Assembly (NCBI GenBank): GCA_000999025.1
Contig: LCFM01000002.1
Span: 436 to 64,435 of the forward strand
Origin: Parcubacteria group bacterium GW2011_GWA2_43_13
Lineage (GTDB): Bacteria; Patescibacteriota; Patescibacteriia; UBA9629; GWA2-43-13
Length of the DNA: 64,000 bases
Direction: 5' to 3'
In this document: one piece after another, positions 1 through 64,000 of the stretch
How positions within the stretch are numbered: position 1 is the first letter of the stretch
Layout: each line of letters begins with the position of its first letter
Notes under the pieces: generated by a model
Database searches by the model: none
What the model saw: the letters and a program-made list of their open reading frames with translations, nothing else
Told to the model about the DNA's origin: nothing
Position numbers and translations under genes: made by a program

Positions 1-210
1 TTAATAATGCCTGCTCCTGCTGTTCTTGTTGATTCAAAGTACTTATGCCTGGCAGAGCACGTGGCAACGATTGTTGCGATGTATCAGATGGCGTTGATGG
101 CGATAATTCTATGTTTTGTTTTTTAATACCAAACAATAATATTAAAATAAAGATACCTAAAAGAACAACGCCGATTATGAGAAAAATAATATACTTTTTC
201 ATACAAAAAA

Positions 211-1365
211 TTAATGACGATTCTTAACACGATAAATAGAAACAGTGCCGCCGCAATATTGATCAGATGGCGCAGGAGCACACATATAATTATTTGAGAA
301 CCATGCAAATCGCGCTTTACTGCTTGCATTTGATAGCACTGGTTTACACGCCGGCCCCATACAAATACCAATATGACGACTGTCCGCTTTTTCTGCAATC
401 ATGATATCTCCACACATAGCATTTGCTGTTAATATCAGATCTCCCCTCCCAGCATTTAACCCAGCTTGTACGTCTAAAACGTAATCTTTACTCCCGCGAG
501 AACGAACAATTGTATCAACATTTGCCTTATTTAAAATGTAATTCACTGACCATGCGCATGCCTTATTCCCTCCCTCCGGCCCCCCACTCGTATCTGCCCC
601 ACATGCCAATTTCGCCGCATTGCAAATATCTGCCTGAATATTATCGCTCAATGACACCTTGGTCATCACATTTGTTTGCATTGCTTGTGTCGTGCCACCA
701 CCTACATTAGCACAAGAAGGAGCTGGACCTAAACTGCCTGTCCTCCCACCTCCTCCTATAGCTTCTGCTTTTGCCTGCTCGCGAGCGATATAGGTTGAAA
801 CTTTTGTATCAATGCACGATGGCGGTGTTTCACCATCGCACAAATTATTCCATGGCAAAGAGTTAGAAAACAGCCGAGCCGTTGACTTTAACAGCGTACT
901 TTTTCTTTCCTGATCTTGTTGAGGATTATTTGTGTCTGCTGTATATTCAGGCGTTACTGCAATAATAATTGTATTCACAATAATCCATGATGATAACACA
1001 AGCATCATGCCAAAAAACGTGCGGGACATGATTTCTTTGCCTTGCTGAATTTTTTGGTCATCCCCGCGCGACATCATCCACACCATGCCACCGTACAACA
1101 ACATAATCAGTGCTCCGATTCCGACAAAACTGATCATGATTCTATATATGCCAATCGGAACCGATAAGATATCGCACATGGTGCAATTGCCACACTGCTT
1201 GCATTCTGCTGATACAAACTGAAATGTAACTCCTACTGATTCCAAACGATCAATAGTTGCAGATCCTTCTGATGTCGCGCTCACGCTTACTGGAAAGATA
1301 ACAAACACAACTCCCGCAAAAAGAGTAACCGCACCCATCCATCTCTTTAAAAAATTTCTTGACAT
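211..1365 (-). CDS. membrane-anchored exported protein: N-terminal T4SS-pilin-like (TrbC/VirB2-type) TM hairpin, Gly-rich linker, C-terminal Cys/His CHAP or NlpC/P60-like hydrolase domain
   Basis: 384-aa ORF. N-terminus has two hydrophobic helices around motif YGGMVWMMSRGDDQKIQQGKEIM, which is shared with the N-terminus of the giant ORF at 57351..63215. C-terminus has KACAWSVNY ... GDLIL ... RHIGICMG, resembling the Cys and His boxes of CHAP/NlpC-P60 peptidoglycan hydrolases. Confidence 0.5.
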   Translation of the reverse strand: MSRNFLKRWMGAVTLFAGVVFVIFPVSVSATSEGSATIDRLESVGVTFQFVSAECKQCGNCTMCDILSVPIGIYRIMISFVGIGALIMLLYGGMVWMMSRGDDQKIQQGKEIMSRTFFGMMLVLSSWIIVNTIIIAVTPEYTADTNNPQQDQERKSTLLKSTARLFSNSLPWNNLCDGETPPSCIDTKVSTYIAREQAKAEAIGGGGRTGSLGPAPSCANVGGGTTQAMQTNVMTKVSLSDNIQADICNAAKLACGADTSGGPEGGNKACAWSVNYILNKANVDTIVRSRGSKDYVLDVQAGLNAGRGDLILTANAMCGDIMIAEKADSRHIGICMGPACKPVLSNASSKARFAWFSNNYMCAPAPSDQYCGGTVSIYRVKNRH

Positions 1366-1598
1366 ACTATTGAGGATATTGTATCACATCCAAGTAATGG
1401 AATGAACAAAACCTTTACGAGTCGTTTTGTTTTTGATATGGTATGATTGTTTTAGCGAAGAAAAATCTAACCATTAAAATGGTGGACGCAGTCCTCCTAC
1501 AGGGGGCGAGTAAGCATTTTAATGGGAAGGAGGGGCAAGCGAAAGCTGAAATGTTCTCCTAAAGGGAGAACATGAAAGCTGAAGCTTTGACCCGACGC

Positions 1599-1673
1599 GC
1601 GCCCATAGCTCAATGGTAGAGCAGTGGCCTTTTAAGCCAACGGTTCCAGGTTCGACCCCTGGTGGGCGCACCA
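1599..1673 (+). tRNA. tRNA-Lys (anticodon UUU)
   Basis: Cloverleaf folded by hand: acceptor gcgccca/tgggcgc, D-stem gctc/gagc, anticodon loop cttttaa (UUU), T-stem ccagg/cctgg with loop ttcgacc, discriminator A, encoded CCA. Confidence 0.9.
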
Positions 1674-1783
1674 AAAAAACACCCCTACTTGGGGGCTGTT
1701 TTTTTATCCACACCAATAAGAGGTGTATAATATGTGGTTCACGCTCTTGAGACACAACCGATTCTCCTTTACTATACAAAGAT

Positions 1784-3148
1784 ATGGCTGATGGAATGGA
1801 AAAAATCCCACCGCACAATCTTGAGGCAGAACAATCTGTGCTTGGCGCTCTTTTTATTGATCCTGACGCCATTGTTCACGTTGCGGACATTGTTACAAGC
1901 GATGATTTTTATAAAGAAGTGCACCGCATTATTTTTAACGCGATTGTGGAGGTATATGAAAAGCACCTGCCTATTGATCTTTTAAATGTCAGTAACCGAC
2001 TTTTGGAGCGCAATCAGCTGGAACTCGTTGGAGGACGCGCCTATTTAAGCGAACTCACCACCATAGTCCCCACTGCAAGCAATGTGGCGAGTTATGCCAC
2101 TATTGTGCAAAAAAAAGCAACTCTGCGCCGTCTTCTTAAAGCCGCGCATGATATTACAAGTTATGGATATAATGAAGAAGATGAAACAGAGCATTTGCTT
2201 GATATGTCAGAGCAAGCGATATTTCGGGTATCGCAAAAACATCTGCATCAAAATTTTATTCCCATTACCACAATCCTGACTGAAACATTCGACCGCATTG
2301 ATGAACTTCATCGCGGAGACGGATCTCTGCGAGGCGTACCAACCGGATTCCCTGATCTTGATAATTTAATGTCCGGTTTGCAAAAATCAGATCTGGTGAT
2401 TCTTGCGGCGCGGCCATCTGTGGGAAAAACAACATTCGCGCTCGATATCGCGCGAAATGCGGCAGTTGTGTATAAATCAAAAGTAGGGATTTTTTCACTT
2501 GAAATGTCCAAAGAACAACTTGTTGACCGTTTACTCGCAACTCAAGCAGGTATTGATTTATGGAAAATGCGAACAGGCAAACTCTCGCACCAAGAAGGGT
2601 CAGATGAATTCCCGCGCATCGGGCAAGCCATGGGCGTGCTTTCCGAAGCGCCGATTTTTATTGACGACACGCCAAGCGCCAATGTCATGCAAATACGCAC
2701 AAAAGCGCGGCGCTTGCAGGCAGAACACGGGCTTGATTTTATTATCATTGATTATCTTCAGTTGATGGAATCGCGAGCCCAAAGCAAATCAAGCGACAAT
2801 CGTGTGCAGGAAATCGCGGAAATTTCACGCGGATTAAAATCAATCGCGCGCGAGTTAAACATTCCGGTACTTGCCCTGTCCCAACTCTCTCGCGCTGTTG
2901 AAATGACAAAACCCGCTATTCCAAAACTTGCACATTTGCGTGAATCTGGTTCAATTGAACAAGATGCTGATATCGTTATGTTTGTCTACCGTAAAGCTAT
3001 GGATCGTAATTATCGAGAAGAGGACTTATCTCAAGAAGAAAAACATCTCACAGAAATCCACATTGCCAAGCACCGCAACGGTCCGACCGGGGTTATCAAA
3101 CTATTCTTTGACGCAAATCATGTAACATTTAAAAGTTTAGCTAAATAA
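1784..3148 (+). CDS. dnaB: replicative DNA helicase DnaB
   Basis: 454 aa. Has the N-terminal LEAEQSVLGALF motif and Walker A GKT in ARPSVGKTTFALD. Helicase motifs and the C-terminal RecA-like fold are all present. Confidence 0.95.
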   Translation: MADGMEKIPPHNLEAEQSVLGALFIDPDAIVHVADIVTSDDFYKEVHRIIFNAIVEVYEKHLPIDLLNVSNRLLERNQLELVGGRAYLSELTTIVPTASNVASYATIVQKKATLRRLLKAAHDITSYGYNEEDETEHLLDMSEQAIFRVSQKHLHQNFIPITTILTETFDRIDELHRGDGSLRGVPTGFPDLDNLMSGLQKSDLVILAARPSVGKTTFALDIARNAAVVYKSKVGIFSLEMSKEQLVDRLLATQAGIDLWKMRTGKLSHQEGSDEFPRIGQAMGVLSEAPIFIDDTPSANVMQIRTKARRLQAEHGLDFIIIDYLQLMESRAQSKSSDNRVQEIAEISRGLKSIARELNIPVLALSQLSRAVEMTKPAIPKLAHLRESGSIEQDADIVMFVYRKAMDRNYREEDLSQEEKHLTEIHIAKHRNGPTGVIKLFFDANHVTFKSLAK

Positions 3149-3161
3149 GAGCCCCCACACT

Positions 3162-3461
3162 ATGTTCTCCAAACTCAAACACATTAAAGACCTGCGCTCG
3201 CAGGCAAAAAAAATGCAAGAAGAAATGTCAAAAGAGGTAATTGAAAACCAAAAGCATGGCATCTCTATCACCATGAACGGGAATCAGGAAATTTTAAAAT
3301 TCACCCTGCCCGCTGATGCGCTTTCTTCCGGCAGTAAAGAACGGCTGGAAAAAAACATTGTGGAAGCATTTGATGACACTCTCAAAAAACTCCAACGCCG
3401 CATGGCGGAAAAAATGATGAAAGGAAAAGACATCAGCGATATTCAACTACCTGGATTTTAA
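3162..3461 (+). CDS. ybaB: nucleoid-associated protein YbaB/EbfC
   Basis: 99 aa of typical YbaB length. Pattern KKMQEEM ... GNQEIL ... is characteristic. Sits just upstream of recR, as in many bacteria. Confidence 0.8.
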   Translation: MFSKLKHIKDLRSQAKKMQEEMSKEVIENQKHGISITMNGNQEILKFTLPADALSSGSKERLEKNIVEAFDDTLKKLQRRMAEKMMKGKDISDIQLPGF

Positions 3462-3464
3462 TGT

Positions 3465-4073
3465 ATGCGTTATCTTCCATCCGCGCTTGAGCGGGCAATG
3501 GAACAATTTGAAAAACTCCCAGGCATCGGTCCTAAAACAGCCGAGCGTTTTGTCTTATACCTCATGAAACGGTCAAAAGAAGAAGTCAGCGAGTTTGCAA
3601 AAGCGTTAATTGACTTAAAAAATGAAATCCACCTCTGTCCGCAATGCTTTAATTTTGCAGATAACGAAAATGAATTGTGCGGTATTTGTACCGATCCCAA
3701 ACGCGATCACGCTATGGTGTGCGTTGTTGCGGAATCAAGCGATGTTGTAGCGCTGGAACACACCAGTGAGTATCGTGGTGTGTATCATGTATTAGGCGGC
3801 ACATTAAGCCCAATTCACGGCATTACGCCTGATCGCATTCGTATTCAGCAATTGATGAGTCGCATTGAGGCATCAACGCCTGGTGAAATTATTTTGGCTT
3901 TAAATCCTGATATTGACGGCGAAGCAACGTCGCTGTATCTATCCCGTCTGCTGAAAGGAAGATCATTCCGTCTTACGCATTTAGCGCGCGGATTGCCGAT
4001 GGGATCTGATTTGGACTATGCCGATGAAATCACCCTTACCAACGCCCTCACCAATCGCCGTGATATTGCGTAA
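3465..4073 (+). CDS. recR: recombination protein RecR
   Basis: 202 aa. Contains a helix-hairpin-helix (LPGIGPKTAERF), a C4 zinc finger (CPQC ... CGIC) and Toprim and C-terminal regions. Confidence 0.95.
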   Translation: MRYLPSALERAMEQFEKLPGIGPKTAERFVLYLMKRSKEEVSEFAKALIDLKNEIHLCPQCFNFADNENELCGICTDPKRDHAMVCVVAESSDVVALEHTSEYRGVYHVLGGTLSPIHGITPDRIRIQQLMSRIEASTPGEIILALNPDIDGEATSLYLSRLLKGRSFRLTHLARGLPMGSDLDYADEITLTNALTNRRDIA

Positions 4074-4089
4074 CCATGAAATAAAAAAT

Positions 4090-4118
4090 GTAGAGACGCC
4101 CCCCTGGGGCGTCTCTAC
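4090..4118. repeat. family-A palindromic element (GTAGAGACG-loop-CGTCTCTAC) between convergent recR and rplU; probable bidirectional terminator hairpin
   Basis: 13-bp stem gtagagacgcccc / ggggcgtctctac around a 3-nt loop. A/T tracts lie on both sides. Confidence 0.6.
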
Positions 4119-4187
4119 GCATAAGTATATGACCAATGTAAAAATGCACTTTTAAAAGCGCATTTTTTTATCAACTCAAAAAACGTA

Positions 4188-4502
4188 TTACGCTGAAATT
4201 GTATCAATCCGTACTTTTGTTTTGTGCTGGCGATGGCCGTAGACCTTATGGTAGCGTACTTTTGCCTTATACTTTTCAACGCGAATTTTGCGGTCGCGGG
4301 TTTGTTCTAAAATTGTGCCAACCACTTTTGCGCCAGCAACTGTCGGCGTGCCAACTGACACTTTTGACCCGTCTTCTTCAGCAATAAGAAACGGCTCAAA
4401 CTCAACTATTGAGTTACCTTCTCCAACAAGTTTTTCGATAGCAATAACCATGCCTTCTGTTACTTGATACTGTTTTCCGCCTGTTTTAATGATTGCAAAC
4501 AT
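4188..4502 (-). CDS. rplU: 50S ribosomal protein L21
   Basis: 104 aa, starting MFAIIKTGGKQYQV, which is canonical for L21. Confidence 0.9.
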   Translation of the reverse strand: MFAIIKTGGKQYQVTEGMVIAIEKLVGEGNSIVEFEPFLIAEEDGSKVSVGTPTVAGAKVVGTILEQTRDRKIRVEKYKAKVRYHKVYGHRQHKTKVRIDTISA

Positions 4503-4650
4503 AGATAACTGCGACGCTAATATGCGAATAACACACGAATAACTCGAATATTTGTATCATTCGCATGTATTCGTGTATTCGTGTCGCTCTAAAACAAAGA
4601 CACTATACAACACTCTTTCAACCTCGTCAACCAAGAGCAAAAAAACATCA

Positions 4651-4690
4651 CGGTCTTACTTTTTTCACGGCCGTGAAAAAAGTAAGACCG
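4651..4690. repeat. family-F 40-bp perfect palindrome cggtcttacttttttcacggccgtgaaaaaagtaagaccg
   Basis: Perfect hairpin. A second copy with the same core lies at 40611..40650. A/T tracts on both sides suggest a bidirectional terminator. Confidence 0.6.
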
Positions 4691-4763
4691 CAGAGTTAAA
4701 AAAAACAAGGCGTACAAGGGGTATCACTCTGATGTGAATACCACTACATACGCCTTCGTGTGA

Positions 4764-6267
4764 TTATCGAGCGACTCGCAACCTACCCCATACCGTCGCC
4801 AACTCCGACTGTTCATCGTAGCTGACTTCGGGGAGGGTAGAGAGCGGAGCGTACTTCTCAAGTTGCGCGAGTTGCGCTTTCCCGATCATCGTCGGGACGA
4901 TCACCGACGCAGCAATGACCTCTCTCGACACTCGCGCTGCGGTTGCGGCGACCGGTTGATCGCCAATCGGGTAAAGACACTCGGATAGGTCTATGAACCC
5001 CTCCTTATTGACGATGGCGATCCACCCACTCCATATCGGAGCGACAAGGTCCTTCGGGTCGGTACTCGTAAAGAACGAGCCACCGACCGCGTGCCACTGC
5101 CCCTTTGTATTCAGGGCGAGCACGACGACCGGCTCGACGCCGACGCGGAGGAGGAACTCAAACGCAGATGGGAGGTAAATCCCGAAGGATGCGTCTATCG
5201 TCGGGACACCGAGGAGGTTGATCACCCCCTTGTGTACCTTCACGAGCGTCCCATCCGCACCCCAACCGAGAGGAGAAGGATAGACAGTTACAACCTCTCC
5301 TCCGTTCGGCGCGAAAACGAGAACCGCCCCTGCCTGACTGTTCAGGTCCGGCAGTTGAAATGTCCCCTCACTGATCACCCTTTCCTGTGCCCGGACGGTC
5401 TCGAGGAGACCGTCGCTCTTTTGGTATACGGCAAAACCTCCGTATGGAGGAATGCCAATGCTTGCCATCGGCCTCATGGGGAGGGACAATAATTGCATCC
5501 CAGCCCGAAGCGGATGATTCAGCGAACCCTGCCTGATCGTGATCTCCGGCAATTCAATCAACCCGCTTGCCGGAACGACAAACGGCCCGACACCCCCCTG
5601 AACGTCGTATCCCGGTTCGGTGACGATCCATACCTCATCACCGACTCGAATCTCGGTCGGGAAAAACGGCGTGGCCAGCGCCGTGAACGTACCCCCGGAG
5701 GAGACGTTGATTCTCTCTCCGAAGACAACGAGACCTTCTCGTCGAATTTCGTACCCCACTCCGCAGATCGTCTGCGAAGCTGACCCATCCCCCCGGAAAG
5801 GGCGTAACGAAATCGGTATACACGAACTCGCACAGCTCGGGAACGAGTTCGATTCCGAACGTTTCGCCCCCGGAGGCGCTTTCCGTGACGTCAACAGCAA
5901 CCTCAATCTCCGCCGTAACGCCTTCATTGATGACGAGCGGTTCCGAAAAAACGCTTCGAAGCACACCGCCTACAAAATTGCCACCCCCACCGAGGTCATG
6001 ATAGCTGGGTTCGAGAACGAGGTAGCTCCCTTCTACGACGACACTGGAATCGTAAGAAAGCCCCCAGCGTCGAAGCCCGATCGCCTTGATTGCGATCGGT
6101 ACCGCGCGGGACGTGACTTGAACATCCATAACCCGGACATCACTCTGTCCGGGAGAGACGACCCCCGCTGGCGGGGAGAGCGGAGACATCGTAACGACGA
6201 TGTCCTGGGCGAACGCGGACGACGTGCAGAACAACGCAATCAACGCTACTAAACTCTTACGAAACAT
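4764..6267 (-). pseudogene. GC-rich gene for a signal-peptide-bearing exported protein, split by a 1-nt frameshift in a C6/G6 homopolymer (pseudogene or sequencing error)
   Basis: ORFs 5638..6267 (signal peptide MFRKSLVALIALFCTSSAFA) and 4764..5966 overlap in different frames. Deleting one G from the G6 run at about 5791-5796 joins ...VTPFPG to DGSASQTICGVGYEI, continuous with the lower ORF. GC content is clearly higher than in the flanks. Confidence 0.55.
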
Positions 6268-6361
6268 CGCGATGTCCTCCTAAAGGACAGGGTGTGAACG
6301 AATCCGCTTATACAATCAAAGCGGACGCGAAAAAAGGCCTTTTAATACACTTTCAAAAAGT

Positions 6362-6430
6362 GTAGAGACGCTCCGGTGGAGCGTCTTTGTCGAATTATTA
6401 TTGAGACGCACCATCGGTGCGTCTCTACAC
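6362..6430. repeat. two tandem family-A palindromic elements (6362..6388 and 6403..6430)
   Basis: gtagagacgctcc-ggt-ggagcgtcttt and gagacgcacc-atc-ggtgcgtctctacac. Confidence 0.6.
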
Positions 6431-6566
6431 TCGACCGTACATCCTATTATCAAATTTTTCTCTTAACAAAGCCATTTTTCGTGGCCGCTTTGGAGGTTGT
6501 CAAAGAACTCGCCACGTTATCACAAAGTTGACAAAAAGTCAAGATTTTATAAAAAAACTCACCCTG

Positions 6567-6589
6567 CCCTCTCCTTCTTAAGGAGAGGG
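6567..6589. repeat. family-B palindrome CCCTCTCCTT-ctt-AAGGAGAGGG
   Basis: Perfect 10-bp arms. Contains the SD-like AAGGAG on both strands. Confidence 0.6.
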
Positions 6590-6635
6590 TGGACGACACC
6601 CCCCCCTCCCTCATCCTCCTTTAGAGAAAAAACAA

Positions 6636-7169
6636 TTACTCAAACTCAATTGCGACAGAATCGCCAAGATTGAGCTGATGCTCTTCTATAAACCCGGCAG
6701 GCACTTCCAATACTCGATTTACCGGCCCGACTGGCGAGTATAGTTTACGCTCCTCGCTTTCTTGTTGCGGTTGAGCGCGGCTAACCATATCTAAAATAGT
6801 ATTATCATCAATAAATATAATATCCAAAGGAATGCTCATCCCCTGCATGTGAAATGTATACTCTTGCTTTGAATCAAATTCAAACAGCATGCCATTTTCA
6901 GATGAAAGAGAGTCGCGACCAAGCAAACCCTTTTGCCGATCATCATCTGTCCGCGCGACATCAACAACCACAATATCTCCGCCAATATATACGCGCGCCT
7001 GTGTTTTTGAAATATCCGGAACATCAATATCCGGCGTTACCTGGCGCAACACATCTGTATTTTTATCAAATTCAACAGTGCGTTTTGGCACGATAACAAT
7101 CAGCGCAATGACAATAAGAGCGATAATCGTAAGAATGATAGTGATGATAAGTGATTTTGAAAGTTGCAT
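6636..7169 (-). CDS. DUF192-family exported protein
   Basis: 177 aa with an N-terminal TM/signal. Motifs GLLGRDSL ... GMLFEF ... MQGMSIPLDIIFID ... EVPAGF are typical of the DUF192 family. Confidence 0.7.
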   Translation of the reverse strand: MQLSKSLIITIILTIIALIVIALIVIVPKRTVEFDKNTDVLRQVTPDIDVPDISKTQARVYIGGDIVVVDVARTDDDRQKGLLGRDSLSSENGMLFEFDSKQEYTFHMQGMSIPLDIIFIDDNTILDMVSRAQPQQESEERKLYSPVGPVNRVLEVPAGFIEEHQLNLGDSVAIEFE

Positions 7170-7226
7170 AGAATGAATACCTCACCCCCCGTCATTCCGC
7201 ATTCAGCTCCAGACGGGGCAGGCCTA

Positions 7227-7333
7227 CCCTCTCCTTATAAAGGAGAGGGAAATTAAAGGGAAACCCTCATTGTAAAGGAGAGGGAATCGCCGATCCCCTC
7301 CTCCTTAATAAGGAGGATCCGCCAGCTGGCGGA
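7227..7333. repeat. cluster of three family-B palindromes (7227..7249, 7264..7284, 7299..7317) plus palindrome GCCAGCTGGCGG
   Basis: ccctctccttataaaggagaggg; ccctcattgtaaaggagaggg; tcctccttaataaggagga. The cgccagctggcg palindrome recurs at about 11957..11972. Confidence 0.6.
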
Positions 7334-7344
7334 GGGAGGAGGTG

Positions 7345-8532
7345 TTAAGAAGATGGAGGAAAAGTAATACGCTTTGAGGCGTGATGAACGAATAAAACAA
7401 AAACACTTGCGACAAGAATAACAATAATAACCAGCCAAATCCATGCGACATTGCGCAACATCAAACCAGCAGTCCCCAAAACAAGCGCAAAAAGATAATA
7501 CACAATACTCACTCGCTTAGCGCTGAATCCCATATCAAGCAGACGCAAATGCATGTGGTTTCTATCCCCTGCAAACGGAGAACGCTTTTCTTTTACCAAT
7601 CGTTTGTAAATAACCACTCCAACATCAATAATCGCAAGCCCCATCACAACCAATGTTATTGCTATTTTTGCCTCACTTAAAATAGCAAGGGTGGCGAGCA
7701 TAAATCCTGCCCACGTACTGCCCCCCTCCCCCAAAAAAATCGAAGCAGGAGAAAAATTAAACACTAAAAACCCAAGCATCACACCCAACAAAATAATACC
7801 CAATAGAGGCGATGTTATCTGACCTAAAAACAACCCTACTATCACTAAAAATCCAGCCCCAATCGCTGTTACCCCGGCAACAAGACCATCAACCCCATCT
7901 AAAAATTTTGTTGTATACACCATGCCTAAAATCCACACAAACGTAATACTATCAGCAGGTAAAGTAAAATAATACGGAATCCCATTGATTCGTGTTATTT
8001 CAAATTTCATCTGCGCAAGTTTAATTATTTCGCTCCCCTCTAATCCATCAATAAACGGATTGGTAATAGCGGAAAGCCCGATCCCGCTTGCGATAACAAT
8101 GGCAATCGCTATGAATGGAAATAAACATTGATGCCACGGCTTGAGATTATATGTATCATCAATCAATCCCCCAATGACCAATACTAACCCTCCCAGCGTC
8201 ATGCCAATAAGATGCTTGCCAACAACTTCATGCTCTCCAATAAACGCAATTGCGATAAAAGAAACAAGAGCAAACGCAACAAAACACGCCAACCCTCCGC
8301 CAAGCGGAATGGGCGTGGTGTGATGTTTTCGTCCGCCACTCGGATGGTCAACAATACGCGCTCTCCTCATGAGCTGACGAGTGCAGTATGTTGCGCACAC
8401 AGACACAAGCAAGGCAGAAATGCCCCAGAGTATAAACATAAGGATTATGGGACTGTCGCCGAATACCATATTTGGCATAAAACCCCAAACTCCGGTAAAT
8501 TTTTTTGAAAATTTTTTCGCTAATGTATCCAC
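7345..8532 (-). CDS. glycosyltransferase family 4 (WecA/TagO/MraY-type polyprenyl-phosphate sugar-phosphate transferase)
   Basis: 395 aa, multi-TM. Motifs RIVDHPSGGRKHHTTPIPLGGGLA and LDGVDGL are diagnostic for this family. More WecA-like than MraY-like. Confidence 0.75.
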   Translation of the reverse strand: MDTLAKKFSKKFTGVWGFMPNMVFGDSPIILMFILWGISALLVSVCATYCTRQLMRRARIVDHPSGGRKHHTTPIPLGGGLACFVAFALVSFIAIAFIGEHEVVGKHLIGMTLGGLVLVIGGLIDDTYNLKPWHQCLFPFIAIAIVIASGIGLSAITNPFIDGLEGSEIIKLAQMKFEITRINGIPYYFTLPADSITFVWILGMVYTTKFLDGVDGLVAGVTAIGAGFLVIVGLFLGQITSPLLGIILLGVMLGFLVFNFSPASIFLGEGGSTWAGFMLATLAILSEAKIAITLVVMGLAIIDVGVVIYKRLVKEKRSPFAGDRNHMHLRLLDMGFSAKRVSIVYYLFALVLGTAGLMLRNVAWIWLVIIVILVASVFVLFVHHASKRITFPPSS

Positions 8533-8611
8533 ATTACCTCAAAAATTGTTCGAAAAAATTTCCTCGAGGTTTGGCATTTTCTGCTCAAAAGAGCATTCAG
8601 CGACAGTCCCA

Positions 8612-9007
8612 TTATATCTTATTCAGATATTCTTCCAAAATCTGCGCCGCGACAAAATGGTCAACAGGCATGTTTGTTTGCAGTGGTTGAGATACAAGCT
8701 GATCAGCCAAACGCGATGTCATCCGTTCATCGTACTCATGCACAGGCAGAGCATACCGCGCGCGGACTGTTTCTATAAAATCGCGCGCTTCACGCGTCTG
8801 TTCGGTTTCAGTGTCATTCAGGCCCAAAGGAAGCCCGACAACAATGGTTGAAATATCATGTTCTTTTACACATTCATCCATATCATCCCAAAAATCAGGC
8901 CCGCAGGCGTCGAGCGTTGTGAGCGGAACTATTTTATGGTCAGCATCAACAGTAATAGCAATACCGACATTTTTTTTGCCATAATCAATGGCAAGAACGT
9001 GAGACAT
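8612..9007 (-). CDS. ruvX: Holliday-junction resolvase-like RuvX/YqgF
   Basis: 131 aa. N-terminal LAIDYGKKNVGIA (RNase H-like fold) and a conserved acidic residue pattern. Confidence 0.85.
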   Translation of the reverse strand: MSHVLAIDYGKKNVGIAITVDADHKIVPLTTLDACGPDFWDDMDECVKEHDISTIVVGLPLGLNDTETEQTREARDFIETVRARYALPVHEYDERMTSRLADQLVSQPLQTNMPVDHFVAAQILEEYLNKI

Positions 9008-9027
9008 GTAAGGAATACCTCCCTGTA

Positions 9028-9050
9028 TCCCATCCTTGATAAGGAGAGGG
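9028..9050. repeat. family-B palindrome (degenerate) between map and ruvX
   Basis: cccatccttgataaggagaggg. Confidence 0.45.
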
Positions 9051-9061
9051 CGAGGGGTGGT

Positions 9062-9835
9062 TTACATTTTTGTAATAACTTCCGGGCCGTCTTTGGTTAC
9101 TATTACGGTATGTTCAAAATGAGCGGCAATAGATCCGTCTTGCGTTTTTACTGACCAGCCATCTTCGCCTGTTACAATATGCCAATCGCCTGTTGTTACC
9201 ATCGGCTCAAGAGCCAATACCATACCTTTAACAATTTGGGGGCCGCGATCTGTGCCGTTTTTCCATGGCCAAAAATTCGGTATTCTCGGATCCTCATGCA
9301 CTGAGTATCCAACCCCATGGCCGACAAGATCCCTCACAATACCATATTCATGTTCTGGAATCGCGCTTTGAATAGCAGTTGATATGTCTGCAATATAATT
9401 GCCAATACGCGCCTGCTCTATCCCACTCTCAAGCGCGCGCCGAGTGACTGATAACAATCTGGACAAAGAATCAGAGACATCTCCTATCGCAACTGTCATA
9501 GCGCAATCGGTAAACAATCCATGAAGATTAACCCCACAATCCAATCCTACCACATCGCCTTGGGTAAAAATTTTATCTTCAGACGGAAGCGAATGTACAA
9601 TCTCATCATTCACCGATACGCATAAAGCGGCAGGGTATTCCCTGCCTTTGGGCCCGTACATTTTAAATGACGGTACTGCGCCGTGATCGTGAATATATTT
9701 TTCTGCGAAAATATTCAACTCTGCCGCGCTGACTCCCTCGCGCACTCTCTCAACCAATTCTTTCATTGTATCAGCAAGAATCTTCCCACTCTCGCGCAAC
9801 AGTTCAATATCTTCTTCCCGCGTAATAATAGCCAT
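9062..9835 (-). CDS. map: methionine aminopeptidase type I
   Basis: Start chosen at MAIITREEDIELLRESG. Carries the pita-bread-fold metal ligands (D, D, H, E, E pattern). Confidence 0.9.
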   Translation of the reverse strand: MAIITREEDIELLRESGKILADTMKELVERVREGVSAAELNIFAEKYIHDHGAVPSFKMYGPKGREYPAALCVSVNDEIVHSLPSEDKIFTQGDVVGLDCGVNLHGLFTDCAMTVAIGDVSDSLSRLLSVTRRALESGIEQARIGNYIADISTAIQSAIPEHEYGIVRDLVGHGVGYSVHEDPRIPNFWPWKNGTDRGPQIVKGMVLALEPMVTTGDWHIVTGEDGWSVKTQDGSIAAHFEHTVIVTKDGPEVITKM

Positions 9836-9908
9836 AACGGAGAAATGACACATTTCAAATAAAATTCGAATACCACATACGGTGTTAATAACTATGTTGA
9901 CTTTTTCA

Positions 9909-10484
9909 TTACTCCAGCCCCAACTCTTTTACAATATCTTGATGAACCTTTTCTTGCTCCTGATAACCATCAATAAACACTGTTTTGCAATTGCGCGCAA
10001 AATAATCAATCGCCGGTTTTACTGACGAATAAAAATGATCAATACGATGCTGGATTGTCTCTGGCGTATCATCATTTCTGTGACGATCCTCAAGCCGCTT
10101 GCGCGCGACATCTTCGGGAATCTCTATCGCCAATACAACGACATGTGATATCCCCAGCCGTTGCATCATATCCAACGCATCCTGAGCTTGTGTCTCCCTG
10201 CGTGCATATCCGTCAATAATAATCTTGTCGTGATTCTGAAGAAGATCGCGCAATGCCTCTTCTACCAAAGGCGTGGTTTCGGAATCTTCCATGTGAATGC
10301 CTTTTTCCAAGCGTTCACTAATGGAATGGCCGCGAGGAGAATCTTCCGTAGCAATTGTGCGAAATATTTTTCCAACTTCAATAGAGGCAAACCCATACCG
10401 TTGCTGTAATAATTCTCCTTGAGTACCTTTGCCCGAACCGGCAATCCCCATTAAAAAAATAATAAAAGCATCATTATGTGTCAT
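9909..10484 (-). CDS. adk: adenylate kinase
   Basis: Start at MTHNDAF. Has the P-loop GIAGSGKGTQ. Confidence 0.9.
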   Translation of the reverse strand: MTHNDAFIIFLMGIAGSGKGTQGELLQQRYGFASIEVGKIFRTIATEDSPRGHSISERLEKGIHMEDSETTPLVEEALRDLLQNHDKIIIDGYARRETQAQDALDMMQRLGISHVVVLAIEIPEDVARKRLEDRHRNDDTPETIQHRIDHFYSSVKPAIDYFARNCKTVFIDGYQEQEKVHQDIVKELGLE

Positions 10485-10561
10485 AAAAAAATCTCGGTTC
10501 TTTCCGCAACGCGAATGGAAAGAGAGTACCGAGAAAAATATCATTCACGTAGAAAAAAATC

Positions 10562-11866
10562 CTATGCATCGTATGAATAACTATGGTACGCCATTTGTGC
10601 CTCAACCTTTTTCATTGATTCGATTATAACAGACACCACAATCAAAAGCGAGGTTCCGCCAATCACAAGGTTAAATCCGGTAAATGATTGCACCAATAAC
10701 GGCAAAATAGCGATAATCCCCAAAAACACTGACCCAGCAAGTAAAATCCTGTTTACCACTGCCTGCATATACACTTCGGTCTCTTTGCCCGGCCTGATTC
10801 CCGGGATAAAACTCCCTTGCTTTTGAAGATTTTCCGCTATCTGACGCGGTTGGAAAATAATGGCAGTATAAAAATAGGTGAATGCCACCACTAATACGAA
10901 ATAAATAATACCGTACGGAAGCCCGCCTTGCTGGAATATATTAATGATAAATCCTGCCACGTCCGCAACCCATGGAGATGTCGCGCGCACAAAAAATTGC
11001 GCAATAAACGGGGGAAACAACACCACTGATATGGCAAAGATAATCGGAATCACTCCTGCCATGTTCACGCGCAAAGGAAGATAATTCTGCGCGCCTGACA
11101 TCAACCGTCCGCCGCGCATTTGACGCGCGTGGGCAATGGGGACATTGCGCTGGCCTTCTGTAATAAACACCACCCCGGCGACAACAATAACCGCGATCAC
11201 GAGCAATAACACGTAATTCGTCAATGACGCAGGGTTGTTTGAAATATCCAAACCGATTTGAAATGCGGCTTGCGGAAGGCTGGCGATAATTCCGGCGAAA
11301 ATCAATAAGGAAATGCCGTTTCCCAAACTGCGTTCCGAAATAATCTCACCGATCCACATAAGTAAAACCGTACCAGCCATGACTGTGATAATTGTAGTTA
11401 CCCATGTTATAGGCGTAAACTGATCAAGAAACTGCGAAGCAGATCCCGCACCCGAGCTTGCCCGACTCAAAAAAATAATAGTGCTATATCCTTGCAATGC
11501 GGCTAACGGAACTGTTAACAACCGCGTCCATTTATTGATAATACGTTGCCCTCGCTCTCCTTCTTTTGATAAATCCTCAAAATAGGGAACAATCATGCCG
11601 AGTAATTGAAAAATGATAGATGACGTAATATACGGGCCCACGCCAAGCATGACAATAGAAAAGTTCTCAAGCCCGCCACCGGTTAAAAGATTTAAAAGCC
11701 CCAACACTTGATTTCCTGATAAAGACGCGCGCAATGCAGTAGTATCAATGCCTGGAACAGGAATATGCGCAAGAAACCGAAACGCGACAAGCATCAGCAA
11801 TACAAAAATCAAATCATTGCGCAACTGTTTGGTGGTGAGAAATTGTTTAAATCGGGTTGAAAATGA
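10562..11866 (-). CDS. secY: preprotein translocase subunit SecY
   Basis: 10 TM helices, with a start at MSFSTRFKQF. Sits in the conserved position after rplO. Confidence 0.9.
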   Translation of the reverse strand, partial: SFSTRFKQFLTTKQLRNDLIFVLLMLVAFRFLAHIPVPGIDTTALRASLSGNQVLGLLNLLTGGGLENFSIVMLGVGPYITSSIIFQLLGMIVPYFEDLSKEGERGQRIINKWTRLLTVPLAALQGYSTIIFLSRASSGAGSASQFLDQFTPITWVTTIITVMAGTVLLMWIGEIISERSLGNGISLLIFAGIIASLPQAAFQIGLDISNNPASLTNYVLLLVIAVIVVAGVVFITEGQRNVPIAHARQMRGGRLMSGAQNYLPLRVNMAGVIPIIFAISVVLFPPFIAQFFVRATSPWVADVAGFIINIFQQGGLPYGIIYFVLVVAFTYFYTAIIFQPRQIAENLQKQGSFIPGIRPGKETEVYMQAVVNRILLAGSVFLGIIAILPLLVQSFTGFNLVIGGTSLLIVVSVIIESMKKVEAQMAYHSYSYDA

Positions 11867-12007
11867 CATACGATGAGGGTGTAGTAATATCTCTACGTCA
11901 TCTGAGTTCGCTCGCTGGCGGACGAAGAATCTCGTATAGAGCAAACTAAGAGGGGCCCTTCGTCTCCGCCAGCTGGCGAATCCTTAGGATGACAAAAACA
12001 AACAAGG

Positions 12008-12514
12008 TTATGCTTTCTTTTTCTGGCGCTCTGCTTTCGGCAAAACATTGCGGACTTTTTCGTGTACAACAAGTTCAATAGTACCTCCTGCTTGTTCAAT
12101 ACTCTTTCTCGCTGTTTCAGAGACCTTTTCCAATTTAACTGTCAGTGATTTTGAAAGCGCTCCTCTTCCTAAACATTTTACACCTAAAGAGGATTTTTTG
12201 ACGATACCTTTCTGTATCAAAGCAACTCTATCAACAACAGCGCCTTTTTCAAACAACTGATTGAGGTCGCCAACATTGATAATATCAAAATGCGGCTGAA
12301 GGGAACGAAAACCTCGCAGTTTAGGTATTTTTGATAAAAACTGATCTTTTAACGCTCTGCGCTTCAAGCCACTCTTTCCGCCCGCGCGAGAGCGCTGGCC
12401 TTTCATGCCTCTGCCTGAATATGATCCTTTGCCTGAAGCATTGCCACGTCCAACACGCTTGCTTTTTGAATGCGAGCCAGATGCCGAATGTAATGTGTGT
12501 AATGTGAGTGACAT
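12008..12514 (-). CDS. rplO: 50S ribosomal protein L15
   Basis: N-terminal Gly/Arg-rich KRVGRGNASGKG. Confidence 0.9.
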   Translation of the reverse strand: MSLTLHTLHSASGSHSKSKRVGRGNASGKGSYSGRGMKGQRSRAGGKSGLKRRALKDQFLSKIPKLRGFRSLQPHFDIINVGDLNQLFEKGAVVDRVALIQKGIVKKSSLGVKCLGRGALSKSLTVKLEKVSETARKSIEQAGGTIELVVHEKVRNVLPKAERQKKKA

Positions 12515-12564
12515 AATGTATAACTTACGAACTGATGAGCCTACGAACCCATAAACCGATAAAC

Positions 12565-13254
12565 TTATAAACTCTTTTGTTCTTCAGGTTTACGATTCTT
12601 CGATTCTTGCATTTTCCGTGGTTTATTCGATCGAGACGATGGTTTTCTTGGGCCAGGTTTTTGCGCACGCTGGGCCTCACGTTCTGTCTGTTCTTTCAAT
12701 ATCCGTTCACGCTCCGCTTTTCTCCCCTCAACCATCTTTTTATGTGAATCTATTTGGCGTTGCATATGAGCCGGAACTTCATCGCGCAATGACTCAAGCG
12801 CTCGAATAGTGGCATGGACATTATTCAATTTATTATTCGATCCTAAAATTTTACCAACAACATTTTCCACGCCTGCTAATATAAGCACGGTCCGAACAGC
12901 GCCACCCGCAATAACGCCGGTCCCTAATGCCGCAGGTTTTAACAACACTTTTGCCGCTTTGAATTTCATAGATACGGCATGCGGAATTGTTCCGCCTGCC
13001 ACATGAATAGAAATCATATTCTTCCGCGCGGCAGATGCGGCTTTACTGATAGCTAATTGAACATCAGCGCCTTTTGCCGTGCCCATTCCAATACGGCCGG
13101 CTTTATCACCAAGCACAACACACGCGCGAAAACGCATACGTTTCCCTCCTGCCATAACACGCGTAACACGAGCGAGGTCAATAATCGCTTGGTCAAAATC
13201 ATGCTGTTGTTCTTGTCGTGGTCTCATATCTCTCACGAGGTTCGAATCCGCCAA
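12565..13254 (-). CDS. rpsE: 30S ribosomal protein S5 with a long basic C-terminal extension
   Basis: S5 core plus about 65 extra Lys/Arg/Glu-rich C-terminal residues. Confidence 0.9.
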   Translation of the reverse strand: MADSNLVRDMRPRQEQQHDFDQAIIDLARVTRVMAGGKRMRFRACVVLGDKAGRIGMGTAKGADVQLAISKAASAARKNMISIHVAGGTIPHAVSMKFKAAKVLLKPAALGTGVIAGGAVRTVLILAGVENVVGKILGSNNKLNNVHATIRALESLRDEVPAHMQRQIDSHKKMVEGRKAERERILKEQTEREAQRAQKPGPRKPSSRSNKPRKMQESKNRKPEEQKSL

Positions 13255-13295
13255 CCGACGGACAAAATTCGAAACTATTACATAATAGGATTACA

Positions 13296-13643
13296 TTAAA
13301 ACTCTAATCCTGCTGATCGCGCCGCTTCGGCAACCGCTTTCACACGGCCATGATACGCATATCCTCCCCGATCACACACAATGGTGATTATCTTTTTCTC
13401 TTGCGCTTTTTGAGCGATCTCTTTCCCTACCATCTCGGCCTGTTCAAGTTTTGTGCCTTTTTTCAATCCAAGCGTTGATGAAGATGCTATCGTAATCCCG
13501 TTCACGTCATCAACCAATTGCGCGACAATATGGCGAGCACTGCGGAAAATAGAAAGCCGAGGCCGTTCTGACGTGCCTTGTATTCTTGTCCGGATACGCG
13601 CATGGCGCCGGATGCGTGATTGCTGTTTCTTAAGAAGAGTCAT
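13296..13643 (-). CDS. rplR: 50S ribosomal protein L18
   Basis: 115 aa with L18 motifs. Confidence 0.9.
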   Translation of the reverse strand: MTLLKKQQSRIRRHARIRTRIQGTSERPRLSIFRSARHIVAQLVDDVNGITIASSSTLGLKKGTKLEQAEMVGKEIAQKAQEKKIITIVCDRGGYAYHGRVKAVAEAARSAGLEF

Positions 13644-13652
13644 ACAAAAATA

Positions 13653-14204
13653 TTATCCGCCTGACTTCACTTGTTTACCGGCTTTTCTGCGGATGATTTC
13701 ATCGCTATACTTAATTCCCTTGCCTTTATACGGCTCTGGCTTACGCACTTTTCGCACATTCGCGGCAAATTCACCAACTTGTTGCTTATCAATTCCTCGT
13801 ATACTGATAACATTCTTTTCTACTTTCACCTCTACTCCTTGAGGCGGAACCATAATCACAGGATGAGAAAATCCAACCGAAAGAGTAAGTGTGCCACTAT
13901 CAATATTGGCGCGGTATCCGACACCATTGATTTCCAATTGTTTTGAAAATCCTTCTGTAACGCCACACACCATATTTGCCGCAAGAGCCCGACTCAACCC
14001 CCAAAACGCACGCTCGCTTTTTTCTTCAGGATGAGCAACCGAAATCTCGAGCTGTTTTTCAGCATCGTTATACACCATAATCGCCTTTGACGGCATTGTT
14101 TGTGTTAATTCTCCCAACGGACCTTTCACACTCAAAACAGAACCATGTATAGAAATAGTTACGTTTGCTGGAATAGTAATGGGAAGTTTTCCTATACGTG
14201 ACAT
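13653..14204 (-). CDS. rplF: 50S ribosomal protein L6
   Basis: 183 aa with the tandem L6 domains. Confidence 0.9.
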   Translation of the reverse strand: MSRIGKLPITIPANVTISIHGSVLSVKGPLGELTQTMPSKAIMVYNDAEKQLEISVAHPEEKSERAFWGLSRALAANMVCGVTEGFSKQLEINGVGYRANIDSGTLTLSVGFSHPVIMVPPQGVEVKVEKNVISIRGIDKQQVGEFAANVRKVRKPEPYKGKGIKYSDEIIRRKAGKQVKSGG

Positions 14205-14234
14205 ACTATTAAATTAAAATGTAAATTTTATCTT

Positions 14235-14627
14235 TCAATATACTTCACACAACACTTCGCCGCCAACTTGTTCCTGTTGCGCTTTTTTATTTGTCATAAG
14301 ACCTTTGGGTGTTGAAATAACAGCTATTCCCAAATCATTCAACACTTTAGGCATATTTTTATATGAACGATATACCCTCTGCCCAGGCGTGCTTATTCGC
14401 TTAATCGTTGTTATACGCGGCGCATGTCCTTGATATTTCAGATCAACCACCAATGCCGATTTTATCCCCTCTGTCTCAATGCTCACACCGCCAACATACC
14501 CCTCTTCTTCGAGAATACGGGCAATCTCCTTTTTCATGCGAGAATAAGGAATCAAAACCGACCGTTTTTTAGCGGCTTGTGCGTTGCGAATACGCGTTAA
14601 CATGTCTGCTATTGGGTCTGTCATCAT
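14235..14627 (-). CDS. rpsH: 30S ribosomal protein S8
   Basis: 130 aa, starting MMTDPIADMLTRIRNA. Confidence 0.9.
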   Translation of the reverse strand: MMTDPIADMLTRIRNAQAAKKRSVLIPYSRMKKEIARILEEEGYVGGVSIETEGIKSALVVDLKYQGHAPRITTIKRISTPGQRVYRSYKNMPKVLNDLGIAVISTPKGLMTNKKAQQEQVGGEVLCEVY

Positions 14628-14715
14628 ACACTAAGTTAAAAAGCAAAAAGTAAAAAGTTAAAGATGTATATCAGCCGTTATTTTTGACTTTTGCTCTTTC
14701 ATTTTTGATCTTTAG

Positions 14716-14901
14716 TTACCAGCTACTACTTTTCACTCCAGGAATTTCTCCTTTACAAGCAAGCTCACGAAAACAAATACGACACAAGCCAAACACACGC
14801 ATATACCCGTGATTTCTTCCGCATCTCCAACACCTCCGCACAATGCGGGTAGAAAATTTAGGTTTCCGTTTTGACTTTGCGATACGTGCTTTTGTTGCCA
14901 T
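14716..14901 (-). CDS. rpsZ: 30S ribosomal protein S14 type Z (zinc-binding)
   Basis: 61 aa with CxxC...CxxC. Confidence 0.9.
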
Positions 14902-14917
14902 ATTACGAATGAGAGTG

Positions 14918-14995
14918 CGATACTAATACACGGATTCATGCGAATGACGCGAATATTCGTGTCATTCGTGTGCCATTCGTATATTAGCATCGCAT
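14918..14995. repeat. 78-bp repeat, copy A, filling the rplE-rpsZ spacer
   Basis: cgatactaatacacggattcatgcgaatgacgcgaatattcgtgtcattcgtgtgccattcgtatattagcatcgcat. Near-identical to 15893..15969. Starts directly after the rplE stop codon. Confidence 0.8.
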
Positions 14996-14997
14996 GT

Positions 14998-15558
14998 TTA
15001 GAGTTTCTCTTTTACAAACGGCATTCCAAATTCCCGATACAACGCAAGTGCATGATCACGATTCTGCGCTTGTACTGAGATTGTTATTTGTAATCCATGC
15101 GTATGCTCAACAGTATCAGGATTCACTTCAGGAAACACATAATGCTCGGAAAGCCCTATTGAAAGGTTCCCACTCTGATCAACGGATGTCATGGGAATGC
15201 CACGAAAATCACGCACGCGAGGTAAGGTAATATGAACCAACCTCTCAAGGAAATCATACATTCTGCGTCCACGCAAGGTTACCATCATACCGACAACGCT
15301 TCCTTCTCTCAATTTAAATCCTGCTATTGATTGCCGAGCTTTTGTTTCAACCGGTTTTTGGCCAGAAATCCGAACCAGCGTTTCTTTTACCGTATCAACC
15401 GCTTTCTGATCTTTTGACATCTTCCCAATACCAACATTAAGGGTAATTTTTTTCACCCAAGGCACTGCTAAAACATTTGAAAGGCCTAATTCGTCTTTCA
15501 ACTTTTTCACTATAATGGTATCAAAATTTTTCTTCAGATTGTTCATACGTCGGTTCAT
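14998..15558 (-). CDS. rplE: 50S ribosomal protein L5
   Basis: 186 aa with the L5 signature. Confidence 0.9.
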   Translation of the reverse strand: MNRRMNNLKKNFDTIIVKKLKDELGLSNVLAVPWVKKITLNVGIGKMSKDQKAVDTVKETLVRISGQKPVETKARQSIAGFKLREGSVVGMMVTLRGRRMYDFLERLVHITLPRVRDFRGIPMTSVDQSGNLSIGLSEHYVFPEVNPDTVEHTHGLQITISVQAQNRDHALALYREFGMPFVKEKL

Positions 15559-15568
15559 GTATCCTGTA

Positions 15569-15883
15569 TTATGTTATTTCCTCTCCCGAGCGCGTGCTCA
15601 CTCTCACTCGCTTCCCATCTGCAAGAGATTTTACACGCACCCGCGTCGGCTTTCCGCTCTGTGGGCATTTCAGCATAACATTTGAAATATGGAAAGGCGC
15701 TTCAAAAGTAATCTTCTGGCCTTTTTCTGATTTTTTTCCGGACTTCAAATGCTTTGTCATAATATTCACTCCGGAAACGACAACACGATCAAGCTCGGGA
15801 AATACCTGCAGTACTTTCCCTTCTTTGCCTTTGTTCTTCCCGGCCATGATAACAACAATGTCATTTTTTTTGATACGAGTCAT
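15569..15883 (-). CDS. rplX: 50S ribosomal protein L24 (alternative GTG start at 15898)
   Basis: KOW motif IVVIMAGKNKGKEGKV. Confidence 0.85.
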   Translation of the reverse strand: MTRIKKNDIVVIMAGKNKGKEGKVLQVFPELDRVVVSGVNIMTKHLKSGKKSEKGQKITFEAPFHISNVMLKCPQSGKPTRVRVKSLADGKRVRVSTRSGEEIT

Positions 15884-15892
15884 AGACGAGCG

Positions 15893-15969
15893 CGACACTA
15901 ATACACGGATTCATGCGAATGACGCGAATATTCGTGTCATTCGTGTGTCATTCGTATATTAGCATCGCA
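15893..15969. repeat. 78-bp repeat, copy B, filling the rplN-rplX spacer
   Basis: About 75/78 identical to copy A. Starts at the rplN stop codon. Contains direct and inverted ACGAATGAC units on the mRNA strand. Confidence 0.8.
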
Positions 15970-16341
15970 TTATAATACTTCCGGCGCAAGCGAAATAATT
16001 TTTTGAAACCCCTTTTGCCGAAGTTCGCGGGCAACAGGACCAAAAATACGCGTACCTTTCGGTTCTTTGGTTTTTTGATCAACCACGGCAACCGCATTCT
16101 CATCAAATCGGATTCTCACCCCATTCGCCCGAGTAATTTCTTTTTTTGTCCGCACCACAACAGCATACACAACATCTCCTTTCTTTACAGCAGTATGAGG
16201 AGTTGATTCTTTGATAGCACACGTCACGATATCGCCGATTGTGGCGTATCGCTTTCTATACCCTCCATTCACGCGGATCACCTGAAGTTTCCGCGCGCCT
16301 GTGTTATCTGCAGATTGTACTATTGTGCGTGTTTGAATCAT
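15970..16341 (-). CDS. rplN: 50S ribosomal protein L14
   Basis: 123 aa, starting MIQTRTIV...ADNTGA. Confidence 0.9.
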
Positions 16342-16387
16342 ACAGTAATCTTAAACTTTTCCTTGTCATTTTTCTGTTTTCCACTTT

Positions 16388-16642
16388 TTAAATCTTCCCA
16401 ATAACTCGCCATTTCTTTTCTTTCGATAAGGGACGACATTCGGCAATTTCAACATGATCTCCAACAGCATACATTCCATCTTCATCATGAGCTTTATAGT
16501 TCCTGCTTTGCGTTATGCGCTTATGATACAACCGATGAACTGTAACGCGATCAACGCGAACAACAACCGTCTTTTGCATTGCAGTTGACACCACGGTGCC
16601 TTTGAGCGTTCTTTTTTTTACTGATTGTGTTCGTGTTTCCAT
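16388..16642 (-). CDS. rpsQ: 30S ribosomal protein S17
   Basis: 84 aa. Confidence 0.9.
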   Translation of the reverse strand: METRTQSVKKRTLKGTVVSTAMQKTVVVRVDRVTVHRLYHKRITQSRNYKAHDEDGMYAVGDHVEIAECRPLSKEKKWRVIGKI

Positions 16643-16651
16643 AGATCGTGA

Positions 16652-16840
16652 TTACGTTGCAATCTGACGCAATGCCGTATTGATACGCGCGATTAATATT
16701 TTTATCTCGTGTATTTTATGAACTGTTTTTAACTGACCTGCCGCGACCTGAAACGTAAGCGCACGAAGCTCATTCCGGCTTTCGGTCAATTTTTTTGTCA
16801 ATTCATCTTTTGAAAGTATGCGCACATCATTCATCTTCAT
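16652..16840 (-). CDS. rpmC: 50S ribosomal protein L29
   Basis: 62 aa. Confidence 0.85.
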   Translation of the reverse strand: MKMNDVRILSKDELTKKLTESRNELRALTFQVAAGQLKTVHKIHEIKILIARINTALRQIAT

Positions 16841-16867
16841 ATATGTATCCTAAAGGAATCAAATCCA

Positions 16868-17284
16868 TTATGCCTTAACAACAAACTTTGTTTTTACTGG
16901 TAATTTATGGCCAGCCAACCGAAATGCTTCTCGAGCAGTCGCTTCATCAACGCCATCCATCTCAAAAATAACTGTTCCTGGCCGTACATTCGTCACATAA
17001 TGATCCACAGCTCCTTTCCCCTTTCCCATCGGAACAGCCAATCCTTTTGTTGTAATTGGCTTATCCGGAAAAATACGGATCCATACCTTGCCTCCACGCC
17101 GGATAAACCGCATAATCGCGCGACGCGACGCTTCAAGCTGACGTGATGTTACCCAGCTTGCCGTTGTTGACTTGAGCCCGAATGAGCCAAAGCTCACTGA
17201 ATGGGTTCGCGTCGCAACAGACCCGCCGGACATCCCTGCGGATTTATGCCATTTTCTGTGTTTTACTTTTTTAGGAATCAGCAT
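16868..17284 (-). CDS. rplP: 50S ribosomal protein L16
   Basis: Starts [11 protein letters not shown]. Confidence 0.9.
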
Positions 17285-17324
17285 AGATATCTTTTAAAAG
17301 AGTAGAGTATTTTTGACACATTCT

Positions 17325-18014
17325 TTACTTGCTGTCAATATCTCCCTGCATCTCATGATCTTCTTCATGGACATCTCCAAATAATTCACCTTTATAAATC
17401 CACACTTTAATTCCAATAACCCCGTAGGTTGTGCGCGCAATGCCACGTCCATAACTGATATCGGCCCGCAATGTATGCAGTGGCATACTTCCATCAGACA
17501 GTGTTTCAGTACGTGCGATTTCCGCGCCATTGAGCCGGCCCGCAACCTGAACTTTCACCCCAAGCGCTCCTGCTTTTTTCACCTGATCAATAGTGCCTTT
17601 CATAACACGCCTAAATGGCATGCGACGTTGAATTTCCGCGGCCATAGAGGAGACAACAACATCTGCGGACAGCATGGGTTTTTTTAACTCTTTGATGGTT
17701 AACTGAACATCTCCTTTTCTTTTTAACGCCTTATTTTTAATTTCTTCTTTCACTTCTTCAGCTTTCTGTCCGCCACGACCAATAACAACTCCGGGCCGAG
17801 CCACAGACACAATAACCTCGATATTTTTCTCCGCGCGACGCACAACTTCTATCAAACCAACCCCGCCATCTTTAAATCGCTGTTTCACGATCTTTCGTAT
17901 CGCCTGATCTTGCTGAAGAAGAGGACCCATCCCGGTGCCATGATGAAACCACTTGGATGTCCAAGTTAGCGTGCCCCCCAGTCGGAATATTCGCGGATTA
18001 ACTTTTTGTCCCAT
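17325..18014 (-). CDS. rpsC: 30S ribosomal protein S3
   Basis: Starts MGQKVNPRIFRLG and contains a KH domain. Confidence 0.9.
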   Translation of the reverse strand: MGQKVNPRIFRLGGTLTWTSKWFHHGTGMGPLLQQDQAIRKIVKQRFKDGGVGLIEVVRRAEKNIEVIVSVARPGVVIGRGGQKAEEVKEEIKNKALKRKGDVQLTIKELKKPMLSADVVVSSMAAEIQRRMPFRRVMKGTIDQVKKAGALGVKVQVAGRLNGAEIARTETLSDGSMPLHTLRADISYGRGIARTTYGVIGIKVWIYKGELFGDVHEEDHEMQGDIDSK

Positions 18015-18055
18015 ATATGAATAACTTATGAACAGATAATCATGAAAGAGTATTA

Positions 18056-18493
18056 TTATTTTTTTCCGCCAGAGGCGATGTGCCCACCTTTGGCTGGAGA
18101 TCCGCCTTTGGCGGAGTTTTTTGTCCGCCGGCTGGCGGATTGTTCTTTGTCCTTATGCACGTCCGGCCCTTCCAATACAAGAGTGATATGAGATGAACGC
18201 TTTCGAAGCGGAGTAGCTCTCCCATGAGCGCGCGGCATCCATCGCGAAAGAGTTTGTCCGTCTTGCGCTGTTGCTATTTTAATCACAAGCATTGCTCGAT
18301 TCATCCCCAAATTATGCTCTGCGTTCGCAATCGCTGATTGGAGTATTTTAAACACAGGACGAGCCGCTTCTTTAGAACTATGCACAAGCTGGGCAAGTGC
18401 GTCTTCTGCCTTCATCTTTCGTATCATAGCCAAAACCAACCGAACTTTTCGGGGAGATATACGAATTTGACGTGCGCTTGCTTTTACTTCCAT
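18056..18493 (-). CDS. rplV: 50S ribosomal protein L22 with a repeat-derived C-terminal tail
   Basis: L22 core begins MEVKASARQIRISPRK. The last ~22 aa (RTKNSAKGGSPAKGGHIASGGKK) are encoded by the repeat at 18062..18125. Confidence 0.9.
   Translation of the reverse strand: MEVKASARQIRISPRKVRLVLAMIRKMKAEDALAQLVHSSKEAARPVFKILQSAIANAEHNLGMNRAMLVIKIATAQDGQTLSRWMPRAHGRATPLRKRSSHITLVLEGPDVHKDKEQSASRRTKNSAKGGSPAKGGHIASGGKK
18062..18125. repeat. family-D ~64-bp palindromic repeat inside the 3' end of rplV
   Basis: About 85% identical to 50632..50694 at the 3' end of nrdR. Contains a ccgccagaggcg ... cgcctttggcgg hairpin. Confidence 0.75.
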
Positions 18494-18515
18494 AGTATAT
18501 TCAAACTCTTGTCTC

Positions 18516-18818
18516 TCATTTTTGAGCAACGGTCTTTGTTTTTGATTCAATCTCTTTTTGTATCTTTCCGCCATGACGAACAAACTTGCGTGTCGGAGCG
18601 AATTCTCCCAAACGATGACCTACCATATCTTCAATAACATACACAGGGACATGAACTTTTCCATTATGAACACCAATGGTCAAACCAACCATCTCCGGAA
18701 TAATCATGCTGTCGCGCGACCATGTTTTTATCGTTGCCTTGTTTCCAGGTTGAGTTGCATGAACTCTCTTAAGAAGCTTTGCGTCAATAAATGGTCCTTT
18801 TTTAATACTGCGTGCCAT
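18516..18818 (-). CDS. rpsS: 30S ribosomal protein S19
   Basis: Starts [12 protein letters not shown]. Confidence 0.9.
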
Positions 18819-18917
18819 ACGTTCAAGTACCAGTTTTCGATCCTCGGTTATCAGTTTTCAAAAAACCGACACCTTCCATCCACCTCTGGCGGAGACAACC
18901 GAAAACTGGATGTATTA

Positions 18918-19724
18918 TTATTTCCGTTTCTTCCTTTTTTTGATAATAAAACGATTACTTGTTGTTCGTTTTCTTGTTTTAATACCCATGACTTTCTTTC
19001 CATAAACACTCTTCGGGCCTTTCAACCCGATTGGCTGATGCCCCTCACCACCGCCATGCGGATGATCAACAGGGTTCATTGACTTTCCTGTTACCGACGG
19101 CCGCACTCCGCGATGCCGCATGCGCCCTGCTTTCCCCAAACGGACATTCCGATAATCGCTATTAGATACCTGTCCTACTGTTGCCAATGCATTTTTGGAA
19201 AACAAACGAACTTCTCCGGACGGCATTTTTACCTGCGTATATGCTCCTTCTGTGCTTTGGACAATGGCGACCATCCCAGCGGAACGAACCATACGACCGC
19301 CTTTTCCGGGCTGAACTTCAATATTATGTACAGCAACTCCTGTCGGGATATATTCCAAAGGCATGGTATTTCCCGGTTTTATCGGCGCTTGCCCTTGTTT
19401 TGACAGCACGACATCACCTGTATGTAACCCTTCCGGCGCAATGATATATCTCTTTTCTCCATCGCTATACTGCAATAACGCAATAAACGGAGTCCGATTC
19501 GGATCATATTCCAATGCTATTACCTTTGCTTCCCTGTCATATTTATTGCGTTTAAAATCAATCACTCGATACATCTGTTTATTCCCACTCCCTTGATGCC
19601 GAACCGTAATTTTGCCTTGATTGTTTCTGCCGGCATGAGTCGGCAACGAAATAACCAAAGATTTCTCTGGCTTCTTTTTCGAGAGGGAACTGTAATCAAT
19701 AACAGATGCCCCTCTGCGAGCTGG
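18918..19724 (-). CDS. rplB: 50S ribosomal protein L2
   Basis: Start at MPIKRYKPTTPARRG. Confidence 0.9.
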   Translation of the reverse strand, partial: PARRGASVIDYSSLSKKKPEKSLVISLPTHAGRNNQGKITVRHQGSGNKQMYRVIDFKRNKYDREAKVIALEYDPNRTPFIALLQYSDGEKRYIIAPEGLHTGDVVLSKQGQAPIKPGNTMPLEYIPTGVAVHNIEVQPGKGGRMVRSAGMVAIVQSTEGAYTQVKMPSGEVRLFSKNALATVGQVSNSDYRNVRLGKAGRMRHRGVRPSVTGKSMNPVDHPHGGGEGHQPIGLKGPKSVYGKKVMGIKTRKRTTSNRFIIKKRKKRK

Positions 19725-19870
19725 CGTTGTCGGTTTGTATCTTTTTATCGGCATATACCATAATTTTAATCTACGAATATTATCCGAATGCAACGAACAC
19801 TACACATACCATCTGATACATTCATAGATTGGTAGATTCGAATGTCATTCGTAGATTAGAATTGCCCATT

Positions 19871-20251
19871 CTACACATTTTCAAACACATCAATATGCGA
19901 TCCTTCAGGCAGTGTAATAATCGCTTTTTTCACATCTGAACGCTTGCCCAATGAACGCGAAAATTTATTTTTCTTCCGTTTTCCCAGAATGCGAACTGTA
20001 TTGATTGCAACCGGCTTTACACCATACACTCCTTCCACAGCCCGCGCAACCTCAACTTTATTCGCAGAAACAGGCACAAAAAAGATGACTTTCGATGCTC
20101 CTAAAGCGGCTGACTTTTCAGTCACAACCGGACGCAACAGCAATCCCGCCTCTCGTTTTTGCAAAACCCGCTTTTTTTCATCACGAACACCGGCAATCCG
20201 CTTTTTTTCGACTGCTTGCTGAATGTTATTTTTTTTCTTTAACAATGCCAT
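19871..20251 (-). CDS. rplW: 50S ribosomal protein L23 (N-terminally extended)
   Basis: L23 core is LLRPVVTEKS... Confidence 0.85.
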   Translation of the reverse strand: MALLKKKNNIQQAVEKKRIAGVRDEKKRVLQKREAGLLLRPVVTEKSAALGASKVIFFVPVSANKVEVARAVEGVYGVKPVAINTVRILGKRKKNKFSRSLGKRSDVKKAIITLPEGSHIDVFENV

Positions 20252-20260
20252 AGGGATCTA

Positions 20261-20905
20261 TTACACTGCTTTCGTAAATAATTTCTCTATCTTTTTTATG
20301 CCGCCTTGCGTAATAATCATTGCATCAGCTTTCAGCACATCAATAATATTTAATGAATCAGGAGCGCATACCGCGACATGAGGAATATTCTGCGTCGTTC
20401 TAATCAGCTCTGCATCGAAAGTTTCAAAACTCACCAACACTCGCTTCCCTATCCATGGCAGTTGCTTAAGAATACGCACCATCTCTTTTGTTTTAGGGCT
20501 CTTCAGTACAATCTTATCCACGACAATCAAACGATCCTCCTTCGCTTTATCAGATAATGCCATTTTGAGCGCGGCCTGTTTCATCTTTTTATTTATTCGT
20601 TGAGAAAAATTCCGTTCATTCGTCGGGCCAAACGTTACGCCTCCTCCAATCCATATCGGAGACCTGCTTGATCCATGACGCGCTCTGCCTGTGCCTTTTT
20701 GTTTCCATGGCTTTCGTCCGCCTCCGCGCACTTCAGCGCGGCCTTTTGTATGAGCCACAACTGTACGCGCATTCGCATGTTGAGCCACCACAACCTGATG
20801 AACCAAGGCCTCGGATATCGGCACGCAAAAAATCGCATCAGGCAAATCCACTATCCCGATTTCTTTTCCGGTCTGATCGTAAAGTTTCGTTTGAATATCT
20901 GCCAT
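20261..20905 (-). CDS. rplD: 50S ribosomal protein L4
   Basis: 214 aa. Confidence 0.9.
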   Translation of the reverse strand: MADIQTKLYDQTGKEIGIVDLPDAIFCVPISEALVHQVVVAQHANARTVVAHTKGRAEVRGGGRKPWKQKGTGRARHGSSRSPIWIGGGVTFGPTNERNFSQRINKKMKQAALKMALSDKAKEDRLIVVDKIVLKSPKTKEMVRILKQLPWIGKRVLVSFETFDAELIRTTQNIPHVAVCAPDSLNIIDVLKADAMIITQGGIKKIEKLFTKAV

Positions 20906-20908
20906 ACA

Positions 20909-21535
20909 TTATTCTTGAATAATCTCAACCCATGAATTGCGCGCTCCGGGGATGCCTCCTTTGACATATACCATATTCTTATCAGAATCAACTTTCATAA
21001 TTTCAAGGCCACGAATAGCAACCTGAACAGCTCCCATATGCCCTGGCATTTTTCTGCCCTTAAAAACCTCTTGTGGTCCGGTTGACCCAATAGATCCAGG
21101 CATACGTTCTTGATCTTTATGTCCATGAGATGCTGGTCCGCCTGAAAATCCATGGCGCTTGACAACGCCTTGAAAACCTTTCCCTTTGGTCACCCCTCGC
21201 ACAGTCACAGTATCTCCTACTTGAAATTGCTCCACCCCCAATTCGGCCCCTGCTGTGTGATCGAATACTCGATTGCCATGACGAGTATTTAACCGAACCT
21301 CTTTCAGCTTTCGATATGCCGGCATTCCCAATTTTTGAAAAAACCCAGCATGAGGTTTTGAGCTTTTTTTTGCCACACCCGCCGCAATGCGCACTCCATC
21401 ATATCCGTCTGTTTCTTGCGTTTTCACACGAGCAACACGATTCGGCTGTGCTGTAACAATCGTAACACTAACCAGATTTCCGGCCTGATCATATAATTGC
21501 GTCATTTCCTTTTTCTGACCTAACAGATACTTCAT
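20909..21535 (-). CDS. rplC: 50S ribosomal protein L3
   Basis: 208 aa. Confidence 0.9.
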   Translation of the reverse strand: MKYLLGQKKEMTQLYDQAGNLVSVTIVTAQPNRVARVKTQETDGYDGVRIAAGVAKKSSKPHAGFFQKLGMPAYRKLKEVRLNTRHGNRVFDHTAGAELGVEQFQVGDTVTVRGVTKGKGFQGVVKRHGFSGGPASHGHKDQERMPGSIGSTGPQEVFKGRKMPGHMGAVQVAIRGLEIMKVDSDKNMVYVKGGIPGARNSWVEIIQE

Positions 21536-21846
21536 ACAATATAATCCTAATATCCGAATGCACTCGAATGCAATGAGTCCCCTTCGTTCAGAACATGTGT
21601 AGATTCGGATAGTATTCGCAGATTAGGATCGCTGTTTAAAAAAAACATCCCGCCTCAACTCGACGGAAGTGATATCAAACAGCAGTGCTGGTATCTCTGT
21701 CCTTGAATGAGTTGGTCAATTGTAGATTGGGGAAAAAACAACACCTTTCACGGTTCAGGGACGCAGTATGCACTTTCCCCTGCGTGCGCTGAAAAAATAA
21801 TTTTCAGAACGCGCAGAGGAGTTGCATACTAAGACCGAATTGAACC

Positions 21847-22194
21847 TTACATTTTTATTTCAACATCAACGCCTGCGGGTAAGTTTAACTTCATTAGGTC
21901 GTCAACTGTTTGCGGAGTCGGATTAAAAATATCAATCAACCTTTTATGAATTCGCATCTCAAACTGATCACGCGAATTTTTATGAACAAACGTTGACTTG
22001 AGCACAGTAAACTTTTTCTTTTCAGTGGGCAGAGGGACAGGGCCTGCGATTTCCGCTCCCGAGCGCTGGGCTGTATCAATGATTTTTCGCGTTGATTGAT
22101 CAATTATTTTATGATCATACGCGCGAATTTTCAAACGGATACGCGTCTTTACCTCGTCGTCTTTCACTGGAGTTGTAATGTTCTTCTCTGACAT
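21847..22194 (-). CDS. rpsJ: 30S ribosomal protein S10
   Basis: Contains [14 protein letters not shown]. Separated from rplC by an unusually long 310-bp spacer. Confidence 0.9.
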
Positions 22195-22212
22195 GGAAAA
22201 ATTACATGAACC

Positions 22213-22245
22213 AGCCCTGCCTCCCCATACGAGGGAGACAGGGCT
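22213..22245. repeat. family-B-like palindrome between tuf and rpsJ
   Basis: agccctgcctcccc-atac-gagggagacagggct. Confidence 0.5.
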
Positions 22246-22253
22246 TAGTAAAT

Positions 22254-23444
22254 TTATTTAAATATTTCTGTCACCGCGCCTGCTCCAACAGTTCTGCCTC
22301 CTTCACGGATAGCAAATCGCATTTGTGCTTCCATAGCAATCGGTTTCGCAAGTTTGATTTTCAAACTCACAGTATCTCCTGGCATAACCATTTCTGCTCC
22401 TTCTGGCAATTCAACCTCACCGGTCACATCAGTTGTTCTGATATAAAACTGCGGTTTATATCCCTTAAAGAATGGAGTATGCCGGCCACCTTCATCTTTA
22501 GACAAAATATACACTTCAGCCGCAAACTCTGTATGCGGAGTAATGGATCCTGTTTTTGCAAGCACCTGACCGCGCTCGACATCGGTCTTTTTGGTTCCGC
22601 GCAAAAGAATACCCGCATTATCGCCTGCCTGACCTTGATCTAATGACTTGTTAAACATTTCAACGCCAGTTACAACTGTTTTCTGCGTATTAACTAAACC
22701 GACGATTTCAACTTCTTCATTCACTTTCACCATCCCACGCTCAATGCGACCTGTTACCACTGTTCCTCGGCCTTCTATGGAAAAGATGTCTTCTATCGGC
22801 ATGAGAAACGGTTTGTCAACATCACGTTGCGGAAGAGGGATATAGGTATCAAGCGCATTCATGAGATCCATGATCGGCTGTGCCCATTTTTCATCAGTGG
22901 AATTTTCAAGCGCTTTTAACGCAGAACCACGGATAATAGGCGTTTCATCACCGGGAAATTCATATTTTTTGAGCAAATCGCGAATTTCTTCTTCAACTAA
23001 ATCAACCAATTCAGGATCATCCACCATGTCAATTTTGTTCAAAAAGACAACAATATACGGAACGCCAACCTGACGAGCAAGAAGAATGTGCTCTCGAGTT
23101 TGAGGCATCGGTCCGTCTGCCGCAGATACAACTAAAATAGCGCCATCCATCTGTGCCGCTCCGGTGATCATGTTTTTGACATAATCAGCATGACCTGGAC
23201 AATCAACGTGAGCGTAGTGACGGGCTTCTGTTTGATACTCAACATGCGATGTCGCAATAGTAATACCACGCGCTTTTTCTTCTGGCGCGTTATCAATTTG
23301 GTCAACGCTTCTTTCCGCGGCAACCAATCCCTTCGCGTGCAATACTTTTAAAATTGCGGCGGTCAGTGTTGTTTTCCCATGATCAACGTGACCAATGGTA
23401 CCCACATTTATATGGGGCTTTGAACGATCAAATGCTTCAGCCAT
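22254..23444 (-). CDS. tuf: elongation factor Tu
   Basis: Start at [26 protein letters not shown]. Confidence 0.95.
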
Positions 23445-23489
23445 GGTGAGTTTTTTCCACAGCCCCCACACCTATTACCTATTCTTCCA

Positions 23490-23509
23490 TGATCAGTATA
23501 CTGATCATA
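23490..23509. promoter_or_regulatory. 20-bp perfect palindrome ATGATCAGTATACTGATCAT in the tuf 5' region, nested inside an 11-12 bp inverted repeat
   Basis: Perfect dyad 46-65 nt upstream of the tuf start. Flanked by cacctattcttc / gaagaataggtg. Confidence 0.5.
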
Positions 23510-23774
23510 TCTCCTAAAAAATAAAAGATGTGTTTAGAAGAATAGGTGCGGGGTTTCAATCCAGCCGTGGCGCTATATTAAATATGTTCAATCATGATAA
23601 GATACCGCATGCTTTCGATATCCTCTCATAAAGGCACATGAATAATAGATGAGAAAAATTGTCATGTTATCCACAGCAGGAAACAGTGATGATTGTACCA
23701 CACTGCGTCAAAAAAACAAGGGGATGATTGCACCCCGATCCCCCCTTATATACACATCAAGGAAAAAAGAGCAT

Positions 23775-24076
23775 TTATTGGACCGGTTCAAGATATACCC
23801 TGTCATCATCGCGATCAGGTGAATCAGACGGCATGACTGGCTCAAAGTCATCCCAACCAACCTCTTCCTGACTTTGTTTCCACACCGCAATATCGCGGTT
23901 TATCTTATCCAATAATTCCTCTTCTGTCAAGGATTGGACGTCCTGACGATACCCAATCACGCGCTCATATTCAGATAACGGCATCACCACAATCGGCGAC
24001 TCTTGGGTATCAACAATAATAACCCGATCTCCGGTGCTTCTTGCGAGTCCCAATACGCGCTCAAGATCTTTCATAC
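23775..24076 (-). CDS. small protein with a Phd/YefM-like antitoxin fold and an acidic C-terminal tail; no toxin partner
   Basis: Start at MTFCMKDLERV, with a GGGG SD 5 nt upstream. The segment RVIIVDTQESPIVVMPLSEYERVI matches the YefM core (VIITRNGKPVAVLVSLEEYE-like). Confidence 0.35.
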
Positions 24077-24270
24077 AAAAAGTCATTAACCCCTTTTGCA
24101 ATACTATAGAAAAAAACCATAGAGCGCAAGCTTTGCAAAAAGAAAAAGAGGTCAGCAGAGCCAACCCCTTTCGCGACAGAACATCCAGCATGACATCAGG
24201 AGGGTTTTCCTCCCAATGTGGGAATACCCAACTAAGAGGGTGGTATTTCATTGGCGACCCATACACAAAA

Positions 24271-24297
24271 AGACGCTCCATTGGAGCGTCTCTACAC
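24271..24297. repeat. family-A palindromic element (degenerate) just downstream of fusA
   Basis: agacgctcc-att-ggagcgtctctacac. Confidence 0.55.
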
Positions 24298-24313
24298 TAT
24301 CATTATACTATTA

Positions 24314-26410
24314 TCACCGCGCAGTGCCGGCACGGCCTGCTTTTACCTCTTCTTCTACATTTTTAGGCACTGTTTTATATTCATGAAATTCCATTGAATA
24401 TGATGCCCGGCCTTGTGTCATAGATCGAAGCGCTGTCGCATACCCAAACATTTCTGCCAAAGGAACTTTTGCGTGCACCACCTTAATACCGGCTCGTTCT
24501 GTCATTTCCTCTATCTGTCCACGCCGCGCGTTCACATCACCCATCACATCACCCATAAAATCCTCTGGCGTAATCACTTCCACTTTCATAATCGGCTCCA
24601 GCAAAACCGGACCTGCCTTTTGCGCCGCTTCTTTAAACGCAAACGATCCTGCAAGTTTAAACGCCGCTTCAGACGAGTCAACCTCATGATAACTCCCATC
24701 ATACACTGTCGCTTTTACATCAATCATCCGATACCCGGCAACAATACCATTATCCAACGCCTCGCGCACGCCTTTGTTAATCGGCTGAATATATTCTTTA
24801 GGAATCACGCCTCCTTTAATAGCGTCAACAAATTCATATCCCTTGCCTGCCTCAAGTGGCTCAATGCGAAGCCAGCAATGGCCATACTGACCGCGACCAC
24901 CTGATTGACGGATATACTTACCTTCGGCTTCTGCGGATTTTGTAATGGTTTCACGATACGCAACCTGCGGCTTGCCCACATTCGCCTCAACCTTAAATTC
25001 GCGCTTCATACGATCTATAATAATTTCCAAATGCAACTCTCCCATTCCCGCGATAATGGTTTGACCTGTTTCTTCATCCGTATGCACACGAAAAGTCGGA
25101 TCTTCTTCTGTAAGTTTTGAAAGCGCGATGCCCATTTTTTCTTGATCCTGTTTTGTTTTCGGTTCAATGGCAACCTGTATGACCGGCTCCGGAAACGTAA
25201 TTGATTCAAGTACAATAGGATGATCCGGATCGCACAATGTATGGCCGGTAAACGTCGTTTTTAATCCAACCGCGGCGGCAATTTCTCCGGCATATACATC
25301 TTCAACATCTTCACGGTGATTCGCATGCAAGCGCACAATACGGCCGAGTCGTTCCTTGTCTCCGGTTGTCGCATTTAAAATATATGATCCTGCTTTCACC
25401 ACGCCTGAATACGCGCGAAAAAATGCGAGCTTCCCAACAAACGGATCTGCCGCTATTTTAAACGCAAGCGCTGAAAACGGCTCGCTGTCATCTGCTTTCC
25501 GTTCCATTATCTCCTCGGAGTTCCCAAGCGCATGGCCTGTTACCGGTGGAATATCAAGCGGAGACGGCAAATAGTCAACCACCGCGTCCAACATAAACTG
25601 TACACCTTTATTTTTTAAAGCAGATCCGCACAATACCGGAATAATATCCAAATTGATAACCGCCTTGCGCAATATTTTTTTAAGCGTTTCGATTGAAATT
25701 TCCTCGCCAGCTAAAAATGCGTTCATGGTGTGTTCATCATTTTCCGCGATTGCTTCAACTAATTGCGCGCGATATTTTTCAACTAATTCTTTCATATCAG
25801 AAGGCACTTCAATCTCTTCGTGTTTTTGTCCAAGATCATCAGTATAGATGTATGCTTTTTGCTCAATCAAATCAATAATGCCTTTAAAGCTATCTTCTAT
25901 ACCTATAGGCAATTGAATAGGATGGGCCTTTTTTGTGAGCCGCGTATAAATTGAGTCAAGATCTTTATAAAAATCCGCTCCGGTGCGATCCAATTTATTG
26001 ATAAAACAAATACGAGGGACATGATATTTATCCGCCTGGCGCCACACGGTTTCTGATTGCGGCTCCACACCGGCAACTCCATCAAACACAACAACAGCGC
26101 CGTCAAGCACGCGTAAAGAACGCTCCACTTCAACGGTAAAATCAACGTGCCCGGGAGTATCAATAATATTGACGCGACAGTCCTTCCAAAAACAAGTGGT
26201 TGCGGCCGCGGTAATGGTAATGCCGCGCTCGCGCTCTTGTTCCATCCAGTCCATGGTTGCCTCGCCTTCATGCACTTCGCCAAGCTTGTGCTTTTTTCCG
26301 GTGTAAAACAAAACCCGCTCGGTTACAGTTGTTTTTCCGGCGTCAATATGCGCTATAATCCCGATATTTCGTGTTTTTTCTAATAAATATTCACGTGGCA
26401 TACGTTCCAA
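24314..26410 (-). CDS. fusA: elongation factor G
   Basis: 698 aa with the GTPase domain AHIDAGKTT. Confidence 0.95.
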
Positions 26411-26491
26411 ATATCAAATGTCAATTTTCAAATACCACATTCGTACCGCATCATCCGCGTATATCCGCATCAATCTGCGTTCATCCACGCA

Positions 26492-26962
26492 TTAATTCCC
26501 AAAATGCGCGAACGCGCGGTTTGCTTCAGCCATACGATGCATATCATCGCGCTTTTTCACTGCTTCTCCCATATTTTCCGAAGCGGCAAGGAGCTCTTCG
26601 GCAAGCTTGTGTTTCATTGGCTTTCCTTTTCGCTTTCGCGCGGCTGTCAATAACCACCGGTATGCAAGCGCCATTCTGCGATCTCCGCGCACCTGCAATG
26701 GCACTTGATAATTAGCCCCGCCAACTCTGCGTGATCGAACTTCAACTGTTGGAGCGACATTTTTGATAGCTTTATTAAAAATACCCAAGGGATCTTGCTT
26801 GGTTTGATCGCGGATAATATCAAACGCATCATACACAATCCCTTGCGCTGTGCTTTTTTTACCGCCCTCCATAATCATATTAATCAGCTTGGCAATAGTT
26901 GTGCTTTGATACTTGGGATCTGGTTTGAGCGCGCGTTTTGGTGCTGGTTTTCCTCTCATAGT
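26492..26962 (-). CDS. rpsG: 30S ribosomal protein S7
   Basis: Start at [17 protein letters not shown]. Confidence 0.9.
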
Positions 26963-26963
26963 T

Positions 26964-27383
26964 TTATGCTTTAGGTCGTTTCGCCCCGTACTTTGATCGC
27001 CCGCGTTTGCGGCCGTCAACGCCGGTTGAATCATACACTCCGCGGACAATGTGATACCGCACGCCGGGAAGATCTTTCACCCTGCCTCCACGAATCATCA
27101 CAATAGAGTGTTCTTGGAGTTTATGTCCTTCCCCGGGGATATACGCTGTTACTTCCATTCCATTAGAAAGACGGACACGCGCGATTTTGCGCAATGCCGA
27201 GTTTGGCTTTTTAGGAGTCATGGTTGTTACTTTCAAACACACGCCACGTTTAAAAGTTGCTCCTTTGGCTAACTCCTTCCGTGTACGCGTTGCAGGATTA
27301 TACACTGACTGAAGCCCTGGGGTTTTTGATTTTGACGATTTTGTGCTTCGTCCTTTTCGGATAAGTTGATTAATTGTTGGCAT
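26964..27383 (-). CDS. rpsL: 30S ribosomal protein S12
   Basis: Starts [12 protein letters not shown]. Confidence 0.9.
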
Positions 27384-27400
27384 ACGAAACAAACCAAATT

Positions 27401-27483
27401 TATAGACATCACATTATGACATAGGGCTTGAGGCGCCGTAGGAATGGAATGGATCAATACTATTTTATAATGTGATGTCTATA
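27401..27483. repeat. MITE-like element: perfect 17-bp inverted repeats TATAGACATCACATTAT / ATAATGTGATGTCTATA flanking 49 bp, upstream of rpsL
   Basis: Inverted-repeat core TAGACATCACA is shared with the ftsA-ftsZ element at 52777..52959. Confidence 0.6.
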
Positions 27484-27587
27484 ACATTAAAAAAAGTGGT
27501 TGCAACCAGCCACGCATTGCACGCACTACAATATCATAACCGATTTAATTGGTCAACACGGCTCTATGGTGATGTTGCGATGCTGTA

Positions 27588-28235
27588 TTACAAAAACCTC
27601 TGCGCCAAAGATAAAAACCAATCAAACACCACGCCTAAAATACTCACTGGTAAAAAGTTATCAATAATAATCAACCCAAATAACAGCCATGGGCCGTGCA
27701 TTTCCCATTTTATTTTTCTCTGTTGCCATTCATAACTATCCGGCAAAACAGCGTATGCCACTTTAGAACCATCAAGCGGAGGAATTGGCAAAAGATTAAA
27801 CACCATCAAAACTGTGTTAATCATTATCAAAAAAACGCAAAACTGCACTAATAGATTATCTTGAGCAAACCCAGCGCCGGCTAATATACGCATAACAATC
27901 ACAAACACAATAATACTGATTAAATTTGAAACCGGACCTGCAAGCGCAACAAAGGCAGACCCCAATTTCATGCTTTTGATTTTGGTAAGCTGATACGGAT
28001 TAAATGGCGCAGGCCTACCCCATCCAAACCCGGCAACTAATAATAACAAAAACCCCATCGCATCAATATGAGCTAACGGGTTCAATGTCAAACGGCCATG
28101 CTCTTCTCCTGTTTTATCGCCTAATGCCCGCGCCATGGCAACATGAGAAAACTCATGAATCGTAATCCCATACACAATGGCGCACACCCACAACACAAAA
28201 AAAATCGGATCAGAAAATAATGTTGAAAGTATCAT
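27588..28235 (-). CDS. site-2-protease-like intramembrane metalloprotease (peptidase M50 family)
   Basis: Motifs HEFSH and NLLPIPPLDG in a multi-TM protein. Confidence 0.75.
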   Translation of the reverse strand: MILSTLFSDPIFFVLWVCAIVYGITIHEFSHVAMARALGDKTGEEHGRLTLNPLAHIDAMGFLLLLVAGFGWGRPAPFNPYQLTKIKSMKLGSAFVALAGPVSNLISIIVFVIVMRILAGAGFAQDNLLVQFCVFLIMINTVLMVFNLLPIPPLDGSKVAYAVLPDSYEWQQRKIKWEMHGPWLLFGLIIIDNFLPVSILGVVFDWFLSLAQRFL

Positions 28236-28251
28236 ATGGACATTACAATTA

Positions 28252-30039
28252 TTACAGGGAAATTTTCAAAGGTGGTGATACTTTGGCAGACACTCTGCCG
28301 CGAGCACGCGCCGCGCGAATAATCGGCAGATTGCGCAATCGTTCTCTTTCTTGTCTGGTCTCTTTTATGCGATCAACAAACTTTTTTACCTGATCCCCTG
28401 CAAATCCTAATATTTTTTCTCCTGCAATCGCAAACGGCTCCATCATGGTCTCCACAGAAAACCATTCAGCACCTGATGTGGCTTTTGTATCTGCTGTATC
28501 CACTCCCCCATTTTGAGATTTCTGTTTAGCACCTTCTTGTTCTTTGGTATGCGCTTCTTTTTGCTTGATCAATGTATCATACTCATGCGCAAGCTGTTGC
28601 CGAATACGTTCCACCGCCTGGGCTGACTCTACAAACGCAGGGTTACGCTTATCTCCCGGGTAGTGTTCAAGTTGTTCAACTGCATCAACAAATAAATCAA
28701 GTTTTGTTCCCCCTTTGGCATCTCGCAACATACGGGGGGAAGTCAAATACGCCGACTCCCCTTCTTCAAGTGATCCATCTATTTCTATAACTGCTGTTTT
28801 AACTCCCCGTCGCACTGCCCGCTTCATTCTACCCCATACGGTTGTTGGCTGTTGTTCTGGCTGTGTGCGCAATTGCCCCAAATCATCGCTTGACGCGCGA
28901 TCAAATTGAGAAAGATTCACTACCCTTTCTAAATACTCCTCTGCCTGATCTAATGAAAAATCATCTCCCTCATCATTGCGCATAAAATCTATAATCGCAT
29001 TCCGTATCTCTTCCTCTTTATACAATTCACCTTTAAAATACCTACTGTCAATATCCTTTTGTTTGCTTGCGGCAAGTAGTGATGCTATCCGATGCGCCCA
29101 CTTTGCGCCATCATGTTCCAAAACACTTTGCACTTTTTCTGGCAAAGGAATGGCTTGAGATACCTCATTGCCAATAAACCACTGCCCAACTTTTTTAAGC
29201 CATGATTTTTTAGATGCATCGTCATCTTTGGAAGTATTGCCATACTCTGCTTCTATTTCAGATAACACCAATGTGAAACAATCATGCACAATGGCAGAAG
29301 AAAGCCCGACGCGCTTTGAAAGCAATCCTACTGCCAACTCTGTATTCTTAGCGACAAACTGCAGTGTATCAATCATGTCTTGCTCTCCGTACGCTTCCAC
29401 TTCTGCAAATTGCACTGTATCTTTTAAGAGGGTTGCCTCTTCTCCGCGTAAAATCCCATTTTTTTCAAGATGGCCTATCTTCCCAGTATTTAACCCACGC
29501 CGCAATGATTGAGACCCTAAATGCACACGCGGATCCTGCTGTTCAAATAAAGAAGAAACCTCATGACGCAATTTATCCGCAATTGTTGGCCGTGATTCTT
29601 TATACCGCGCGTCAATGACAGAAAATAAATCATCTAAATCCTTGTATGAGAATGGCTCTTCCGTTTCTACAGATCCATATAAAAATGCCACCATTTTTCG
29701 TAAATGCTCTGACTGGTCTACGACGTTTTCATACAACCATTTATTTTCACTATCAAAAACATCCGCCTTTCCTGCGCGCTCCCACTCGCTTCGCTCTTGC
29801 TCAAAATTCTTAAACATCCACTCTTGTGTCATTAATGCATCTGATGCCAATATACCCCATAATTCATCAGGGCATTCTTGTGGCTGTTCGATGGCTTCCC
29901 TTGCCAACTCTCTGCGTACACGTTCTCGTAATTGCAATGCGCGCGATTGTTCATCAGGAGTAAATGTTTTTTGCTCCTCTGCCGAGAGTTCGGCATTATT
30001 TGCTTCATGCCCTCTTGGAGGTTCTTGTTCTCTATTCAT
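28252..30039 (-). CDS. hypothetical acidic cytoplasmic protein (595 aa)
   Basis: Long ORF with no TM segment. It is 16 bp upstream of the M50 protease gene and 17 bp downstream of ORF 30057..30464. Confidence 0.5.
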   Translation of the reverse strand: MNREQEPPRGHEANNAELSAEEQKTFTPDEQSRALQLRERVRRELAREAIEQPQECPDELWGILASDALMTQEWMFKNFEQERSEWERAGKADVFDSENKWLYENVVDQSEHLRKMVAFLYGSVETEEPFSYKDLDDLFSVIDARYKESRPTIADKLRHEVSSLFEQQDPRVHLGSQSLRRGLNTGKIGHLEKNGILRGEEATLLKDTVQFAEVEAYGEQDMIDTLQFVAKNTELAVGLLSKRVGLSSAIVHDCFTLVLSEIEAEYGNTSKDDDASKKSWLKKVGQWFIGNEVSQAIPLPEKVQSVLEHDGAKWAHRIASLLAASKQKDIDSRYFKGELYKEEEIRNAIIDFMRNDEGDDFSLDQAEEYLERVVNLSQFDRASSDDLGQLRTQPEQQPTTVWGRMKRAVRRGVKTAVIEIDGSLEEGESAYLTSPRMLRDAKGGTKLDLFVDAVEQLEHYPGDKRNPAFVESAQAVERIRQQLAHEYDTLIKQKEAHTKEQEGAKQKSQNGGVDTADTKATSGAEWFSVETMMEPFAIAGEKILGFAGDQVKKFVDRIKETRQERERLRNLPIIRAARARGRVSAKVSPPLKISL

Positions 30040-30056
30040 AGAATTGCGTGGTTACA

Positions 30057-30464
30057 TTATGAAACAGATGCAATCATATCCGCGGCTTCTTGCCGCCATT
30101 TCATAGAAAATAATTCAAATGATTGTTGCAATATCGCGCTAAGGTCAACCGTAGCAGAAGCAAAAAACTCATCAAGCTGGTCTTGCCCGCCATCTCGGAT
30201 AATTTTTTCAAGTTCACTGCGCTTGTCAGTAGATAAGGAAAAAAATACTCTCTCCCCGACAAAAGCATTCAGATCCTGCGTTATGATTTGCCGTAATGCC
30301 TCTTGCTGATCAGCAGGCAATACATCTATTCCAATATCATGGCACACGCCATCAATAAACTCCTGTATACCACTATCTTTTTGTTGATCCATAGGGTGAT
30401 TGAGAAGTAAATAATTCTTTTGGCTTTCTATAGTATACTGCGCTCTTGAGAAAAAACGCAACAC
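30057..30464 (-). CDS. hypothetical small protein (start may be at 30391, MDQQKD)
   Basis: ORF lying first in an apparent three-gene minus-strand unit. Confidence 0.4.
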   Translation of the reverse strand: MLRFFSRAQYTIESQKNYLLLNHPMDQQKDSGIQEFIDGVCHDIGIDVLPADQQEALRQIITQDLNAFVGERVFFSLSTDKRSELEKIIRDGGQDQLDEFFASATVDLSAILQQSFELFSMKWRQEAADMIASVS

Positions 30465-30469
30465 AACCC

Positions 30470-30498
30470 TTGACTGGTAATGATTTTTTAAGTACAGT
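30470..30498 (+). promoter_or_regulatory. sigma70-like promoter for rpmB (TTGACT-17-TACAGT)
   Basis: Consensus-like -35 and -10 boxes about 40 nt upstream of rpmB. Confidence 0.5.
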
Positions 30499-30537
30499 AA
30501 GGTTTGTTATCTTTATATTTCTTATATTAGAAAATCT

Positions 30538-30717
30538 ATGGCAAAATCGTGTTATGTATGCGGTAGGGGATCCAGCATGATGCAGTTTCGGTCTCATTCC
30601 ATGGTTGCGACAAAACGGCGCGTATATCCAAACCTGCAAACAAAAAAAATCGAAGGCAAGCGCAGAACTGTGTGCGCGCGATGTATCAAAACATCTTCCA
30701 AAGCACTTGTTGCGTAA
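30538..30717 (+). CDS. rpmB: 50S ribosomal protein L28
   Basis: 59-aa ORF below the ORF-track cutoff: MAKSCYVCGRGSSMMQFRSHSMVATKRRVYPNLQTKKIEGKRRTVCARCIKTSSKALVA. Matches the L28 pattern (C..TGK...GNN.SHA.N.TKRR..PNLQ..CxxC). Confidence 0.85.
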   Translation: MAKSCYVCGRGSSMMQFRSHSMVATKRRVYPNLQTKKIEGKRRTVCARCIKTSSKALVA

Positions 30718-30718
30718 A

Positions 30719-30742
30719 AAAGGGCGAAAGCCCTTTTTTTGT
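30719..30742 (+). terminator. intrinsic terminator after rpmB
   Basis: aaaagggcgaaagccctttttttg. Confidence 0.7.
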
Positions 30743-30791
30743 TTTTTTCTTGCTTTTCACGCCTGCATTTTCTAATATACCTGTATATCCC

Positions 30792-30819
30792 GTAGAGACG
30801 TATTGCCATACGCCTCTAC
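30792..30819. repeat. family-A palindromic element (imperfect)
   Basis: gtagagacg-tattgccata-cgcctctac. Confidence 0.5.
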
Positions 30820-30827
30820 ACTAATAT

Positions 30828-30900
30828 CGGGGTGTGGCGCAGCTGGTAGCGCGCATGCATGGGGTGCATGAGGCCGCCCGTTCAAGTCGGGTCACCCCGA
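30828..30900 (+). tRNA. tRNA-Pro (anticodon GGG)
   Basis: Acceptor cggggtg/caccccg, D-stem gcgc/gcgc, anticodon stem catgc/gcatg with loop atggggt (U33, GGG, G37), T-arm gcccg-ttcaagt-cgggt, discriminator A. No encoded CCA. Confidence 0.85.
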
Positions 30901-30962
30901 TACTGCATCTTAACAACACACATACAAAACGCATACAGTGTGATACACTCTAATTATTCATT

Positions 30963-32039
30963 TTGTCATTTTTAAATGAACGACTTATCGTTCACATATC
31001 TATGGACACACCATCTCTTACTCATCATAAACAAGTCATCCCGGTGGGAACGCTTTTTAAAGTAGCGTACCGGCGCATGAAAAACCGCGCAAAAACTCTT
31101 TTTGCTATTGCCGGAATATATGCGCTTGCTCTTATTCTCTTTGGAATTTTTACCGATGTTATACCTAAAACAAATTCTGCCTTATACCCCCTTGTAATAG
31201 TCATTATCTATATTATATACCTCGTAATCGGATGGTGGGCAGGACCAGCCATTGTTGATGGCGCTATTCGAGAAGATAACGCGCCGTTTTCTTCAGTCGC
31301 GCGCAATGGATTGCGGTATGCTTTCCCATTTATAGGAATCGCTCTGGTAGGTAGTTGGATGATATTAGGTGGATTTATTGCATTTGGTATCCCGGGTATC
31401 GCCATTATGACCCAACTGATATTTGCTTCAGCAATCTATGTTCACAAAAAAACTAAAATAATGGAATCATTGCGGCTTTCCCGTTTATTGGTAAAAGGAA
31501 GATGGTGGGCAGTGTTTGGACGAACGGCATTAATAGGGCTTGTTATTTACGGATTTCTGTTAGTATTACTTCTTATTGCGTGGTTGTTAGGCACTCTTAT
31601 TGGGGAGAATACAGGCACGAAGATAATGAGTGCGATTATCATGGGTATCTTTTTACTTGTGTATCTCCCTTATGTAATGTGCTATATTGCGGAACTCTAT
31701 CACGACCTTGATAAAACAAAACAACAGCCGGACGAAAAACAGATACAAAAAAATAAAACCTTTCTCAAGGTATTTATGATCCTCGGCATTGTAGGACTTC
31801 CTTTGATTATTGGTATTGTTACTACAATTGCCATATACTCTGTTAATAATTTTCGCAAAGCAAGTACCAATGATATCCCTGCGTCATGGCAGATTGATGA
31901 TTCAGATACTACGATAATTCCAGATGACGCCTCTCTGGAAAATGCGGACATTCCTTTAAATGGTACCACGCAGTTAGATGAAGCGGATATTGAAGCATTA
32001 TTACAGCAGTATCAAGAACAAAGCGCACCTGTTGATTAA
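30963..32039 (+). CDS. polytopic membrane protein of unknown function, with an acidic C-terminal tail
   Basis: About 7 predicted TM helices. Start is possibly MDTPSL at about 31003. Confidence 0.55.
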   Translation: MSFLNERLIVHISMDTPSLTHHKQVIPVGTLFKVAYRRMKNRAKTLFAIAGIYALALILFGIFTDVIPKTNSALYPLVIVIIYIIYLVIGWWAGPAIVDGAIREDNAPFSSVARNGLRYAFPFIGIALVGSWMILGGFIAFGIPGIAIMTQLIFASAIYVHKKTKIMESLRLSRLLVKGRWWAVFGRTALIGLVIYGFLLVLLLIAWLLGTLIGENTGTKIMSAIIMGIFLLVYLPYVMCYIAELYHDLDKTKQQPDEKQIQKNKTFLKVFMILGIVGLPLIIGIVTTIAIYSVNNFRKASTNDIPASWQIDDSDTTIIPDDASLENADIPLNGTTQLDEADIEALLQQYQEQSAPVD

Positions 32040-32063
32040 AAATCTTGCATAATCATCCCTCCT

Positions 32064-32147
32064 GTAGAGACGGGGTTAACCTCGTCTCTATTTTGTTAAC
32101 CTCCCCCTACCCTCTCCTCCACGATGAAGGGGTAGGGGGAGGTTAAC
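32064..32147. repeat. family-A element (32064..32090) followed by a long family-B-like palindrome (32095..32147)
   Basis: gtagagacggggttaacctcgtctcta, then gttaacctccccctaccc...gggtagggggaggttaac. Confidence 0.6.
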
Positions 32148-32153
32148 ATTAAA

Positions 32154-32183
32154 TTGACATTAAAAAACAAATATGTGTATTAT
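32154..32183 (+). promoter_or_regulatory. sigma70-like promoter (TTGACA-18-TATTAT)
   Basis: Reads into the GC-rich region 32190..32944. Confidence 0.45.
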
Positions 32184-32266
32184 TATCATAGTTTCGTTCT
32201 TCGACTACGACCTCACTTCTCTGATCAGCACAGTGCTGTCGGAGAATTTTTTTCTGGAGACATCGC

Positions 32267-32944
32267 GTGGGACTACGACATCTGCGAGGAGTGCCTATTG
32301 AATCGACTCGCACAACAGAGTGCGAACGACAAAAGGCAGTACTGAAGCAACTCATGCACGCTCAATGCGAGCATGTTCAAAGTATTGCCGCAGTACTCCT
32401 TACGCAAATCACCTTCTTTCAGCCGCTCAATCCTTTAACTACGGTGGACATGGCTCAACTCTTCCCGGCAGATACCATCGCTTTCCTTGGGTCAGACGAT
32501 GCTGATACCAGGGAAACCCTTTTCAAGGGCAATCCCGAGGTATCTGCGTGGTGCGTTGTCGCTAATGCGCTTTTCCCTGCTTCATGAAAGGTTCGACGCA
32601 TGGGGATTTCAACCATAGCCCAACCGTCAATTCCACACATTTCTCCTCTCTCCATGAACACCCAAGGCCTGGCCGCATTCTTACTAATCACCCTTCGCAA
32701 CGATCTTCCGTACTGGCAACAACGCGTCCCGATATGCAAGCGTGAAATCGCTTGGGCATTGAAGGCATATCTCGAAGGAGATGCGCCAAGGCCCGATCGC
32801 ACAACAGTCAAAGCGGCGATTATTGCCACGTACCAAAGAGGTAATAGGGGGAGTTTTAATCACCCCTCACATCTCATGGAATTCGAATGCGTATTTAATG
32901 ATGCATGGCATCAAATTACGTCATTTGTAAGCGTCAGTGCATAA
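32267..32944 (+). other. GC-rich segment with one reading frame (GTG 32267 to 32944) interrupted by a single in-frame TGA at 32588; hypothetical gene(s) or pseudogene
   Basis: ORFs 32267..32587 and 32600..32944 are in the same frame. A + strand terminator follows at 32962..32998. Composition is atypical versus neighbours. Confidence 0.3.
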
Positions 32945-32961
32945 CGCGTCCATCACATAGC

Positions 32962-32998
32962 CACGGCTACACATCCTCTGTAGCCGTTTCTTTTTTTA
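32962..32998 (+). terminator. intrinsic terminator
   Basis: ggctaca-catcctc-tgtagcc, then a T-tract. Confidence 0.6.
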
Positions 32999-33026
32999 TT
33001 GATTTTCTTGCCCATCTTGGTATGAT
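32999..33026 (+). promoter_or_regulatory. lysS promoter (TTGATT-16-TATGAT)
   Basis: Upstream of the lysS ATG at 33088. Confidence 0.5.
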
Positions 33027-33087
33027 GAAAATACCTTAATTGTTTCGTATTATTCTTCGAGAGCTTCGAATTTCGTATTTTAAAACT

Positions 33088-34545
33088 ATGGCCCTCCATG
33101 ACGAAATCACAACCCGAAAAAACCAGCTCGCAAAAATCCGCGAATGTGGTATCCATCCGTATCCTGAAAAATATCCCAAAGATAAAGCAATGGCTGATAT
33201 TCTTTCGTTAAAAGAAGGCGAGCAAATCTCAACCGCGGGTCGCATTACTTCAATCCGCACAATGGGCAAAATCACGTTTTGCCATATTTCAGATATAAGC
33301 GGAAAAATTCAAATCGTTATTCAAGAAGATACAATCGGAAAAGATGTGTACAAGCAATTTCATGATATCTATTCAATTGGCGATTTTATCGGTGCGAGTG
33401 GAGAACTCTTTACAACAAAAAGTGGCGAACTTTCAATCAAAGCAACTTCCACGACATTTTTAGGCAAAGCGCTGTTACCGTTGCCGGAAAAATGGGCAGG
33501 GCTCAAAGACACAGAAACCAAATACCGCCAACGCTATCTTGACCTGATTGCAAATCCGGAAAGTAAAAAACTCTTTTTATTCCGCAGTAATGTCATTAAG
33601 GCGGTGCGGGAATTTTACTGGCGCAATGGGTTTCAAGAAGTGGAAACACCAACATTATTGCATGTCGCAACCGGCGCTGTGGCAAACCCATACAAAACGC
33701 ATCATACTGCCCTTAATCAGGATTTATTTTTGCGCATCTCACACGAGTTGCCGTTAAAAGAACTCATTGTCGGAGGATTTGAAAAAATTTTTGAAATAGG
33801 AAAAGCATTCCGCAACGAAGGTATTGATCCATCTCATCTTCCTGAACACACACATCTTGAACATTACTCCGCGTACTGGAATTTTGAAGACAATATCGCG
33901 TTTACGGAAAAAATGTTTTCGTATTTGTTTGAAACATTAGGGATCGCTCAAACGCTTGTCATGGATAGCGGAGTTGAAGTTCAGCTCAAACAGCCATGGC
34001 CGAGATATAACTTTGTGGAATTGATCAAAGAAAAAACAGGCATTGATGTTTTAGCGTATGAAGCGGCAGATACCTTGCGATCGGACATTAAGAAAAAAAA
34101 TATTTCCTTTGATGGAATTGATCAGATGTCGCTTGCAGGATTGATGGATAATCTGTATAAAAAAATTGTGCGCCCGACACTTATCAATCCAACATTTTTG
34201 ACAACTTATCCTGAAATCTTACAGCCACTCGCGCGCAGAAACGATGAAAATCAAAATGTAGTAGATCAATTCCAGCTTGTTATCAATGGCTGGGAAGTGG
34301 TAAAGGCGTACAGCGAATTGGTTGACCCAATAGATCAACAGCAACGGTTTGCGCAACAATCAGAACATAAAGAGCAGGGTGAAATTGAAGTCATGGAGGG
34401 TGATGATGAATATATCACCTCTATGAAACACGGCATGCCGCCGATTTCCGGACTTGGCATGGGGCTGGATCGCCTTGTCGCGCTGTTATCCGGCAATTCC
34501 AACCTCCGTGACGTTGTGCTGTTCCCATTATTGAGGAAAAAGTAA
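33088..34545 (+). CDS. lysS: lysyl-tRNA synthetase (class II)
   Basis: Start at MALHDEITTRK. Has an OB anticodon-binding domain and class II motifs (FRNEG, GLGMGLDRL). Confidence 0.95.
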   Translation: MALHDEITTRKNQLAKIRECGIHPYPEKYPKDKAMADILSLKEGEQISTAGRITSIRTMGKITFCHISDISGKIQIVIQEDTIGKDVYKQFHDIYSIGDFIGASGELFTTKSGELSIKATSTTFLGKALLPLPEKWAGLKDTETKYRQRYLDLIANPESKKLFLFRSNVIKAVREFYWRNGFQEVETPTLLHVATGAVANPYKTHHTALNQDLFLRISHELPLKELIVGGFEKIFEIGKAFRNEGIDPSHLPEHTHLEHYSAYWNFEDNIAFTEKMFSYLFETLGIAQTLVMDSGVEVQLKQPWPRYNFVELIKEKTGIDVLAYEAADTLRSDIKKKNISFDGIDQMSLAGLMDNLYKKIVRPTLINPTFLTTYPEILQPLARRNDENQNVVDQFQLVINGWEVVKAYSELVDPIDQQQRFAQQSEHKEQGEIEVMEGDDEYITSMKHGMPPISGLGMGLDRLVALLSGNSNLRDVVLFPLLRKK

Positions 34546-34591
34546 AAAAACAGGAGCGAAACGTTCTTCGCTCCTTGTTCTACTCAAACAC

Positions 34592-35179
34592 CTATTGCGC
34601 ACATCCCCTCATGTTGAGGAAATTTCGCAAAAGAAGTTTGCCATGTTCAGTCAGTATTGCCTCAGGATGAAACTGAACTCCGTACACCGGCAATGTGCGA
34701 TGCGCGACCCCCATGATCTCGCCATCGTCTGTTGACTCGGCGGTGACGCGCAGAGAACCGACAGGAAATTCCGCCCTATCAATCACCAAAGAGTGATACC
34801 GACATGCGGTAAACTTGTTTGGGATGCCCGCAAACACGCCGGTCCCATCATGCTTGATGATAGATGTCTTGCCATGCATGAGGCGCGTGGCACGAACGAT
34901 CGTACCCCCAAACACAACGCCAATCGCCTGATGACCAAGGCACACCCCCAGTACCGGAGTACCTTGATCCCCAAATGCGCGAATGGCATCAATAGAAACA
35001 CCGGCCTCTTTGGGAGTGCATGGTCCCGGAGACACGACGACATGAGATGGCCCCATGAGCAAAAGCTCACCTACCCCCAAGAGGTTATTGCGGACAACCG
35101 TAACATCACCACCCATCTCCCCAAGATACTGAACGAGGTTATAGGTGAATGAATCAAAATTGTCGATTATCAGGATCAC
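34592..35179 (-). CDS. trpG: glutamine amidotransferase component II of anthranilate/aminodeoxychorismate synthase
   Basis: Starts MILIIDNFDSFTYNLVQY. Catalytic Cys is in GVCLGHQ, with the His/Glu triad. Confidence 0.85.
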   Translation of the reverse strand: MILIIDNFDSFTYNLVQYLGEMGGDVTVVRNNLLGVGELLLMGPSHVVVSPGPCTPKEAGVSIDAIRAFGDQGTPVLGVCLGHQAIGVVFGGTIVRATRLMHGKTSIIKHDGTGVFAGIPNKFTACRYHSLVIDRAEFPVGSLRVTAESTDDGEIMGVAHRTLPVYGVQFHPEAILTEHGKLLLRNFLNMRGCAQ

Positions 35180-35184
35180 GGTTG

Positions 35185-36669
35185 CTATCCCTCCAATCCG
35201 TTATGCGCATAAGCAAGCGCGCGGAACATCCCGCCTGCTTTCCGCAAACACTCATCATGCTCACGAGCAGGGTCAGAATCCGCAACAATCCCAGCGCCTA
35301 CTTGCCAGGATATGGAGTCCTTCGTCACCACTGCCATGCGAATCGCAATAGCGACATCAAAATGCCCGTTAGGATTTACCCAACCAACAACACCGCCGTA
35401 AGGGCCGCGACGCGTTACCTCCAATTCATCAATGATCTCCATCGCGCGCACTTTCGGAGCTCCAGAGAGCGTGCCTATGGGGAAAGTGGCACGAAATGCG
35501 TCAAACTGAGAACACGTTGATCTCATCGTGCCTTCAACCGTCGAGGAAAGATGCATCACAGTCGAGTATCGTTCAACTTCCATGAAACGCGTTACTCGAA
35601 CAGTACCCGAGACGCATACCCTGCCAAGATCGTTTCTGCTAAGATCCACAAGCATGACGTGCTCTGCTTGTTCTTTTAGATCTTGTCGAAGTTCTTGAGC
35701 AAGGTATTCATCTTCTTCTGGAGTTAATCCGCGACGCCGTGTTCCCGCAAGCGGTCGCGTGATGATATCTGCCCCTGCCACGCGGATAAGCATTTCAGGA
35801 GAAGATCCGACCAGAGCACATTCTCCGCAATTCAAGAAAAAGAGGTACGGAGAAGGATTCACGCTTCGCAACGCCCGATAGAGCTGAAACGCCGACATAG
35901 TTCGCGGGACTGACAAGCGCTGTGAAAGCACTACCTGAATCACATCGCCTGCGCTAATGTAGTCCTTTGCCCGACGCACAGAATGCTCAAACTCCGATTG
36001 AGAGACCGTTGACACAGCAGACGGAAGCATCCCATGCCCGGCGCGAACTTCACAGGTTCTCTCCTCTTGAAGAAACGAGCATGTTGTATTGATACACTCA
36101 ACCGCACTGGCATACGAACCATCAACGCCTTCTCTTAAAGGGTCAGCGAATGCGACAACCGACATGGTATGTCGCACATGGTCAAACACCACGACTGTTT
36201 TCATTGTCATGAAAAAACAGTCGGCCAACCCGAGATCATCAACCGGTGCGTTTGGCAGATGTTCGATGTATCGAACCATGTCATACCCAAAGTACCCCAC
36301 ACTCGCTCCAATAAAACGAGGCAGTGAAGGAATTGACGCGCATCGGGATGCGTTGATGAACAATTCACATTCGCGGATTGGATCCACCGCCGAGAAGGTT
36401 TGAACCAACCCAGAAGTGTTGTCATGAATCGTAACGCGATTGTCCTTTGAGGAGAACGTCCGGATGGGATCCACTCCAATGCATGAATAGCGGCCCAGCC
36501 GTTCGCCACCTTCGACTGATTCAAGAAGAAACCCGCGACGCACATCGCCACCAAGGCGGAAAAACGCCGAAACCGGAGTAATGGTATCTGCTAATATTTC
36601 ATGCACAACTGGGATTCTCACCCCGGTATGTGCCTGTGCGACTGCTCGAAAATCAGCTAACGTTTGCAC
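35185..36669 (-). CDS. trpE: anthranilate synthase component I (or PabB)
   Basis: Chorismate-binding domain (GAPKVRAMEIIDELE, RGPYGGVVGW). Start chosen at the GTG with an AAGGAG SD. The upstream T-box-like leader with a UGG-containing loop favours TrpE. GC is elevated versus flanks. Confidence 0.8.
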   Translation of the reverse strand: MQTLADFRAVAQAHTGVRIPVVHEILADTITPVSAFFRLGGDVRRGFLLESVEGGERLGRYSCIGVDPIRTFSSKDNRVTIHDNTSGLVQTFSAVDPIRECELFINASRCASIPSLPRFIGASVGYFGYDMVRYIEHLPNAPVDDLGLADCFFMTMKTVVVFDHVRHTMSVVAFADPLREGVDGSYASAVECINTTCSFLQEERTCEVRAGHGMLPSAVSTVSQSEFEHSVRRAKDYISAGDVIQVVLSQRLSVPRTMSAFQLYRALRSVNPSPYLFFLNCGECALVGSSPEMLIRVAGADIITRPLAGTRRRGLTPEEDEYLAQELRQDLKEQAEHVMLVDLSRNDLGRVCVSGTVRVTRFMEVERYSTVMHLSSTVEGTMRSTCSQFDAFRATFPIGTLSGAPKVRAMEIIDELEVTRRGPYGGVVGWVNPNGHFDVAIAIRMAVVTKDSISWQVGAGIVADSDPAREHDECLRKAGGMFRALAYAHNGLEG

Positions 36670-37085
36670 TTTCTTGCTCCTTTGCAAGATGCGCGAGTTG
36701 AGTTGTGAGAAAGAACGACGCACGAGGAGAAACAAAAAACCCCTCATCCTTATGCGTATCAAAAAATACGCAACAAGGACGAAGGGTCTTCTTTATTTTT
36801 TAACAAAAAAGAGACACTCCGCGGTGCCACCTTGGTTCCTATCAATATATATCATTGACATTGATAGGCACTTTTCGTGTACTCCTTTGCGGGATATACA
36901 ATATCCTATGGTAACGGAGGAAACCGGATTATGCTACAATCATAGCTGATTTTCGCATAACCATCTGGCCTGGTCCATCGATACCGCATAAGTGAGAAGT
37001 CCTTTCAGCCCATGAGACCTCCTCTCTTGCACTCTTGCTATGGCATCTATTCCAAGCTCTTAACGATGTTGACATTGTTAATGAA
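36670..37085 (-). ncRNA. candidate T-box riboswitch-like leader (tRNA-Trp type?) upstream of trpE
   Basis: On the minus strand: AACCAAGGTGGCACCGCGG (13/13 match to the T-box core GGUGGNACCGCGG), an F-box-like CCGUUA, a stem-III-like hairpin cctatcaat...attgatagg, an AGUA motif, and UGG in a predicted loop. The terminator/antiterminator geometry is non-canonical: a T-tract follows 8 nt after the T-box, and a larger hairpin plus T-tract lies at about 36720-36790. Confidence 0.45.
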
Positions 37086-37092
37086 CACTATA

Positions 37093-37121
37093 AGTATATA
37101 GTATCATTTCATTTTTGTCAA
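37093..37121 (-). promoter_or_regulatory. strong sigma70-like promoter TTGACA-17-TATACT driving the trpE leader
   Basis: Consensus -35, a 17-nt spacer, and a near-consensus -10. Confidence 0.6.
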
Positions 37122-37131
37122 ATGCAATCAA

Positions 37132-37175
37132 AAAAAGCAACACCCTCTCGGGGCGGTTGCGCCCGAAAGAGGGTG
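37132..37175 (-). terminator. intrinsic terminator (minus strand) ending an upstream small transcript
   Basis: caccctctttcgggcgcaaccgccccgagagggtg, then ttgcttttttt. Confidence 0.6.
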
Positions 37176-37375
37176 TGCTTAGTGACCATGGTGTACCATA
37201 TACCCTTGGTGCCTTACTCAAGAAGCGTAATGTGCCCCCCAATGATAATCGGTCTCTTGCGAGACGCGTGGATCCGCACTCACACTCCGCAGAGTATAAG
37301 TATAAAGATCGTTGTTAGGAGACGTTATAGAACACTTTTTACACTCCCCTTGTAAAGCACTTTTATTATAGCAAA
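37176..37375 (-). ncRNA. candidate ~230-nt small RNA between an extended -10 promoter (TGcTATAAT at about 37365) and the terminator at 37132..37175
   Basis: No ORF above 10 codons with an SD. Contains a GNRA-type hairpin gtctc-gcaa-gagac. Confidence 0.3.
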
Positions 37376-37497
37376 ATAGAGATTAAAAGAAAATGAATAA
37401 CCTTGCCATTGTGTGCAAAATAAAAACAGGGTTATTAAAAAAACAGAGGTTATGCGTATAACTTCCGTTCAAAGTCATTTGCATAACCCTTCTGTCT

Positions 37498-37713
37498 TCA
37501 ATTGAAGACAATCTCCGTCCCTTCGGGGTAACGCTCTACCCAATCTTTCCCTAAATGCGTCCGAACAAATTCTTCAAAGGTAACGATATCGTCACCGACG
37601 TCATTATCACCGACGTCATCGTCACCGATGTCATCGTCCTCAACGACCAAAGATGATGCTGGAGGATCGGGGAAAACAAGCGTCCTCCCTCTAACACACA
37701 CACGTACAGGCAT
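37498..37713 (-). CDS. small highly acidic protein (71 aa) with internal 15-bp tandem repeats
   Basis: Good SD (AGGAGAGGGAG 7 nt before the ATG). Encodes DDDIGDDDVGDNDVGDD from about 3.5 copies of gtcaccgacgtcatc. Has its own terminator at about 37440-37495. Confidence 0.5.
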   Translation of the reverse strand: MPVRVCVRGRTLVFPDPPASSLVVEDDDIGDDDVGDNDVGDDIVTFEEFVRTHLGKDWVERYPEGTEIVFN

Positions 37714-37887
37714 ACTCCCTCTCCTAAAAGAACGATGTTCTCCATCAAAAAATCCCGCTGTTCGCGCGGGGTCCTTGATGTGAACTGAATGATTCCGTGG
37801 CTATGCTCACCATCAAAGATCCCGCGTCATGCGAGATTTTGCATTGGTGTTAAATTGGTAAAAAAAACCAATATTCATAGCCATTGT

Positions 37888-37936
37888 GTATTTTTAATCA
37901 TATTCTCATTTTTGTCAACCATTTTTGTGTGGATAA
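37888..37936 (-). promoter_or_regulatory. minus-strand promoter (TTGACA-17-TAAAAAT) abutted upstream by a consensus DnaA box TTATCCACA
   Basis: Plus strand reads ttgtcaac-N8-tgtggataa, identical in architecture to 38486..38529. Drives ORF 37498..37713 through a leader with a terminator-like hairpin. Confidence 0.45.
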
Positions 37937-37951
37937 ACAACCTCACTCTAA

Positions 37952-37985
37952 CCCCCTCCTTTATCAAGGAGGGGGTAGGGGGCGG
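37952..37985. repeat. family-B palindrome
   Basis: ccccctcctttatcaaggaggggg. Confidence 0.55.
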
Positions 37986-38094
37986 TAAAAAAACAGGGTA
38001 AGAACGTTGTCTCACCCTTGCGCATGGAGGATCACTCAATACGGTTTGCCCTTATAAAAGAGGGATTACCTCTCCCAAGAGCGTTGGTTAAAAG

Positions 38095-38298
38095 TTACCG
38101 ATCCGACGCATTGTCTTCGACAACGATGTTGATCGTTGCTTCGGTTCCCCGAAGAACTAACCCAAAATCATTGCCGAAACAATGCCCGACATTCCGTGTC
38201 GGGCAACTGCCGTTGCAGTGCCAACACGGAATTGATCGCTCGCCAACGCCCAACATACGGGCGAGGGCGAGAATATCGTCGCGACGCCGATCTTCCAT
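38095..38298 (-). CDS. small Cys/His-rich protein (67 aa; CWHCNGSC...HC), putative metal-binding
   Basis: GC-rich. Start MEDRRRDD with an AAGGGGG SD. Lies between the promoter at 38486..38529 and the terminator at about 37990-38020. The leader carries an attenuator-like terminator (38340-38370). Confidence 0.35.
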   Translation of the reverse strand: MEDRRRDDILALARMLGVGERSIPCWHCNGSCPTRNVGHCFGNDFGLVLRGTEATINIVVEDNASDR

Positions 38299-38485
38299 TG
38301 CCACTACCCCCTTTGTTAGAAAGATTGCTTTCCCTAACAAAAACCTCGCCCGAGTAAGGCGAGGGTCAAGGTCCATGGGATTGGTTTTTTAGTATTACAC
38401 AGCACCTTTAAAACTCGCCTTATCTCTAAGGATGAGATTAATGACGACGAGTTTAATGCAATGCATGTGCATACTGAATATAAGA

Positions 38486-38529
38486 TTAAAGTACCATTAA
38501 AATTTTGTCAACGACTTATCTGTGGATAA
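38486..38529 (-). promoter_or_regulatory. minus-strand promoter (TTGACA-17/18-TAATCT) abutted by a consensus DnaA box TTATCCACA
   Basis: Plus strand reads ttgtcaac-gacttatc-tgtggataa. Confidence 0.4.
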
Positions 38530-38603
38530 CAAAAACAAAAGCGGGGATTATTCCCCGCCATTCGTGAGTTACTTGTCTTATATTCGTGTACCATCCGTGT
38601 CGA

Positions 38604-39197
38604 TTAAAACATAATATCCTCTTCTGCCCGCTTATACTGGTGAATCTCTTCCGGCCCAAACCATAAATGGATTTCATTATCCGCTTCTGCCTGCGTTTCA
38701 GAAGCATGCACAATATTTTTAATTGCTCTGCTTTCAAGATTTGCAACTGCCGGCGAATCAACGCTGAAATCGCCGCGAATAGTTCCCATTTCAGCAAACA
38801 CAGGTAAGGAATGGCCAACTAATTTGCGCACCATATCAATCGCGTGTATGCCCTGCACAACCATTGCCACAATCGGACCTGATGACAGGTATTCAAATAA
38901 AAGTTCTTTCACCTTCGTACCTATTTCCATTTTATTATCAGTCCCCTGCGCCGCAATAGGATCAATATTGTATTCAGTAAATGTCTTTAAGGTTTTTTCT
39001 CCAAGCCGCTCAACCCATGCAGGATCAGAGGGCAAATGTTTTTCAAGATGGTTACGATCCACCCATACCATTTTCATGGCAATAATTTTCAAACCACGCC
39101 GCTCAATACGACTCAAAATTTCCCCAATCAACCCACGCTTTACACCGTCCGGCTTTACAAGGACAAGCGTCATTTCTTGTTTCATTTTCTGATGCAT
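38604..39197 (-). CDS. ndk: nucleoside diphosphate kinase (long form)
   Basis: LVLVKPDGVKRGLIGEI...NIVHASE has the NDK catalytic His context. Confidence 0.8.
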   Translation of the reverse strand: MHQKMKQEMTLVLVKPDGVKRGLIGEILSRIERRGLKIIAMKMVWVDRNHLEKHLPSDPAWVERLGEKTLKTFTEYNIDPIAAQGTDNKMEIGTKVKELLFEYLSSGPIVAMVVQGIHAIDMVRKLVGHSLPVFAEMGTIRGDFSVDSPAVANLESRAIKNIVHASETQAEADNEIHLWFGPEEIHQYKRAEEDIMF

Positions 39198-39228
39198 AGA
39201 AAGGTTAAAATTCGAAATCTAAACCACA

Positions 39229-39639
39229 TTACTTCTTTTTACCAACCTCTTTTAAAACGGATTTGATTTTATCAGAGACCTGTTGTGGGGTCAAGTTCGC
39301 TTTCACTAAATAATCATACGCTCCAAGGGACTTCCCTTTTTCAATATCTTCATCTTGACCAAGATTTGTCAGCATAATCACAGGAATATTTTTTGTTTTT
39401 TCGTCTTTTTTCAATTTTTCCAACACCCCGAACCCGTCTACTTTTGGCATAATAATATCCAAAAGAATCAAATCAATACCGCCTTTTCCCGCCTGCGTAA
39501 TACTTTCCTCGCCGTCCTTTGCCACAACAACATTAAATCCGTCATGCGTCAATTTAGTGGTATACATTTGTGCAATAAGGTCATCATCTTCTGCAAGTAA
39601 AATAGTTGATTGGGTATCTTTGCCAGCCATAGTAAACAT
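39229..39639 (-). CDS. stand-alone response-regulator receiver domain (CheY-like)
   Basis: Carries the conserved receiver residues: the acidic pair in LLAEDDDLI, the phospho-acceptor Asp in DLILLDIIMP, and the Thr and Lys in MLTNLGQ and KANLTP. Confidence 0.8.
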   Translation of the reverse strand: MFTMAGKDTQSTILLAEDDDLIAQMYTTKLTHDGFNVVVAKDGEESITQAGKGGIDLILLDIIMPKVDGFGVLEKLKKDEKTKNIPVIMLTNLGQDEDIEKGKSLGAYDYLVKANLTPQQVSDKIKSVLKEVGKKK

Positions 39640-39679
39640 TTTATTTAAAATTCAGATAACTACAGTATACCACAGCGCA

Positions 39680-40591
39680 TTAAAATTCACCAATAAAATG
39701 GGTACGAAGCGCGTATGTTCTTCCGTCTGACGCAAACGTAACATCGCCATCGATGTCTGTTCTATACACAACGCTTCCGGCTTGATTCAGCGTAAGGAGC
39801 GTACGCGCGTTGGGATGGCCAAAGGAATTATCACGGCCTACCATTATGACAGCAATTTCCGGTTGTGCTTGGGTGATAAATTCTTTACTCGAAGATGTTT
39901 TACTGCCATGATGCGCGACTTTTAACACATCAATATCAGGAATAAGGTTATTCGCCAAAAGTTGGGACTCAGTATCTGCCGATATATCGCCGGTAAATAA
40001 AAATTCGTGTTCGCCATATCGTAATAATGCAACAACTGATCCTTCATTTGCATCAGGTAAATGCAATGTATCAACTGCCATAGAAATCGGCCATAAGAGT
40101 TCTAATGACACGCCGTCTTCGAGGATCATTGTACGCTGTGAAGAAACAAAACTCACTGGAATATGAAACTCGCTAACCTTTTTCGTAAATGCCTCCCACT
40201 CAGGACTACTGTAAGGAATATCTGATGTAATCAATTGCTTGATAGCGTATCGCTCGGCAACATCTAAAAATCCGGCGAAATGATCTGTTTGCGGATGCGT
40301 GATGATGGCAAGATCAATCGTGCGATCATAAAACGGAAGCGCTTTTCCTAACTTTTGAACGACTGTGCCCGTGGGCCCTGCGTCAATTAAAATTGTGTGG
40401 TTTCGCGGTGTCCGAATCAGCGTGCTATCCCCTTGTCCAATATCTAAAAAACTAACGATGAGATGATTTTTCTCGCGCGATGATTGAAAAAGAAATATCA
40501 ATAAAAAAACCTCAACAACACCAATGATGATCAGTAAAAAAATCAGTTTCTTTTTTAAACAGTTACTCTTCCTCATACACCTTACACCCAT
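39680..40591 (-). CDS. comEC: ComEC C-terminal metallo-beta-lactamase domain protein (split ComEC)
   Basis: N-terminal TM, then an MBL fold (DIGQGDSTLI...HPQTDHFAG). Confidence 0.75.
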   Translation of the reverse strand: MGVRCMRKSNCLKKKLIFLLIIIGVVEVFLLIFLFQSSREKNHLIVSFLDIGQGDSTLIRTPRNHTILIDAGPTGTVVQKLGKALPFYDRTIDLAIITHPQTDHFAGFLDVAERYAIKQLITSDIPYSSPEWEAFTKKVSEFHIPVSFVSSQRTMILEDGVSLELLWPISMAVDTLHLPDANEGSVVALLRYGEHEFLFTGDISADTESQLLANNLIPDIDVLKVAHHGSKTSSSKEFITQAQPEIAVIMVGRDNSFGHPNARTLLTLNQAGSVVYRTDIDGDVTFASDGRTYALRTHFIGEF

Positions 40592-40610
40592 TATTCACTT
40601 TACTTGCACC

Positions 40611-40650
40611 CTGTTTTACTTTTTTCACGGCCATGAAAAAAGTAAAACAG
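40611..40650. repeat. family-F 40-bp palindrome between the two comEC fragments
   Basis: ctgttttacttttttcacggccatgaaaaaagtaaaacag. Confidence 0.6.
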
Positions 40651-40657
40651 TATAGTG

Positions 40658-42205
40658 TTATGCAGATACTTTTATACTTTGAATATCCTGCATCATGCCG
40701 AACCTGCGATTTCTTCTTTTACGCATAGATAGCGCATACACACCCCAGCAAAGAAGCACATAACTTATCATCATCCATGGCCATGAAAACCATTCAATAG
40801 ACATACTCGCATATCGCCATGATGAAAAAAATTCAATACTCCGTAAAATATATTCCAATAGTATCCACGCAGGAAACGCGATATACGCAAACGATTGAAC
40901 ATTCAATGGGATACATACCGCAACCGCTGTTACAAGCCCGCCCACTGCCATCACAAAAGGAGTCAGCGGCACCACAAAAAAATTCGCAATAATACTCACC
41001 ACTGAAAGTCGGCCAAACACAAACAATACCAATGGAAGGGTCGCGATGGTCGCGGAAAATGTCGCAACCACAACTTCTTTCATACTATGTATCCATCCAT
41101 GGCCATGTGATTCAAAGAGCGGCGAAATATAAATCAACCCCGCTGTTGCCAAAAATGAAAGCTGAAACCCAACGTCATACCGTAAAATCCACGGATTGAT
41201 TGCAACCATCAACCCGGCTGTAAGCAACAGCGCATTGGTCATTGACTGCGCTCGGCCAATGCTATATGCCAGCGCGCCGATGGCTCCAAATAAAGCCGCG
41301 CGTACTACCGACGCCTGCCCCCCGACAAGGATAACAAACAGTCCAATACACGGAATCATCATCCACAGCGCATGCCTGCGGTTGATCCATATCCATGGCG
41401 CGAGAATCAGCACAAAACGGATCACTATCGTAATATTGTATCCGGAAATCGCAATAATATGCGTCAGGCCTACGCGATTGAATTGTTCCATCACATCATC
41501 GGGTAACCCCTTTTTTGCGCCAACCAACATACCGGCAAGTAAAGAGGCGTGAGGTTCTGGTAATGCGCGGTTGATTGCCTCAAGTAGAGTATGTTTGAAC
41601 GCAAAAAGATATGAAAAAATATTCTTCGGCGCGAAAACGCGTTGTGAGATGTCAGGATAATAACACACTGCGTCAATATTTTTTGCGCGCAAATATTTCT
41701 CATAATCAAACGAATCAAACGCTTGCGGCTTTTGCACAATGCACTCAAACGATAATTCATCATGATATTCATAATATGGATACAATCGTGTTGTTGCTAA
41801 AAGCAATCCGTTAAGCCCATGGACTCGTATCACCAACCGTTGCTTGTCAAGCAATCGTTCCGGCTCGGCAACAATCGTTCCTTTAAAAGATTGTTGCATT
41901 CCAATGCGCGATACAATATGATGATCGCCCGATTGTACCCGAATGACGGAAAACCGCATCATGCCGAAAAATAAAAAGAATGTGCCCACGCTTATTACGA
42001 CCAATATTTTTATCCACCCCCTAGTATAGAATTGATAGGCGATACTCATAACACCCACCGCGATGATACTTCCACCCAATACTCCTACAAGAAGATTGAA
42101 AGAAATACTCCACAGCGTTGCAATGAAAACCCCAAGAATAAAACTTGTAAGCGCTAACCTCAACCACTGATACGGATATAACCTTATCTTTGTTTCGGTC
42201 TTCAT
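40658..42205 (-). CDS. comEC: ComEC/Rec2 competence channel domain protein
   Basis: Multi-TM with GLTHIIAISGYNITIV, the competence-domain signature. Confidence 0.85.
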   Translation of the reverse strand: MKTETKIRLYPYQWLRLALTSFILGVFIATLWSISFNLLVGVLGGSIIAVGVMSIAYQFYTRGWIKILVVISVGTFFLFFGMMRFSVIRVQSGDHHIVSRIGMQQSFKGTIVAEPERLLDKQRLVIRVHGLNGLLLATTRLYPYYEYHDELSFECIVQKPQAFDSFDYEKYLRAKNIDAVCYYPDISQRVFAPKNIFSYLFAFKHTLLEAINRALPEPHASLLAGMLVGAKKGLPDDVMEQFNRVGLTHIIAISGYNITIVIRFVLILAPWIWINRRHALWMMIPCIGLFVILVGGQASVVRAALFGAIGALAYSIGRAQSMTNALLLTAGLMVAINPWILRYDVGFQLSFLATAGLIYISPLFESHGHGWIHSMKEVVVATFSATIATLPLVLFVFGRLSVVSIIANFFVVPLTPFVMAVGGLVTAVAVCIPLNVQSFAYIAFPAWILLEYILRSIEFFSSWRYASMSIEWFSWPWMMISYVLLCWGVYALSMRKRRNRRFGMMQDIQSIKVSA

Positions 42206-42213
42206 ACGTCATA

Positions 42214-42240
42214 TGAGACGCCCTACCGGGGCGTCTCTAC
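42214..42240. repeat. family-A palindromic element downstream of prfB
   Basis: tgagacgcc-ctaccgg-ggcgtctctac. Confidence 0.6.
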
Positions 42241-42298
42241 AGATTTCTCATTCTACATTGGAGAGGATTCCTATTTGGACATCTCTTGAAAAAAATTA

Positions 42299-43391
42299 TT
42301 ATGACGATTGTTTTCTCCAACGCAAATACGCTTCCACAAACGCATCCAACTCACCGCCCAATACTGCCTGCGGATCGGTTGATTCGTATTCAGTGCGATG
42401 ATCTTTTACCAATTTATACGGATGCACCACATAGGAACGAATTTGATTTCCCCATTCAGCAGACAGTACCTCCCCTCGCAAAATCCGCTCTTCTTTTTCT
42501 CTCTCTAACTCAAGCCGTTGCGCCAACTTTCCGCGCAAAATCATCATTGCAGTTGCTTTATTTTGATGCTGTGAACGCTCATTTTGGCATGTGACCGTAA
42601 TATTCGTTGGGATATGAACAATACGCACTGCAGAATCAGTGGTATTTACTGACTGCCCTCCGTGCCCGGATGACCGATACACATCAATCCGAAGATCGGT
42701 TTCAGGAATATCAATCTCTCCGATGTCAGGCAATTCAGGCACCACATCAACCAATGCGAACGAGGTATGCCTCATCCCTTCCGCGTCAAAAGGCGAAATT
42801 CTCACCAACCGATGCACGCCTGCTTCTGCCTTTAAGTATCCATATGCATACCGTCCCTCAATTTTAAGCGTTACGCTTTTAATGCCTGCCTCCATACCGC
42901 GGGACATATCAACGACCTCTGTGCTCCAATTCTTTTTTTCCGCAAATCGCGTATACATACGAAAGAGCATTTCAGCCCAGTCCTGCGCATCTACCCCACC
43001 GGTTCCTGCGTGAATAGAAAGAACAGTGCTGTGTTCATCATATAAGCCATTCATTAAAACCAAAAATTCCAGTTTTTCAAACTGGGACAGGTATCTCTTA
43101 TAATCTTCTTCAATATCAACCTTTAATAATCCAGCGTGTTCCTCTTGAGCAAGAGCGAGAGTATCAGAGACATTCTTTTCCAACTGCGACCACTCGTTCA
43201 ACTCTATCCTTAACTGTTCAGCGCGTTTTGCAGTGTGGCGTGCCGCAGACGAATCATTCCAAAAATCACTGCGCGCCATGTGAGCATTCAGCTCTTGCAA
43301 CTCATATTCGCGTTTAGGATGGTCAAAGATACCTTCTGGCTTCGCAAATACGCGCCAGAAGGTGCTCCAATTCACTTATCACATGTTCCAT
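42299..43391 (-). CDS. prfB: peptide chain release factor 2, with a programmed +1 ribosomal frameshift
   Basis: ATG at 43391 gives MEHVISELEHLLARICEARRYL, then CTT TGA C. The +1 frame continues DHPKREYELQ... through the GGQ motif (SGHGGQSVN). Compare E. coli ...RGYL-stop-DYDAK. Confidence 0.9.
43322..43331 (-). promoter_or_regulatory. RF2 +1 frameshift site TAT CTT TGA C, with an SD-like AGAAGG immediately upstream
   Basis: Canonical CUU UGA C shifty stop at codon 23. Confidence 0.85.
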
Positions 43392-43413
43392 AAAAATGAT
43401 ATACGATTTCTCA

Positions 43414-44628
43414 TTATTGCCTTGGCCGTTCGGTTAATGTAACAGATACCTCTTTTTCTGATGCTTTATGCATGACTTTCAGTTTAATCACATCTCCTAC
43501 CGCATACTGTCCAACCAATCGGGCAAGTCCATTTTTTTCATCTATGCGCGTGCCGTTGATCTCCAAAATAATGTCATTCTCAACAATGCCGGCCTTATCA
43601 GCAGGGCTCCCGGGAATCACGGCAAGTTCAGCCAAATTTTCTCCACGAACAACAAGCGCTCCGTACTCAACAGGAAGATCATTTTTTTGCGCAACATCTT
43701 TATTTAATACCATATAGCGCACGCCAATGTATGGATGCACTATTCTGCCAACTTTTTTAACGCTTTCAACGATTCGTTTCGCCTCGTTGATCGGAATAGC
43801 AAACCCAATATTTTCGCCTTGTTGGCTCACAGCTGAATTCACGCCCACAACTTGGCCAGCAAGATTCACTAACGGCCCGCCAGAATTACCCGGACTGATT
43901 GCCGCGTCTGTTTGAATCACTGCTTCCAGCCGCTCGGAAAAACCGGCATTATCTCCGGCAACAATAGTGCGGCCCAATCCGGAAATAATACCCCGTGTTA
44001 CACTGTTTTGAAACTCGCCTAACGCATTTCCCACAGCAATGACTGTCTGCCCGATCTGTATCTGTTCGGAATCACCAAGCTCTAACGCAGGCAACTCTTT
44101 TGCGTCAATTTTAATGACAGCAAGATCAAGTGCAGGATCGCGATCCAATACTATTGCAGTATATGTTTTCCCATCATTCATCACAACACTGTAATCTGCC
44201 TCTTCATCGCTCACCACATGTTTATTCGTAATAATCAATCCGTCAGACGATACAACAAATCCGCTCCCGCCTCCGATCTGCCGTTTTTCTTTTTGCGTGT
44301 TTTGTTCAGGTTGAGCAAACGGATCACCAAAAAAAAGATCAAACGGACTTCCAGAAAACGGATTCCTTTGGTATGTAACCAGTTCTTTTGATACGACAAT
44401 ACTCACAACACTGGGCACAACTTTTTGCACAGCATCAACGGTCTGCGATTCTTCCTGAACAGTAAGGGTTGAATCCTTTTTGTCAGCATTGCCGTTTTGA
44501 GATTGGGCATTTCGGAAAACAGCAGAAGAATTGTTTATGACAATAAACGCAACAAGAAATCCGGCAAGAGCGCCTGCGATGATGGATTGAAAAAGATGGC
44601 GATGATGTTCAAGTTGAGGAGAGAGCAT
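43414..44628 (-). CDS. htrA: HtrA/DegP-family serine protease with a PDZ domain
   Basis: Trypsin-like His-Asp-Ser (GNSGGPLVN), plus N-terminal TM and PDZ. Confidence 0.85.
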   Translation of the reverse strand: MLSPQLEHHRHLFQSIIAGALAGFLVAFIVINNSSAVFRNAQSQNGNADKKDSTLTVQEESQTVDAVQKVVPSVVSIVVSKELVTYQRNPFSGSPFDLFFGDPFAQPEQNTQKEKRQIGGGSGFVVSSDGLIITNKHVVSDEEADYSVVMNDGKTYTAIVLDRDPALDLAVIKIDAKELPALELGDSEQIQIGQTVIAVGNALGEFQNSVTRGIISGLGRTIVAGDNAGFSERLEAVIQTDAAISPGNSGGPLVNLAGQVVGVNSAVSQQGENIGFAIPINEAKRIVESVKKVGRIVHPYIGVRYMVLNKDVAQKNDLPVEYGALVVRGENLAELAVIPGSPADKAGIVENDIILEINGTRIDEKNGLARLVGQYAVGDVIKLKVMHKASEKEVSVTLTERPRQ

Positions 44629-44652
44629 AGATTACTCTTGTAATACATCTGG

Positions 44653-44946
44653 TTATTGTAATAAATTTCGATATTGGTCAAGCCCTTCTAATAGCGGAGA
44701 TACTCCATTCGGCACCATACCACTATTCGTATACAGAGTCGTAAACTGCTTGATCAGTGGAGGTAAAAAATATACTACCGCAACCAACGGCGCGACAATA
44801 AGAATAATCTTTATAGATCCCAATATCTGCGCCCAAAACAAATACCGCTTTACCTTCTGAAGTACTTCAGTATTGCGCTCTAATAATTCTTGAACTTCTA
44901 TCAATACTTGTTCTGGTGTTTTTAGTTTTTGGTTGTCTTCTGCCAT
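44653..44946 (-). CDS. small membrane protein (about 97 aa; start MAEDNQKLK)
   Basis: One C-terminal TM. The upstream part of the longer ORF overlaps the neighbour. Confidence 0.4.
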   Translation of the reverse strand: MAEDNQKLKTPEQVLIEVQELLERNTEVLQKVKRYLFWAQILGSIKIILIVAPLVAVVYFLPPLIKQFTTLYTNSGMVPNGVSPLLEGLDQYRNLLQ

Positions 44947-45575
44947 ATTGAACAAAGATGAGAGGTTATTATTTTTACTGATGATCTCATTTTTAATAGT
45001 TCTATCACTCCAATGGGGACACCAATATAGAGTATATCCCCCACAAGCATGTTGCGATAAAAAGGAATCCCCGCAACCAACGACGCGACCAAACCATTCA
45101 ATGTATGCGGATACAGCGTTCCAAACAGCCACACCGCGGAGTTTGTCAACAGGAAAAAAGTGAGTGAACCGAGTAATGCACATAATACCCCTCGCGACAC
45201 ACCCCTTAATCCCCTCTCAAGAGGGGAAAACGACGGCCTCCCTCCTTGAGGAGGGATTGAGGGAGGTGTCATTCGTGAGCTATTCGTCGTATATTCGTGA
45301 GCTATTCGTCCCCAAATGGCATACAACGCAAACCCCACATACACACTCACAAAAATAGGCAAGTGATACCACCCAATCACGCTATCGCTGACCATCATGG
45401 CACCAAAGCTCAAGAGAATTCCAACCCACCACGGTTTTAGATAATATGCACTTAAAAAACCAACTGCGCCGATAGGAGTAAAATTCCATGGATGCGGAAG
45501 AAGTCGAGCCACAATAACAAGCAAAAAGAAAATAATGAAAAATCCATATCGTTTCATAGACCAGTATCTTATCAT
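44922..45575 (-). CDS. polytopic membrane protein carrying an in-frame composite repeat insertion
   Basis: Six predicted TM helices. Residues HEYTTNSSRMTPPSIPPQGGRPSFSPLERGLRGVSRG are encoded by repeats at 45211..45311. Confidence 0.55.
   Translation of the reverse strand: MIRYWSMKRYGFFIIFFLLVIVARLLPHPWNFTPIGAVGFLSAYYLKPWWVGILLSFGAMMVSDSVIGWYHLPIFVSVYVGFALYAIWGRIAHEYTTNSSRMTPPSIPPQGGRPSFSPLERGLRGVSRGVLCALLGSLTFFLLTNSAVWLFGTLYPHTLNGLVASLVAGIPFYRNMLVGDILYIGVPIGVIELLKMRSSVKIITSHLCSIWQKTTKN
45211..45311. repeat. composite repeat inside the CDS: two family-B palindromes plus a duplicated attcgtgagctattcgtc unit
   Basis: cccctctcaagagggg; cctccctccttgaggagggattgagggagg; cattcgtgagctattcgtcgtatattcgtgagctattcgtcc. 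Confidence 0.7.
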
Positions 45576-45613
45576 GGCTTCATTCTATAACTCAAGGACC
45601 AGTTTCCTCTTGC

Positions 45614-46369
45614 CTATTGTATTTCGTATATAAGTGTTACAGAGACGGTAATCGCGTTCTCGCCAGTAGAAATTTCAGTTGAGGATTTTACATCCGCCAC
45701 TCCGCCATACCCGCCATACAAAGGCACTGGCGGTTGGGTTCCACCCTCGCCTTCTGCAACCTGCACATCAACAATCTTACCAAGCATAACCCCTGTTTCC
45801 TTGGAAATCGCCTCGGCTTTTGTTTTTGCTTTTCGGATTGCCTGACTTCGGGCTTCGGCCACAAACTGATCCCGTTCATCAACAGTAAAATTTACTGTCC
45901 CCACCTCGTTCGCGCCCGCAGTAGTCGCGCTGTCTATGACTTTATTCAGTTTGTCAAAATCCTTAATCTTCACCTCTAATCGTGATTCAGCGCGATATCC
46001 ATCTATAATAGATCTGCCTGATGACTGTTCATAACGATAGTTCGGATAAATGCTGTAATTCACTGTCTTGATATATTTTTCCTCAATGCCCTGATCTTTC
46101 AATGCTTTCAACACCGCATTATTTACGGTGTTTAAATCCTTTTGAACATCAGTAACTTTCTTCCCTTCTTTAATCACTGCGAGTGTTACTTGCGCTGTAT
46201 CTGGTTTAACATACACTTTGCCAGTGTCAGATACGCTGAACAATGTATCTTTTTGCGTAGTAATTTGCCGAACTGACAAATCAATGGGCTTGCGAATAAG
46301 AACAACAATAACCAATCCAACTGTTGATAACGCTGTTATAATAAACACTTTAATAAAAAATTGTTGCAT
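45614..46369 (-). CDS. SIMPL/DUF541-family periplasmic protein (BP26/OMP28-like)
   Basis: N-terminal TM/signal, then a SIMPL domain with a Gly-rich C-terminal segment. Confidence 0.7.
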   Translation of the reverse strand: MQQFFIKVFIITALSTVGLVIVVLIRKPIDLSVRQITTQKDTLFSVSDTGKVYVKPDTAQVTLAVIKEGKKVTDVQKDLNTVNNAVLKALKDQGIEEKYIKTVNYSIYPNYRYEQSSGRSIIDGYRAESRLEVKIKDFDKLNKVIDSATTAGANEVGTVNFTVDERDQFVAEARSQAIRKAKTKAEAISKETGVMLGKIVDVQVAEGEGGTQPPVPLYGGYGGVADVKSSTEISTGENAITVSVTLIYEIQ

Positions 46370-46414
46370 AGCAATAATTCATCAAACATAATTGATAAAA
46401 AAAAGAATACATCT

Positions 46415-46900
46415 TTACAACTGCCCTTTTACATATTTCCACTCAATAACTTCTCCACCTGACAAAGGATATTTTGACGCGCTCACTGTTGCGTATTCGT
46501 TATTCACCCAATACTGCCATGATTGTTCAACTCCTCGATTTTGCTTATCTCCTATTTTTTCAACCATCACGCCAAGAGAATCATACTCTTTAACCTCAAG
46601 GAGAAATTTTTCTTTTTGCGACATTGTTTGTAATACCCCCCATACGGTTGTATCAGAAATGGTAGCGAGAGAGACATCATTCCATGCCTGAATAACACCA
46701 TCGCCAAAATCAAGCATAATACTCACTGTACACGATACCGCCTCCCCTCCTTTACAAGGAGAGGCCAGAGAGGAGGTGGTCGAAGGCGCTTGAGCTATCG
46801 GAGGACTGCCGACATCGTAGCCAACGATAAATGATACAATCACTGCTAAAAACACCAGCAGTGGCCCTATCGCTTTATGATGCTTCCATAAAAACCTCAT
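46415..46900 (-). CDS. membrane-anchored extracytoplasmic protein of unknown function, carrying an in-frame family-B repeat
   Basis: N-terminal TM. Residues SLASPCKGGEAV are encoded by the palindrome 46741..46776. Confidence 0.5.
   Translation of the reverse strand: MRFLWKHHKAIGPLLVFLAVIVSFIVGYDVGSPPIAQAPSTTSSLASPCKGGEAVSCTVSIMLDFGDGVIQAWNDVSLATISDTTVWGVLQTMSQKEKFLLEVKEYDSLGVMVEKIGDKQNRGVEQSWQYWVNNEYATVSASKYPLSGGEVIEWKYVKGQL
46741..46776. repeat. family-B palindrome inside the CDS
   Basis: cctcccctcctttacaaggagagg. Confidence 0.65.
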
Positions 46901-46955
46901 ACATTCGTATTATACTACAACCGAGTTACTTCTCAAACAACCATTCCTATTCCCT

Positions 46956-46985
46956 CAGAGACGGAGCACCGCCCCATCTCTACAC
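46956..46985. repeat. family-A element (degenerate) downstream of nrdJ
   Basis: cagagacgg-agcaccgcc-ccatctctacac. Confidence 0.45.
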
Positions 46986-47008
46986 AATTCGTGAGTTATT
47001 ACCCACAC

Positions 47009-50000
47009 CTATGAACATCCCAATGAATTGCCACAATTCAAACATTTATAACATGACCCGTTACGCACAGTGATATGACCGCACTGATCGCACGCAGGCG
47101 CGTCGCCCATCATCTCGCTCATATATTTATTCACGCCAGTGGTGTCGCCAAGCGCGGACAACGCCCCAGGCCCGTCTGCTACTGATGATTCATCATAACC
47201 AAATCCAAACGAGGTGCCTGTAGAGACGGGGTTAACCCCGTCTCTACTTTCCACAGGATGATCAATAATATCAAATTGAACATGGCGGTTTAATACTACT
47301 TCATCTTTGCGCAACATGGTTCCCGTTTGCTCCGGCATTACATGAATAAGATCAGTCCGGCCCAAATATTCCATAGCAAGGACTCGAAAAATAAAGTCAA
47401 TCACACTGGTTGCGGTTTTAATATTAGGGTGATCTGTCATGCCGTGCGGCTCGAATCGAGTAAATGAAAACGACTGGATGAGTTTTTCAAGCGGTACGCC
47501 ATACTGAAGCGCGTGAGAAATTGCAATCGCAAAACAATTCATCATACTTCGAAACGCCGCGCCTTCTTTATGCATATCAATAAAAATCTCGCCCAATGTT
47601 CCATCTTCATATTCGCCAGTCCGTAAAAAAATCTTATGCCCACCGACGCGTGATTCCACAGTGATGCCATTGCGTTTTTTAGGCAATGACCGCTTTTCCC
47701 CACGCGTAAGCGCAAGCGGAAGCGGCATGGTCCCAGTCGGGGTATACGAAGGACGATCACCAGTAGGCGCCATTGGCGTGTGAGCTTCTTGTACATCTTC
47801 TTGTTTCGCGATTTCTCCCTGGATGGAGACGCCCCAACGGGGCGTCTCTACAGGTTGTTCATTCTTCTTCTCTTCTATTTTCTGCGCATCCGATTTTGTA
47901 TTAAGAGGTTGCGAAAGTTTTGATCCATCCCGATACAAAGCAATGGATTTGACTCCCCATTCCCATGCTTTGCGGTAGATTTCAGAAATATCCTCAACAG
48001 TGGCTTCATTTGGAAGATTCACTGTTTTGGAAATTGATCCGGAAATAAACGGCTGAACCGATGCCATCATTTTCACATGCGCAATCGGCGCAATATACCG
48101 CTTGCCATTTCCGCATTTATTAGCGCAATCAAATACTGCCAAATCTTCCTCTTTCATTTCCGGCGCGCCTTCTATTGTCATTGTACCGCACACATAATAC
48201 TGGGCTTCTTTAATTTCCTGATCGCCAAATCCCAGCTCTTTCAATAAATTGAATGTTGGAGATGTATACACTGCTTCCGAAATGCCAAGTCGTTTTAATG
48301 TCTCATCTCCAAGAGAAAACCGATTAAACGCAAACGATAACTCAAACACTCCTTTTAATTGTTCTTCGATTTTTGCGATGTCATCAATAGTAAAACCCTT
48401 TGCCACAAGCGTCTCTGTATTGATATGCGGAGCGCCTTCAAGCGTCATCGCACCCACAACGTGCTTCATCATACGGTCAATCTGCAAAGGGGTATAGTTC
48501 AATGCTTCAAGTGCGGGTTGAATTGACTGATTTGCGATTTTAAAATATCCGCCACCTGCAAGTTTTTTAAACTTCACTAATGCAAAATCCGGCTCCACGC
48601 CTGTGGTATCGCAATCCATTAAAAGCCCAATCGTGCCTGTCGGCGCAATCACAGTCGTTTGTGCGTTGCGATAGCCATATTGCTCACCCCATAGCAATGC
48701 CTTATCCCATGCCTCGCGTCCGGCTTTCAGTAAATCATCAGGGCAATACTCCGGTTGAATGGCAACAGGATAAATATCCAGATGCTCATACTCTTCGCGC
48801 GGCACATTGTATGCGGCGCGACGATGGTTCCGTATAACTCGCAACATATCATTTTTATTCAACTCATACTTTGGGAATGAACCAAGAAAACTCGCCATCT
48901 CAGCACTTGTGGCATAAGATTCGCCAGTCAAAATCGCAGTCAAAGCTCCTGCCACGCCCCGTGCTTTATCAGTATCATACGGAATACCAGAAAGCATAAG
49001 CATTGTTCCAAGGTTCGCGTACCCAAGCCCTAAAGTGCGATACGCGTATGATCCTTCGGCAATCTCCTTGCTCGGATACTGCGCCATCAATACACTAATC
49101 TCCAGCACGACCGTCCACATCCGTATCGCATGTTTGTATCCTTCGATATCAAACTTGCGGGTTGTGTAATCGTAAAATTTCACCAAATTGATAGACGCGA
49201 GATTACACGCAGTATCATCCAAAAACATATATTCACTGCATGGATTTGACGCGCGAATGCGACCTGACTGCGGACAGGTATGCCATTCGTTAATCGTATC
49301 ATCGTACTGTACCCCAGGATCTGCGCACGCCCATGCGGCATAACATACCTTCTGCCACATATCTTGCGATTTCACTGTTTTATAAGGTTTCCCGTCAATG
49401 CGGCGAATAAGATTCCAATCGCCATTTGCGTCAATCATGCGCATGAACGTGTGTGGCACACGAACCGAATTATTGGAATTCTGGCCAGATACGGTTGTGT
49501 AGGCCTCGCCTTCAAAATGAGAATCATATCCCGCCGCAATCAAAGCGGCTACTTTTTTCTCTTCTTTTACTTTCCAATTGATAAATTCCTCAATTTCCGG
49601 ATGATCAAGATTCAAACACACCATTTTCGCCGCGCGCCGGGTTGTGCCACCTGATTTGATTGCGCCTGCCGCTCGATCGCCAATCTTTAAAAATGACATC
49701 AGTCCGGATGATGATCCTCCTCCTGATAATGTTTCCCCTACTCCTCTGATATTAGAAAAATTCGTTCCTGTGCCTGACCCGTACTTAAACAGTCGCGACT
49801 CCCTCATCCATAAATCCATAATACCGCCCGGATTCACCAAGTCATCTGTTACAGATAAAATAAAACACGCATGCGGTTGCGGATGCGTATACGCATCCTC
49901 TGACGGTCGTACTTCTCCTGTTTCAGGATCAGGATAATAATGGCCTTGCGCAGGTCCGGTAATACCGTATGCCCACTGGAGTCCGGTATTAAACCATTGC

Positions 50001-50536
50001 GGAGAATTCGGAGCGGCGTACTGACGTATCAGCATAAACGCAAGCTCATCTTCAAAAATTTGCGCATCCTCTGCTGACGCAAAATAGCCGTATTTTTCTC
50101 CCCAATACCTCCAGCATCCTGCAAGACGCGCAACCACCTGGCGCGCGCTTTTCTCCGGCCCCAATACAGACGATCCGTCTTTATCTAATAGGGGATTTCC
50201 ATAGTGATCGTATTGCGGCACTCCTGCTTTACGAAAATATTTTGATACCATAATATCTCCTGCCACTTGAGTCCATTCAGCAGGGATTTCAGCATCCTTC
50301 ATTTCAAACACAACAGATCCGTCAGGATTCGTTATGCGACTTGTTCTTTTTTCGTAGACAACCTCATCTAAAGGATTGCTACCCGGATGAGTAAATCTGC
50401 GAGTAAATCGCATGCCCTTTTCTTTTAATAAATCAGGCACTGCGTATGATGGAATGGTTACTTTTGAGTAATAACCATTCAGCCGCTCAACTTCATGAGC
50501 GACCTTTGAAGAAGGGGAAGAGGATGGGGAGGCCAT
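47009..50536 (-). CDS. nrdJ: class II (adenosylcobalamin-dependent) ribonucleotide reductase NrdJ, 1175 aa
   Basis: RNR 10-strand barrel motifs (NPCSEY, thiyl-radical Cys region) and the class II C-terminal Zn-ribbon CDQCGH...CYKCLNCGN. Two family-A palindromes lie in-frame in its linker regions. Confidence 0.9.
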   Translation of the reverse strand: MASPSSSPSSKVAHEVERLNGYYSKVTIPSYAVPDLLKEKGMRFTRRFTHPGSNPLDEVVYEKRTSRITNPDGSVVFEMKDAEIPAEWTQVAGDIMVSKYFRKAGVPQYDHYGNPLLDKDGSSVLGPEKSARQVVARLAGCWRYWGEKYGYFASAEDAQIFEDELAFMLIRQYAAPNSPQWFNTGLQWAYGITGPAQGHYYPDPETGEVRPSEDAYTHPQPHACFILSVTDDLVNPGGIMDLWMRESRLFKYGSGTGTNFSNIRGVGETLSGGGSSSGLMSFLKIGDRAAGAIKSGGTTRRAAKMVCLNLDHPEIEEFINWKVKEEKKVAALIAAGYDSHFEGEAYTTVSGQNSNNSVRVPHTFMRMIDANGDWNLIRRIDGKPYKTVKSQDMWQKVCYAAWACADPGVQYDDTINEWHTCPQSGRIRASNPCSEYMFLDDTACNLASINLVKFYDYTTRKFDIEGYKHAIRMWTVVLEISVLMAQYPSKEIAEGSYAYRTLGLGYANLGTMLMLSGIPYDTDKARGVAGALTAILTGESYATSAEMASFLGSFPKYELNKNDMLRVIRNHRRAAYNVPREEYEHLDIYPVAIQPEYCPDDLLKAGREAWDKALLWGEQYGYRNAQTTVIAPTGTIGLLMDCDTTGVEPDFALVKFKKLAGGGYFKIANQSIQPALEALNYTPLQIDRMMKHVVGAMTLEGAPHINTETLVAKGFTIDDIAKIEEQLKGVFELSFAFNRFSLGDETLKRLGISEAVYTSPTFNLLKELGFGDQEIKEAQYYVCGTMTIEGAPEMKEEDLAVFDCANKCGNGKRYIAPIAHVKMMASVQPFISGSISKTVNLPNEATVEDISEIYRKAWEWGVKSIALYRDGSKLSQPLNTKSDAQKIEEKKNEQPVETPRWGVSIQGEIAKQEDVQEAHTPMAPTGDRPSYTPTGTMPLPLALTRGEKRSLPKKRNGITVESRVGGHKIFLRTGEYEDGTLGEIFIDMHKEGAAFRSMMNCFAIAISHALQYGVPLEKLIQSFSFTRFEPHGMTDHPNIKTATSVIDFIFRVLAMEYLGRTDLIHVMPEQTGTMLRKDEVVLNRHVQFDIIDHPVESRDGVNPVSTGTSFGFGYDESSVADGPGALSALGDTTGVNKYMSEMMGDAPACDQCGHITVRNGSCYKCLNCGNSLGCS
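47220..47247. repeat. family-A palindrome embedded in-frame in nrdJ (encodes VESRDGVNPVST)
   Basis: gtagagacggggttaaccccgtctctac, a perfect 12-bp stem. Confidence 0.8.
47825..47852. repeat. family-A palindrome embedded in-frame in nrdJ (encodes PVETPRWGVS)
   Basis: ggagacgcccc-aac-ggggcgtctctac. Confidence 0.8.
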
Positions 50537-50585
50537 ATATTTGTGTTAATGACAAAAAACAAATAACAAAGAAATGATAGAGAGA

Positions 50586-51146
50586 TTATTGGTTTTTTAT
50601 TATTGGTTTTCTGTTATTAACTATTGGGGGGTTCCCACCAAAGGCGCTGTGCCCGCCTCTGGCTGGGGGTCCGCCTTTGGCAGAGTTTTTTGTCATCCGA
50701 GGCATCAATGCGTCTACTTCCTCTTTAAATGTTTCAACATCTGAAAACTGGCGATACACAGAAGCAAATCTGATATAGGCGACCTTATCAAATTTTTTCA
50801 ACTGCCGCATAACAATATCACCAATAGCATCGCTTGGTAACTCTTGCTGGCGCTTTAATTGGATATCGCGCTCAATCGTATGGACTAACGCAGATATATC
50901 TTCTTGGGTGTATGGCCGTTTGTATAACGCGCGCTTTAACCCTGCCTGAAGTTTATCGCGCGAATACGGTTCCCTGCGACCATCGCGCTTTATCACAGCA
51001 AGTCCTAATATTTCGATTTCCTCAACTGTAGAAAAACGGAACGCGCATTTTGTGCATTCACGTCTCCTCCGCACGGTTAATCCGTCAGATGAAACACGAG
51101 AGTCAAGCACGCGAGTTTCTTGATGATGGCACCCAGGACATTGCAT
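50586..51146 (-). CDS. nrdR: transcriptional repressor NrdR with a repeat-derived C-terminal tail
   Basis: Starts MQCPGCHHQETRVLDSR (zinc ribbon) and has an ATP-cone. The tail TKNSAKGGPPARGGHSAFGG... is encoded by the repeat at 50632..50694. Confidence 0.9.
   Translation of the reverse strand: MQCPGCHHQETRVLDSRVSSDGLTVRRRRECTKCAFRFSTVEEIEILGLAVIKRDGRREPYSRDKLQAGLKRALYKRPYTQEDISALVHTIERDIQLKRQQELPSDAIGDIVMRQLKKFDKVAYIRFASVYRQFSDVETFKEEVDALMPRMTKNSAKGGPPARGGHSAFGGNPPIVNNRKPIIKNQ
50632..50694. repeat. family-D repeat at the 3' end of nrdR
   Basis: About 85% identical to 18062..18125. Confidence 0.75.
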
Positions 51147-51260
51147 ACATGTGTATACTCCTCCCCCTCCTTTCAATACATAAAACAGAGGGTTTTTTCA
51201 TTATACTCCTTTCACAAAGCGTCGCACAATTAACAATATATAGTAGTAGTAATAATCAGT

Positions 51261-51302
51261 ATACCACAATATGTGGTATCAACGAAGAATCTCTGTGGAT
51301 AA
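51261..51302 (-). promoter_or_regulatory. nrdR upstream region: 19-bp near-perfect palindrome ATACCACAATATGTGGTAT (NrdR-box-like) plus a consensus DnaA box TGTGGATAA 15 bp away
   Basis: Palindrome at 51261..51279. DnaA box at 51294..51302, next to a TTGATA -35-like hexamer on the minus strand. Confidence 0.4.
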
Positions 51303-51425
51303 CCTCGCGTATTATGTGAGTGTCGCCAAATTCCGAAAATACATCTAACATATCGCATCCGACGAAAATCCCTCTAATACGAAAATCGGCCGTATGGCCG
51401 ATTTTATATACTCATATGAGGTTAC

Positions 51426-52613
51426 TTATCCCATTTTCTTTCGAAGAAATGTAGGAATCTCAAGATCATCTTCTGCTGGTAATTGTTTTTTATCATTCTG
51501 CCCTTTTTGCTCGCCAAACTGCGGACGCTCATTTTCTTCACTTTCGTCTTTTTGATGAAAAATAGACGGCGCTTTCTTTGTAATATCCTCTTCCCCCTGC
51601 GTCTGTTGGGATCGTTGTTGGTTGCCAAAATCCTTGCGATCGGTATGGGTTCGTGGACCGCGATCTAAGACGCCATCATTGAATCCGGTGGCAACGACAG
51701 TGATTTTGATTTCATCTCCAAGCGAATCATCAATCACAGTCCCAAAAATAACGCGCGCATTCGGGTCTGCCTGTTTGGTGATAATTTGAGCCGCTTCATG
51801 GACTTCATACATTCCAAGAGACGAGTCACCGGCAACGGTGAACAGAATCCCTTTTGCGCCATCAATGGAAACCTCAAGCAAAGGGCTATCAATCGCCGCC
51901 TTCGCCGCCTCTGCCGCGCGATTATCGCCGGTACCGCGGCCAATCCCCATAAGCGCTGAGCCCGCATTCTGCATAATGGATTTAACGTCTGCAAAATCAG
52001 CATTGATCACTCCAGGTACTGTGATTAATTCTGAAATCCCTTGCACGCCTTGGCGTAACACATCATCCACAACTTGAAACGCATCCAAAAGTGTTGTTTT
52101 TTTATCAATAATATGAAGAAGACGATCATTCGGAATGGAAATAATAGTATCAACAACATCTGCCAATTCATCAAAACCGCGTTCCGCTATCGCTTTTCTT
52201 TGCGCGCCTTCAAAACTAAACGGCTTCGTAACCACCGCAACTGTTAATGCGCCCAAATCGCGGGCAATTCTTGCAATAACAGGAGACGCGCCAGTGCCTG
52301 TACCACCGCCAAGCCCGCAGGTGATAAAAATCATATCAGCACCAGCTAATTTTTGTTCTATTTCCTCTGCGCTCTCTTCAGCCGCCCGCTTGCCCTGATC
52401 CGGCTCCATGCCAGCTCCAAGCCCACGCGTAATGGATTTACCAATCTGAATTTTACCTGGCGCTTTGCAATGCTGAATCGCTTGAGCATCGGTATTGATC
52501 GCAAGAAACTCAACTCCGCGAATCCCAACCTGCATCATCCGGCTTAATGCCGAATTCCCTGACCCACCTACGCCCACAACTTTAATTTTTGCAAATGTTT
52601 CAATATCAGGCAT
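51426..52613 (-). CDS. ftsZ: cell division protein FtsZ (alternative starts up to 52712)
   Basis: IKVVGVGGSGNSA and the tubulin signature GGGTGTG, with a C-terminal tail. Confidence 0.9.
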   Translation of the reverse strand: MPDIETFAKIKVVGVGGSGNSALSRMMQVGIRGVEFLAINTDAQAIQHCKAPGKIQIGKSITRGLGAGMEPDQGKRAAEESAEEIEQKLAGADMIFITCGLGGGTGTGASPVIARIARDLGALTVAVVTKPFSFEGAQRKAIAERGFDELADVVDTIISIPNDRLLHIIDKKTTLLDAFQVVDDVLRQGVQGISELITVPGVINADFADVKSIMQNAGSALMGIGRGTGDNRAAEAAKAAIDSPLLEVSIDGAKGILFTVAGDSSLGMYEVHEAAQIITKQADPNARVIFGTVIDDSLGDEIKITVVATGFNDGVLDRGPRTHTDRKDFGNQQRSQQTQGEEDITKKAPSIFHQKDESEENERPQFGEQKGQNDKKQLPAEDDLEIPTFLRKKMG

Positions 52614-52776
52614 AACCTCTGTTACTGATGCATGTGGTTTTAAAGCGTCTTTTTTCATAAGAATAGGCATAAAAAAAGTACTCATTCCGTGAACCCATAG
52701 TACCCCAGCCATGATAAAAAAACAAGGCGATATCTTCTACAGGTTATACACACGGCAAAATAAGGAACAATCACAT

Positions 52777-52959
52777 ATAGAGACATCACACTCCAGAATC
52801 GTACTCAATAACTTGTTAAAATTATGCCTGGCTTGTTTTTCGCTTCAGGGAATTTTCGCCGTATCATTGGATACGGCTCAAATTTCCCTCGTTCCAAAAC
52901 TGCGCCAGACACAATTTTTCCTGCGTTCCAAGTCCGATTCTGGAGTGTGATGTCTCTAC
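52777..52959. mobile_element. MITE-like element in the ftsA-ftsZ spacer: 24-bp perfect terminal inverted repeats TAGAGACATCACACTCCAGAATCG around a 133-bp core
   Basis: Left inverted repeat at 52777..52801 and right at 52935..52959, with no coding capacity. The inverted-repeat core is shared with 27401..27483. Confidence 0.55.
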
Positions 52960-53006
52960 CAAAAAACCGCGCCACAAGAGTGCGCGGAGTACTCTCTGCC
53001 ATACTA

Positions 53007-54242
53007 TTACGCTCCAAGAGAATGGAACCAATCCCTGATTTTTCCTACCCCGTGATGTACTGTTGAAAAACGAGAAAGCATGCCACTTCCGGCTTCTTGA
53101 CGCGAACGATCGCCCCACACAATCAACCCTACTGCTGTTGACAAAGCAGGATCATGCACCTTATCAATTGCGCTTGAAACATCTTTCGGATACCCGATAG
53201 ACGCAGGCAAGCGAAATTCCTTACGCGCGACATCTACCAACCCTTCTAATTTCGCTCCTCCGCCGGTTAATAAAATCCCAGCTGGTAATTTACCAGATCG
53301 CTCAATAGCTTTCAGCTCGCGATCTGCCATTTGAAAAATTTCCTCAACACGAGCAAGAATAATATCTGCAATATGTTTGCGCGATACCACTTCCTGCTCA
53401 CTATCGCCAAATTCCGATAAATCAATTTCTTCTCGCTTATCAATCTCTTCAGGCACAGCAGTGCCGTATCGAATCTTGACCAATTCAGCTGTATCAAGCG
53501 ATGTTCGAAGCCCAATGGCAATATCTGAAGTAATATGCATTGCTCCAACCGGCAAAATCGCAGTATGAATCACGTCACCTTCCTCAAAAACGGCAAGAGA
53601 GGTGGTTGCTCCGCCAATATTTAACAAACACACGCCAAGTTCTTTTTGGCGTTTATTCAGCGTTGCTTCAGCCGCGGCAAGCGGGGCAAGCACAATATCT
53701 TCAATATCAACTCCTGTTCGATAGACCGATTTGGTGATATTTTTCACCTGCGATGACAGACCTTGTATAATCTGTGCTTCCACTTCAAGACGAATACCAG
53801 TCATCCCAACAGGATCTTTAATACCTGACTGGCTATCCACAGTAAACGAACGCGGAATCACATGAAGGATTTCATAATTCGGCGGCGTTGCAACTGCCTG
53901 CGCCGCTTCAAGCGCGCGATCAACATCTTGCTCTCGAATTTCACCGTCAGCTTTCGCAACCGCAACAACGCCCCGAGAACTTTGCGAAAGAATATGAGTA
54001 CCTGCTATTGAAACATACGCATTCTTTGCCGGAATGCCTGTCATGCGCTCTGCTTTTTCAAATGCCGTTGAAATACTCGAAACAGCATCCTCAATGCTAT
54101 TGATGATTCCCTTGCTAATGCCCTCGCTGGGAACTTCGGATATACCAATAATATGCACCGGCTCTTGCGCGATCTTTTGCCCTACCACCACTCGTATCAT
54201 GGTGGAGCCGATATCTAACCCACAAATAATAGTATCTTTCAT
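53007..54242 (-). CDS. ftsA: cell division protein FtsA
   Basis: Actin-like ATPase, starting MKDTIICGLDIGST. Confidence 0.9.
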   Translation of the reverse strand: MKDTIICGLDIGSTMIRVVVGQKIAQEPVHIIGISEVPSEGISKGIINSIEDAVSSISTAFEKAERMTGIPAKNAYVSIAGTHILSQSSRGVVAVAKADGEIREQDVDRALEAAQAVATPPNYEILHVIPRSFTVDSQSGIKDPVGMTGIRLEVEAQIIQGLSSQVKNITKSVYRTGVDIEDIVLAPLAAAEATLNKRQKELGVCLLNIGGATTSLAVFEEGDVIHTAILPVGAMHITSDIAIGLRTSLDTAELVKIRYGTAVPEEIDKREEIDLSEFGDSEQEVVSRKHIADIILARVEEIFQMADRELKAIERSGKLPAGILLTGGGAKLEGLVDVARKEFRLPASIGYPKDVSSAIDKVHDPALSTAVGLIVWGDRSRQEAGSGMLSRFSTVHHGVGKIRDWFHSLGA

Positions 54243-54277
54243 ACATGATTATTAGTATACCATAACACGCTTACTGT

Positions 54278-54754
54278 CTACCACTTTCGCTGTAAAATTT
54301 TTTGTTCAAGCCGCTCCATAACCTGCGCAGAGCGTTCTGTATCGTGATGAACTCCGGCAGTATGCAAAAGACCATGCACCCACAGCCGCTCAAGATGCCA
54401 AGTATATGGTATGCGCAATGAATGAGATTCTTTTCGTATGACATCAGGACACAACACAATTTCCGCCTGCACGCAACGTGCTGTTTTTTCCAATACAAAT
54501 GTCAAGATATTTGTTGATGTGTCTTTTTTGCGAAAATGAGCATTCATTTTTCGAATCGCCTGCGGTTTGACAAATACCACTGAAAGGAGAACCTGATATG
54601 TTTTCAATTCCGTATGCTCAATAACTCGATCAAGGAGATAGTCAAGCCGCTTCCGACGATACCACGCGCCACATGTGTTAGTGATTTCAGTCATATTCAG
54701 TAAAGCCAGCCCTAAAACATCAAAGAATACCATCAGGCGTTGCGATATGCACAC
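54278..54754 (-). CDS. ybeY: rRNA maturation endoribonuclease YbeY (start possibly at 54694)
   Basis: HGLLHTAGVHHD zinc-binding motif. Confidence 0.8.
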   Translation of the reverse strand: MCISQRLMVFFDVLGLALLNMTEITNTCGAWYRRKRLDYLLDRVIEHTELKTYQVLLSVVFVKPQAIRKMNAHFRKKDTSTNILTFVLEKTARCVQAEIVLCPDVIRKESHSLRIPYTWHLERLWVHGLLHTAGVHHDTERSAQVMERLEQKILQRKW

Positions 54755-56513
54755 CAGGAGTAAAACTCACAATTCCTACTCCAAGACAAAAAGAAAATTC
54801 ATACAGCGCGCACGATCCGGTTGCTGTGCATTCTTTTCGCGATGAATCAAGCGCTCGATACTGGAAACGGTTTTTGTCGCCACATGCGCCATCTGCTGGA
54901 GTCGGCGCTTGAGGGAATTGAGGTAAATAAGAAGAGAAGGGCTTTACCTCATCACCGGAAAGCACAGTGCCTTGCGACGCATCGCCAAGCGGATATGAAT
55001 TATTATCGTTATAATACAGCTCAAGCGCAGTTTGAACTTTTTTAACCGATTCAATGCGATCAGTATCGCGAGACACTATATCTTGCGTATTTCTTTTTTG
55101 CGCTCCCTCTACTCGAAGACCCCGCGCAATCATTTCAAACGTTGTTAAAAAATTCAATTTTTGTTTGTTTCCGGATTCGTATTTGAATGAAATAATTTTT
55201 GCCACGCCAACCGCTTTGGTGAACACTGTTTTTTCATCTGCAGTCCACAATAAATCAAGGTTCTGAAACGATTGCACCCTCATTGTTTCCAAAGACGCTG
55301 ATTGATTATGCGCTTGATACCAATCAAGCAATGACGCATTATCCAAATTTTGATCCACTGTAACAGAAATATATTCTTCATCAGTCGTGGTCGCGATAAT
55401 CACTTCATTTTGGGACTGATCGTCAACCGGTTCAGCGGCCCATGATCCGGGATATAATAATGTGTAGCCATGGATCGGATTCGCATAAATCGCTATTTTA
55501 TCATCTTGAGCAAGCCGCGCTTCGCCTTGCTTTCGAGGTGAAAACAAATTCAATACTTCAGCGCCATCGCGATAACTGTCTTTGTCAGTATCAGCAATAG
55601 TAGGATCAGTGCCGTATAAAAATTCTTCCAAATCAGCCAACCCATCGCCATCAGTATCATCGCTCCTTTCCGGCTTGGCGCTCGGTTGCGCTAATTGTTC
55701 TGGTGTCTCTGATTCCGGAACACGCGCAGAAATCACTGCTTGTTCAGACACTATGCCATATGAATCAGCGCTCACTGCGGAAAGAAGCACTGTGGCTTGT
55801 GATTTTTCAGCATCAAAAAAACTGTTTTCCAAAATAGTCCATTCTTCTTTTTCTTCATTCCATGTTGCAATGCGCAGGTCCTTCTGTGTGATATCTTCCG
55901 CCGGAATGGCAATAGACAAAGAAAGCGGTGTGAGGACAGGCGCAACAGGCCGTATGATATATTCGCCATATATACCCTTTCTTTTCATATCCTTGGCATC
56001 ATCGGAGATGGATTTACCAACCAAGGTAAATGATACGCTCTGTTCGTTTTCAGGAACCAACAGTGTGGCACGTGAAATAATTTTTCCAGCTCCGTTCCTT
56101 ACTGCCGCTTCAATCGTTTTTGGCGCCACAATGGATTGTTCCTCTTGTTGCGGCGCACTCTGTTCAATCTGATTTTGCGCAGAAATTTGCTGATTGACAC
56201 CACTGGTTGCCTGCGGTGCTACAAACCGCTTCCCAACAAAAATCCACAACACAACCCCAATAATAACAATCCAAATAATAACAATCAGCCCAATAAGCAA
56301 CCCTTTTGATTGTTTCTTCACTACAGGCGTGCCGGCATGGTGTGACGGCAAAAACCGCTCCGGAATCGTGTGGATTGGAACATGGGGAGCAGAAACAAAT
56401 AGTGCTACCCCCTCTGTTGAAGTATTATGAGAAGGGGTGGCTTGCGACACCAGCGCTATTGCTCCTCCTGCTGTTGGTTGTATTGAAGACACTCCTGTTT
56501 CTGGCATACACAA
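54720..56513 (-). CDS. type II membrane protein with a thrombospondin-type-3-like Ca-binding repeat and a C-terminal pilin/pseudopilin-like globular domain
   Basis: TM at about aa 75-95. DTDGDGLADLEEFLYGTDPTIADTDKDSYRDGAE. C-terminal KVQTALELYYNDNNSYP...C...C resembles a pilin alpha1C/beta-sheet headgroup with a disulfide. Confidence 0.5.
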   Translation of the reverse strand: MCMPETGVSSIQPTAGGAIALVSQATPSHNTSTEGVALFVSAPHVPIHTIPERFLPSHHAGTPVVKKQSKGLLIGLIVIIWIVIIGVVLWIFVGKRFVAPQATSGVNQQISAQNQIEQSAPQQEEQSIVAPKTIEAAVRNGAGKIISRATLLVPENEQSVSFTLVGKSISDDAKDMKRKGIYGEYIIRPVAPVLTPLSLSIAIPAEDITQKDLRIATWNEEKEEWTILENSFFDAEKSQATVLLSAVSADSYGIVSEQAVISARVPESETPEQLAQPSAKPERSDDTDGDGLADLEEFLYGTDPTIADTDKDSYRDGAEVLNLFSPRKQGEARLAQDDKIAIYANPIHGYTLLYPGSWAAEPVDDQSQNEVIIATTTDEEYISVTVDQNLDNASLLDWYQAHNQSASLETMRVQSFQNLDLLWTADEKTVFTKAVGVAKIISFKYESGNKQKLNFLTTFEMIARGLRVEGAQKRNTQDIVSRDTDRIESVKKVQTALELYYNDNNSYPLGDASQGTVLSGDEVKPFSSYLPQFPQAPTPADGACGDKNRFQYRALDSSRKECTATGSCALYEFSFCLGVGIVSFTPGVHIATPDGIL

Positions 56514-56548
56514 TTTATACTGTCATAGTTATAGAGTCATGGTCATCC

Positions 56549-57331
56549 TCACTGCGCGCTCTTGCCCGGCCCTTTAGGATTATACCCATTACGAACCTCT
56601 TGGCCATCATCAAAACCATCGCCATCAGTATCCTTTGAAAGCGGATCCGTACTATATATCTGCACTTCTTCCCGATCAGTCAACCCGTCAAAATCAGTGT
56701 CAGGAAAAAATTGATTTGTATTATACTGAACCTCATCTTGATCAGTCAGACCGTCGCCATCAGTATCAATAACAACTGGCTGATCTTGTGGAAGTTGTTC
56801 TTGAGGCGTGTCTTGTAATTGATCATCAGGGGAAAGCGCGTCAAGGTTAGATGTGGTTGTATCATTTTCCTGTGTCGGTTGAACATCTGATTCACTTTCA
56901 GTTTCAGTGGCAGGAATAGAATCAGCAGGAATGATTGATTGCGAATCAAAGGATGGCAAATCCTCAAGCGTCGGTTGTTTCATCATCGAAAGAACTGCCA
57001 TCGCTCCACCTATAATAATAGCAATTCCCACAACCGCTATGCCGATAATGAGTATCATTTTTCTTCCGCCTTTCGGTGATTTTACTGACTGGGGTTGAGG
57101 GACACTCGGCATTGCCTTTGGCTGTATTTTACCCACAGAGACCGCTGAAGGAGGTGGCGGTGCAGATTGAGCACCCTTGTCTGTTGAGGAAAACATATCA
57201 ACAACGCCTGTGGCAGGAGCTGGTTGAACCATTGGTTCAGGAACAGAAATCGGCGCAACAGGAAGATTAGCCGGTGGCGTGCCTGCTTGCTGATCTGCTT
57301 GAGGTTGAATAGGATCAATATCATCAAACAT
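56549..57331 (-). CDS. membrane protein with three thrombospondin-type-3-like Ca-binding repeats
   Basis: Pro/Gln-rich N-terminus and a single TM. Repeats are DTDGDGLTDQDE, DTDFDGLTDREE and DTDGDGFDDGQE. Confidence 0.55.
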   Translation of the reverse strand: MFDDIDPIQPQADQQAGTPPANLPVAPISVPEPMVQPAPATGVVDMFSSTDKGAQSAPPPPSAVSVGKIQPKAMPSVPQPQSVKSPKGGRKMILIIGIAVVGIAIIIGGAMAVLSMMKQPTLEDLPSFDSQSIIPADSIPATETESESDVQPTQENDTTTSNLDALSPDDQLQDTPQEQLPQDQPVVIDTDGDGLTDQDEVQYNTNQFFPDTDFDGLTDREEVQIYSTDPLSKDTDGDGFDDGQEVRNGYNPKGPGKSAQ

Positions 57332-57350
57332 AGAGAAAAAAAATTAAAAA

Positions 57351-60300
57351 CTATGGTGAAATAACAACATTAACACACTGATTTTCCTGTTCACTGCCCG
57401 AGGTCGCAGGCCCGGAAGGAATTGTCATCATTGGAGCGTCATCAACCCCTACCCATGTAACGCGCTCAAACTCAAAGTGCGCTTTTATATCAAATCTATC
57501 CTGATCAACATACCGATACTGATACACATATGATTCTGGCTTACACACAAACCGCAATCCAATGAGTTGCGCCTTATTCCAGCACGTTGACTGATCATAC
57601 CCTAAAGGACAATCAAAGAGATTCAACGGATCAACCGGAAAAGCCACGCCAACCTGTCGGCCCAATTCCGTTTGCCATGAATTCCATCTACTGGTTGTAT
57701 GATTCTGCTCAAAACTTCCAGCAGGAACAGGCGGATGCCCTGACGCATTGCTCTCTATCGCGCGGACAATATACGTTACGTCCATCACGCGAAGCGCGTC
57801 TCGCCTGAACCGTTCACGCGTTGATTCTGAAGAAAGATTCGTATTAAAGGTCATGCTGTTTACAAGCGCATTAAACAATTGGACAGTCCGCGGTTGAGCG
57901 CCTTCATTATATGATAAAACAGTTACTGTGGTAAAGGCATTGCTCGTACCGTCGTAATCTGCTGAACGCACATACACGCTTGTTCCGGCCCTCGCCGCAG
58001 GATACCCACCCACATTTGTTTGCTCTGTAATCTTTCCTTGCCCATCTGCTATTGGCAAACTTGCCTCCCGAACCCAGTCATCAAGCGAAAGGCGATCATC
58101 ATTTTTCCCAGTCAAAATAATAATCGCATCCGGCTCTTCCGGCTGTTCTGGATTCGGCACCTGAATATAATGAATATTCGTAAAACGAGGTCTGTCAGGG
58201 ATCTCTGTCTTTATACTCACGCGCACAGGCCATGCCTCTTCTTCCAAATCATCAATACACGCGAATGTTGCGAAGTGGGTCTTTATTCCGCTATGCGGAG
58301 ATCTGACGCGCTCCGACGGTCCATCATCAGTAAGTAAATAATTGGTATTGATTTCATTATACGACTCATCCGTGTCTTTTACGACAAAATGCTGTTTACA
58401 TGACTCAATAGTAAACGGATATTCACCAATAATTTTTGTTTTTGTTTCCGGTTCTGATAATTCAGCAATTATTTTATTAGGGATTGCGCGCGTTGTGCGA
58501 CTTGCGACAACCACAGAATGCTGGCCATTTTGTTCAGATATACGAGCGCCTTGACTTGCAATCGTCCATTTAGCAATAGGCGGAGATGAGAGCGGCTGAT
58601 TGCTTGCGGAAAACGGCACGCCGACAAACAACGCTTGCGTGCCCTCATGAATATGCACCTCTGCAGTATCAGCCACCGTCATCCCGGCGACTTCAGCAGG
58701 GGCCACCTGTATCGTTGCCACGCGACATACAGTCGCGGCTGTGGTAAACGACCACACGCACGCGCCTGCATCATTTGACAAAACTGATCCGCACTTCAAC
58801 GACTCACCGTTGCGCCCCCACGATCCAGACAATAATCCAATCTCATATACCGTTGATGGGGAAAAGAGCTGACCACTCGCTGGCCGTATCTGCAAAAGAC
58901 GGCCATCTATTGTTATTTTTCTTCCTGGCACAGAAGGGTTCATCGCTATGAGAGAATCAACCACTGAAGTAGACGCAATTCCGCGATCAAATACTACTTG
59001 AATCAAGCTATTTGTGCATACTTGCGTTGCTTGATCCAGTGGGGCGATATCCACAATAGTCGGTGGGCCGCTGTCTTCACTCCCTTCATGTTCACACGCC
59101 TTAATACTGCCATACGAATATGACACCTCACACGCGCCTTCATTGCAGAGCAATCCATACTCAACAGAGGTTGCTGAAATAATTACATCTCCCATATCAG
59201 CTGTATCTATGTTCCCATCGCGATTGACATCTTCACGCGGACACCCAACGCCTCCAGAGCATAATGGACTCGTTTTCCCTTCTCCAAAACGGCGCGATAT
59301 ATCAATAACCAATTGCGCGCTCGTTTGATCAATAGAGATCACATGAGGAAGGGGAGATTGCATCTGCAAGCGCAACTCGGTATTCTCTGATGGTTTTTGT
59401 TCAACATCACCAATAACAAATTGAAGAACCTTGGTTACGCCTGATGTTGCGCTGGAAAGAGCAATCATACGGCTGACATCCGAGCCCCCAACCTGCTCAA
59501 ACACTTTCAGATTCGCAACAGGAAAAGCAGAAGGGGAAACATACTTATCAAGCGTAACGGTGAGTGTTGCGCGGCATGTTGTTCCTGCGCGCGCGCCATC
59601 AGCAGTGATAGACACAATCCGTATTTGACGAGCAGGATCAGGGATATCAGAACACTCATCACCTGTACATCCTGATCCTTTAGTTGACAAAACAGCGTCA
59701 ATCGGAGCAGTGGCGTCAATATCACCAATAAATGTCCTCATCATGGCTTCAGAATCTGTTAAGTCCGGAAACGCTTTCAATGCCTGAATCTGAAACCGCT
59801 GACTTGGAGGATGAGGATTGGGATTGGAAACCACATACTCAATGCCATGCACCATAACAAAATCAGCTCTGCGGGAGCTCGGATATGCCGGCTCACCTGA
59901 ATCCTGCGCAAATACAGTAATTGTCGCATCCTCACGCGCGCCTACTTTAAGAGAATACTCGCTTTTATTAAATACAATACCAACAACAGGCGCAGGGCCA
60001 CGCGTTACGGAAAATTGATATGAACACGCTTCAGCATTCAGCCCTTTTGCACGTGAACAATCAAGCACTGCTGTCGGCGCTGTGGTTGTTTTTAATGCAG
60101 ATGTATTCAGCGCGACGTTATACGACGCGTTCAAATCAAAATCAATTGGAGATTCAGTTGCGCTCCCTTTGTTCGCAAGTCGGCGTATACGAATTTTTGA
60201 CGGATCAATAAATTCGATAGCGCTGGACCCGTCAGGATTGCGGCTCAAATTCGCCGCGTCTCCTTGCTTGGTAAGTTGAATCGCATCAGGCGTCGCAGTT

Positions 60301-63215
60301 GATGAATCCACAGACGCGTTAAAACTTACAGTCACCATTTCATCTGAATGGCGATTCACTCCTTGCGGCCCTGCCTGCACCACATAAAATGGCGGTCCGC
60401 TTCTTAATAATACTTTTATAATAGAAAATCCTCGTTTCCCCTCGGCGCTTGCAATAACCTGCGTCTCTCCTAATGCCACAGGATCAACGCGCACATTCAA
60501 AGAATCTGCTGTCGCGCCAATCCGGGCAATGGAACTGTCTGATGATTCCCATACCGGCACAACAGTTATACCCTGCTCGCACACTTCGCCAATAGGAACA
60601 GCACTCACGTTCGTCCCCACCCCACCGATTTGCATAGTCACGCTTGAAGGAGACACATTAAGCCGTTTCAATGTATCTGTTTTAGGGATGAATTGAAGAG
60701 ATGACTGACAATCCGTTACCGGACTGTTTGCGCAATCAAGCGCATTGCCCTGCGCATCTTGTACTTCTGAAGATGATTCAACAGCAACAGATCCGCTTCC
60801 AAGCGGCCATTGCTTATTTTCTGTTTGCGGAAAAAATAATACTTTTTTCCCGGATGCCGCTTGAGCGCTGGTATGAGAGAGTGCAGATCCTTCAAAATCA
60901 ATCCGTGTATGAGATGCAACGCTTTCCACGTTCATGGGCCGATCAAATTCAAGCACAATAGAACAATTTGTCGGACTCGGGCCTGTGGGATGAACTTGCA
61001 TCAATCGTGGATTTTTCGGTAAAGGTGGCGGGTTATTCGGATTGCTCGTACCAGGTCCTGTGCCGGGTCCACCAGGACCGGTGCCACGCGGAAACCCTGA
61101 AAGCACACGAAACCATGCAGGCGTTCCTTTATCATCCCCAACAAAAGGCGCAACATATCCTGTGTGTGTTCCAGATGGAATCGTAAATCCAATTTCCGTA
61201 TCGCTGGCAGAAGAAAAATCAGCCCTATTTACTCGTATATCAGAAGCAAGCCCAATATGAGAAATACGGTTTAAATGAATCCCCTCTGTTACCACAGGAA
61301 TATTCACCGGACCTTCAAACGGAGTAATACTGCAGAATCCGGGTCGAGGAGCGCCATTTTCAACAACCACTGGAATACGATTACTCACCTCACTCACACT
61401 GCCTAATGTGTTCACTCTGATTGTGTATTCTCCAATTGCAAGATCATCAGGAATATATATGGTAAGCGAATGATCATTCCATGTTTCAGATGTGCTTTTA
61501 CATACATCAGGAGCATTCGTAATCGTTTTTACCACAGCCCCTTCTTTGATAAATTCCACAGCCCCGCGCATGGATCCAAAATTCCTTCCAACCAACCGCA
61601 ACAATTCTTTTTTTCTTACAGGATTCGGGCTTGCGTCATGAAGATATGGGCTTAAAATATCAATCTGCTCTTTTGACACGGTTTTAAGATCTTCGCCCAA
61701 CCCTATGGTAATTTTTCCGGTTGTGGCGGCAAGGGGAACTTTAATATTGATTTCCGTTTCACCCCACCGCTGGACACATGGCGTTGTCAATAGGTACGGC
61801 GGCGTCGCAATACTGCATGCGCTATCCGCGATTGTCGTGTTAAATGTTACTTCTCCCCGCGCTCCAAATCGGGCGCCGGAAATCGTAACTGTTTGACCAT
61901 AACGCGCTGTTGCAGGAGAAAGAGCGGTTATTTCGGGCTGGCATTCATCTGTTGATTGCACGCCTGTTGAAAATCGCCACACAAAATCTTGAGCAGTATT
62001 TCCAATCGGATCGTCTTGTTTTCCGTTTAAAGGATTGCCGCATACATCTAAAATCCCTTCTCTTTTTTCCGCATCATTTTTTGTATATAACCGCATTTCG
62101 TACTCATGAATTCCTGTTGCCGGTTTTTGAAGTGGCGCAAGCGGCTGGATAGTAAATGATTGAAGATCGCTCCCGATACTAACGGACTTTAAAGGCACTG
62201 ACACACCTGTCTCGGTATCAATCAGCACGATATACGATTGCTGTAATGTTGTGATATCCATCTCCTCGGTAAACACGGCCTGAATCGGCGGAGTCAAACA
62301 AATGTTCGTTGCTCCCGGTCGTGGCGATACGTCAAAAATACGCGGGCCCTCTGTATGATCAACTTGAGGCAACAAATCATCTGCTTCTTCTGCCGCTGAT
62401 GTCGTGAATCGCCACTGACGCGAGGAAGACATCCTTAATCCTGCTAATGTTGTTGCGTCAACTGATGCGCGCGCATCAGTTGAGACCTTTGCTGTATATG
62501 ATGTGTTTAAAAGAAAATCTTTTCGTTCAGCCCCTTCGGCAAGATAAAAACGAAACGCATTCTCATTTACAGAAAGCGCTCCTCCCGATACTGCTGTAAA
62601 CGAAGTTTCCACACCTTCCTGAACCAAAGAAAATGCAGTTGCAAGCGATACTTCATCAACAGTCGAATTAAACACGCCTTGCACCGCTCTACATGCTTTC
62701 ACATTCACTTCATTATCAGCAGGCGAATGAGATGTCAATTTGAATGTATTTCCCGGCGGAGCCAAAAAACAACCATCCCCAATACATGTGACTGGCGGAC
62801 TGCCAGTATCAGAGCCGAGATCGTGTCCTGTGGCGCGACCAATCAGCCAAAAAATAAAATTAGCAATCACAGCCGCGCCTAAAATAATAGCCAACCCTAT
62901 CACGCCATTGATCATGATTTTTTTCGCCTGGCTGATTTTGTCTTGATTCCCTCCAGATGTCATCCAAATAATGCCTGCATAGATAATCAGAATTAATGCG
63001 ATCAATCCTAAAAATCCGAGAAAAATATTAATAACCCGCGCGATGGTTGCAGTCAATGATCCGCGCGCGAGCCCTGTTTGTTCAATCGCAGGCGTGCTAA
63101 AGTCCTCTGTCTGGGCAAAAACAGGAACAGTATGCAACGAAAAAAACGCCACAATCGTGGTAATCCCTATAGCAATGAATCTTGATGTAAACACTGTGTA
63201 TTTATTTTGTTTCAT
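57351..63215 (-). CDS. giant (1954 aa) cell-surface protein: signal peptide, T4SS-pilin-like TM hairpin, multiple IPT/TIG- and Ig-like domains, Pro/Gly linker, dockerin/EF-hand-like DVNRDGNID motif
   Basis: N-terminal IYAGIIWMTSGGNQDKISQAKKIM motif between two hydrophobic helices. Repeated G..I.I.G..FG IPT-like segments. Tightly packed with flanking genes (gaps of 20-36 bp). Confidence 0.6.
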   Translation of the reverse strand: MKQNKYTVFTSRFIAIGITTIVAFFSLHTVPVFAQTEDFSTPAIEQTGLARGSLTATIARVINIFLGFLGLIALILIIYAGIIWMTSGGNQDKISQAKKIMINGVIGLAIILGAAVIANFIFWLIGRATGHDLGSDTGSPPVTCIGDGCFLAPPGNTFKLTSHSPADNEVNVKACRAVQGVFNSTVDEVSLATAFSLVQEGVETSFTAVSGGALSVNENAFRFYLAEGAERKDFLLNTSYTAKVSTDARASVDATTLAGLRMSSSRQWRFTTSAAEEADDLLPQVDHTEGPRIFDVSPRPGATNICLTPPIQAVFTEEMDITTLQQSYIVLIDTETGVSVPLKSVSIGSDLQSFTIQPLAPLQKPATGIHEYEMRLYTKNDAEKREGILDVCGNPLNGKQDDPIGNTAQDFVWRFSTGVQSTDECQPEITALSPATARYGQTVTISGARFGARGEVTFNTTIADSACSIATPPYLLTTPCVQRWGETEINIKVPLAATTGKITIGLGEDLKTVSKEQIDILSPYLHDASPNPVRKKELLRLVGRNFGSMRGAVEFIKEGAVVKTITNAPDVCKSTSETWNDHSLTIYIPDDLAIGEYTIRVNTLGSVSEVSNRIPVVVENGAPRPGFCSITPFEGPVNIPVVTEGIHLNRISHIGLASDIRVNRADFSSASDTEIGFTIPSGTHTGYVAPFVGDDKGTPAWFRVLSGFPRGTGPGGPGTGPGTSNPNNPPPLPKNPRLMQVHPTGPSPTNCSIVLEFDRPMNVESVASHTRIDFEGSALSHTSAQAASGKKVLFFPQTENKQWPLGSGSVAVESSSEVQDAQGNALDCANSPVTDCQSSLQFIPKTDTLKRLNVSPSSVTMQIGGVGTNVSAVPIGEVCEQGITVVPVWESSDSSIARIGATADSLNVRVDPVALGETQVIASAEGKRGFSIIKVLLRSGPPFYVVQAGPQGVNRHSDEMVTVSFNASVDSSTATPDAIQLTKQGDAANLSRNPDGSSAIEFIDPSKIRIRRLANKGSATESPIDFDLNASYNVALNTSALKTTTAPTAVLDCSRAKGLNAEACSYQFSVTRGPAPVVGIVFNKSEYSLKVGAREDATITVFAQDSGEPAYPSSRRADFVMVHGIEYVVSNPNPHPPSQRFQIQALKAFPDLTDSEAMMRTFIGDIDATAPIDAVLSTKGSGCTGDECSDIPDPARQIRIVSITADGARAGTTCRATLTVTLDKYVSPSAFPVANLKVFEQVGGSDVSRMIALSSATSGVTKVLQFVIGDVEQKPSENTELRLQMQSPLPHVISIDQTSAQLVIDISRRFGEGKTSPLCSGGVGCPREDVNRDGNIDTADMGDVIISATSVEYGLLCNEGACEVSYSYGSIKACEHEGSEDSGPPTIVDIAPLDQATQVCTNSLIQVVFDRGIASTSVVDSLIAMNPSVPGRKITIDGRLLQIRPASGQLFSPSTVYEIGLLSGSWGRNGESLKCGSVLSNDAGACVWSFTTAATVCRVATIQVAPAEVAGMTVADTAEVHIHEGTQALFVGVPFSASNQPLSSPPIAKWTIASQGARISEQNGQHSVVVASRTTRAIPNKIIAELSEPETKTKIIGEYPFTIESCKQHFVVKDTDESYNEINTNYLLTDDGPSERVRSPHSGIKTHFATFACIDDLEEEAWPVRVSIKTEIPDRPRFTNIHYIQVPNPEQPEEPDAIIILTGKNDDRLSLDDWVREASLPIADGQGKITEQTNVGGYPAARAGTSVYVRSADYDGTSNAFTTVTVLSYNEGAQPRTVQLFNALVNSMTFNTNLSSESTRERFRRDALRVMDVTYIVRAIESNASGHPPVPAGSFEQNHTTSRWNSWQTELGRQVGVAFPVDPLNLFDCPLGYDQSTCWNKAQLIGLRFVCKPESYVYQYRYVDQDRFDIKAHFEFERVTWVGVDDAPMMTIPSGPATSGSEQENQCVNVVISP

Positions 63216-63652
63216 GCACTCACTTTTTTTACCATATCCGAAACTCGCTGGCCTGTTGCGGTTCCATGTACTTTAGGCATTACAATTTTCATAATCTGCC
63301 CGACATTGTGTACTTCCTCACTCCCCAAATCCGCTATCGCCTCACGTACAATACTCTCCACTTCCTCATCAGACATTTGCACGGGCAGATAACGCCCCAG
63401 AATTACTTTTTCTTTTCCTTCTTTTTCAGCAAGTTCCGGACGGTTGCCTTTTTGAAATGCTTCTTGCGCGTCAGTGCGTTTTTTCACCTCGCGCAAAATA
63501 ACAGAAACAACCTCGTCAGATGACAAGTCATGACCCAGTGCGATGCGCTCATTTTTCAACGCCGCAATCATCATGCGCAATGTATCCACTGTCAGCTGAT
63601 CTCGTGCTTTCATTGCTTGCGTTACATCGTTCTGTATTTTTTCAAATACCAT
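63212..63652 (-). CDS. yqeY: GatB/YqeY-domain protein
   Basis: Start MVFEKIQNDVTQAMKARD. Family of unknown function related to the GatB C-terminus. Confidence 0.75.
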   Translation of the reverse strand: MVFEKIQNDVTQAMKARDQLTVDTLRMMIAALKNERIALGHDLSSDEVVSVILREVKKRTDAQEAFQKGNRPELAEKEGKEKVILGRYLPVQMSDEEVESIVREAIADLGSEEVHNVGQIMKIVMPKVHGTATGQRVSDMVKKVSA

Positions 63653-63730
63653 AGAGAACAAAATTTCACATTATAATAGAGGCAGTGATACTGCCTCTAT
63701 TATACATGCTCTTATCAAAAAAGTCATCAA

Positions 63731-63991
63731 TTACCTTCGTCCCCTGCCGCGCTTTGAACTTCGTGAACGCTCAAGATACTCATCAAGTTTGCCAACTCGA
63801 TCAAGCCAATCCAAGCGCGCCGCTGTGCGGGCGCGATGGACAGCGCTTTTTTTCTTGGCATTCCTATTTTGAGGTCGTGAAAAATACTGACTGCTTTTTA
63901 TTGGACGAATCACAGAACTCATAGCCATTTTACTGAATCGTCTCAATAAATGATCCAATGACTCGTTATCTTTCTTTTTAACCTCAATCAT
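63731..63991 (-). CDS. rpsU: 30S ribosomal protein S21
   Basis: MIEVKKKDNESLDHLLRRFSK... with a basic C-terminus; an S21-like pattern. Confidence 0.7.
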   Translation of the reverse strand: MIEVKKKDNESLDHLLRRFSKMAMSSVIRPIKSSQYFSRPQNRNAKKKSAVHRARTAARLDWLDRVGKLDEYLERSRSSKRGRGRR

Positions 63992-64000
63992 AGAATGCAC

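Follow-up and report, generated by a model that had tools for sequence, protein, structure and literature searches.

Near-identical palindromes in the spc operon of a Parcubacteria genome are probably solo copies of a small cassette with a GxxExxY gene

The window that we analyzed is a stretch of 64,000 nucleotides from Parcubacteria group bacterium GW2011_GWA2_43_13. Two spacers between ribosomal-protein genes of its spc operon are filled by nearly the same non-coding element. We will refer to copies of this element that lack an ORF as solo copies.

15970..16341, minus strand: rplN (L14), upstream of copy B
15888..15972, minus (mRNA) strand: solo copy B, core 15968-15892, about 96% identical to copy A; it fills the spacer between rplN (stop 15972-15970) and rplX (ATG 15883-15881)
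15569..15883, minus strand: rplX (L24), downstream of copy B, without a Shine-Dalgarno motif
14998..15558, minus strand: rplE (L5), upstream of copy A
14913..14997, minus (mRNA) strand: solo copy A, palindrome core GCGA...TCGC at 14993-14917; it fills the spacer between rplE (stop 15000-14998) and rpsZ (ATG 14901-14899)
14716..14901, minus strand: rpsZ (61-aa S14), downstream of copy A, without a Shine-Dalgarno motif

A gap-free alignment of copies A and B shows 3 differences in about 83 positions (95–96% identity), which bears out the initial annotation's description of two repeats, about 96% identical, in the rplE/rpsZ and rplN/rplX spacers. The internal features that it listed are there as well: two direct ACGAATGAC(AC) units, a central GAATATTC, and an inverted GTCATTCG. 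It missed that the whole unit is a single 77-nt imperfect palindrome. A, B, and a third copy (C) each have the form GCGAY...RTCGC and are made of CGAAT/ATTCG pentamers; the palindrome of A and B reads GCGATGCTAAT...ATTAGTRTCGC. The element is 77–83 nt long, and its arms (GCGAYNCTAAT... and ...ATTAGNRTCGC) are complementary. The repeats were also said to begin exactly at the stop codon of the upstream gene. This is true of B, whose TAA overlaps the element (TAATGCGA), but there is a gap of 3–4 nt at A, so there it is only approximate. A 29-nt core common to A and B occurs at no other site in the window (shuffles expect 0), whereas the bare 9-mer ACGAATGAC has 21 matches with 17 expected, which is no enrichment. 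Significance in the window belongs to the composite element only, and not to the bare 9-mer.

Degenerate relatives had been suggested at other places in the window. The one at 4531-4580 turned out to be a full third copy in the opposite orientation, and others are decayed.

4602..4630, minus strand: promoter-like site TTGACG-17-TATAGT, directly upstream of copy C
4508..4590, plus strand: solo copy C, core 4511-4587, about 78% identical to A and B (nhmmer E = 1e-26)
4188..4502, minus strand: rplU (L21), downstream of copy C
19794..19870, minus strand: marginal relic in the rplW/rplB spacer, CTAATCTACGAATGACATTCGAATC... (E = 3e-3)
21543..21635, minus strand: decayed member D at the 3' end of the 311-nt rpsJ/rplC spacer, GCGATCCTAATCTGCGAAT...ATTCGGATATTAGGAT (E = 2e-5)
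45194..45310, minus strand: degenerate copy, in frame inside the gene for a DUF6580 membrane protein (44922-45575)

Member D, which corresponds to the relative proposed at 21541-21640, ends about 8 nt before the ATG of rplC. The relative noticed within a coding sequence (45269-45311) belongs to the degenerate copy in the DUF6580 gene, which has retained a left arm of four CGAAT units and the right terminus GTGTCGCG; its interior has two small G+C-rich palindromes in place of the original. The match at 19794-19870 is marginal, and this is possibly a decayed copy. The relatives proposed at 12520-12560 and 26411-26470 found no support (no match better than E = 4.5). In total, the 64-kb window has 3 intact copies and at least 3 decayed ones.

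In a related species (L043), the rplE/rpsZ site is empty (TAA-TACT-ATG), and in more distant Jacksonbacteria (L044-46), the rplE/rpsZ and rplN/rplX spacers are both only 4–9 nt. At dnaB/ybaB, it is the window whose spacer is empty (3148-3162), while a close relative (L013) has a filled one. These empty sites show that the repeats originated by insertion. The rplN/rplX spacer has different sequences in L043 and in contig L042, and a lineage with an RplN of only 49% identity also has this spacer occupied. Copy B is 64% identical to its counterpart in L042, which matches the identity at third codon positions (56–63%); by this measure, A and B are under no constraint between species beyond the third-position level. 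At the borders of A, B, C, and the metagenomic copies, we found no target-site duplication and no conserved target; the flanks are merely A/T-rich. The repeats are also an issue for annotation. They break metagenome assemblies (both ends of L042 lie within copies, which is typical of assemblies at repeats), and they seed spurious ORFs, such as 14733-14990, as well as spurious N- and C-terminal extensions in gene calls.

Across many groundwater metagenomes, members of the family adjoin unrelated genes in either orientation (for instance, ahead of parB, RNase J, or a glycosyltransferase), and genomes have multiple copies. With respect to transcription, 5 have the same orientation and 6 the reverse, which is random. 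Because the metagenome search pattern needed an intact CGAATATT center, that sample of solo copies is biased; among about 15 unbiased family loci, 4 have translation-related genes downstream (tuf, rplX, rplU, and prfB). Across very divergent members, the CGAAT pentamers are invariant and the spacers between them vary. When we scanned a collection of genome contigs for the left arm, we found one half-copy, in a Saccharibacteria genome; the scan missed the window's own three copies, and the present genome is apparently outside that collection. We looked for a right arm downstream of the gene beside the L007 half-copy and found none. The viral contigs that we searched had neither solo copies nor relatives of GxxExxY. 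The initial annotation had reasoned that copies unrelated to ribosomal-protein genes, and missing from relatives, would be simple selfish repeats. This is largely what we see, with a qualification from the conservation of copy C (discussed below).

The left and right halves of the solo palindrome match arms that bracket a GxxExxY gene in all five of the independent loci from the candidate phyla radiation (CPR) that we examined. The complete cassette is about 470 bp and consists of a left arm, the GxxExxY gene, and a right arm. The left arm (about 40 nt) has GCGAY and then three or four C(G/T)AAT pentamers that are 9–11 nt apart. In the clearest cases, the ATG of the GxxExxY gene, which encodes about 125 amino acids, is inside the left arm's CGAATGAC unit. 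The right arm is the inverted complement of the left arm and begins just after the stop codon. One of the five loci (L047) is from the same genome: it is 100% identical to the window over 11 kb, and its cassette lies about 9 kb outside the window, with the order left arm, GxxExxY gene (20019-20399), right arm, and the ATG of scpA. Four further independent loci, L052, L054, L056-59, and L060 (Woesebacteria), have the same layout, and their proteins are 60–65% identical. On the gene's strand, the left arm scores best at model positions ~3–44, and the right arm aligns to model positions ~43–82, in four of the five loci; L060 reverses. The cassettes are inserted between gap and pgk (L054), upstream of scpA (L047), or after a Mur ligase gene (L052). 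Alignment of these five full-length loci thus establishes the association of the arms with the GxxExxY gene at the DNA level. There is also an indirect peptide signature: the termini of 42 of 120 homologues resemble translated arms (MTRI..., ...TRMTR..., NTNDTN, and HSD/NSG tails).

Where the solo copies are joined can be read, by alignment, to the codon. Their center reads ATG ACA CGA ATA, and in copy A (ATGACACGAATA) it is the first four codons of a GxxExxY ORF, corresponding to ATGACACAAATA (MTQI) in L052 and to ATGACGCTAATA (MTLI) in L054. Outside of the CPR, a GxxExxY gene from Treponema is flanked by a single 16-nt inverted repeat (CACACGGATTCG / CGAATCCGTGT), and one from Persicobacter has TAATCC-type direct repeats; these repeats are only suggestive.

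The protein between the arms belongs to PF13366/TIGR04256 of the PD-(D/E)XK superfamily and is predicted to be a nuclease, with a D...(D/E)xK motif on a core alpha/beta fold. D68, D78, and K80 show little or no variation among 22 homologues. The AlphaFold model (pLDDT 86) has Foldseek matches to PD-(D/E)XK or related endonuclease folds (Cas4, lambda exonuclease, Hjc, and tRNA-splicing endonuclease). The family is large: a search with this single sequence gave 1,326 clusters at 50% identity. GxxExxY proteins are not known to be transposases or homing endonucleases. In the searchable literature, we found no functional study of these proteins and no documented activity, and a 2012 survey of PD-(D/E)XK proteins listed PF13366 as having unknown function.

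We propose, with a probability of roughly 0.6, that A and B are solo copies of a very small inverted-repeat cassette of CPR/Patescibacteria. The solo form would have kept both arms, fused at the fourth codon (ATG ACA CGA ATA joined to TTCG...), which would give rise to the central GAATATTC palindrome. The cassette would be a selfish unit that depends on its own nuclease to be moved, or to be copied by break repair; the nuclease might act on the CGAAT-rich arms or on a hairpin or cruciform that the arms form. Solo copies would spread in trans, like MITEs, or would be homogenized by gene conversion. Either process would account for the 96% likeness of A and B, compared to only about 64% for orthologous copies in relatives. 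The full-length copy at L047 is not their recent parent, as its arms are only about 70% like A and B. The covariance analysis that had been suggested gave no significant covariation between the arms, which pair in 80.1% of cells versus 79.8% in shuffles, and thus proves neither pairing of the arms nor their recognition by a protein. (RNAalifold gave a mis-registered 6-bp helix for the family alignment; the hairpin was imposed by hand for this count.) In the spc mRNA, a solo copy would form a self-contained hairpin of about 35 bp, so that only about 10–20 nt would separate the upstream stop codon from the next AUG in space. As Shine-Dalgarno sequences are not used in this genome, the harm to expression would be slight, and the insertion could persist. 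We infer how the cassette moves, and any role in the host, from these patterns.

Another possibility is that solo copies did derive from the cassette but now serve the host, as an mRNA hairpin that stabilizes the 5' end or the cistron upstream, an RNase III processing site, or a bridge for translational coupling of adjoining cistrons. The hairpins are stable. RNA structure prediction, which had been suggested as a check, gave a hairpin of about 35 bp for A and B on either strand (-39 to -45 kcal/mol, with z-scores of -5.7 to -7.2). Also, 4 of the roughly 15 unbiased loci precede translation genes, and several metagenomic members begin right after -10-like boxes. Use by the host would also fit copy C, which occupies the predicted 5' leader of rplU, between a conserved promoter (30/30 identical in the related species L013) and the ATG at 4502; the element ends 8 nt ahead of this ATG. 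Copy C is antisense to the rplU mRNA, which is opposite to the orientation of A and B. It is 95.2% identical in the related species, compared to 74.3% for third codon positions and 48% for the DNA upstream of the promoter. This is far above the neutral expectation (P = 6e-7). By that standard, purifying selection acts on copy C, and the host may thus have co-opted some copies; such conservation would not be expected if the elements were purely selfish or neutral. However, L043 lacks A, and the divergence of B from its counterpart in L042 is at the neutral rate. Random orientation with respect to transcription also seems inconsistent with a role in the mRNA. Furthermore, the sense strand folds no better than the antisense strand: the mean difference is 2.4 kcal/mol in favor of antisense (p = 0.019), which as a test of RNA-level selection is a weak trend in the wrong direction. 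Overall, we consider it unlikely that use by the host explains the solo copies.

We also considered that the arms might not be mobility ends but form a long-range stem between the 5' and 3' ends of the GxxExxY mRNA, which would control or insulate the gene, and that the solo copies are remnants left in place after the deletion of a separately acquired gene. In full-length copies, the two arms can pair across about 400 nt (-24 to -47 kcal/mol), the start codon is within the left arm in L052 and L054, and no target-site duplication was found. But the deletion junction is identical in A and B, which at 96% identity also have the same internal asymmetries; this argues that a solo element was copied, not that two deletions occurred independently. 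In about 84 kb of this genome, there are also more solo copies (at least 3 intact) than full-length ones (1), and a mechanism would still be needed to place the gene between operon genes. This explanation seems quite improbable to us.

It is very unlikely that the CGAAT pentamers, with their spacing of about one helical turn, form an array of DNA operators for a transcription factor. Invariant pentamers with variable spacers, unit spacing of 9–11 bp, weak covariation between the arms, and the overlap of some copies with promoter-proximal regions would all fit. However, the neighboring genes form no conserved regulon, close relatives differ in the presence of copies, and 96% identity over 80 bp, including non-motif positions, implies common descent by copying. 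If a protein does read the pentamers, then the encoded nuclease is the most economical candidate. A PhoB/OmpR-like operator (7-bp repeats with an 11-bp period) does not fit the irregular spacing of 8–11 bp, and again the 80-bp identity indicates copying.

Least likely of all, and already largely refuted, is a role for the repeats as cis-regulatory RNA in the spc operon, bound by a ribosomal protein or another RNA-binding regulator: stable structures do lie immediately 5' of rplX and rpsZ, but one sequence is found at two different genes plus rplU, members also precede parB, RNase J, and a glycosyltransferase, the two halves of the palindrome flank a nuclease gene, and the position is not conserved, with an empty rplE/rpsZ site in L043 and spacers of 4–9 nt in L044-46. 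Nor do the repeats match a curated leader family: a search of Rfam gave nothing at the gathering threshold and only chance-level matches at E up to 10. Of the options in the initial annotation (sites for regulator binding, sites for processing, or a further family of mobile repeats), only the last fits the evidence. Empty sites, unrelated neighbors, and the nuclease-flanking arms favor it; A and B show no conservation between species above the third-position level.

Several other readings were rejected. A and B are not terminators or attenuators: the hairpins lack a downstream U tract, and a terminator scan flagged neither copy, with no T run after either one, while an intrinsic terminator has a G+C-rich hairpin followed by a U tract. 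There is no convincing -35/-10 pair within the element (the TATAAT at the left border of B is the last codons of rplN). By inspection, they are not integron attC sites, as there are no GTTRRRY cores. TIGR-Tas arrays have alternating 8–12-nt edge and loop repeats with 9-nt spacers and are beside a Nop-domain Tas gene (PMC12045711). In contrast, these elements have 5-nt motifs, 4–6-nt spacers, no box C/D pattern, and ribosomal-protein neighbors.

The family resembles several known systems. Like MITEs, the solo copies are short and non-coding with terminal inverted repeats, and they are dispersed and variably present, although a target-site duplication was not found. In all five loci, we found a longer partner that has these arms, but no transposase activity is documented for its protein. 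The Correia (NEMIS) elements of Neisseria are short non-coding MITEs with a coding parent, whose hairpins are co-transcribed with adjoining genes. Our elements share with them two joined inverted ends, lack of coding sequence, many copies, presence or absence between relatives, and a longer partner. They differ in that we found no TA or other target duplication, the partner is a 125-aa PD-(D/E)XK GxxExxY protein instead of a DDE transposase, and the ends are arrays of CGAAT pentamers, with the ORF's start codon in the left end. ERIC/IRU sequences of enterobacteria are imperfect palindromes of about 70–130 nt that are confined to transcribed intergenic regions (operons and UTRs), in either orientation, and they vary between species. 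However, we know of no coding partner for ERIC, whereas here a nuclease gene lies between the arms; also, there is no sequence similarity and the phylum is different.

REP sequences and REPINs are extragenic palindromes of 20–40 nt with a GTAG-type head that are thought to be spread by RAYT, a single-copy HUH/Y1 enzyme flanked by repeats, and a REP hairpin that directly follows a stop codon can affect the stability and translation of the mRNA. Extragenic palindromes and a repeat-flanked enzyme gene are common to both, but ours is a 77-nt unit that starts with (T)GCGAY and has no GTAG head, and its arms flank a PD-(D/E)XK nuclease (PF13366/TIGR04256), not a Y1/HUH enzyme. The in-frame insertion at 45194-45310 in the DUF6580 gene is reminiscent of Rickettsia palindromic elements, which can also enter protein-coding genes in frame, but their sequence is unrelated, most of our copies are intergenic, and those elements have no coding partner that we know of. 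Finally, a small nuclease gene that is sporadically inserted between conserved operon genes (gap/pgk, or upstream of scpA), with ORF-less forms, resembles a homing endonuclease gene. But homing endonuclease genes do not normally carry 40-nt inverted arms, and GxxExxY is not recognized as a family of homing endonucleases.

Our analysis gives the first concrete context for the uncharacterized GxxExxY family, and it leads to a testable idea, that the protein acts on its own CGAAT-rich arms. A broader proposal seems to us less likely than not: an autonomous mobile cassette of about 470 bp may have GxxExxY (PF13366) as its only enzyme, which reads its own CGAAT arms or their hairpin or cruciform and spreads both itself and ORF-less palindromes through the intercistronic spacers of the compact CPR genomes, including core ribosomal-protein operons, with some copies kept as mRNA leaders. 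If this is true, then the GxxExxY cassette would be one of the smallest such autonomous cassettes known. This repeat family appears to be dynamic even in CPR genomes of about 1 Mb, which are usually called streamlined, and even in their most conserved operon. It also raises a question of tolerance, as hairpins of 80 nt appear to be accepted between translationally adjacent cistrons in a genome that lacks Shine-Dalgarno sequences.

Two spacers of the S10-spc ribosomal-protein operon, which lies on the minus strand of the window, hold near-identical repeats, as the initial annotation reported. These copies, A and B, have the same base at about 80 of 83 positions and share a 29-nt core that occurs nowhere else (0 expected by chance). 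Each is a single imperfect palindrome with a 77-nt core (GCGATGCTAATATACGAATGRCACACGAATGACAC GAATATTC GCGTCATTCGCATGAATCCGTGTATTAGTRTCGC) and folds, on either strand, into a hairpin of about 35 bp (-39 to -45 kcal/mol; z-scores of -5.7 to -7.2). A profile made from the copies recovered additional members, listed here with A and B:

14997-14913, minus strand: copy A, between the rplE stop and the rpsZ ATG
15972-15888, minus strand: copy B, between the rplN stop and the rplX ATG
4508-4590, opposite orientation to A and B: copy C, a third full copy (E = 1e-26, about 78% identical), in the predicted rplU leader
21543-21635: decayed copy in the rpsJ/rplC spacer
19794-19870: marginal relic
45194-45310, in ORF 44922-45575 (minus strand): degenerate copy in a DUF6580 membrane-protein gene, whose frame stays open

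The initial annotation had each repeat begin at the upstream stop codon. This is true of copy B, which overlaps the rplN stop (TAATGCGA), but copy A starts 3–4 nt past the rplE stop. At the other end, 8 nt separate B from the rplX ATG and 15 nt separate A from the rpsZ ATG. Among the degenerate relatives suggested at the same time, 4531-4580 proved to be a full copy (4508-4590), the decayed copy at 21543-21635 and the DUF6580 copy were recovered, and 19794-19870 is marginal; the profile did not support 12520-12560 or 26411-26470. The repeats also seed spurious ORFs (14733-14990, minus strand; 15594-15962, plus strand). An 85-aa ORF that begins at an ATG within copy A is called as a gene in a public assembly (L005), and most assemblies miss the true 61-aa rpsZ.

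The DUF6580 copy consists of four CGAAT units, two small G+C-rich palindromes, and the terminus GTGTCGCG. It codes for a hydrophilic loop (GRIAHEYTTNSSRMTPPSIPPQGGRPSFSPLERGLRGVSRGV), and the Pfam match covers 189 residues of the gene versus 153 profile positions. In this it resembles the Rickettsia palindromic elements, which can insert in frame. Small G+C-rich palindromes (CCCTCTC...GAGAGGG or CCTCCCCC...GGGGGAGG) form a second family, at 7227-7284, 32094-32148, and 45215-45265, and at about 2215-2250 of L013, from a related species; they are intergenic and are also nested in the centres of some CGAAT elements. Palindromes at 6359-6431 and 47220-47247, with a common GTAGAGACG...CGTCTCTAC, may be another repeat family; their GTAG head recalls REP elements.

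For copies A and B, the initial annotation had considered a binding site for a ribosomal protein or regulator, a processing site, or a mobile repeat. They are ORF-less derivatives of an arm-gene-arm cassette. Another 10 kb was added at either end of the window from loci that match it at 100% identity over 11 kb (L047) and 99.97% over 16.6 kb (L049). About 9 kb beyond the window's first base, a 126-aa gene (L047 20019-20399) is bracketed by left and right half-elements: TAA-AAG GCGACACGAAATGCGCGAATACAACACACGAATGACAC ... ATG ... TAA ... GCGTCATTCGTGTGATTTTCGAGTTTTTAGCGTCGC-TTAT-ATG(scpA). Gene calls here are ORFs with the database's precomputed Pfam hits, and this gene matches PF13366 (PDDEXK_3, E = 4e-19) and TIGR04256 ("GxxExxY protein"). 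We retrieved four further homologues (60–65% identical) from unrelated genomes, giving five full-length loci that were inspected as DNA. All four are flanked in the same way, with model positions ~3–44 as the left arm and ~43–82 as the right arm:

L052, after a Mur ligase gene: arm, gene, arm
L054, between gap and pgk: arm, gene, arm
L056-59, after an HU gene: arm, gene plus a second gene, arm, with a separate solo copy 1 kb off
L060 (Woesebacteria), after a prepilin peptidase gene: arm, gene, arm

The ATG of the ORF in L052 and L054 falls within the arm's C(G/T)AATGAC unit, and the next unit forms codons 3–4 (the first codons are ATG ACA CAA ATA and ATG ACG CTA ATA, respectively). Thus, the centre of A and B (ATG ACA CGA ATA|TTCG) corresponds to codons 1–4 (MTRI) joined to the post-stop sequence of full-length copies. 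Protein termini extend the link, indirectly, to more homologues: 25 of 120 have an MT(R/Q/L)I... start or ...TRMTR... / NTNDTN extensions, 20 end with HSD/NSG repeats (translated CATTCG/AATTCG), and 42 have one type of terminus or the other. Also, a 16-nt inverted repeat (1110-1125 and 1555-1570) that contains CACACGGATTCG / CGAATCCGTGT flanks an annotated GxxExxY gene on Treponema saccharophilum plasmid pTS1 (L062), which hints that the association is wider than Patescibacteria. In a search of cluster representatives, many GxxExxY proteins were 270–900 aa long, with the domain of ~125 aa at one terminus, perhaps because gene calling fused it to a host neighbour through the arms or because an alternative genetic code permits read-through.

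Comparison with related genomes shows that A and B arrived by insertion. (By its L5 protein, the window matches Candidatus Jacksonbacteria bacterium RIFCSPLOWO2_02_FULL_43_9 at 100% identity; the contigs are from Rifle groundwater metagenomes.) In the related species L043 (L5 83% identical), the rplE/rpsZ spacer is empty (GAGAAAGTATAA-TACT-ATGGCAAC), and the rplN/rplX spacer holds another hairpin, of 128 nt, with CGAAT units (-39.9 kcal/mol). In L042 (L5 85% identical), the rplE/rpsZ spacer has the termini of copy A with a different and longer interior; the contig begins inside a copy in the rplN/rplX spacer, and its other end is also within a copy, after rplO. In distant Jacksonbacteria (L044-46; L5 61–64% identical), these spacers are only 9 and 4 nt. 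A solo copy also occupies the rplN/rplX spacer of L012, whose RplN is only 49% identical. In a closer relative (L013/L021), a composite copy of 150 nt fills the dnaB/ybaB spacer, which measures just 13 nt in the window (3148-3162). Solo copies are multi-copy, and their presence varies between relatives. A and B are 95–96% identical to each other, while B is 64% identical to its L042 counterpart, which matches third-codon-position identity (56–63%). A and B are thus either young copies or homogenised ones, and the comparison across species reveals no constraint on them.

Copy C is flanked by a terminator and a promoter-like site (TTGACG-17-TATAGT) on one side and by the rplU ATG on the other. 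Between the window and L013, the promoter is identical at 30/30 positions and the element at 79/83 (95.2%), versus 96.2% at codon positions 1 and 2 of rplU, 74.3% at codon position 3, and 48% upstream of the promoter. At the third-position rate, the probability of four or fewer differences in the element is 6e-7. At least copy C is constrained, which fits a role in a 5' leader, with a predicted transcription start. Just upstream of the rplU promoter, a perfect 40-bp palindrome (CGGTCTTACTTTTTTCACGG|CCGTGAAAAAAGTAAGACCG; 4651-4690) was flagged as an intrinsic terminator because a T run follows it. It has a second copy at 40611-40650 (95% complementary), and the two may be a shared bidirectional terminator module.

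Other features of the window are worth recording. The rpsJ/rplC spacer (21636-21846) is unusually long (311 nt; about 325 nt in L044-46), has a terminator-like hairpin (CCTCTGCGCG...CGCGCAGGGG), and is a possible site of a leader or small RNA not yet described. Between fusA and tuf (23472-24281), a 303-nt spacer and an ORF of 168 aa are inserted. The ORF matches PhdYeFM weakly (E = 3e-4, which misses the Pfam cut-off), and the same position in related Jacksonbacteria holds two ORFs of 100–116 aa, both unannotated. rpmD (L30) is absent between rpsE and rplO. Within a G+C-rich 400-aa ORF that lacks a Pfam match (4764-5966), 5740-5757 has 16 nt where the same-genome public scaffold has about 200 nt, including an N run (L047 5427-5625), so the assembly here may be wrong or the sequence variable.

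The element has no match in Rfam. A single scan of JGI metagenomes for the central palindrome, with variable positions left free, found 34 loci; the pattern demanded an intact centre, so this sample of solo copies is biased. About 16 of the 34 are complete in architecture, with (TA)GCGAY termini, C(G/T)AAT units spaced 9–11 nt apart, and a CGAATATTCG centre. Members occupy short spacers between co-directional genes or directly follow -10-like boxes, and mostly end 1–15 nt 5' of the next start codon. The genes that follow them are of many kinds (tuf, rplX, rplU, prfB, RNase J, parB, a glycosyltransferase, an MBL hydrolase, and others), and orientation relative to transcription is random (5 same, 6 reversed). 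Folding gave no indication of optimised pairing in the sense RNA: across 22 copies, which are not independent, the antisense strand was slightly the more stable (by 2.4 kcal/mol on average, p = 0.019). Arms pair in register in 80.1% of cells, versus 79.8% in column shuffles and 23–36% with the register slid, and clear covariation is limited to alignment columns 10/85 and 11/84. The pentamers are invariant in very divergent members, while intervening positions vary and covariation is weak; in this the arms resemble arrays recognised by a protein more than mere pairing partners.

The GxxExxY protein is a putative nuclease. Its D...DxK motif (D68, D78, K80) is invariant or nearly so in 22 homologues. 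No solved structure was found by sequence search, but the AlphaFold model (pLDDT 86) matches only PD-(D/E)XK or related endonuclease folds, compactly for the archaeal Holliday-junction resolvase Hjc (rmsd 3.7 Å, 90 residues) and tRNA-splicing endonuclease, and weakly for Cas4 and lambda exonuclease. Clustered at 50% identity, the hits of a single-sequence search number 1,326 clusters. PADLOC does not include the protein, and its only PHROG match is unannotated. PF13366 has been listed as a family of unknown function with multiple transfers (PMC3424549); we found no other substantive mention in the open-access literature. We propose that the cassette and, in trans, its solo derivatives are moved or copied by the nuclease; the likeness of copies in the same genome might instead be due to gene conversion. 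No target duplication was found at the borders of A, B, C, or the metagenomic copies.

How could a ribosomal-protein operon tolerate these insertions? A Shine-Dalgarno motif is lacking from all 25 genes checked within or near the operons (4188-23471); their upstream regions are A/T-rich, typically with (T/C/G)T right before the ATG. A hairpin that folds on itself between a stop codon and the following AUG thus displaces nothing. Once folded, it would leave these two codons about 10–20 nt apart, a plausible reason for the tolerance of the insertions.

Follow-up and report, generated by a model that had tools for sequence, protein, structure and literature searches.

REPs and RPEs are known to lie in frame within genes, often at the termini and in genes of DNA metabolism (PMC3733652). 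REPs are GC-rich imperfect palindromes of 20-40 nt that carry a GTAG/CGTC tag, are associated with RAYTs and often occur in pairs (Di Nocera et al. 2013, PMC3733652). Most are found downstream of genes, and some are intragenic, including at N- and C-termini and in replication/repair genes (PMC3733652). Bacterial MITEs (Correia, ERIC/RU, Nezha), which are non-autonomous and have terminal inverted repeats (TIRs), also occur within genes, some with open frames (PMC3184786, PMC10969869, PMC2759123). The kind of element that we describe here is known, from intragenic REPs and the RPEs of Rickettsia; the family itself and its spread across the CPR appear to be undescribed.

We analyzed a stretch of 64 kb (the window) from the ~1-Mb genome of a member of Candidatus Jacksonbacteria (CPR). 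It had been predicted that two segments of about 85% identity, 18062..18125 and 50632..50694, lie in the same orientation, and a repeat search with pairwise alignment bore this out: positions 18063-18130 match 50632-50699 at 84% identity across 68 nt. The element proper comprises 51 nt (17 codons), and its two copies share 42 of these (Table 1). Both are on the gene (minus) strand and in frame with rplV and nrdR. As expected from the original prediction, the ORF translations read through each copy at the 3′ end of its gene, with predicted C-termini of ...RRTKNSAKGGSPAKGGHIASGGKK for L22 and ...PRMTKNSAKGGPPARGGHSAFGGNPPIVNNRKPIIKNQ for NrdR. The Ribosomal_L22 domain spans residues 5-108 of L22, leaving residues 109-145 as a lineage-specific tail, and the Pfam domains of NrdR end at residue 135; thus, the copies lie outside the folded domains.

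Table 1. Features of the window discussed in the text. Positions are those of the window; bit scores and E-values are from a covariance model made from 18 copies.
Feature	Position	Strand	Description
Solo perfect palindrome TCCGCCAGCTGGCGGA	7318..7333		Among small GC-rich hairpins clustered in intergenic DNA, 7170-7345
rplV (L22, 145 aa)	18056..18493	-	ATG 18493, stop 18056-18058
Element copy 1, rplV	18065..18115	-	L22 residues S127-G143 (SAKGGSPAKGGHIASGG); 73.2 bits (E ~1e-15)
Parts of copy 1	18065..18115	-	u1 TCCGCCAAAGGCGGA, TCT linker, large hairpin CCAGCCAAAGGTGG / GCACA / TCGCCTCTGGCGG
ACAAAAAAC (Thr-Lys-Asn) flank	18116..18124	-	Directly 5′ of copy 1; in element-free L22 orthologue (...KQKTKNKK...)
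Solo u1-like hairpin TCCGCCAGCCGGCGGA	18124..18139	-	Inside L22 tail, encodes SASRR; missing from orthologue tail
Solo u1-like hairpin TCCGCCAGAGGTGGA	18879..18893	-	rplB-rpsS spacer
nrdR (185 aa)	50586..51143	-	Zn ribbon 1-41, ATP-cone 49-135, remainder tail
Extra nrdR block, 88 nt	50615..50702	-	CCTCGGATG, ACAAAAAAC, 51-nt element, AACCCCCCAATAGTTAATA; relative to empty orthologous site
Element copy 2, nrdR	50634..50684	-	NrdR residues S154-G170 (SAKGGPPARGGHSAFGG); 67.1 bits (E ~1e-14)
ACAAAAAAC (Thr-Lys-Asn) flank	50685..50693	-	Directly 5′ of copy 2; at empty nrdR site of L039, L041 (...CTGATGACAAAAAACAAAACA...)

Such a pair is not expected by chance in the window. A 20-nt core pattern, allowing up to 3 mismatches, matched at 2 sites, exactly the two copies (0.03 expected), and a 42-nt purine/pyrimidine pattern likewise gave 2 matches (0.00 expected). 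The covariance model found no third full copy in the 64 kb, and the scores of both window copies were the lowest of the set, marking them as the most degenerate. Four of the differences between the two copies are synonymous and five are non-synonymous.

Comparison with orthologues suggested how the tails arose. The nearest L22 orthologue among the matches listed (P0002, 73% identity) has a tail without the element, reading ...EKQKTKNKK... where our protein reads ...KEQ[SASRR]TKN[17 aa]KK*. The nearest NrdR orthologue among the matches listed (P0122, 83% identity), encoded in the same ftsA-ftsZ-nrdR-RNR synteny, also lacks the element and ends in DALMTKNKTQKTKN*. The motif was absent from all listed L22 (120) and NrdR (120) matches outside this species. 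At nrdR, the empty-site DNA matches ours to the left and right of a gap of 88 nt (MAFFT columns 59-146) that holds the element, the exact boundaries being ambiguous in A-rich sequence. Since 88 is 3n+1, the extra block shifts the reading frame of the remaining ancestral 3′ sequence (NPPIVNNRKPIIKNQ*). Judged from this alignment, nrdR is a clean case of a filled versus an empty site. Its flanks, with ACAAAAAAC to the left of the element and ACAGAAAAC at a distance of 19 nt on the other side, are at most suggestive of a target-site duplication, and rplV and the other copies had A/T-rich flanks with nothing consistent. The original prediction had both proteins gaining a shared TKNSAKGG... appendage. 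The 17-residue repeat is indeed added, while TKN belongs to the flank, as its 9 nt are present at the empty orthologous sites. Taken together, the alignments show independent insertions into the A-rich, Lys/Asn-coding 3′ tails of rplV and nrdR, directly after ACAAAAAAC.

Protein-level searches with the tails gave no matches. Neither tail had a Pfam match. A HMMER profile of the two tails gave no hits at E ≤ 0.001 among 1.84 billion representatives, a result that is not decisive for a short query of low complexity, and a word search with the concatenated tails (48 aa) returned no candidate sharing three 5-residue words and was thus uninformative.

To place the copies in a family, we used strand-symmetric pattern scans. 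These detected the element on 6 low- or mid-GC MAG contigs (Saccharibacteria, Yanofskybacteria, others and one labelled Nanoarchaeota) and on 13 groundwater metagenome contigs; the covariance model added 1 further copy in ~200 kb of other loci. As the scans demanded at least 14 exact bases, with one scan per large collection, the catalogue is biased toward copies that match there. Eight of the 14 genome-scan matches (L013, L015-L017, L019-L021, L024), on high-GC actinobacterial and other contigs, were rejected as chance because similarity stopped outside the pattern and reflected only Gly/Ala-codon periodicity. Searches of IMG/VR for viral carriers with three patterns yielded no matches. Foreign copies match the window copies at 36-46 of 51 nt, compared with 42 of 51 for the window pair; by this measure, the nearest relatives of the window copies are foreign copies and not each other. 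The 'Nanoarchaeota' contig (L022), which is 7.7 kb long and carries UvrB and Dus, may be mis-binned, and we do not rely on a cross-domain claim.

The catalogue contains 21 sites, which reduce to 20 independent ones because L011 and L035 share an orthologous insertion. Three are C-terminal (rplV, nrdR, RpoA), seven N-terminal (S17, L1, L7/L12, GyrA, PilC, cytidylyltransferase, Dus), six, or five independent, internal (PurA in L011 and L035, ThrRS, DnaG, Mur ligase, ResIII-like), and five intergenic or doubtful. This distribution does not uphold the preference for gene 3′ ends that had been proposed. The intergenic copies are in L026 (between ABC-transporter genes), L037 and L032, where two copies each lie just downstream of a gene and are co-oriented. 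In-frame copies occur in at least 13 protein families. The hosts PurA, GyrA, Dus, ResIII, T2SS-F, Mur ligase, cytidylyltransferase, DnaG, L1, RpoA and S17 were verified by Pfam/BLASTP, and L7/L12 and ThrRS were identified by eye. Coding copies use four of the six frames (SAKGGSPARGG, PQPEAGKAPPA, PASGWGSASGG, PPEALCPPLAG), with a strong bias to one orientation and frame: 13 of 16 are in the SAKGGSPARGG frame, and none uses either of the two Arg-rich frames. Peptide-level filtering, peptide function or target phase could each explain this bias. Because copies occur in unrelated genes, at varied positions, in both orientations, in several frames and in spacers, we favor a dispersed element over a conserved peptide tail. 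The notion of a REP-like palindrome read as a coding tail thus held up, as the same nucleotide element recurs in unrelated genes, in spacers and in other CPR genomes.

The consensus, TCCGCCAAAGGCGGATCCCCAGCCAGAGGCGGGCAnGGCGCCTCTGGCGGA, forms a small hairpin (u1; TCCGCC-nnn-GGCGGA, 6-bp stem) followed by a hairpin of ~12 bp. In most copies the ends, TCCGCC...GGCGGA, make up a terminal inverted repeat that is inseparable from the palindrome itself. RNA folding agreed with the predicted hairpin potential of each copy: the computed energy is -33.8 kcal/mol for the rplV copy (z = -5.2 relative to shuffles) and -30.7 kcal/mol for the nrdR copy (z = -1.4), the latter being unexceptional for its composition. 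In the aligned copies, 94% of stem cells are paired and four pairs show changes on both sides. The peptide varies in the part left free by the search (SAKGG, SAGGG, PPFGG, SVEGG, SSTGG, SIRGG) while the stem is kept. As the u1 variants CCTGCCGAAGGCAGG, CCCCCCTTCGGGGGA and CCCGCC...GGCGGG alter the amino acids and retain pairing, it is apparently the hairpin rather than the peptide that is conserved outside the pattern-fixed bases. At the orthologous PurA insertion (L011 and L035), the element is identical at 51 of 51 nt while the flanks are 76-86% identical, a degree of conservation that exceeds what junk DNA should show. Of 18 aligned copies, 17 are free of stops in all six frames and one has a single stop in one frame; we rejected this as a special property, since 31% of the shuffles of one copy were also stop-free.

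Rfam scans of the window at gathering thresholds detected only tRNA, and E-value scans of two copies gave only chance-level matches (E ≥ 0.3). An intrinsic terminator would need a U-run after the hairpin, but on the gene strand an A-run or C-run comes next. Terminator-like sites, each a hairpin plus T-run, were called for both window copies on the antisense (+) strand only. The window is enriched in solo u1 hairpins (7 strand matches, 0.06 expected). A separate GTAG-tagged family, GTAGAGACG...CGTCTCTAC, coexists within the window.

The explanation that we consider probable is that the repeat is a small, non-autonomous, GC-rich palindromic element, low-copy in CPR/Patescibacteria and tolerated when translated, and that the tails are by-products. 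Its persistence could be due to a length that is a multiple of three and nearly stop-free, so that insertions would be tolerated, and to the tolerated frame encoding a flexible Gly/Ser/Ala/Lys peptide. Insertions would survive where a disordered loop is acceptable, such as termini, linkers and surface loops. The ribosome would simply translate the element: L22 would be longer by 17 residues and by five more from the second mini-hairpin, and NrdR would receive 17 residues followed by a new C-terminus in a shifted frame. Such tails would then be products of selfish or neutral DNA and not a shared functional module. Mobilization may rely on a transposase acting in trans, by analogy with REP/RAYT and MITEs, or on template switching at A-tracts. 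In the loci around the copies, we noticed no transposase-like ORF that could be a partner. The low copy number (2 per 64-kb window, 1 extra per ~200 kb of other loci), the bias to one orientation and frame and the PurA conservation also count against this explanation.

Two alternatives assign a function to the element. We consider it unlikely that selection maintains the double hairpin for a signal in RNA or DNA, its translation being incidental. It could then be a 3′ mRNA stabilizer or processing site between cistrons (rplV-rpsC, nrdR-RNR), an antisense terminator or a site bound by a CPR protein. The PurA conservation, the compensatory changes in u1, the location of the window copies at cistron ends inside operons, the downstream, co-oriented L032 copies, the terminator-like antisense scores and the high nucleotide identity across CPR classes, though host S17 proteins are 51% identical, all speak for such a role. 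Weighing against it are inconsistent positions (N-terminal coding, internal coding, up- and downstream of genes), the missing U-run on the sense strand, the lack of an Rfam family, closest relatives without the element at the same loci, and window copies that are the most degenerate, as expected of decaying insertions. Somewhat less likely still is that SAKGGSPA(K/R)GG(H/Q)xA(S/F)GG works as a flexible, RGG-like tail that binds nucleic acids or mediates interactions and was recruited repeatedly onto information-processing proteins. The frame bias fits this idea, as do the many nucleic-acid-binding hosts (L22, S17, L1, RpoA, GyrA, DnaG, ThrRS, NrdR, Dus) and several 3′-half differences that are synonymous in the SAKGG frame. 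Yet copies are also intergenic, reversed or in frame 2 (L026, L032 twice, L037, L022, L027, L029), the peptide varies freely outside the search pattern while the stem is kept, and the tail is missing from the nearest orthologues. Moreover, copies from different phyla use identical codons, an outcome not expected of peptide convergence, and synonymous differences between the window copies do not outnumber non-synonymous ones. A tail under selection, as had been considered, is therefore unlikely to be the main explanation, since the element also occurs reversed, in different frames and in non-genic DNA.

The remaining alternatives concern how the copies came to be where they are. We give a low probability, similar to that of the RNA or DNA signal, to a spreading, sequence-constrained mobile module that moves horizontally among groundwater CPR (possibly DPANN) and is kept by selection or concerted evolution; the PurA identity, the compensatory stems, the orientation bias and the adjacency to ACAAAAAAC are consistent with it. 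Local copying of one tail onto the other, through gene conversion or template switching at microhomology between the two A-rich 3′ ends, would need no element family. It would account for the ACAAAAAAC to the left and the A-rich stretch to the right that both sites have in common, and for a window with two copies only. It is very improbable and largely refuted by the family in many other genomes and genes, and the window copies share less identity with each other than with some foreign copies. Finally, there is next to no chance that the tails reflect a repeat-induced misjoin or a chimeric contig. Short repeats common to several genomes can mislead assemblers, and labels are doubtful for some short contigs (L022 'Nanoarchaeota', L023 'Gammaproteobacteria'). 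Yet 13 contigs, drawn from ENA, NCBI, JGI and Logan and independent in assembly and sample, encode the identical L22-plus-tail protein, a second assembly encodes the tailed NrdR at 99% identity, and gene order is normal across both junctions (S10 operon, nrdR-RNR). The original prediction would have fallen had relatives shared the tails or had a misjoin created them; the listed relatives do not share these tails, and the independent assemblies agree.

If the repeat is, as we favor, a dispersed element tolerated when translated, it would explain the origin of some unusual, lineage-specific tails and loops of ribosomal proteins and regulators in the CPR, as translatable selfish DNA and not adaptation. 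The 17-residue inserts would contaminate ribosomal-protein alignments used for CPR phylogenomics and lead gene callers to extend ORFs into spacers, and a near-identical 51-mer common to several lineages is a potential source of chimeric assembly and mis-binning. Should the cross-lineage sharing represent real horizontal movement, the element would be a tracer of DNA exchange among ultra-small groundwater organisms and would hint at a mobilizing enzyme. Were the spreading-module reading true, the element would represent a novel class of structured mobile DNA among ultra-small prokaryotes, one that an ssDNA transposase or a factor binding or processing RNA might recognize and that systematically supplies new termini and loops to essential proteins, ribosomal proteins included.

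Among known systems, REPs are similar: the combination of u1 with u2/u3 looks like a REP dimer, and u1 is also found on its own. The CPR consensus has neither GTAG nor CGTC at either end, and we saw no RAYT gene (an IS200/IS605-like Y1 transposase) beside any copy examined. REP-rich genomes contain hundreds of copies, mostly extragenic and often arranged as head-to-head dimers or clusters, far more than the CPR element, whose 2 full copies in 64 kb are both intragenic. With MITEs the element shares terminal inverted repeats, but MITEs are usually 70-300 bp long, with TIRs of a parent IS and clear target-site duplications, whereas this element has 51 nt and a 6-bp TIR. The GC clusters or 'byp' elements of yeast mitochondria are reportedly bypassed during translation by means of matching take-off and landing codons. 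They too are short, mobile, GC-rich palindromes inside protein-coding genes of AT-rich genomes. Unlike them, the CPR element is stop-free and a multiple of three, so nothing requires bypassing; we rejected that idea and regard a GGA...GGA pair inside the element as a curiosity. Integron attC sites, CRISPR repeats, DGR IMH/cruciforms and DNA uptake sequences were also dropped, given the absence of arrays, of a cassette context and of a VR/TR pair, with far too few copies for any of them.

The RPEs differ from the element in several ways. RPE-1 is ~100-150 bp long, compared with 51 nt here, and proteins decorated by RPE-1 have been shown to be expressed, whereas the CPR tails are predicted from the genes. 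RPEs are described as confined to Rickettsia and as carrying a CGTC tag (PMC3733652), which the CPR element does not have, and the CPR element is common to several CPR classes at ~80-90% nucleotide identity. The two are set apart by host and by the tag, and are probably unrelated in sequence. RPE-1 to RPE-8 (Ogata et al. 2000, 2002, via PMC3733652) are likewise small palindromes in frame in unrelated, mostly housekeeping genes. The likeness extends to a reduced-genome host, additional intergenic copies, extra surface or terminal peptides and orthologues without the insert. The CPR element is similarly an in-frame palindrome in functional ORFs, absent from orthologues, with further non-coding copies. 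From the CPR host and the lack of CGTC, we infer that it is not a member of the RPEs, although it works as they do.

The 3′ ends of rplV (encoding L22) and nrdR, both coded on the minus strand, carry on that strand and in frame one copy each of a 51-nt GC-rich double hairpin, confirming the repeat described in the original prediction. Pairwise alignment of the two loci gives a direct repeat (family D6) of 68 nt and 84% identity (+ strand, 18063-18130 versus 50632-50699). In the window, a 20-nt core pattern allowing at most 3 mismatches (0.03 matches expected) and a 42-nt purine/pyrimidine pattern (0.00 expected) matched only these copies. A covariance model derived from an alignment of 18 copies also found just these two in the 64 kb, and outside the window one further copy, on the contig L032. 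Neither copy falls within a fold: the Pfam domains end before the element, at L22 residue 108 and NrdR residue 135, which places both copies in the tails. The mechanical rplV ORF (18056-18583) starts at TTG 18583, overlapping rpsS; the gene callers of the public records all use ATG 18493.

Features of the window
Feature	Position	Strand	Remarks
Element copy 1	18065-18115	minus	51 nt, in rplV
Element copy 2	50634-50684	minus	51 nt, in nrdR; 42/51 identical to copy 1
rplV	18493-18056	minus	145 aa; protein ends RRTKNSAKGGSPAKGGHIASGGKK, stop
nrdR	51143-50586	minus	185 aa; protein ends PRMTKNSAKGGPPARGGHSAFGGNPPIVNNRKPIIKNQ, stop
Solo u1-like hairpin	18124-18139		within L22 tail; encodes SASRR
Solo u1-like hairpin	18879-18893		rplB-rpsS spacer
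Solo u1-like hairpin	7318-7333		intergenic hairpin cluster
GTAG-tagged family	4090-4118, 6403-6425, 24270-24309, 32065-32090, 42215-42237, 47220-47247, 47826-47848		mostly intergenic
83-nt repeat	14913-14995, 15888-15970		full copies, 96% identical; internal palindrome CGAATGACGCGAATATTCGTGTCATTCG
83-nt repeat	19836-19865, 21603-21632		partial copies

The tails do not derive from a misjoin, the artefact that the original prediction had named. Thirteen contigs from ENA, NCBI, JGI and Logan assemblies, among them MHJS01000021.1 (156 kb; GCA_001818105.1) of the groundwater CPR/Patescibacteria member Candidatus Jacksonbacteria bacterium RIFCSPLOWO2_02_FULL_43_9, encode an identical L22 with its tail. 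An NrdR with the same tail (99% identity) is present in a further assembly, and gene order is ordinary across both junctions (the S10 operon for rplV; ftsA-ftsZ-nrdR-RNR for nrdR).

Alignment with orthologues revealed that relatives do not share the tails. Of the best 120 L22 homologues, those from outside this species all lacked the tail motif, and CPR L22 proteins have Lys/Glu-rich tails that are all different. The closest L22 orthologue among the matches listed (P0002, 73% identity) reads ...EGPDAEKQKTKNKKQL... where the window protein reads ...EGPDVHKDKEQ(SASRR)TKN(SAKGGSPAKGGHIASGG)KK-stop, and the closest listed NrdR orthologue (P0122, 83% identity) ends ...EEVDALMTKNKTQKTKN-stop. At the empty site of this NrdR orthologue, the DNA (L039, L041) matches the window to the left and right of an 88-column gap, within which the element falls. 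Because 88 is 3n+1, the insertion shifts the reading frame of the ancestral 3′ end, which accounts for the extra NPPIVNNRKPIIKNQ in NrdR. ACAAAAAAC (Thr-Lys-Asn) lies directly 5′ of the element in both genes and is already present at the empty sites; thus, "TKN" is flank or target, outside the repeat. Judged from these alignments, the rplV and nrdR tails are recent insertions.

The consensus of 18 copies is TCCGCCAAAGGCGGA-TCC-CCAGCCAGAGGCGGGCAnGGCGCCTCTGGCGGA: a small hairpin with a 6-bp stem (u1), a 3-nt linker and a hairpin of ~12 bp with a 7-nt loop (u2/u3), the outermost hexamers TCCGCC/GGCGGA forming inverted repeats. Over the aligned copies, 94% of cells are paired in the consensus structure, with both-side changes at four stem pairs, three of them in u1. 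In the metagenome copies u1, the only part outside the search pattern, varies freely in its encoded residues while mostly keeping the stem, with compensatory changes such as CCTGCC...GGCAGG and CCCCCC...GGGGG. In RNA folding, the rplV copy (-33.8 kcal/mol) clearly exceeded shuffles in stability (z = -5.2), and the nrdR copy did not (z = -1.4). Seventeen of the 18 aligned copies are stop-free in all six frames (SAKGGSPARGGQGASGG; PPKADPQPEAGKAPLA; RQRRIPSQRRARRLWR; SARGALPASGWGSAFGG; PPEAPCPPLAGDPPLA; RQRRLARLWLGIRLWR), the exception, L037, having one stop in one frame; as 31% of shuffles are also stop-free, this alone is unremarkable. The window is enriched in solo u1-like hairpins (TCCGCC-n3-4-GGYGGA): 7 strand matches compare with 0.06 expected.

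For copies elsewhere we made one scan of GTDB species genomes (hybrid pattern spanning u1 and u2) and one of JGI/ENA metagenome contigs (u2 and u3). As each required an exact match at at least 14 bases, with one scan per large collection, the counts and identities describe a biased sample. The former gave 14 matches, of which eight, on high-GC contigs, were dropped as chance; six had the whole element, including the part beyond the pattern. These were from Saccharibacteria (L012), Yanofskybacteria (L018), two bacterial MAGs (L011, L014), a MAG labelled Nanoarchaeota (L022) and a contig labelled Gammaproteobacteria (L023, GC 0.44). The last two are short contigs with doubtful labels and may be CPR sequence placed in the wrong bin; occurrence across domains is therefore not established. 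The metagenome scan yielded 13 groundwater contigs with the element. On L022 (JAUYPG010000010.1) are genes for UvrB, Dus and a large secreted protein rich in Cys and Gly.

Copies are N-terminal in S17, L1 (u2/u3 only), L7/L12, GyrA, PilC/T2SS-F, a cytidylyltransferase and Dus (reverse orientation); C-terminal in L22, NrdR and RpoA; and internal in PurA (two orthologous genomes), ThrRS, DnaG (frame 2, inside the DNAG_N region), a Mur ligase (reverse orientation, Pro-rich frame) and a ResIII-like protein. Pfam or BLASTP confirmed the identity of these hosts, L7/L12 and ThrRS being recognised by eye. Intergenic or doubtful copies lie between an ABC ATPase and its permease (L026), just downstream of a gene (two on L032), 72 nt upstream of an MFS gene (L037) and on L012. 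The 1245-aa GyrA ORF of L014 also has, by eye, an apparent intein-like insertion after ...GQGNFG (CFTKDT...VHNS). The S17 of the window, 51% identical to the element-bearing Yanofskybacteria protein, has no such extension. Some foreign copies resemble the window copies at least as closely as these resemble each other (42/51), with up to 46/51 identical.

One nucleotide sequence in unrelated hosts, at all positions, in both orientations and several frames, with intergenic copies and empty sites, points to a dispersed palindromic DNA element that is probably mobile. This is not the pattern of a peptide common to L22 and NrdR for a reason. The proposal of a REP-like element co-opted as coding tail is thereby supported, while a preference for 3′ ends and a tail under selection are not borne out. 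The alignments show that the element inserted into two A-rich tails that code for Lys and Asn, in each following ACAAAAAAC; plain read-through would then add a flexible Gly-rich tail. The effect was probably near-neutral, given the hypervariable tails that CPR L22 and NrdR already have; insertions would persist where harmless.

Several observations are left unexplained by this model. The orthologous PurA insertions (L011:3078-3128 and L035:818-868) occupy the same codon and are 51/51 identical between flanks of 76-86% identity over 150-300 nt of coding DNA; at ~83% identity such a match has a chance of ~7e-5. Of the 16 copies in coding sequence, 13 are read in the SAKGG... frame and none in an Arg-rich frame. 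The element is co-oriented with its host or neighbouring gene at 18 of 21 catalogued sites, a count that takes in the doubtful L012 copy and both PurA sites. Both window insertions have an identical 9-nt left flank. Similarity across CPR classes implies horizontal spread; three patterns found no vehicle among IMG/VR viral contigs. Together, these keep two alternatives alive. The element may be a selected RNA or DNA signal, with which the terminator-like hairpin and T-run antisense to both window copies are consistent. That it encodes a selected peptide is less likely than such a signal.

The element lies directly 3′ of an A6 run in both host genes; because it landed there, the antisense (+) strand at 18101-18125 and 50662-50691 presents a GC hairpin and then GTTTTTTGT, judged terminator-like at both copies by a simple scan.

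Other repeats populate the window. An unrelated palindromic family, GTAGAGACG(n)CGTCTCTAC, is GTAG-tagged in the manner typical of REPs of the RAYT type. Two copies fall in frame within the ORF of the class II ribonucleotide reductase (47009-50536, minus) and encode PVETPRWGVS and SRDGVNPVST; the site of the former is a hypervariable linker, and the sequence there in the closest orthologue, L041, is unrelated. The 83-nt repeat occupies spacers of the ribosomal-protein operon, which is interrupted by repeats to an unusual degree for so compact a genome. Intergenic positions 7170-7345 (minus) are a BIME-like cluster of tandem small GC-rich hairpins: TCCGCCAGCTGGCGGA, TCCTCCTTATTAAGGAGGA and two CCCTCTCC...GGAGAGGG units of family D3. 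ARAGORN predicted tRNA-Pro(GGG) at 30827-30901; the Rfam tRNA model at gathering threshold gave only tRNA-Lys (1599-1670).

The 51-nt element matched no Rfam family, and we found no description in published full text of its sequence, its peptides, or palindromic elements, MITEs or REPs in CPR/Patescibacteria. Its spread over CPR lineages and strong conservation merit follow-up. Rickettsia RPEs insert in frame into functional genes, and REPs tagged GTAG or CGTC occur inside known genes of several phyla, with termini and genes for replication or repair as frequent sites; some of the N-terminal examples reflect misannotation (PMC3733652). The element works alike, yet is not a REP, having neither tag, a low copy number and no known RAYT, and is probably not an RPE either, as judged from the published description of RPEs rather than by sequence comparison. 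On these grounds we regard it as a new family within a known kind, the intragenic palindromic repeats.

Follow-up and report, generated by a model that had tools for sequence, protein, structure and literature searches.

Control of trpE by a T-box riboswitch is textbook knowledge for the Bacillota and is also known in the Chloroflexota. Leaders with Trp specificity have been described before trpE in Dehalococcoides and bacilli (PMC2494555), and we confirmed a Trp T-box ahead of trpE in Anaerolineae (L039), Caldilineaceae (L011) and Syntrophomonadaceae (L032, L035). According to a 2025 survey, contiguous T-box arrays before Bacillota trp genes are nearly all doubles (PMC12452182). The T-box of Bacillus subtilis rtpA (anti-TRAP) is reported to sense uncharged tRNA-Trp and thereby to raise Trp biosynthetic output (PMC10327191), and the staphylococcal glyS T-box is reported as an otherwise canonical leader whose antiterminator/terminator domain has gained a lineage-specific extra stem (PMC9177973). 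Separate two-gene trpE-trpG units occur in reduced genomes, namely on the trpEG plasmids of Buchnera and in the Trp pathway split between Buchnera and Serratia in Cinara cedri, where the partner carries out the remaining Trp steps (PMC4898801, PMC5054487).

The locus described here lies in the window (the whole 64,000-nt stretch of DNA that was analysed) and belongs to Candidatus Jacksonbacteria (Parcubacteria, CPR), in which it is present in at least 10 independent assemblies. Its leader is very probably a functional class-I (transcriptional) tRNA-Trp T-box riboswitch controlling a trpE-trpG anthranilate synthase operon, as judged from homology and predicted structure. The preliminary description of this DNA had proposed a Trp-specific T-box before trpE/trpG, and a full-length match to Rfam RF00230 with a UGG specifier bears this out. 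Like the Trp T-boxes of Bacillota and Chloroflexota, the leader has the same modules in the same order, UGG at the same model position, a bulge of the UGGC or UGGU type and trpE downstream; an insertion between F-box and Stem III is shared with those of Chloroflexota and Syntrophomonadaceae. The four comparison T-boxes scored 99-109 bits and kept the Stem I K-turn (UGA...GA), whereas the score of the Jacksonbacteria leader was 75 bits and its base helix runs on without a break. It also differs from the Bacillota and Chloroflexota leaders in its 32-nt antiterminator-capping hairpin, in controlling trpE-trpG only and in its CPR host, and unlike the Bacillota arrays it is single (PMC12452182). 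The likeness to the glyS T-box would be architectural only, with amino-acid specificity, host and sequence all different (PMC9177973). The rtpA T-box is reported to control a regulator protein (PMC10327191), whereas the Jacksonbacteria T-box would control enzyme genes directly. Buchnera trpEG has no T-box, and its likeness to the Jacksonbacteria pair may serve as a lead. Features of the locus are listed in Table 1.

Table 1. Features of the trpE-trpG locus in order of transcription of the operon (positions in the window).
Feature	Position	Strand	Remarks
Conserved structured RNA, ~230 nt	37130..37373	-	adjoins the T-box promoter on its upstream side
Sigma-70-type promoter TTGACA-17-TATACT	37093..37121	-	11/12 consensus positions; predicted start near 37086
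T-box Stem I	36968..37057	-	Rfam alignment, RNAalifold pairs
Specifier codon UGG (Trp), followed by purine A36974	36975..36977	-	RF00230 specifier position; identical in L097
Stem II with GAAA and GUA internal-loop motifs	36927..36962	-	Rfam alignment, RNAalifold
Stem IIA and F-box (CCGUUA, 36917..36912)	36912..36926	-	Rfam alignment
Extra hairpin GGAUAU-UGU-AUAUCC in linker between F-box and Stem III	36892..36906	-	28-nt insertion relative to the model
Stem III	36838..36869	-	Rfam alignment, RNAalifold
T-box sequence AACCAAGGUGGCACCGCGG	36819..36837	-	7-nt bulge UGGCACC (36829..36823), contains UGGC
Antiterminator	36775..36833	-	constrained fold -15.0 kcal/mol; Rfam alignment
Intrinsic terminator, roughly 26-bp hairpin then U6	36734..36791	-	RNAfold -36.8 kcal/mol
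trpE ribosome-binding site AAGGAG	36682..36677	-	
trpE, anthranilate synthase component I, 494 aa	35185..36669	-	GTG start; TIGR00564
trpG, glutamine amidotransferase component II, 195 aa	34592..35179	-	TIGR00566
Operon terminator	34543..34575	-	10-bp stem then T-tract; directly after trpG, convergent with lysS
lysS	33040..34545	+	converges on the trpEG operon terminator

The promoter, which had been placed about 415 nt upstream of the trpE GTG, lies 417 nt upstream, and both of its hexamers are kept in the sister lineage (L097). RF00230 aligned over its full length (model positions 1-219) to 37063..36772 with 75.1 bits, at an E-value of 3.4e-16 in a 1.1-kb scan and of 2e-14 when the whole 64-kb window was scanned with all families. 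The gathering score of this family is 93, and a scan of the window at the default gathering threshold reported tRNA alone and missed the T-box, which appeared in E-value mode. Because the leader falls below this score, default annotation pipelines would miss it. The preliminary description had made its proposal depend on this covariance model, and the match proved to be below threshold but full-length, with Stem I and specifier included. The features it had pointed out in the leader were all in place: the 13-nt T-box core GGTGGCACCGCGG (36831..36819) is the sole match in the window, with 0.13 expected by chance, and the F-box, Stem III and UGG codon stand at the positions given in Table 1. The fold of the leader had a z-score of -7.1 relative to shuffled sequences.

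Within Stem I, a continuous 6-bp base helix (GCUUGG/CCAGGC) closes the specifier loop (AAUA / GAUGGA), in which the specifier is presented as GA-UGG-A (36979..36974). The specifier-loop S-turn GAA is reduced to GA, and Stem I lacks the K-turn (GA motif) at its base, where gaUGAa and gGA of the model are deleted. This K-turn is frequent in T-boxes as an accessory element and is not universal. The distal platform, composed of an AGAGA bulge (~37027..37023) and a 12-nt distal loop CAUGGGCUGAAA (37014..37003) that ends in UGAAA, aligns to RF00230 and is predicted to contact the tRNA elbow. The Stem IIA loop UUCCU could pair with AGGAG (36886..36882) as a putative IIB pseudoknot. The T-box sequence AAGGUGGCACCGCGG contains the UGGCACC bulge, of which UGGC is predicted to base-pair with GCCA at the 3' end of the tRNA. 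In the TBDB, the variable base of this bulge (N) is C or U opposite a G discriminator in Trp T-boxes (PMC7778990). The UGGC bulge would fit a G discriminator, the base that general data give for tRNA-Trp; no tRNA-Trp gene was found in the window or in the flanks examined.

The antiterminator consists of helices A1 (AAGG/CCUU) and A2 (GCGGA/UUCGU) capped by a 32-nt extension hairpin (36817..36786), with a 34-nt apical-loop insertion in the Rfam alignment. Its 3' strand and the 5' arm of the terminator have UUCGUCCUU (36783..36775) in common, and in the modelled folds the two structures are mutually exclusive in the canonical manner. The preliminary description had called this overlap non-canonical and had noted an odd T-tract 8 nt past the T-box; the former is not borne out, given the shared strand, and the latter is one arm of the A/U hairpin that caps the antiterminator. 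From these elements we infer tRNA binding and control of read-through by the leader. Transcription would start near 37086 from the near-consensus sigma-70 promoter, and the UGG specifier in Stem I would be offered to the tRNA-Trp anticodon. The free 3' end (GCCA) of an uncharged tRNA would then pair with the UGGC bulge and stabilise the weaker antiterminator (-15 kcal/mol), allowing read-through into trpEG, whereas with charged tRNA the stronger terminator (-37 kcal/mol, U6) would form and stop transcription 65 nt before the start codon. A point against this scheme is that a small hairpin and U-tract within the T-box (36828..36813) could terminate some transcripts early.

Only two variants of the leader exist, that of the window and that of the sister lineage (L097/L100), and they differ at 12 of 363 positions (96.7% identity). 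All six substitutions in helices keep the pair. In L097, pairing is kept at each of three substitutions in Stem I, an A-to-G change in Stem II turns a U-A pair into U-G, an A-to-G change in Stem III is likewise accommodated as U-G, and the terminator is 100% identical. Because there are only two variants and no double compensatory changes within the T-box between them, covariation support for the T-box is weak. The trpE genes of the two lineages are 91.7% identical and differ at 17% of third codon positions, so that the leader evolves about five times slower than these positions. The 123 substitutions in trpE fall at codon positions 3, 1 and 2 in numbers of 86, 22 and 15, which indicates that the gene is under purifying selection.

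These comparisons bear on whether the leader could be a decayed relic that has lost its switching, so that trpEG would be either always terminated or always read through. Such decay, or a variant T-box, had been suggested in the preliminary description, and the score under the Rfam gathering cut-off, the missing K-turn, the 34-nt insertion in the antiterminator loop and the U-tract 8 nt past the T-box would all agree with it. However, none of the functional modules is missing, the antiterminator and terminator helices overlap canonically in one strand, the helix substitutions keep pairing in a leader that changes far more slowly than trpE third positions, and trpE itself is under purifying selection. 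The insertion, when folded, lengthens the helix and may be compared with stem Sa, which is reported for the glyS T-boxes of staphylococci (PMC9177973). We consider a relic improbable, and the T-box leader is, on its sequence, intact and not decayed.

The genes downstream were assigned with curated protein models. With NCBIfam TIGR00564 (trpE_most), the trpE product reached 526.5 bits and so exceeded the trusted cut-off of 517.7, and the trpG product, whose start lies 5 nt past the trpE stop, scored 220 bits against TIGR00566 (cut-off 121). Against the PabB, MenF and Irp9 models, every score of the trpE product was under that model's own cut-off, leaving TIGR00564 as the only model to pass its trusted cut-off. 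Its top matches among solved structures were mycobacterial TrpE (7bvd/5cwa), and the translated sequence shows the motifs LLES and PLAGT. It is very improbable that the pair is instead PabB/PabA, the aminodeoxychorismate synthase of folate synthesis, or some other enzyme that uses chorismate. The TrpG and PabA families are interchangeable, PLAGT is found in Bacillus-type PabB too, and trpD, trpC, trpF, trpB and trpA are all absent nearby, which would suit a folate enzyme. The PabB clade-2 model does give 347 bits, but its cut-off is 408.5; the nearest solved structures are anthranilate synthases, the LLES feedback-site motif is present, and the specifier of the leader is a Trp codon. These points argue for anthranilate synthase.

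The operon, its T-box leader and the ~230-nt structured RNA upstream form a GC-rich unit of roughly 2.8 kb (~34.55-37.40 kb) that sits between housekeeping genes. Its junctions are identical in 10 assemblies from different samples, and an 828-nt leader stretch is 100% identical across 10 contigs that come from separate studies and were built with different assemblers; nine contigs examined for further variation were 100% identical in the leader and added none. The sister lineage carries the unit at the same site between flanks that are ~20% diverged. An assembly or binning artefact, with a GC-rich trpEG from another organism misjoined to a CPR contig, can practically be dismissed on these grounds, even though composition jumps at both unit ends and one contig (L088), which may be chimeric, has the window allele on one side of the trpE start and the sister-lineage allele on the other, with the switch exactly at that point. 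As for mobile-element ends, a repeat search gave no inverted repeats and no integrase. The sole yield of this search was a pair of similar terminators.

The GC contents of trpE (51.6%) and trpG (52.2%) stand out from those of the other 42 long ORFs (mean 44.5%, sd 2.9; z = 2.4-2.7), as had been noticed earlier when the pair was described as GC-richer than its surroundings. Nucleotide identity between the two lineages is 91.4% for the unit but 76-88% for the genes on its flanks, so that the unit is half as diverged, and third-position divergence is 0.17 for trpE against 0.28-0.44 for the flanks. This lower divergence of the unit could partly reflect differing base composition. Two TrpE alleles (100% and 93% identity) occur in Jacksonbacteria lineages, the next matches are at 53% or less, and none of 5.8 billion proteins fell between 53% and 93% identity. 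A T-box is absent before lysS, aspS and hisS of the same genome. Because the unit is a GC outlier less diverged than its flanks, TrpE proteins of intermediate identity are lacking, and lysS, aspS and hisS have no T-box, we consider that the unit most likely arrived by horizontal transfer and has passed between two Jacksonbacteria lineages, the direction and donor being presumptive. The proposal of horizontal acquisition thus holds, the pair standing apart in composition and bearing the marks of such an event, and the Firmicutes-like donor named with it does not. The nearest TrpE homologues (50-53% identity) are in hisI-trpE-trpG operons of Gram-negative-type MAGs and have no leader. In an NJ tree with 100 bootstrap replicates, two Planctomycetota formed the sister group of this TrpE 59 times and Bacillota never did. 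We rejected a Firmicutes donor on these nearest-neighbour contexts and this tree. Most likely, the locus illustrates plainly how a small cassette of regulatory element and enzyme genes can enter CPR lineages and pass between them.

To our knowledge, CPR bacteria and Parcubacteria are regarded as lacking amino-acid biosynthesis. The host belongs to a reduced, tiny groundwater lineage of this group, and to that extent the impression of a biosynthetically minimal organism was borne out. The absence of other trp genes from the window, also remarked on earlier, extends to the ~10 kb beyond each end, and no aro genes were found over the same range. The literature searched contained no paper that ties T-boxes to CPR, Parcubacteria or Patescibacteria, and publications mentioning Jacksonbacteria held nothing informative on its metabolism. 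The mechanism is thus ordinary and already known; the host group is unreported and unexpected. Because this leader lies below the Rfam gathering cut-off, sub-threshold T-boxes could be under-counted in candidate phyla. A tentative and rather unlikely extension is that the Jacksonbacteria cell lacks trpD-A, that charging of its own tRNA-Trp sets anthranilate output, that a host or partner converts the product to tryptophan, and that this is the first CPR T-box to be recognised. If so, the locus would represent a metabolic hand-off under regulation, for which the trpEG split of Buchnera and Serratia is a parallel, with an RNA sensor in addition. A predicted Trp-starvation-sensing anthranilate synthase under purifying selection offers a handle on what ultra-small groundwater bacteria make or trade with partners.

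On such a hand-off reading, the co-inherited RNA of ~230 nt upstream of the T-box promoter might be a second regulatory element of the cassette. Cassette-level similarity to the sister lineage (~91%) begins at the promoter of this RNA (~37400), which has an extended -10 element TGCTATAAT (37373..37365), and the RNA also has a terminator hairpin (37176..37140) with U7 behind it. Comparison with Rfam gave no match at E <= 10 besides noise. A tandem T-box, a Trp leader peptide and a known sRNA were rejected as identities of this RNA: besides the missing Rfam match, its terminator had no convincing antiterminator, and inspection of the sequence showed no short ORF with Trp codons. When metagenome contigs were scanned for an exact pattern, the sister-lineage contig alone was recovered. 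Between the two variants, RNAalifold showed 2 compensatory and 7 one-sided pair-preserving changes in this RNA, with 0 broken pairs.

The leader of trpE is predicted to be a T-box. A search with the Rfam T-box model (RF00230) in E-value mode recovered the T-box-like element proposed in the preliminary description as a minus-strand match (37063..36772) that spans the whole model (positions 1-219) and scores 75.1 bits, with E = 3.4e-16 when scanned locally and 2e-14 when all 4227 families were run over the whole window. Because this score falls short of the Rfam gathering cut-off for the T-box (93), a default Rfam scan is silent on it. The consensus promoter previously noted upstream of trpE was found, and the F-box, the Stem III 5' of the T-box sequence and the UGG in a Stem I loop were all located in the leader and aligned to RF00230.

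Coordinates of the trpE-trpG operon, its leader and adjoining features in the window
Feature	Position	Strand	Details
Upstream structured RNA	37130..37373	minus	~230 nt, immediately upstream of T-box promoter
Extended -10 element of upstream RNA	37373..37365	minus	TGCTATAAT
Terminator of upstream RNA	37176..37140 + U7	minus	strong, intrinsic
Promoter	37121..37093	minus	TTGACA-17-TATACT, 11/12 consensus positions
Stem I	37057..36968	minus	AGAGA bulge, 12-nt distal loop
Specifier loop, 3' side	36979..36974	minus	GA-UGG-A
Specifier UGG	36977..36975	minus	followed by conserved purine
Stem II	36962..36927	minus	
Stem IIA + F-box	36926..36912	minus	CCGUUA
Extra small hairpin	36906..36892	minus	
Stem III	36869..36838	minus	
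T-box sequence	36837..36819	minus	AACCAAGGUGGCACCGCGG
Antiterminator capping hairpin	36817..36786	minus	32 nt, A/U-rich
Terminator	36791..36734	minus	~26 bp, -36.8 kcal/mol, ends in U6
trpE	36669..35185	minus	494 aa, GTG start
trpG	35179..34592	minus	195 aa
Operon terminator	34575..34552	minus	10-bp hairpin + T-tract, directly 3' of trpG
lysS	33040..34545		convergent with trpEG operon

The T-box bulge reads UGGC. Given bacterial tRNA identity, reading the specifier in the frame AUG (Met, A73) would need UGGU, and in the frame GGA (Gly, U73) UGGA. TBDB gives G as the discriminator of tRNA-Trp and C or U at the opposite T-box position (PMC7778990), with which the UGGC bulge is compatible. In the RF00230 alignment the leader is atypical, as the K-turn at the base of Stem I is missing (the helix GCUUGG/CCAGGC is continuous) and the S-turn is shortened. 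In contrast, the Trp T-boxes before trpE in four comparison contigs from Anaerolineae, Caldilineaceae and Syntrophomonadaceae (L039, L011, L032 and L035) retain the K-turn and reach 99-109 bits.

The overlap between antiterminator and terminator had earlier been judged non-canonical. Folding yielded an antiterminator composed of helix A1 (AAGG/CCUU), a 7-nt bulge, helix A2 (GCGGA/UUCGU) and an A/U-rich cap; the puzzling U-tract 8 nt past the T-box sequence is the 5' arm of this capping hairpin. The 3' strand of the antiterminator, UUCGUCCUU (36783..36775), doubles as part of the 5' arm of the terminator. In a constrained fold the antiterminator reached -15.0 kcal/mol, versus -36.8 kcal/mol for the terminator, and in the usual T-box layout the antiterminator is the weaker structure, winning only with tRNA. 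On this folding the expression platform is canonical, contrary to the earlier reading. The Rfam alignment renders the antiterminator cap as 34 nt inserted into the apical loop. Such a lineage-specific stem in the antiterminator/terminator domain is not without precedent, as staphylococcal glyS T-boxes carry stem Sa (PMC9177973).

The structural elements of the switch are shown above; from membership of the T-box family, we infer that it depends on tRNA. While tRNA-Trp is mostly charged, the terminator would form and the transcript would end at ~36734. When uncharged tRNA-Trp builds up, its anticodon would pair with the UGG of Stem I and its free GCCA end with UGGC, stabilising the antiterminator and allowing transcription of trpEG. 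A small hairpin (GGCAC/GUGUC, 36813..36828, minus strand), formed from the T-box bulge region and immediately followed by UCUUUUUU, was also flagged as terminator-like and could be a weak early terminator when no tRNA is bound.

By exact-protein look-ups the locus is present in at least 10 contigs, drawn from different groundwater metagenomes and MAGs, with the same junctions and an 828-nt upstream region that is 100% identical. The sole leader variation came from the sister lineage, a second Candidatus Jacksonbacteria lineage known from contig L097 (contained in L100), and the comparison is thus one of two sequences. The leaders differ at 12 of 363 nt (96.7% identity); half of these changes lie within helices of the predicted fold, and none of the six disrupts standard pairing (e.g. 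G-U to A-U, C-G to U-G). Over trpE, 123 of 1485 positions differ, 86 of them at codon position 3 (17% of third positions), and the gene appears to be under purifying selection. The leader changes approximately five times more slowly than these nearly neutral third positions, which argues against the suggestion that the T-box is decayed. Double compensatory changes in the T-box numbered zero between the two sequences and covariation support is modest; the case for the predicted T-box is carried mainly by the covariance-model match and the architecture. Contig L088 (ENA ERZ27254845 k141_1010463, 1..15019) has one mismatch to the window over the 9 kb that end at the trpE start codon, past which it carries the sister-lineage allele (trpEG ~92% identical, lysS 86%). 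Natural recombination with a crossover at the 5' end of trpE would explain this contig, as would chimeric co-assembly of two strains.

The trpE ORF scored 526.5 bits with TIGR00564 (trpE_most, NCBIfam; trusted cut-off 517.7), and the models for PabB, isochorismate synthase and salicylate synthase all scored under their own cut-offs. The closest solved structures are the mycobacterial anthranilate synthases 7bvd and 5cwa, and LLES and PLAGT motifs are visible in the translation. The trpG product is a TrpG/PabA-type amidotransferase (TIGR00566, 220 bits). Because a hairpin and T-tract immediately follow trpG and lysS converges on it, the operon comprises trpE and trpG only. Alternative public gene calls give a 520-aa trpE from an ATG at 36747, within the terminator hairpin of the leader. 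The GTG at 36669 is the credible start, because AAGGAG lies 7 nt upstream and homologue alignments begin at residue 3-5.

The GC jump, an identity gap, the low divergence of the unit between lineages, aminoacyl-tRNA synthetase genes without T-boxes and possibly the bracketing terminators point to horizontal acquisition of the ~2.8-kb unit. As previously described, trpE and trpG are markedly GC-richer than their surroundings (51.6% and 52.2% versus a mean of 44.5%, sd 2.9, for the remaining 42 long ORFs), and a 300-nt sliding GC profile goes up at ~34.5 kb and down at ~36.7 kb. No TrpE between the 93% allele and 53% identity was found among 5.8 billion proteins searched, and the best identity in a species-representative genome collection was 50% at most.

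The sister lineage holds the unit at the same site. We compared window 34546..37400 with L100 1..2393, which holds the 230-nt RNA, the T-box and trpE, plus flanks; nucleotide identity is 91.4% from window 35001 (the L100 contig end, inside trpE) to 37399. Identity is only 76-88% across the flanking genes (NDK, response regulator, MBL-fold ComEC part, ComEC and RF), and third-position divergence is 0.17 in trpE versus 0.28-0.44 in flanking genes. Because its divergence is below that of the flanks, the unit appears to coalesce more recently than the genomes around it, which suggests that the cassette was recently exchanged between the two Jacksonbacteria lineages. No T-box was detected at E <= 0.01 upstream of lysS or, on contigs of the same genome, aspS (L098 2423..4225) and hisS (L099 7456..8937), whose upstream regions are short. 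The trpEG T-box is the sole one in the ~84 kb examined and, on that extent, does not belong to a broader native regulon.

The terminator after trpG (34565..34542) resembles that of the gene upstream of the insert (38008..37985), with 79% identity over 24 nt. Both read ...CAAGG-stem-AACGTT-stem-CCTGTTTTTTTAC, having the loop AACGTT and the tail CCTGTTTTTTTAC in common, and the likeness may be accidental or may record the insertion (a duplicated target terminator). Between the core genes and the cassette, window 37400..38044 includes a segment of ~460 nt without a counterpart in L100. It contains an ORF (37498..37713, minus strand) for an acidic 71-aa product with 15-nt tandem repeats (37583..37642, D/V/G-rich), and has the look of debris at the junction or of a spurious ORF. 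A second compositional outlier is a 400-aa ORF (4764..5966, minus strand) whose GC content is 58% (GC3 66%) in a genome of 44% GC. It matched no Pfam family and other long ORFs overlap it on both strands; a further gene of foreign origin or no gene at all are the two readings.

The nearest TrpE homologues (50-53% identity) are encoded in hisI-trpE-trpG(-trpD...) operons in which start and stop codons overlap and a leader is lacking, on contigs that carry LpxB/LpxK or similar genes. In an NJ tree of 85 sequences the Jacksonbacteria TrpE formed a long isolated branch, with two Planctomycetota as sister in 59 of 100 bootstraps, Thermoflexus in 8 and Bacillota in none; sampling was of the 80 most similar loci, and NJ is fragile on such long branches. 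The protein lends no support to the Firmicutes-like donor proposed in the preliminary description. T-boxes are reported from Bacillota, Actinomycetota, Chloroflexota, Deinococcota and a few Proteobacteria (PMC2494555), and the T-box itself must ultimately come from a T-box-bearing group.

The structured RNA upstream of the T-box promoter has an MFE of -97 kcal/mol and matched no Rfam family. Comparison of the two lineages gave 2 compensatory and 7 one-sided pair-preserving changes, with every pair left intact. Because the cassette-level similarity to the sister lineage (~91%, against 76-88% in the flanks) starts at 37399/37400, just upstream of its extended -10 element, this RNA appears to travel with the T-box-trpEG unit as part of the cassette.

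As already described, the window holds no other trp genes; no trp or aro genes besides trpEG were found there or within ~10 kb past either end. Anthranilate synthase uses chorismate, and the route to tryptophan also takes TrpD, TrpC, TrpF, TrpB and TrpA. It seems unlikely that trpEG is an orphan whose pathway is completed by a partner; were it so, the closest analogy would be the stand-alone trpEG of Buchnera, whose partner in Cinara cedri completes the pathway (PMC4898801, PMC5054487).

Trp T-boxes before trpE are well known (PMC2494555). Our literature search, of incomplete coverage, found no paper joining the T-box with CPR, Parcubacteria or Patescibacteria. What is new here is a host group without an earlier T-box report in that search and a minor architectural variation; the kind of mechanism is known.

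Identical proteins are named from "Parcubacteria group bacterium GW2011_GWA2_43_13" and "Candidatus Jacksonbacteria bacterium". The neighbourhood includes a ribosomal-protein cluster, EF-G/EF-Tu, SecY, FtsA/FtsZ, NrdR, a class II-type ribonucleotide reductase, ComEC in two ORFs, T4SS-pilin-like giant proteins, DUF5663 and DUF6580, and its gene content fits a CPR genome. The split ComEC/Rec2 (39680..42205, minus strand) consists of a 515-aa ORF with DUF4131 and Competence domains and a 303-aa ORF with the metallo-beta-lactamase domain. The nucleoside-diphosphate kinase (38604..39197, minus strand) carries an insertion of ~45 aa that splits its HMM match into residues 8-47 and 93-193, and its start differs between public gene calls (193 or 197 aa). 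Both ARAGORN and Rfam in E-value mode (57.4 bits; tRNA cut-off 29) detected a tRNA-Pro(GGG) (30827..30901, plus strand) that is missing from the gathering-threshold scan of the whole window; the omission looks like filter loss. Minus-strand proteins of 1954 aa (57351..63215) and 384 aa (211..1365) have an N-terminal T4SS-pilin-like domain, the larger also Big_5 Ig-like repeats, and probably belong to the surface or attachment proteins that are typical of CPR episymbionts.
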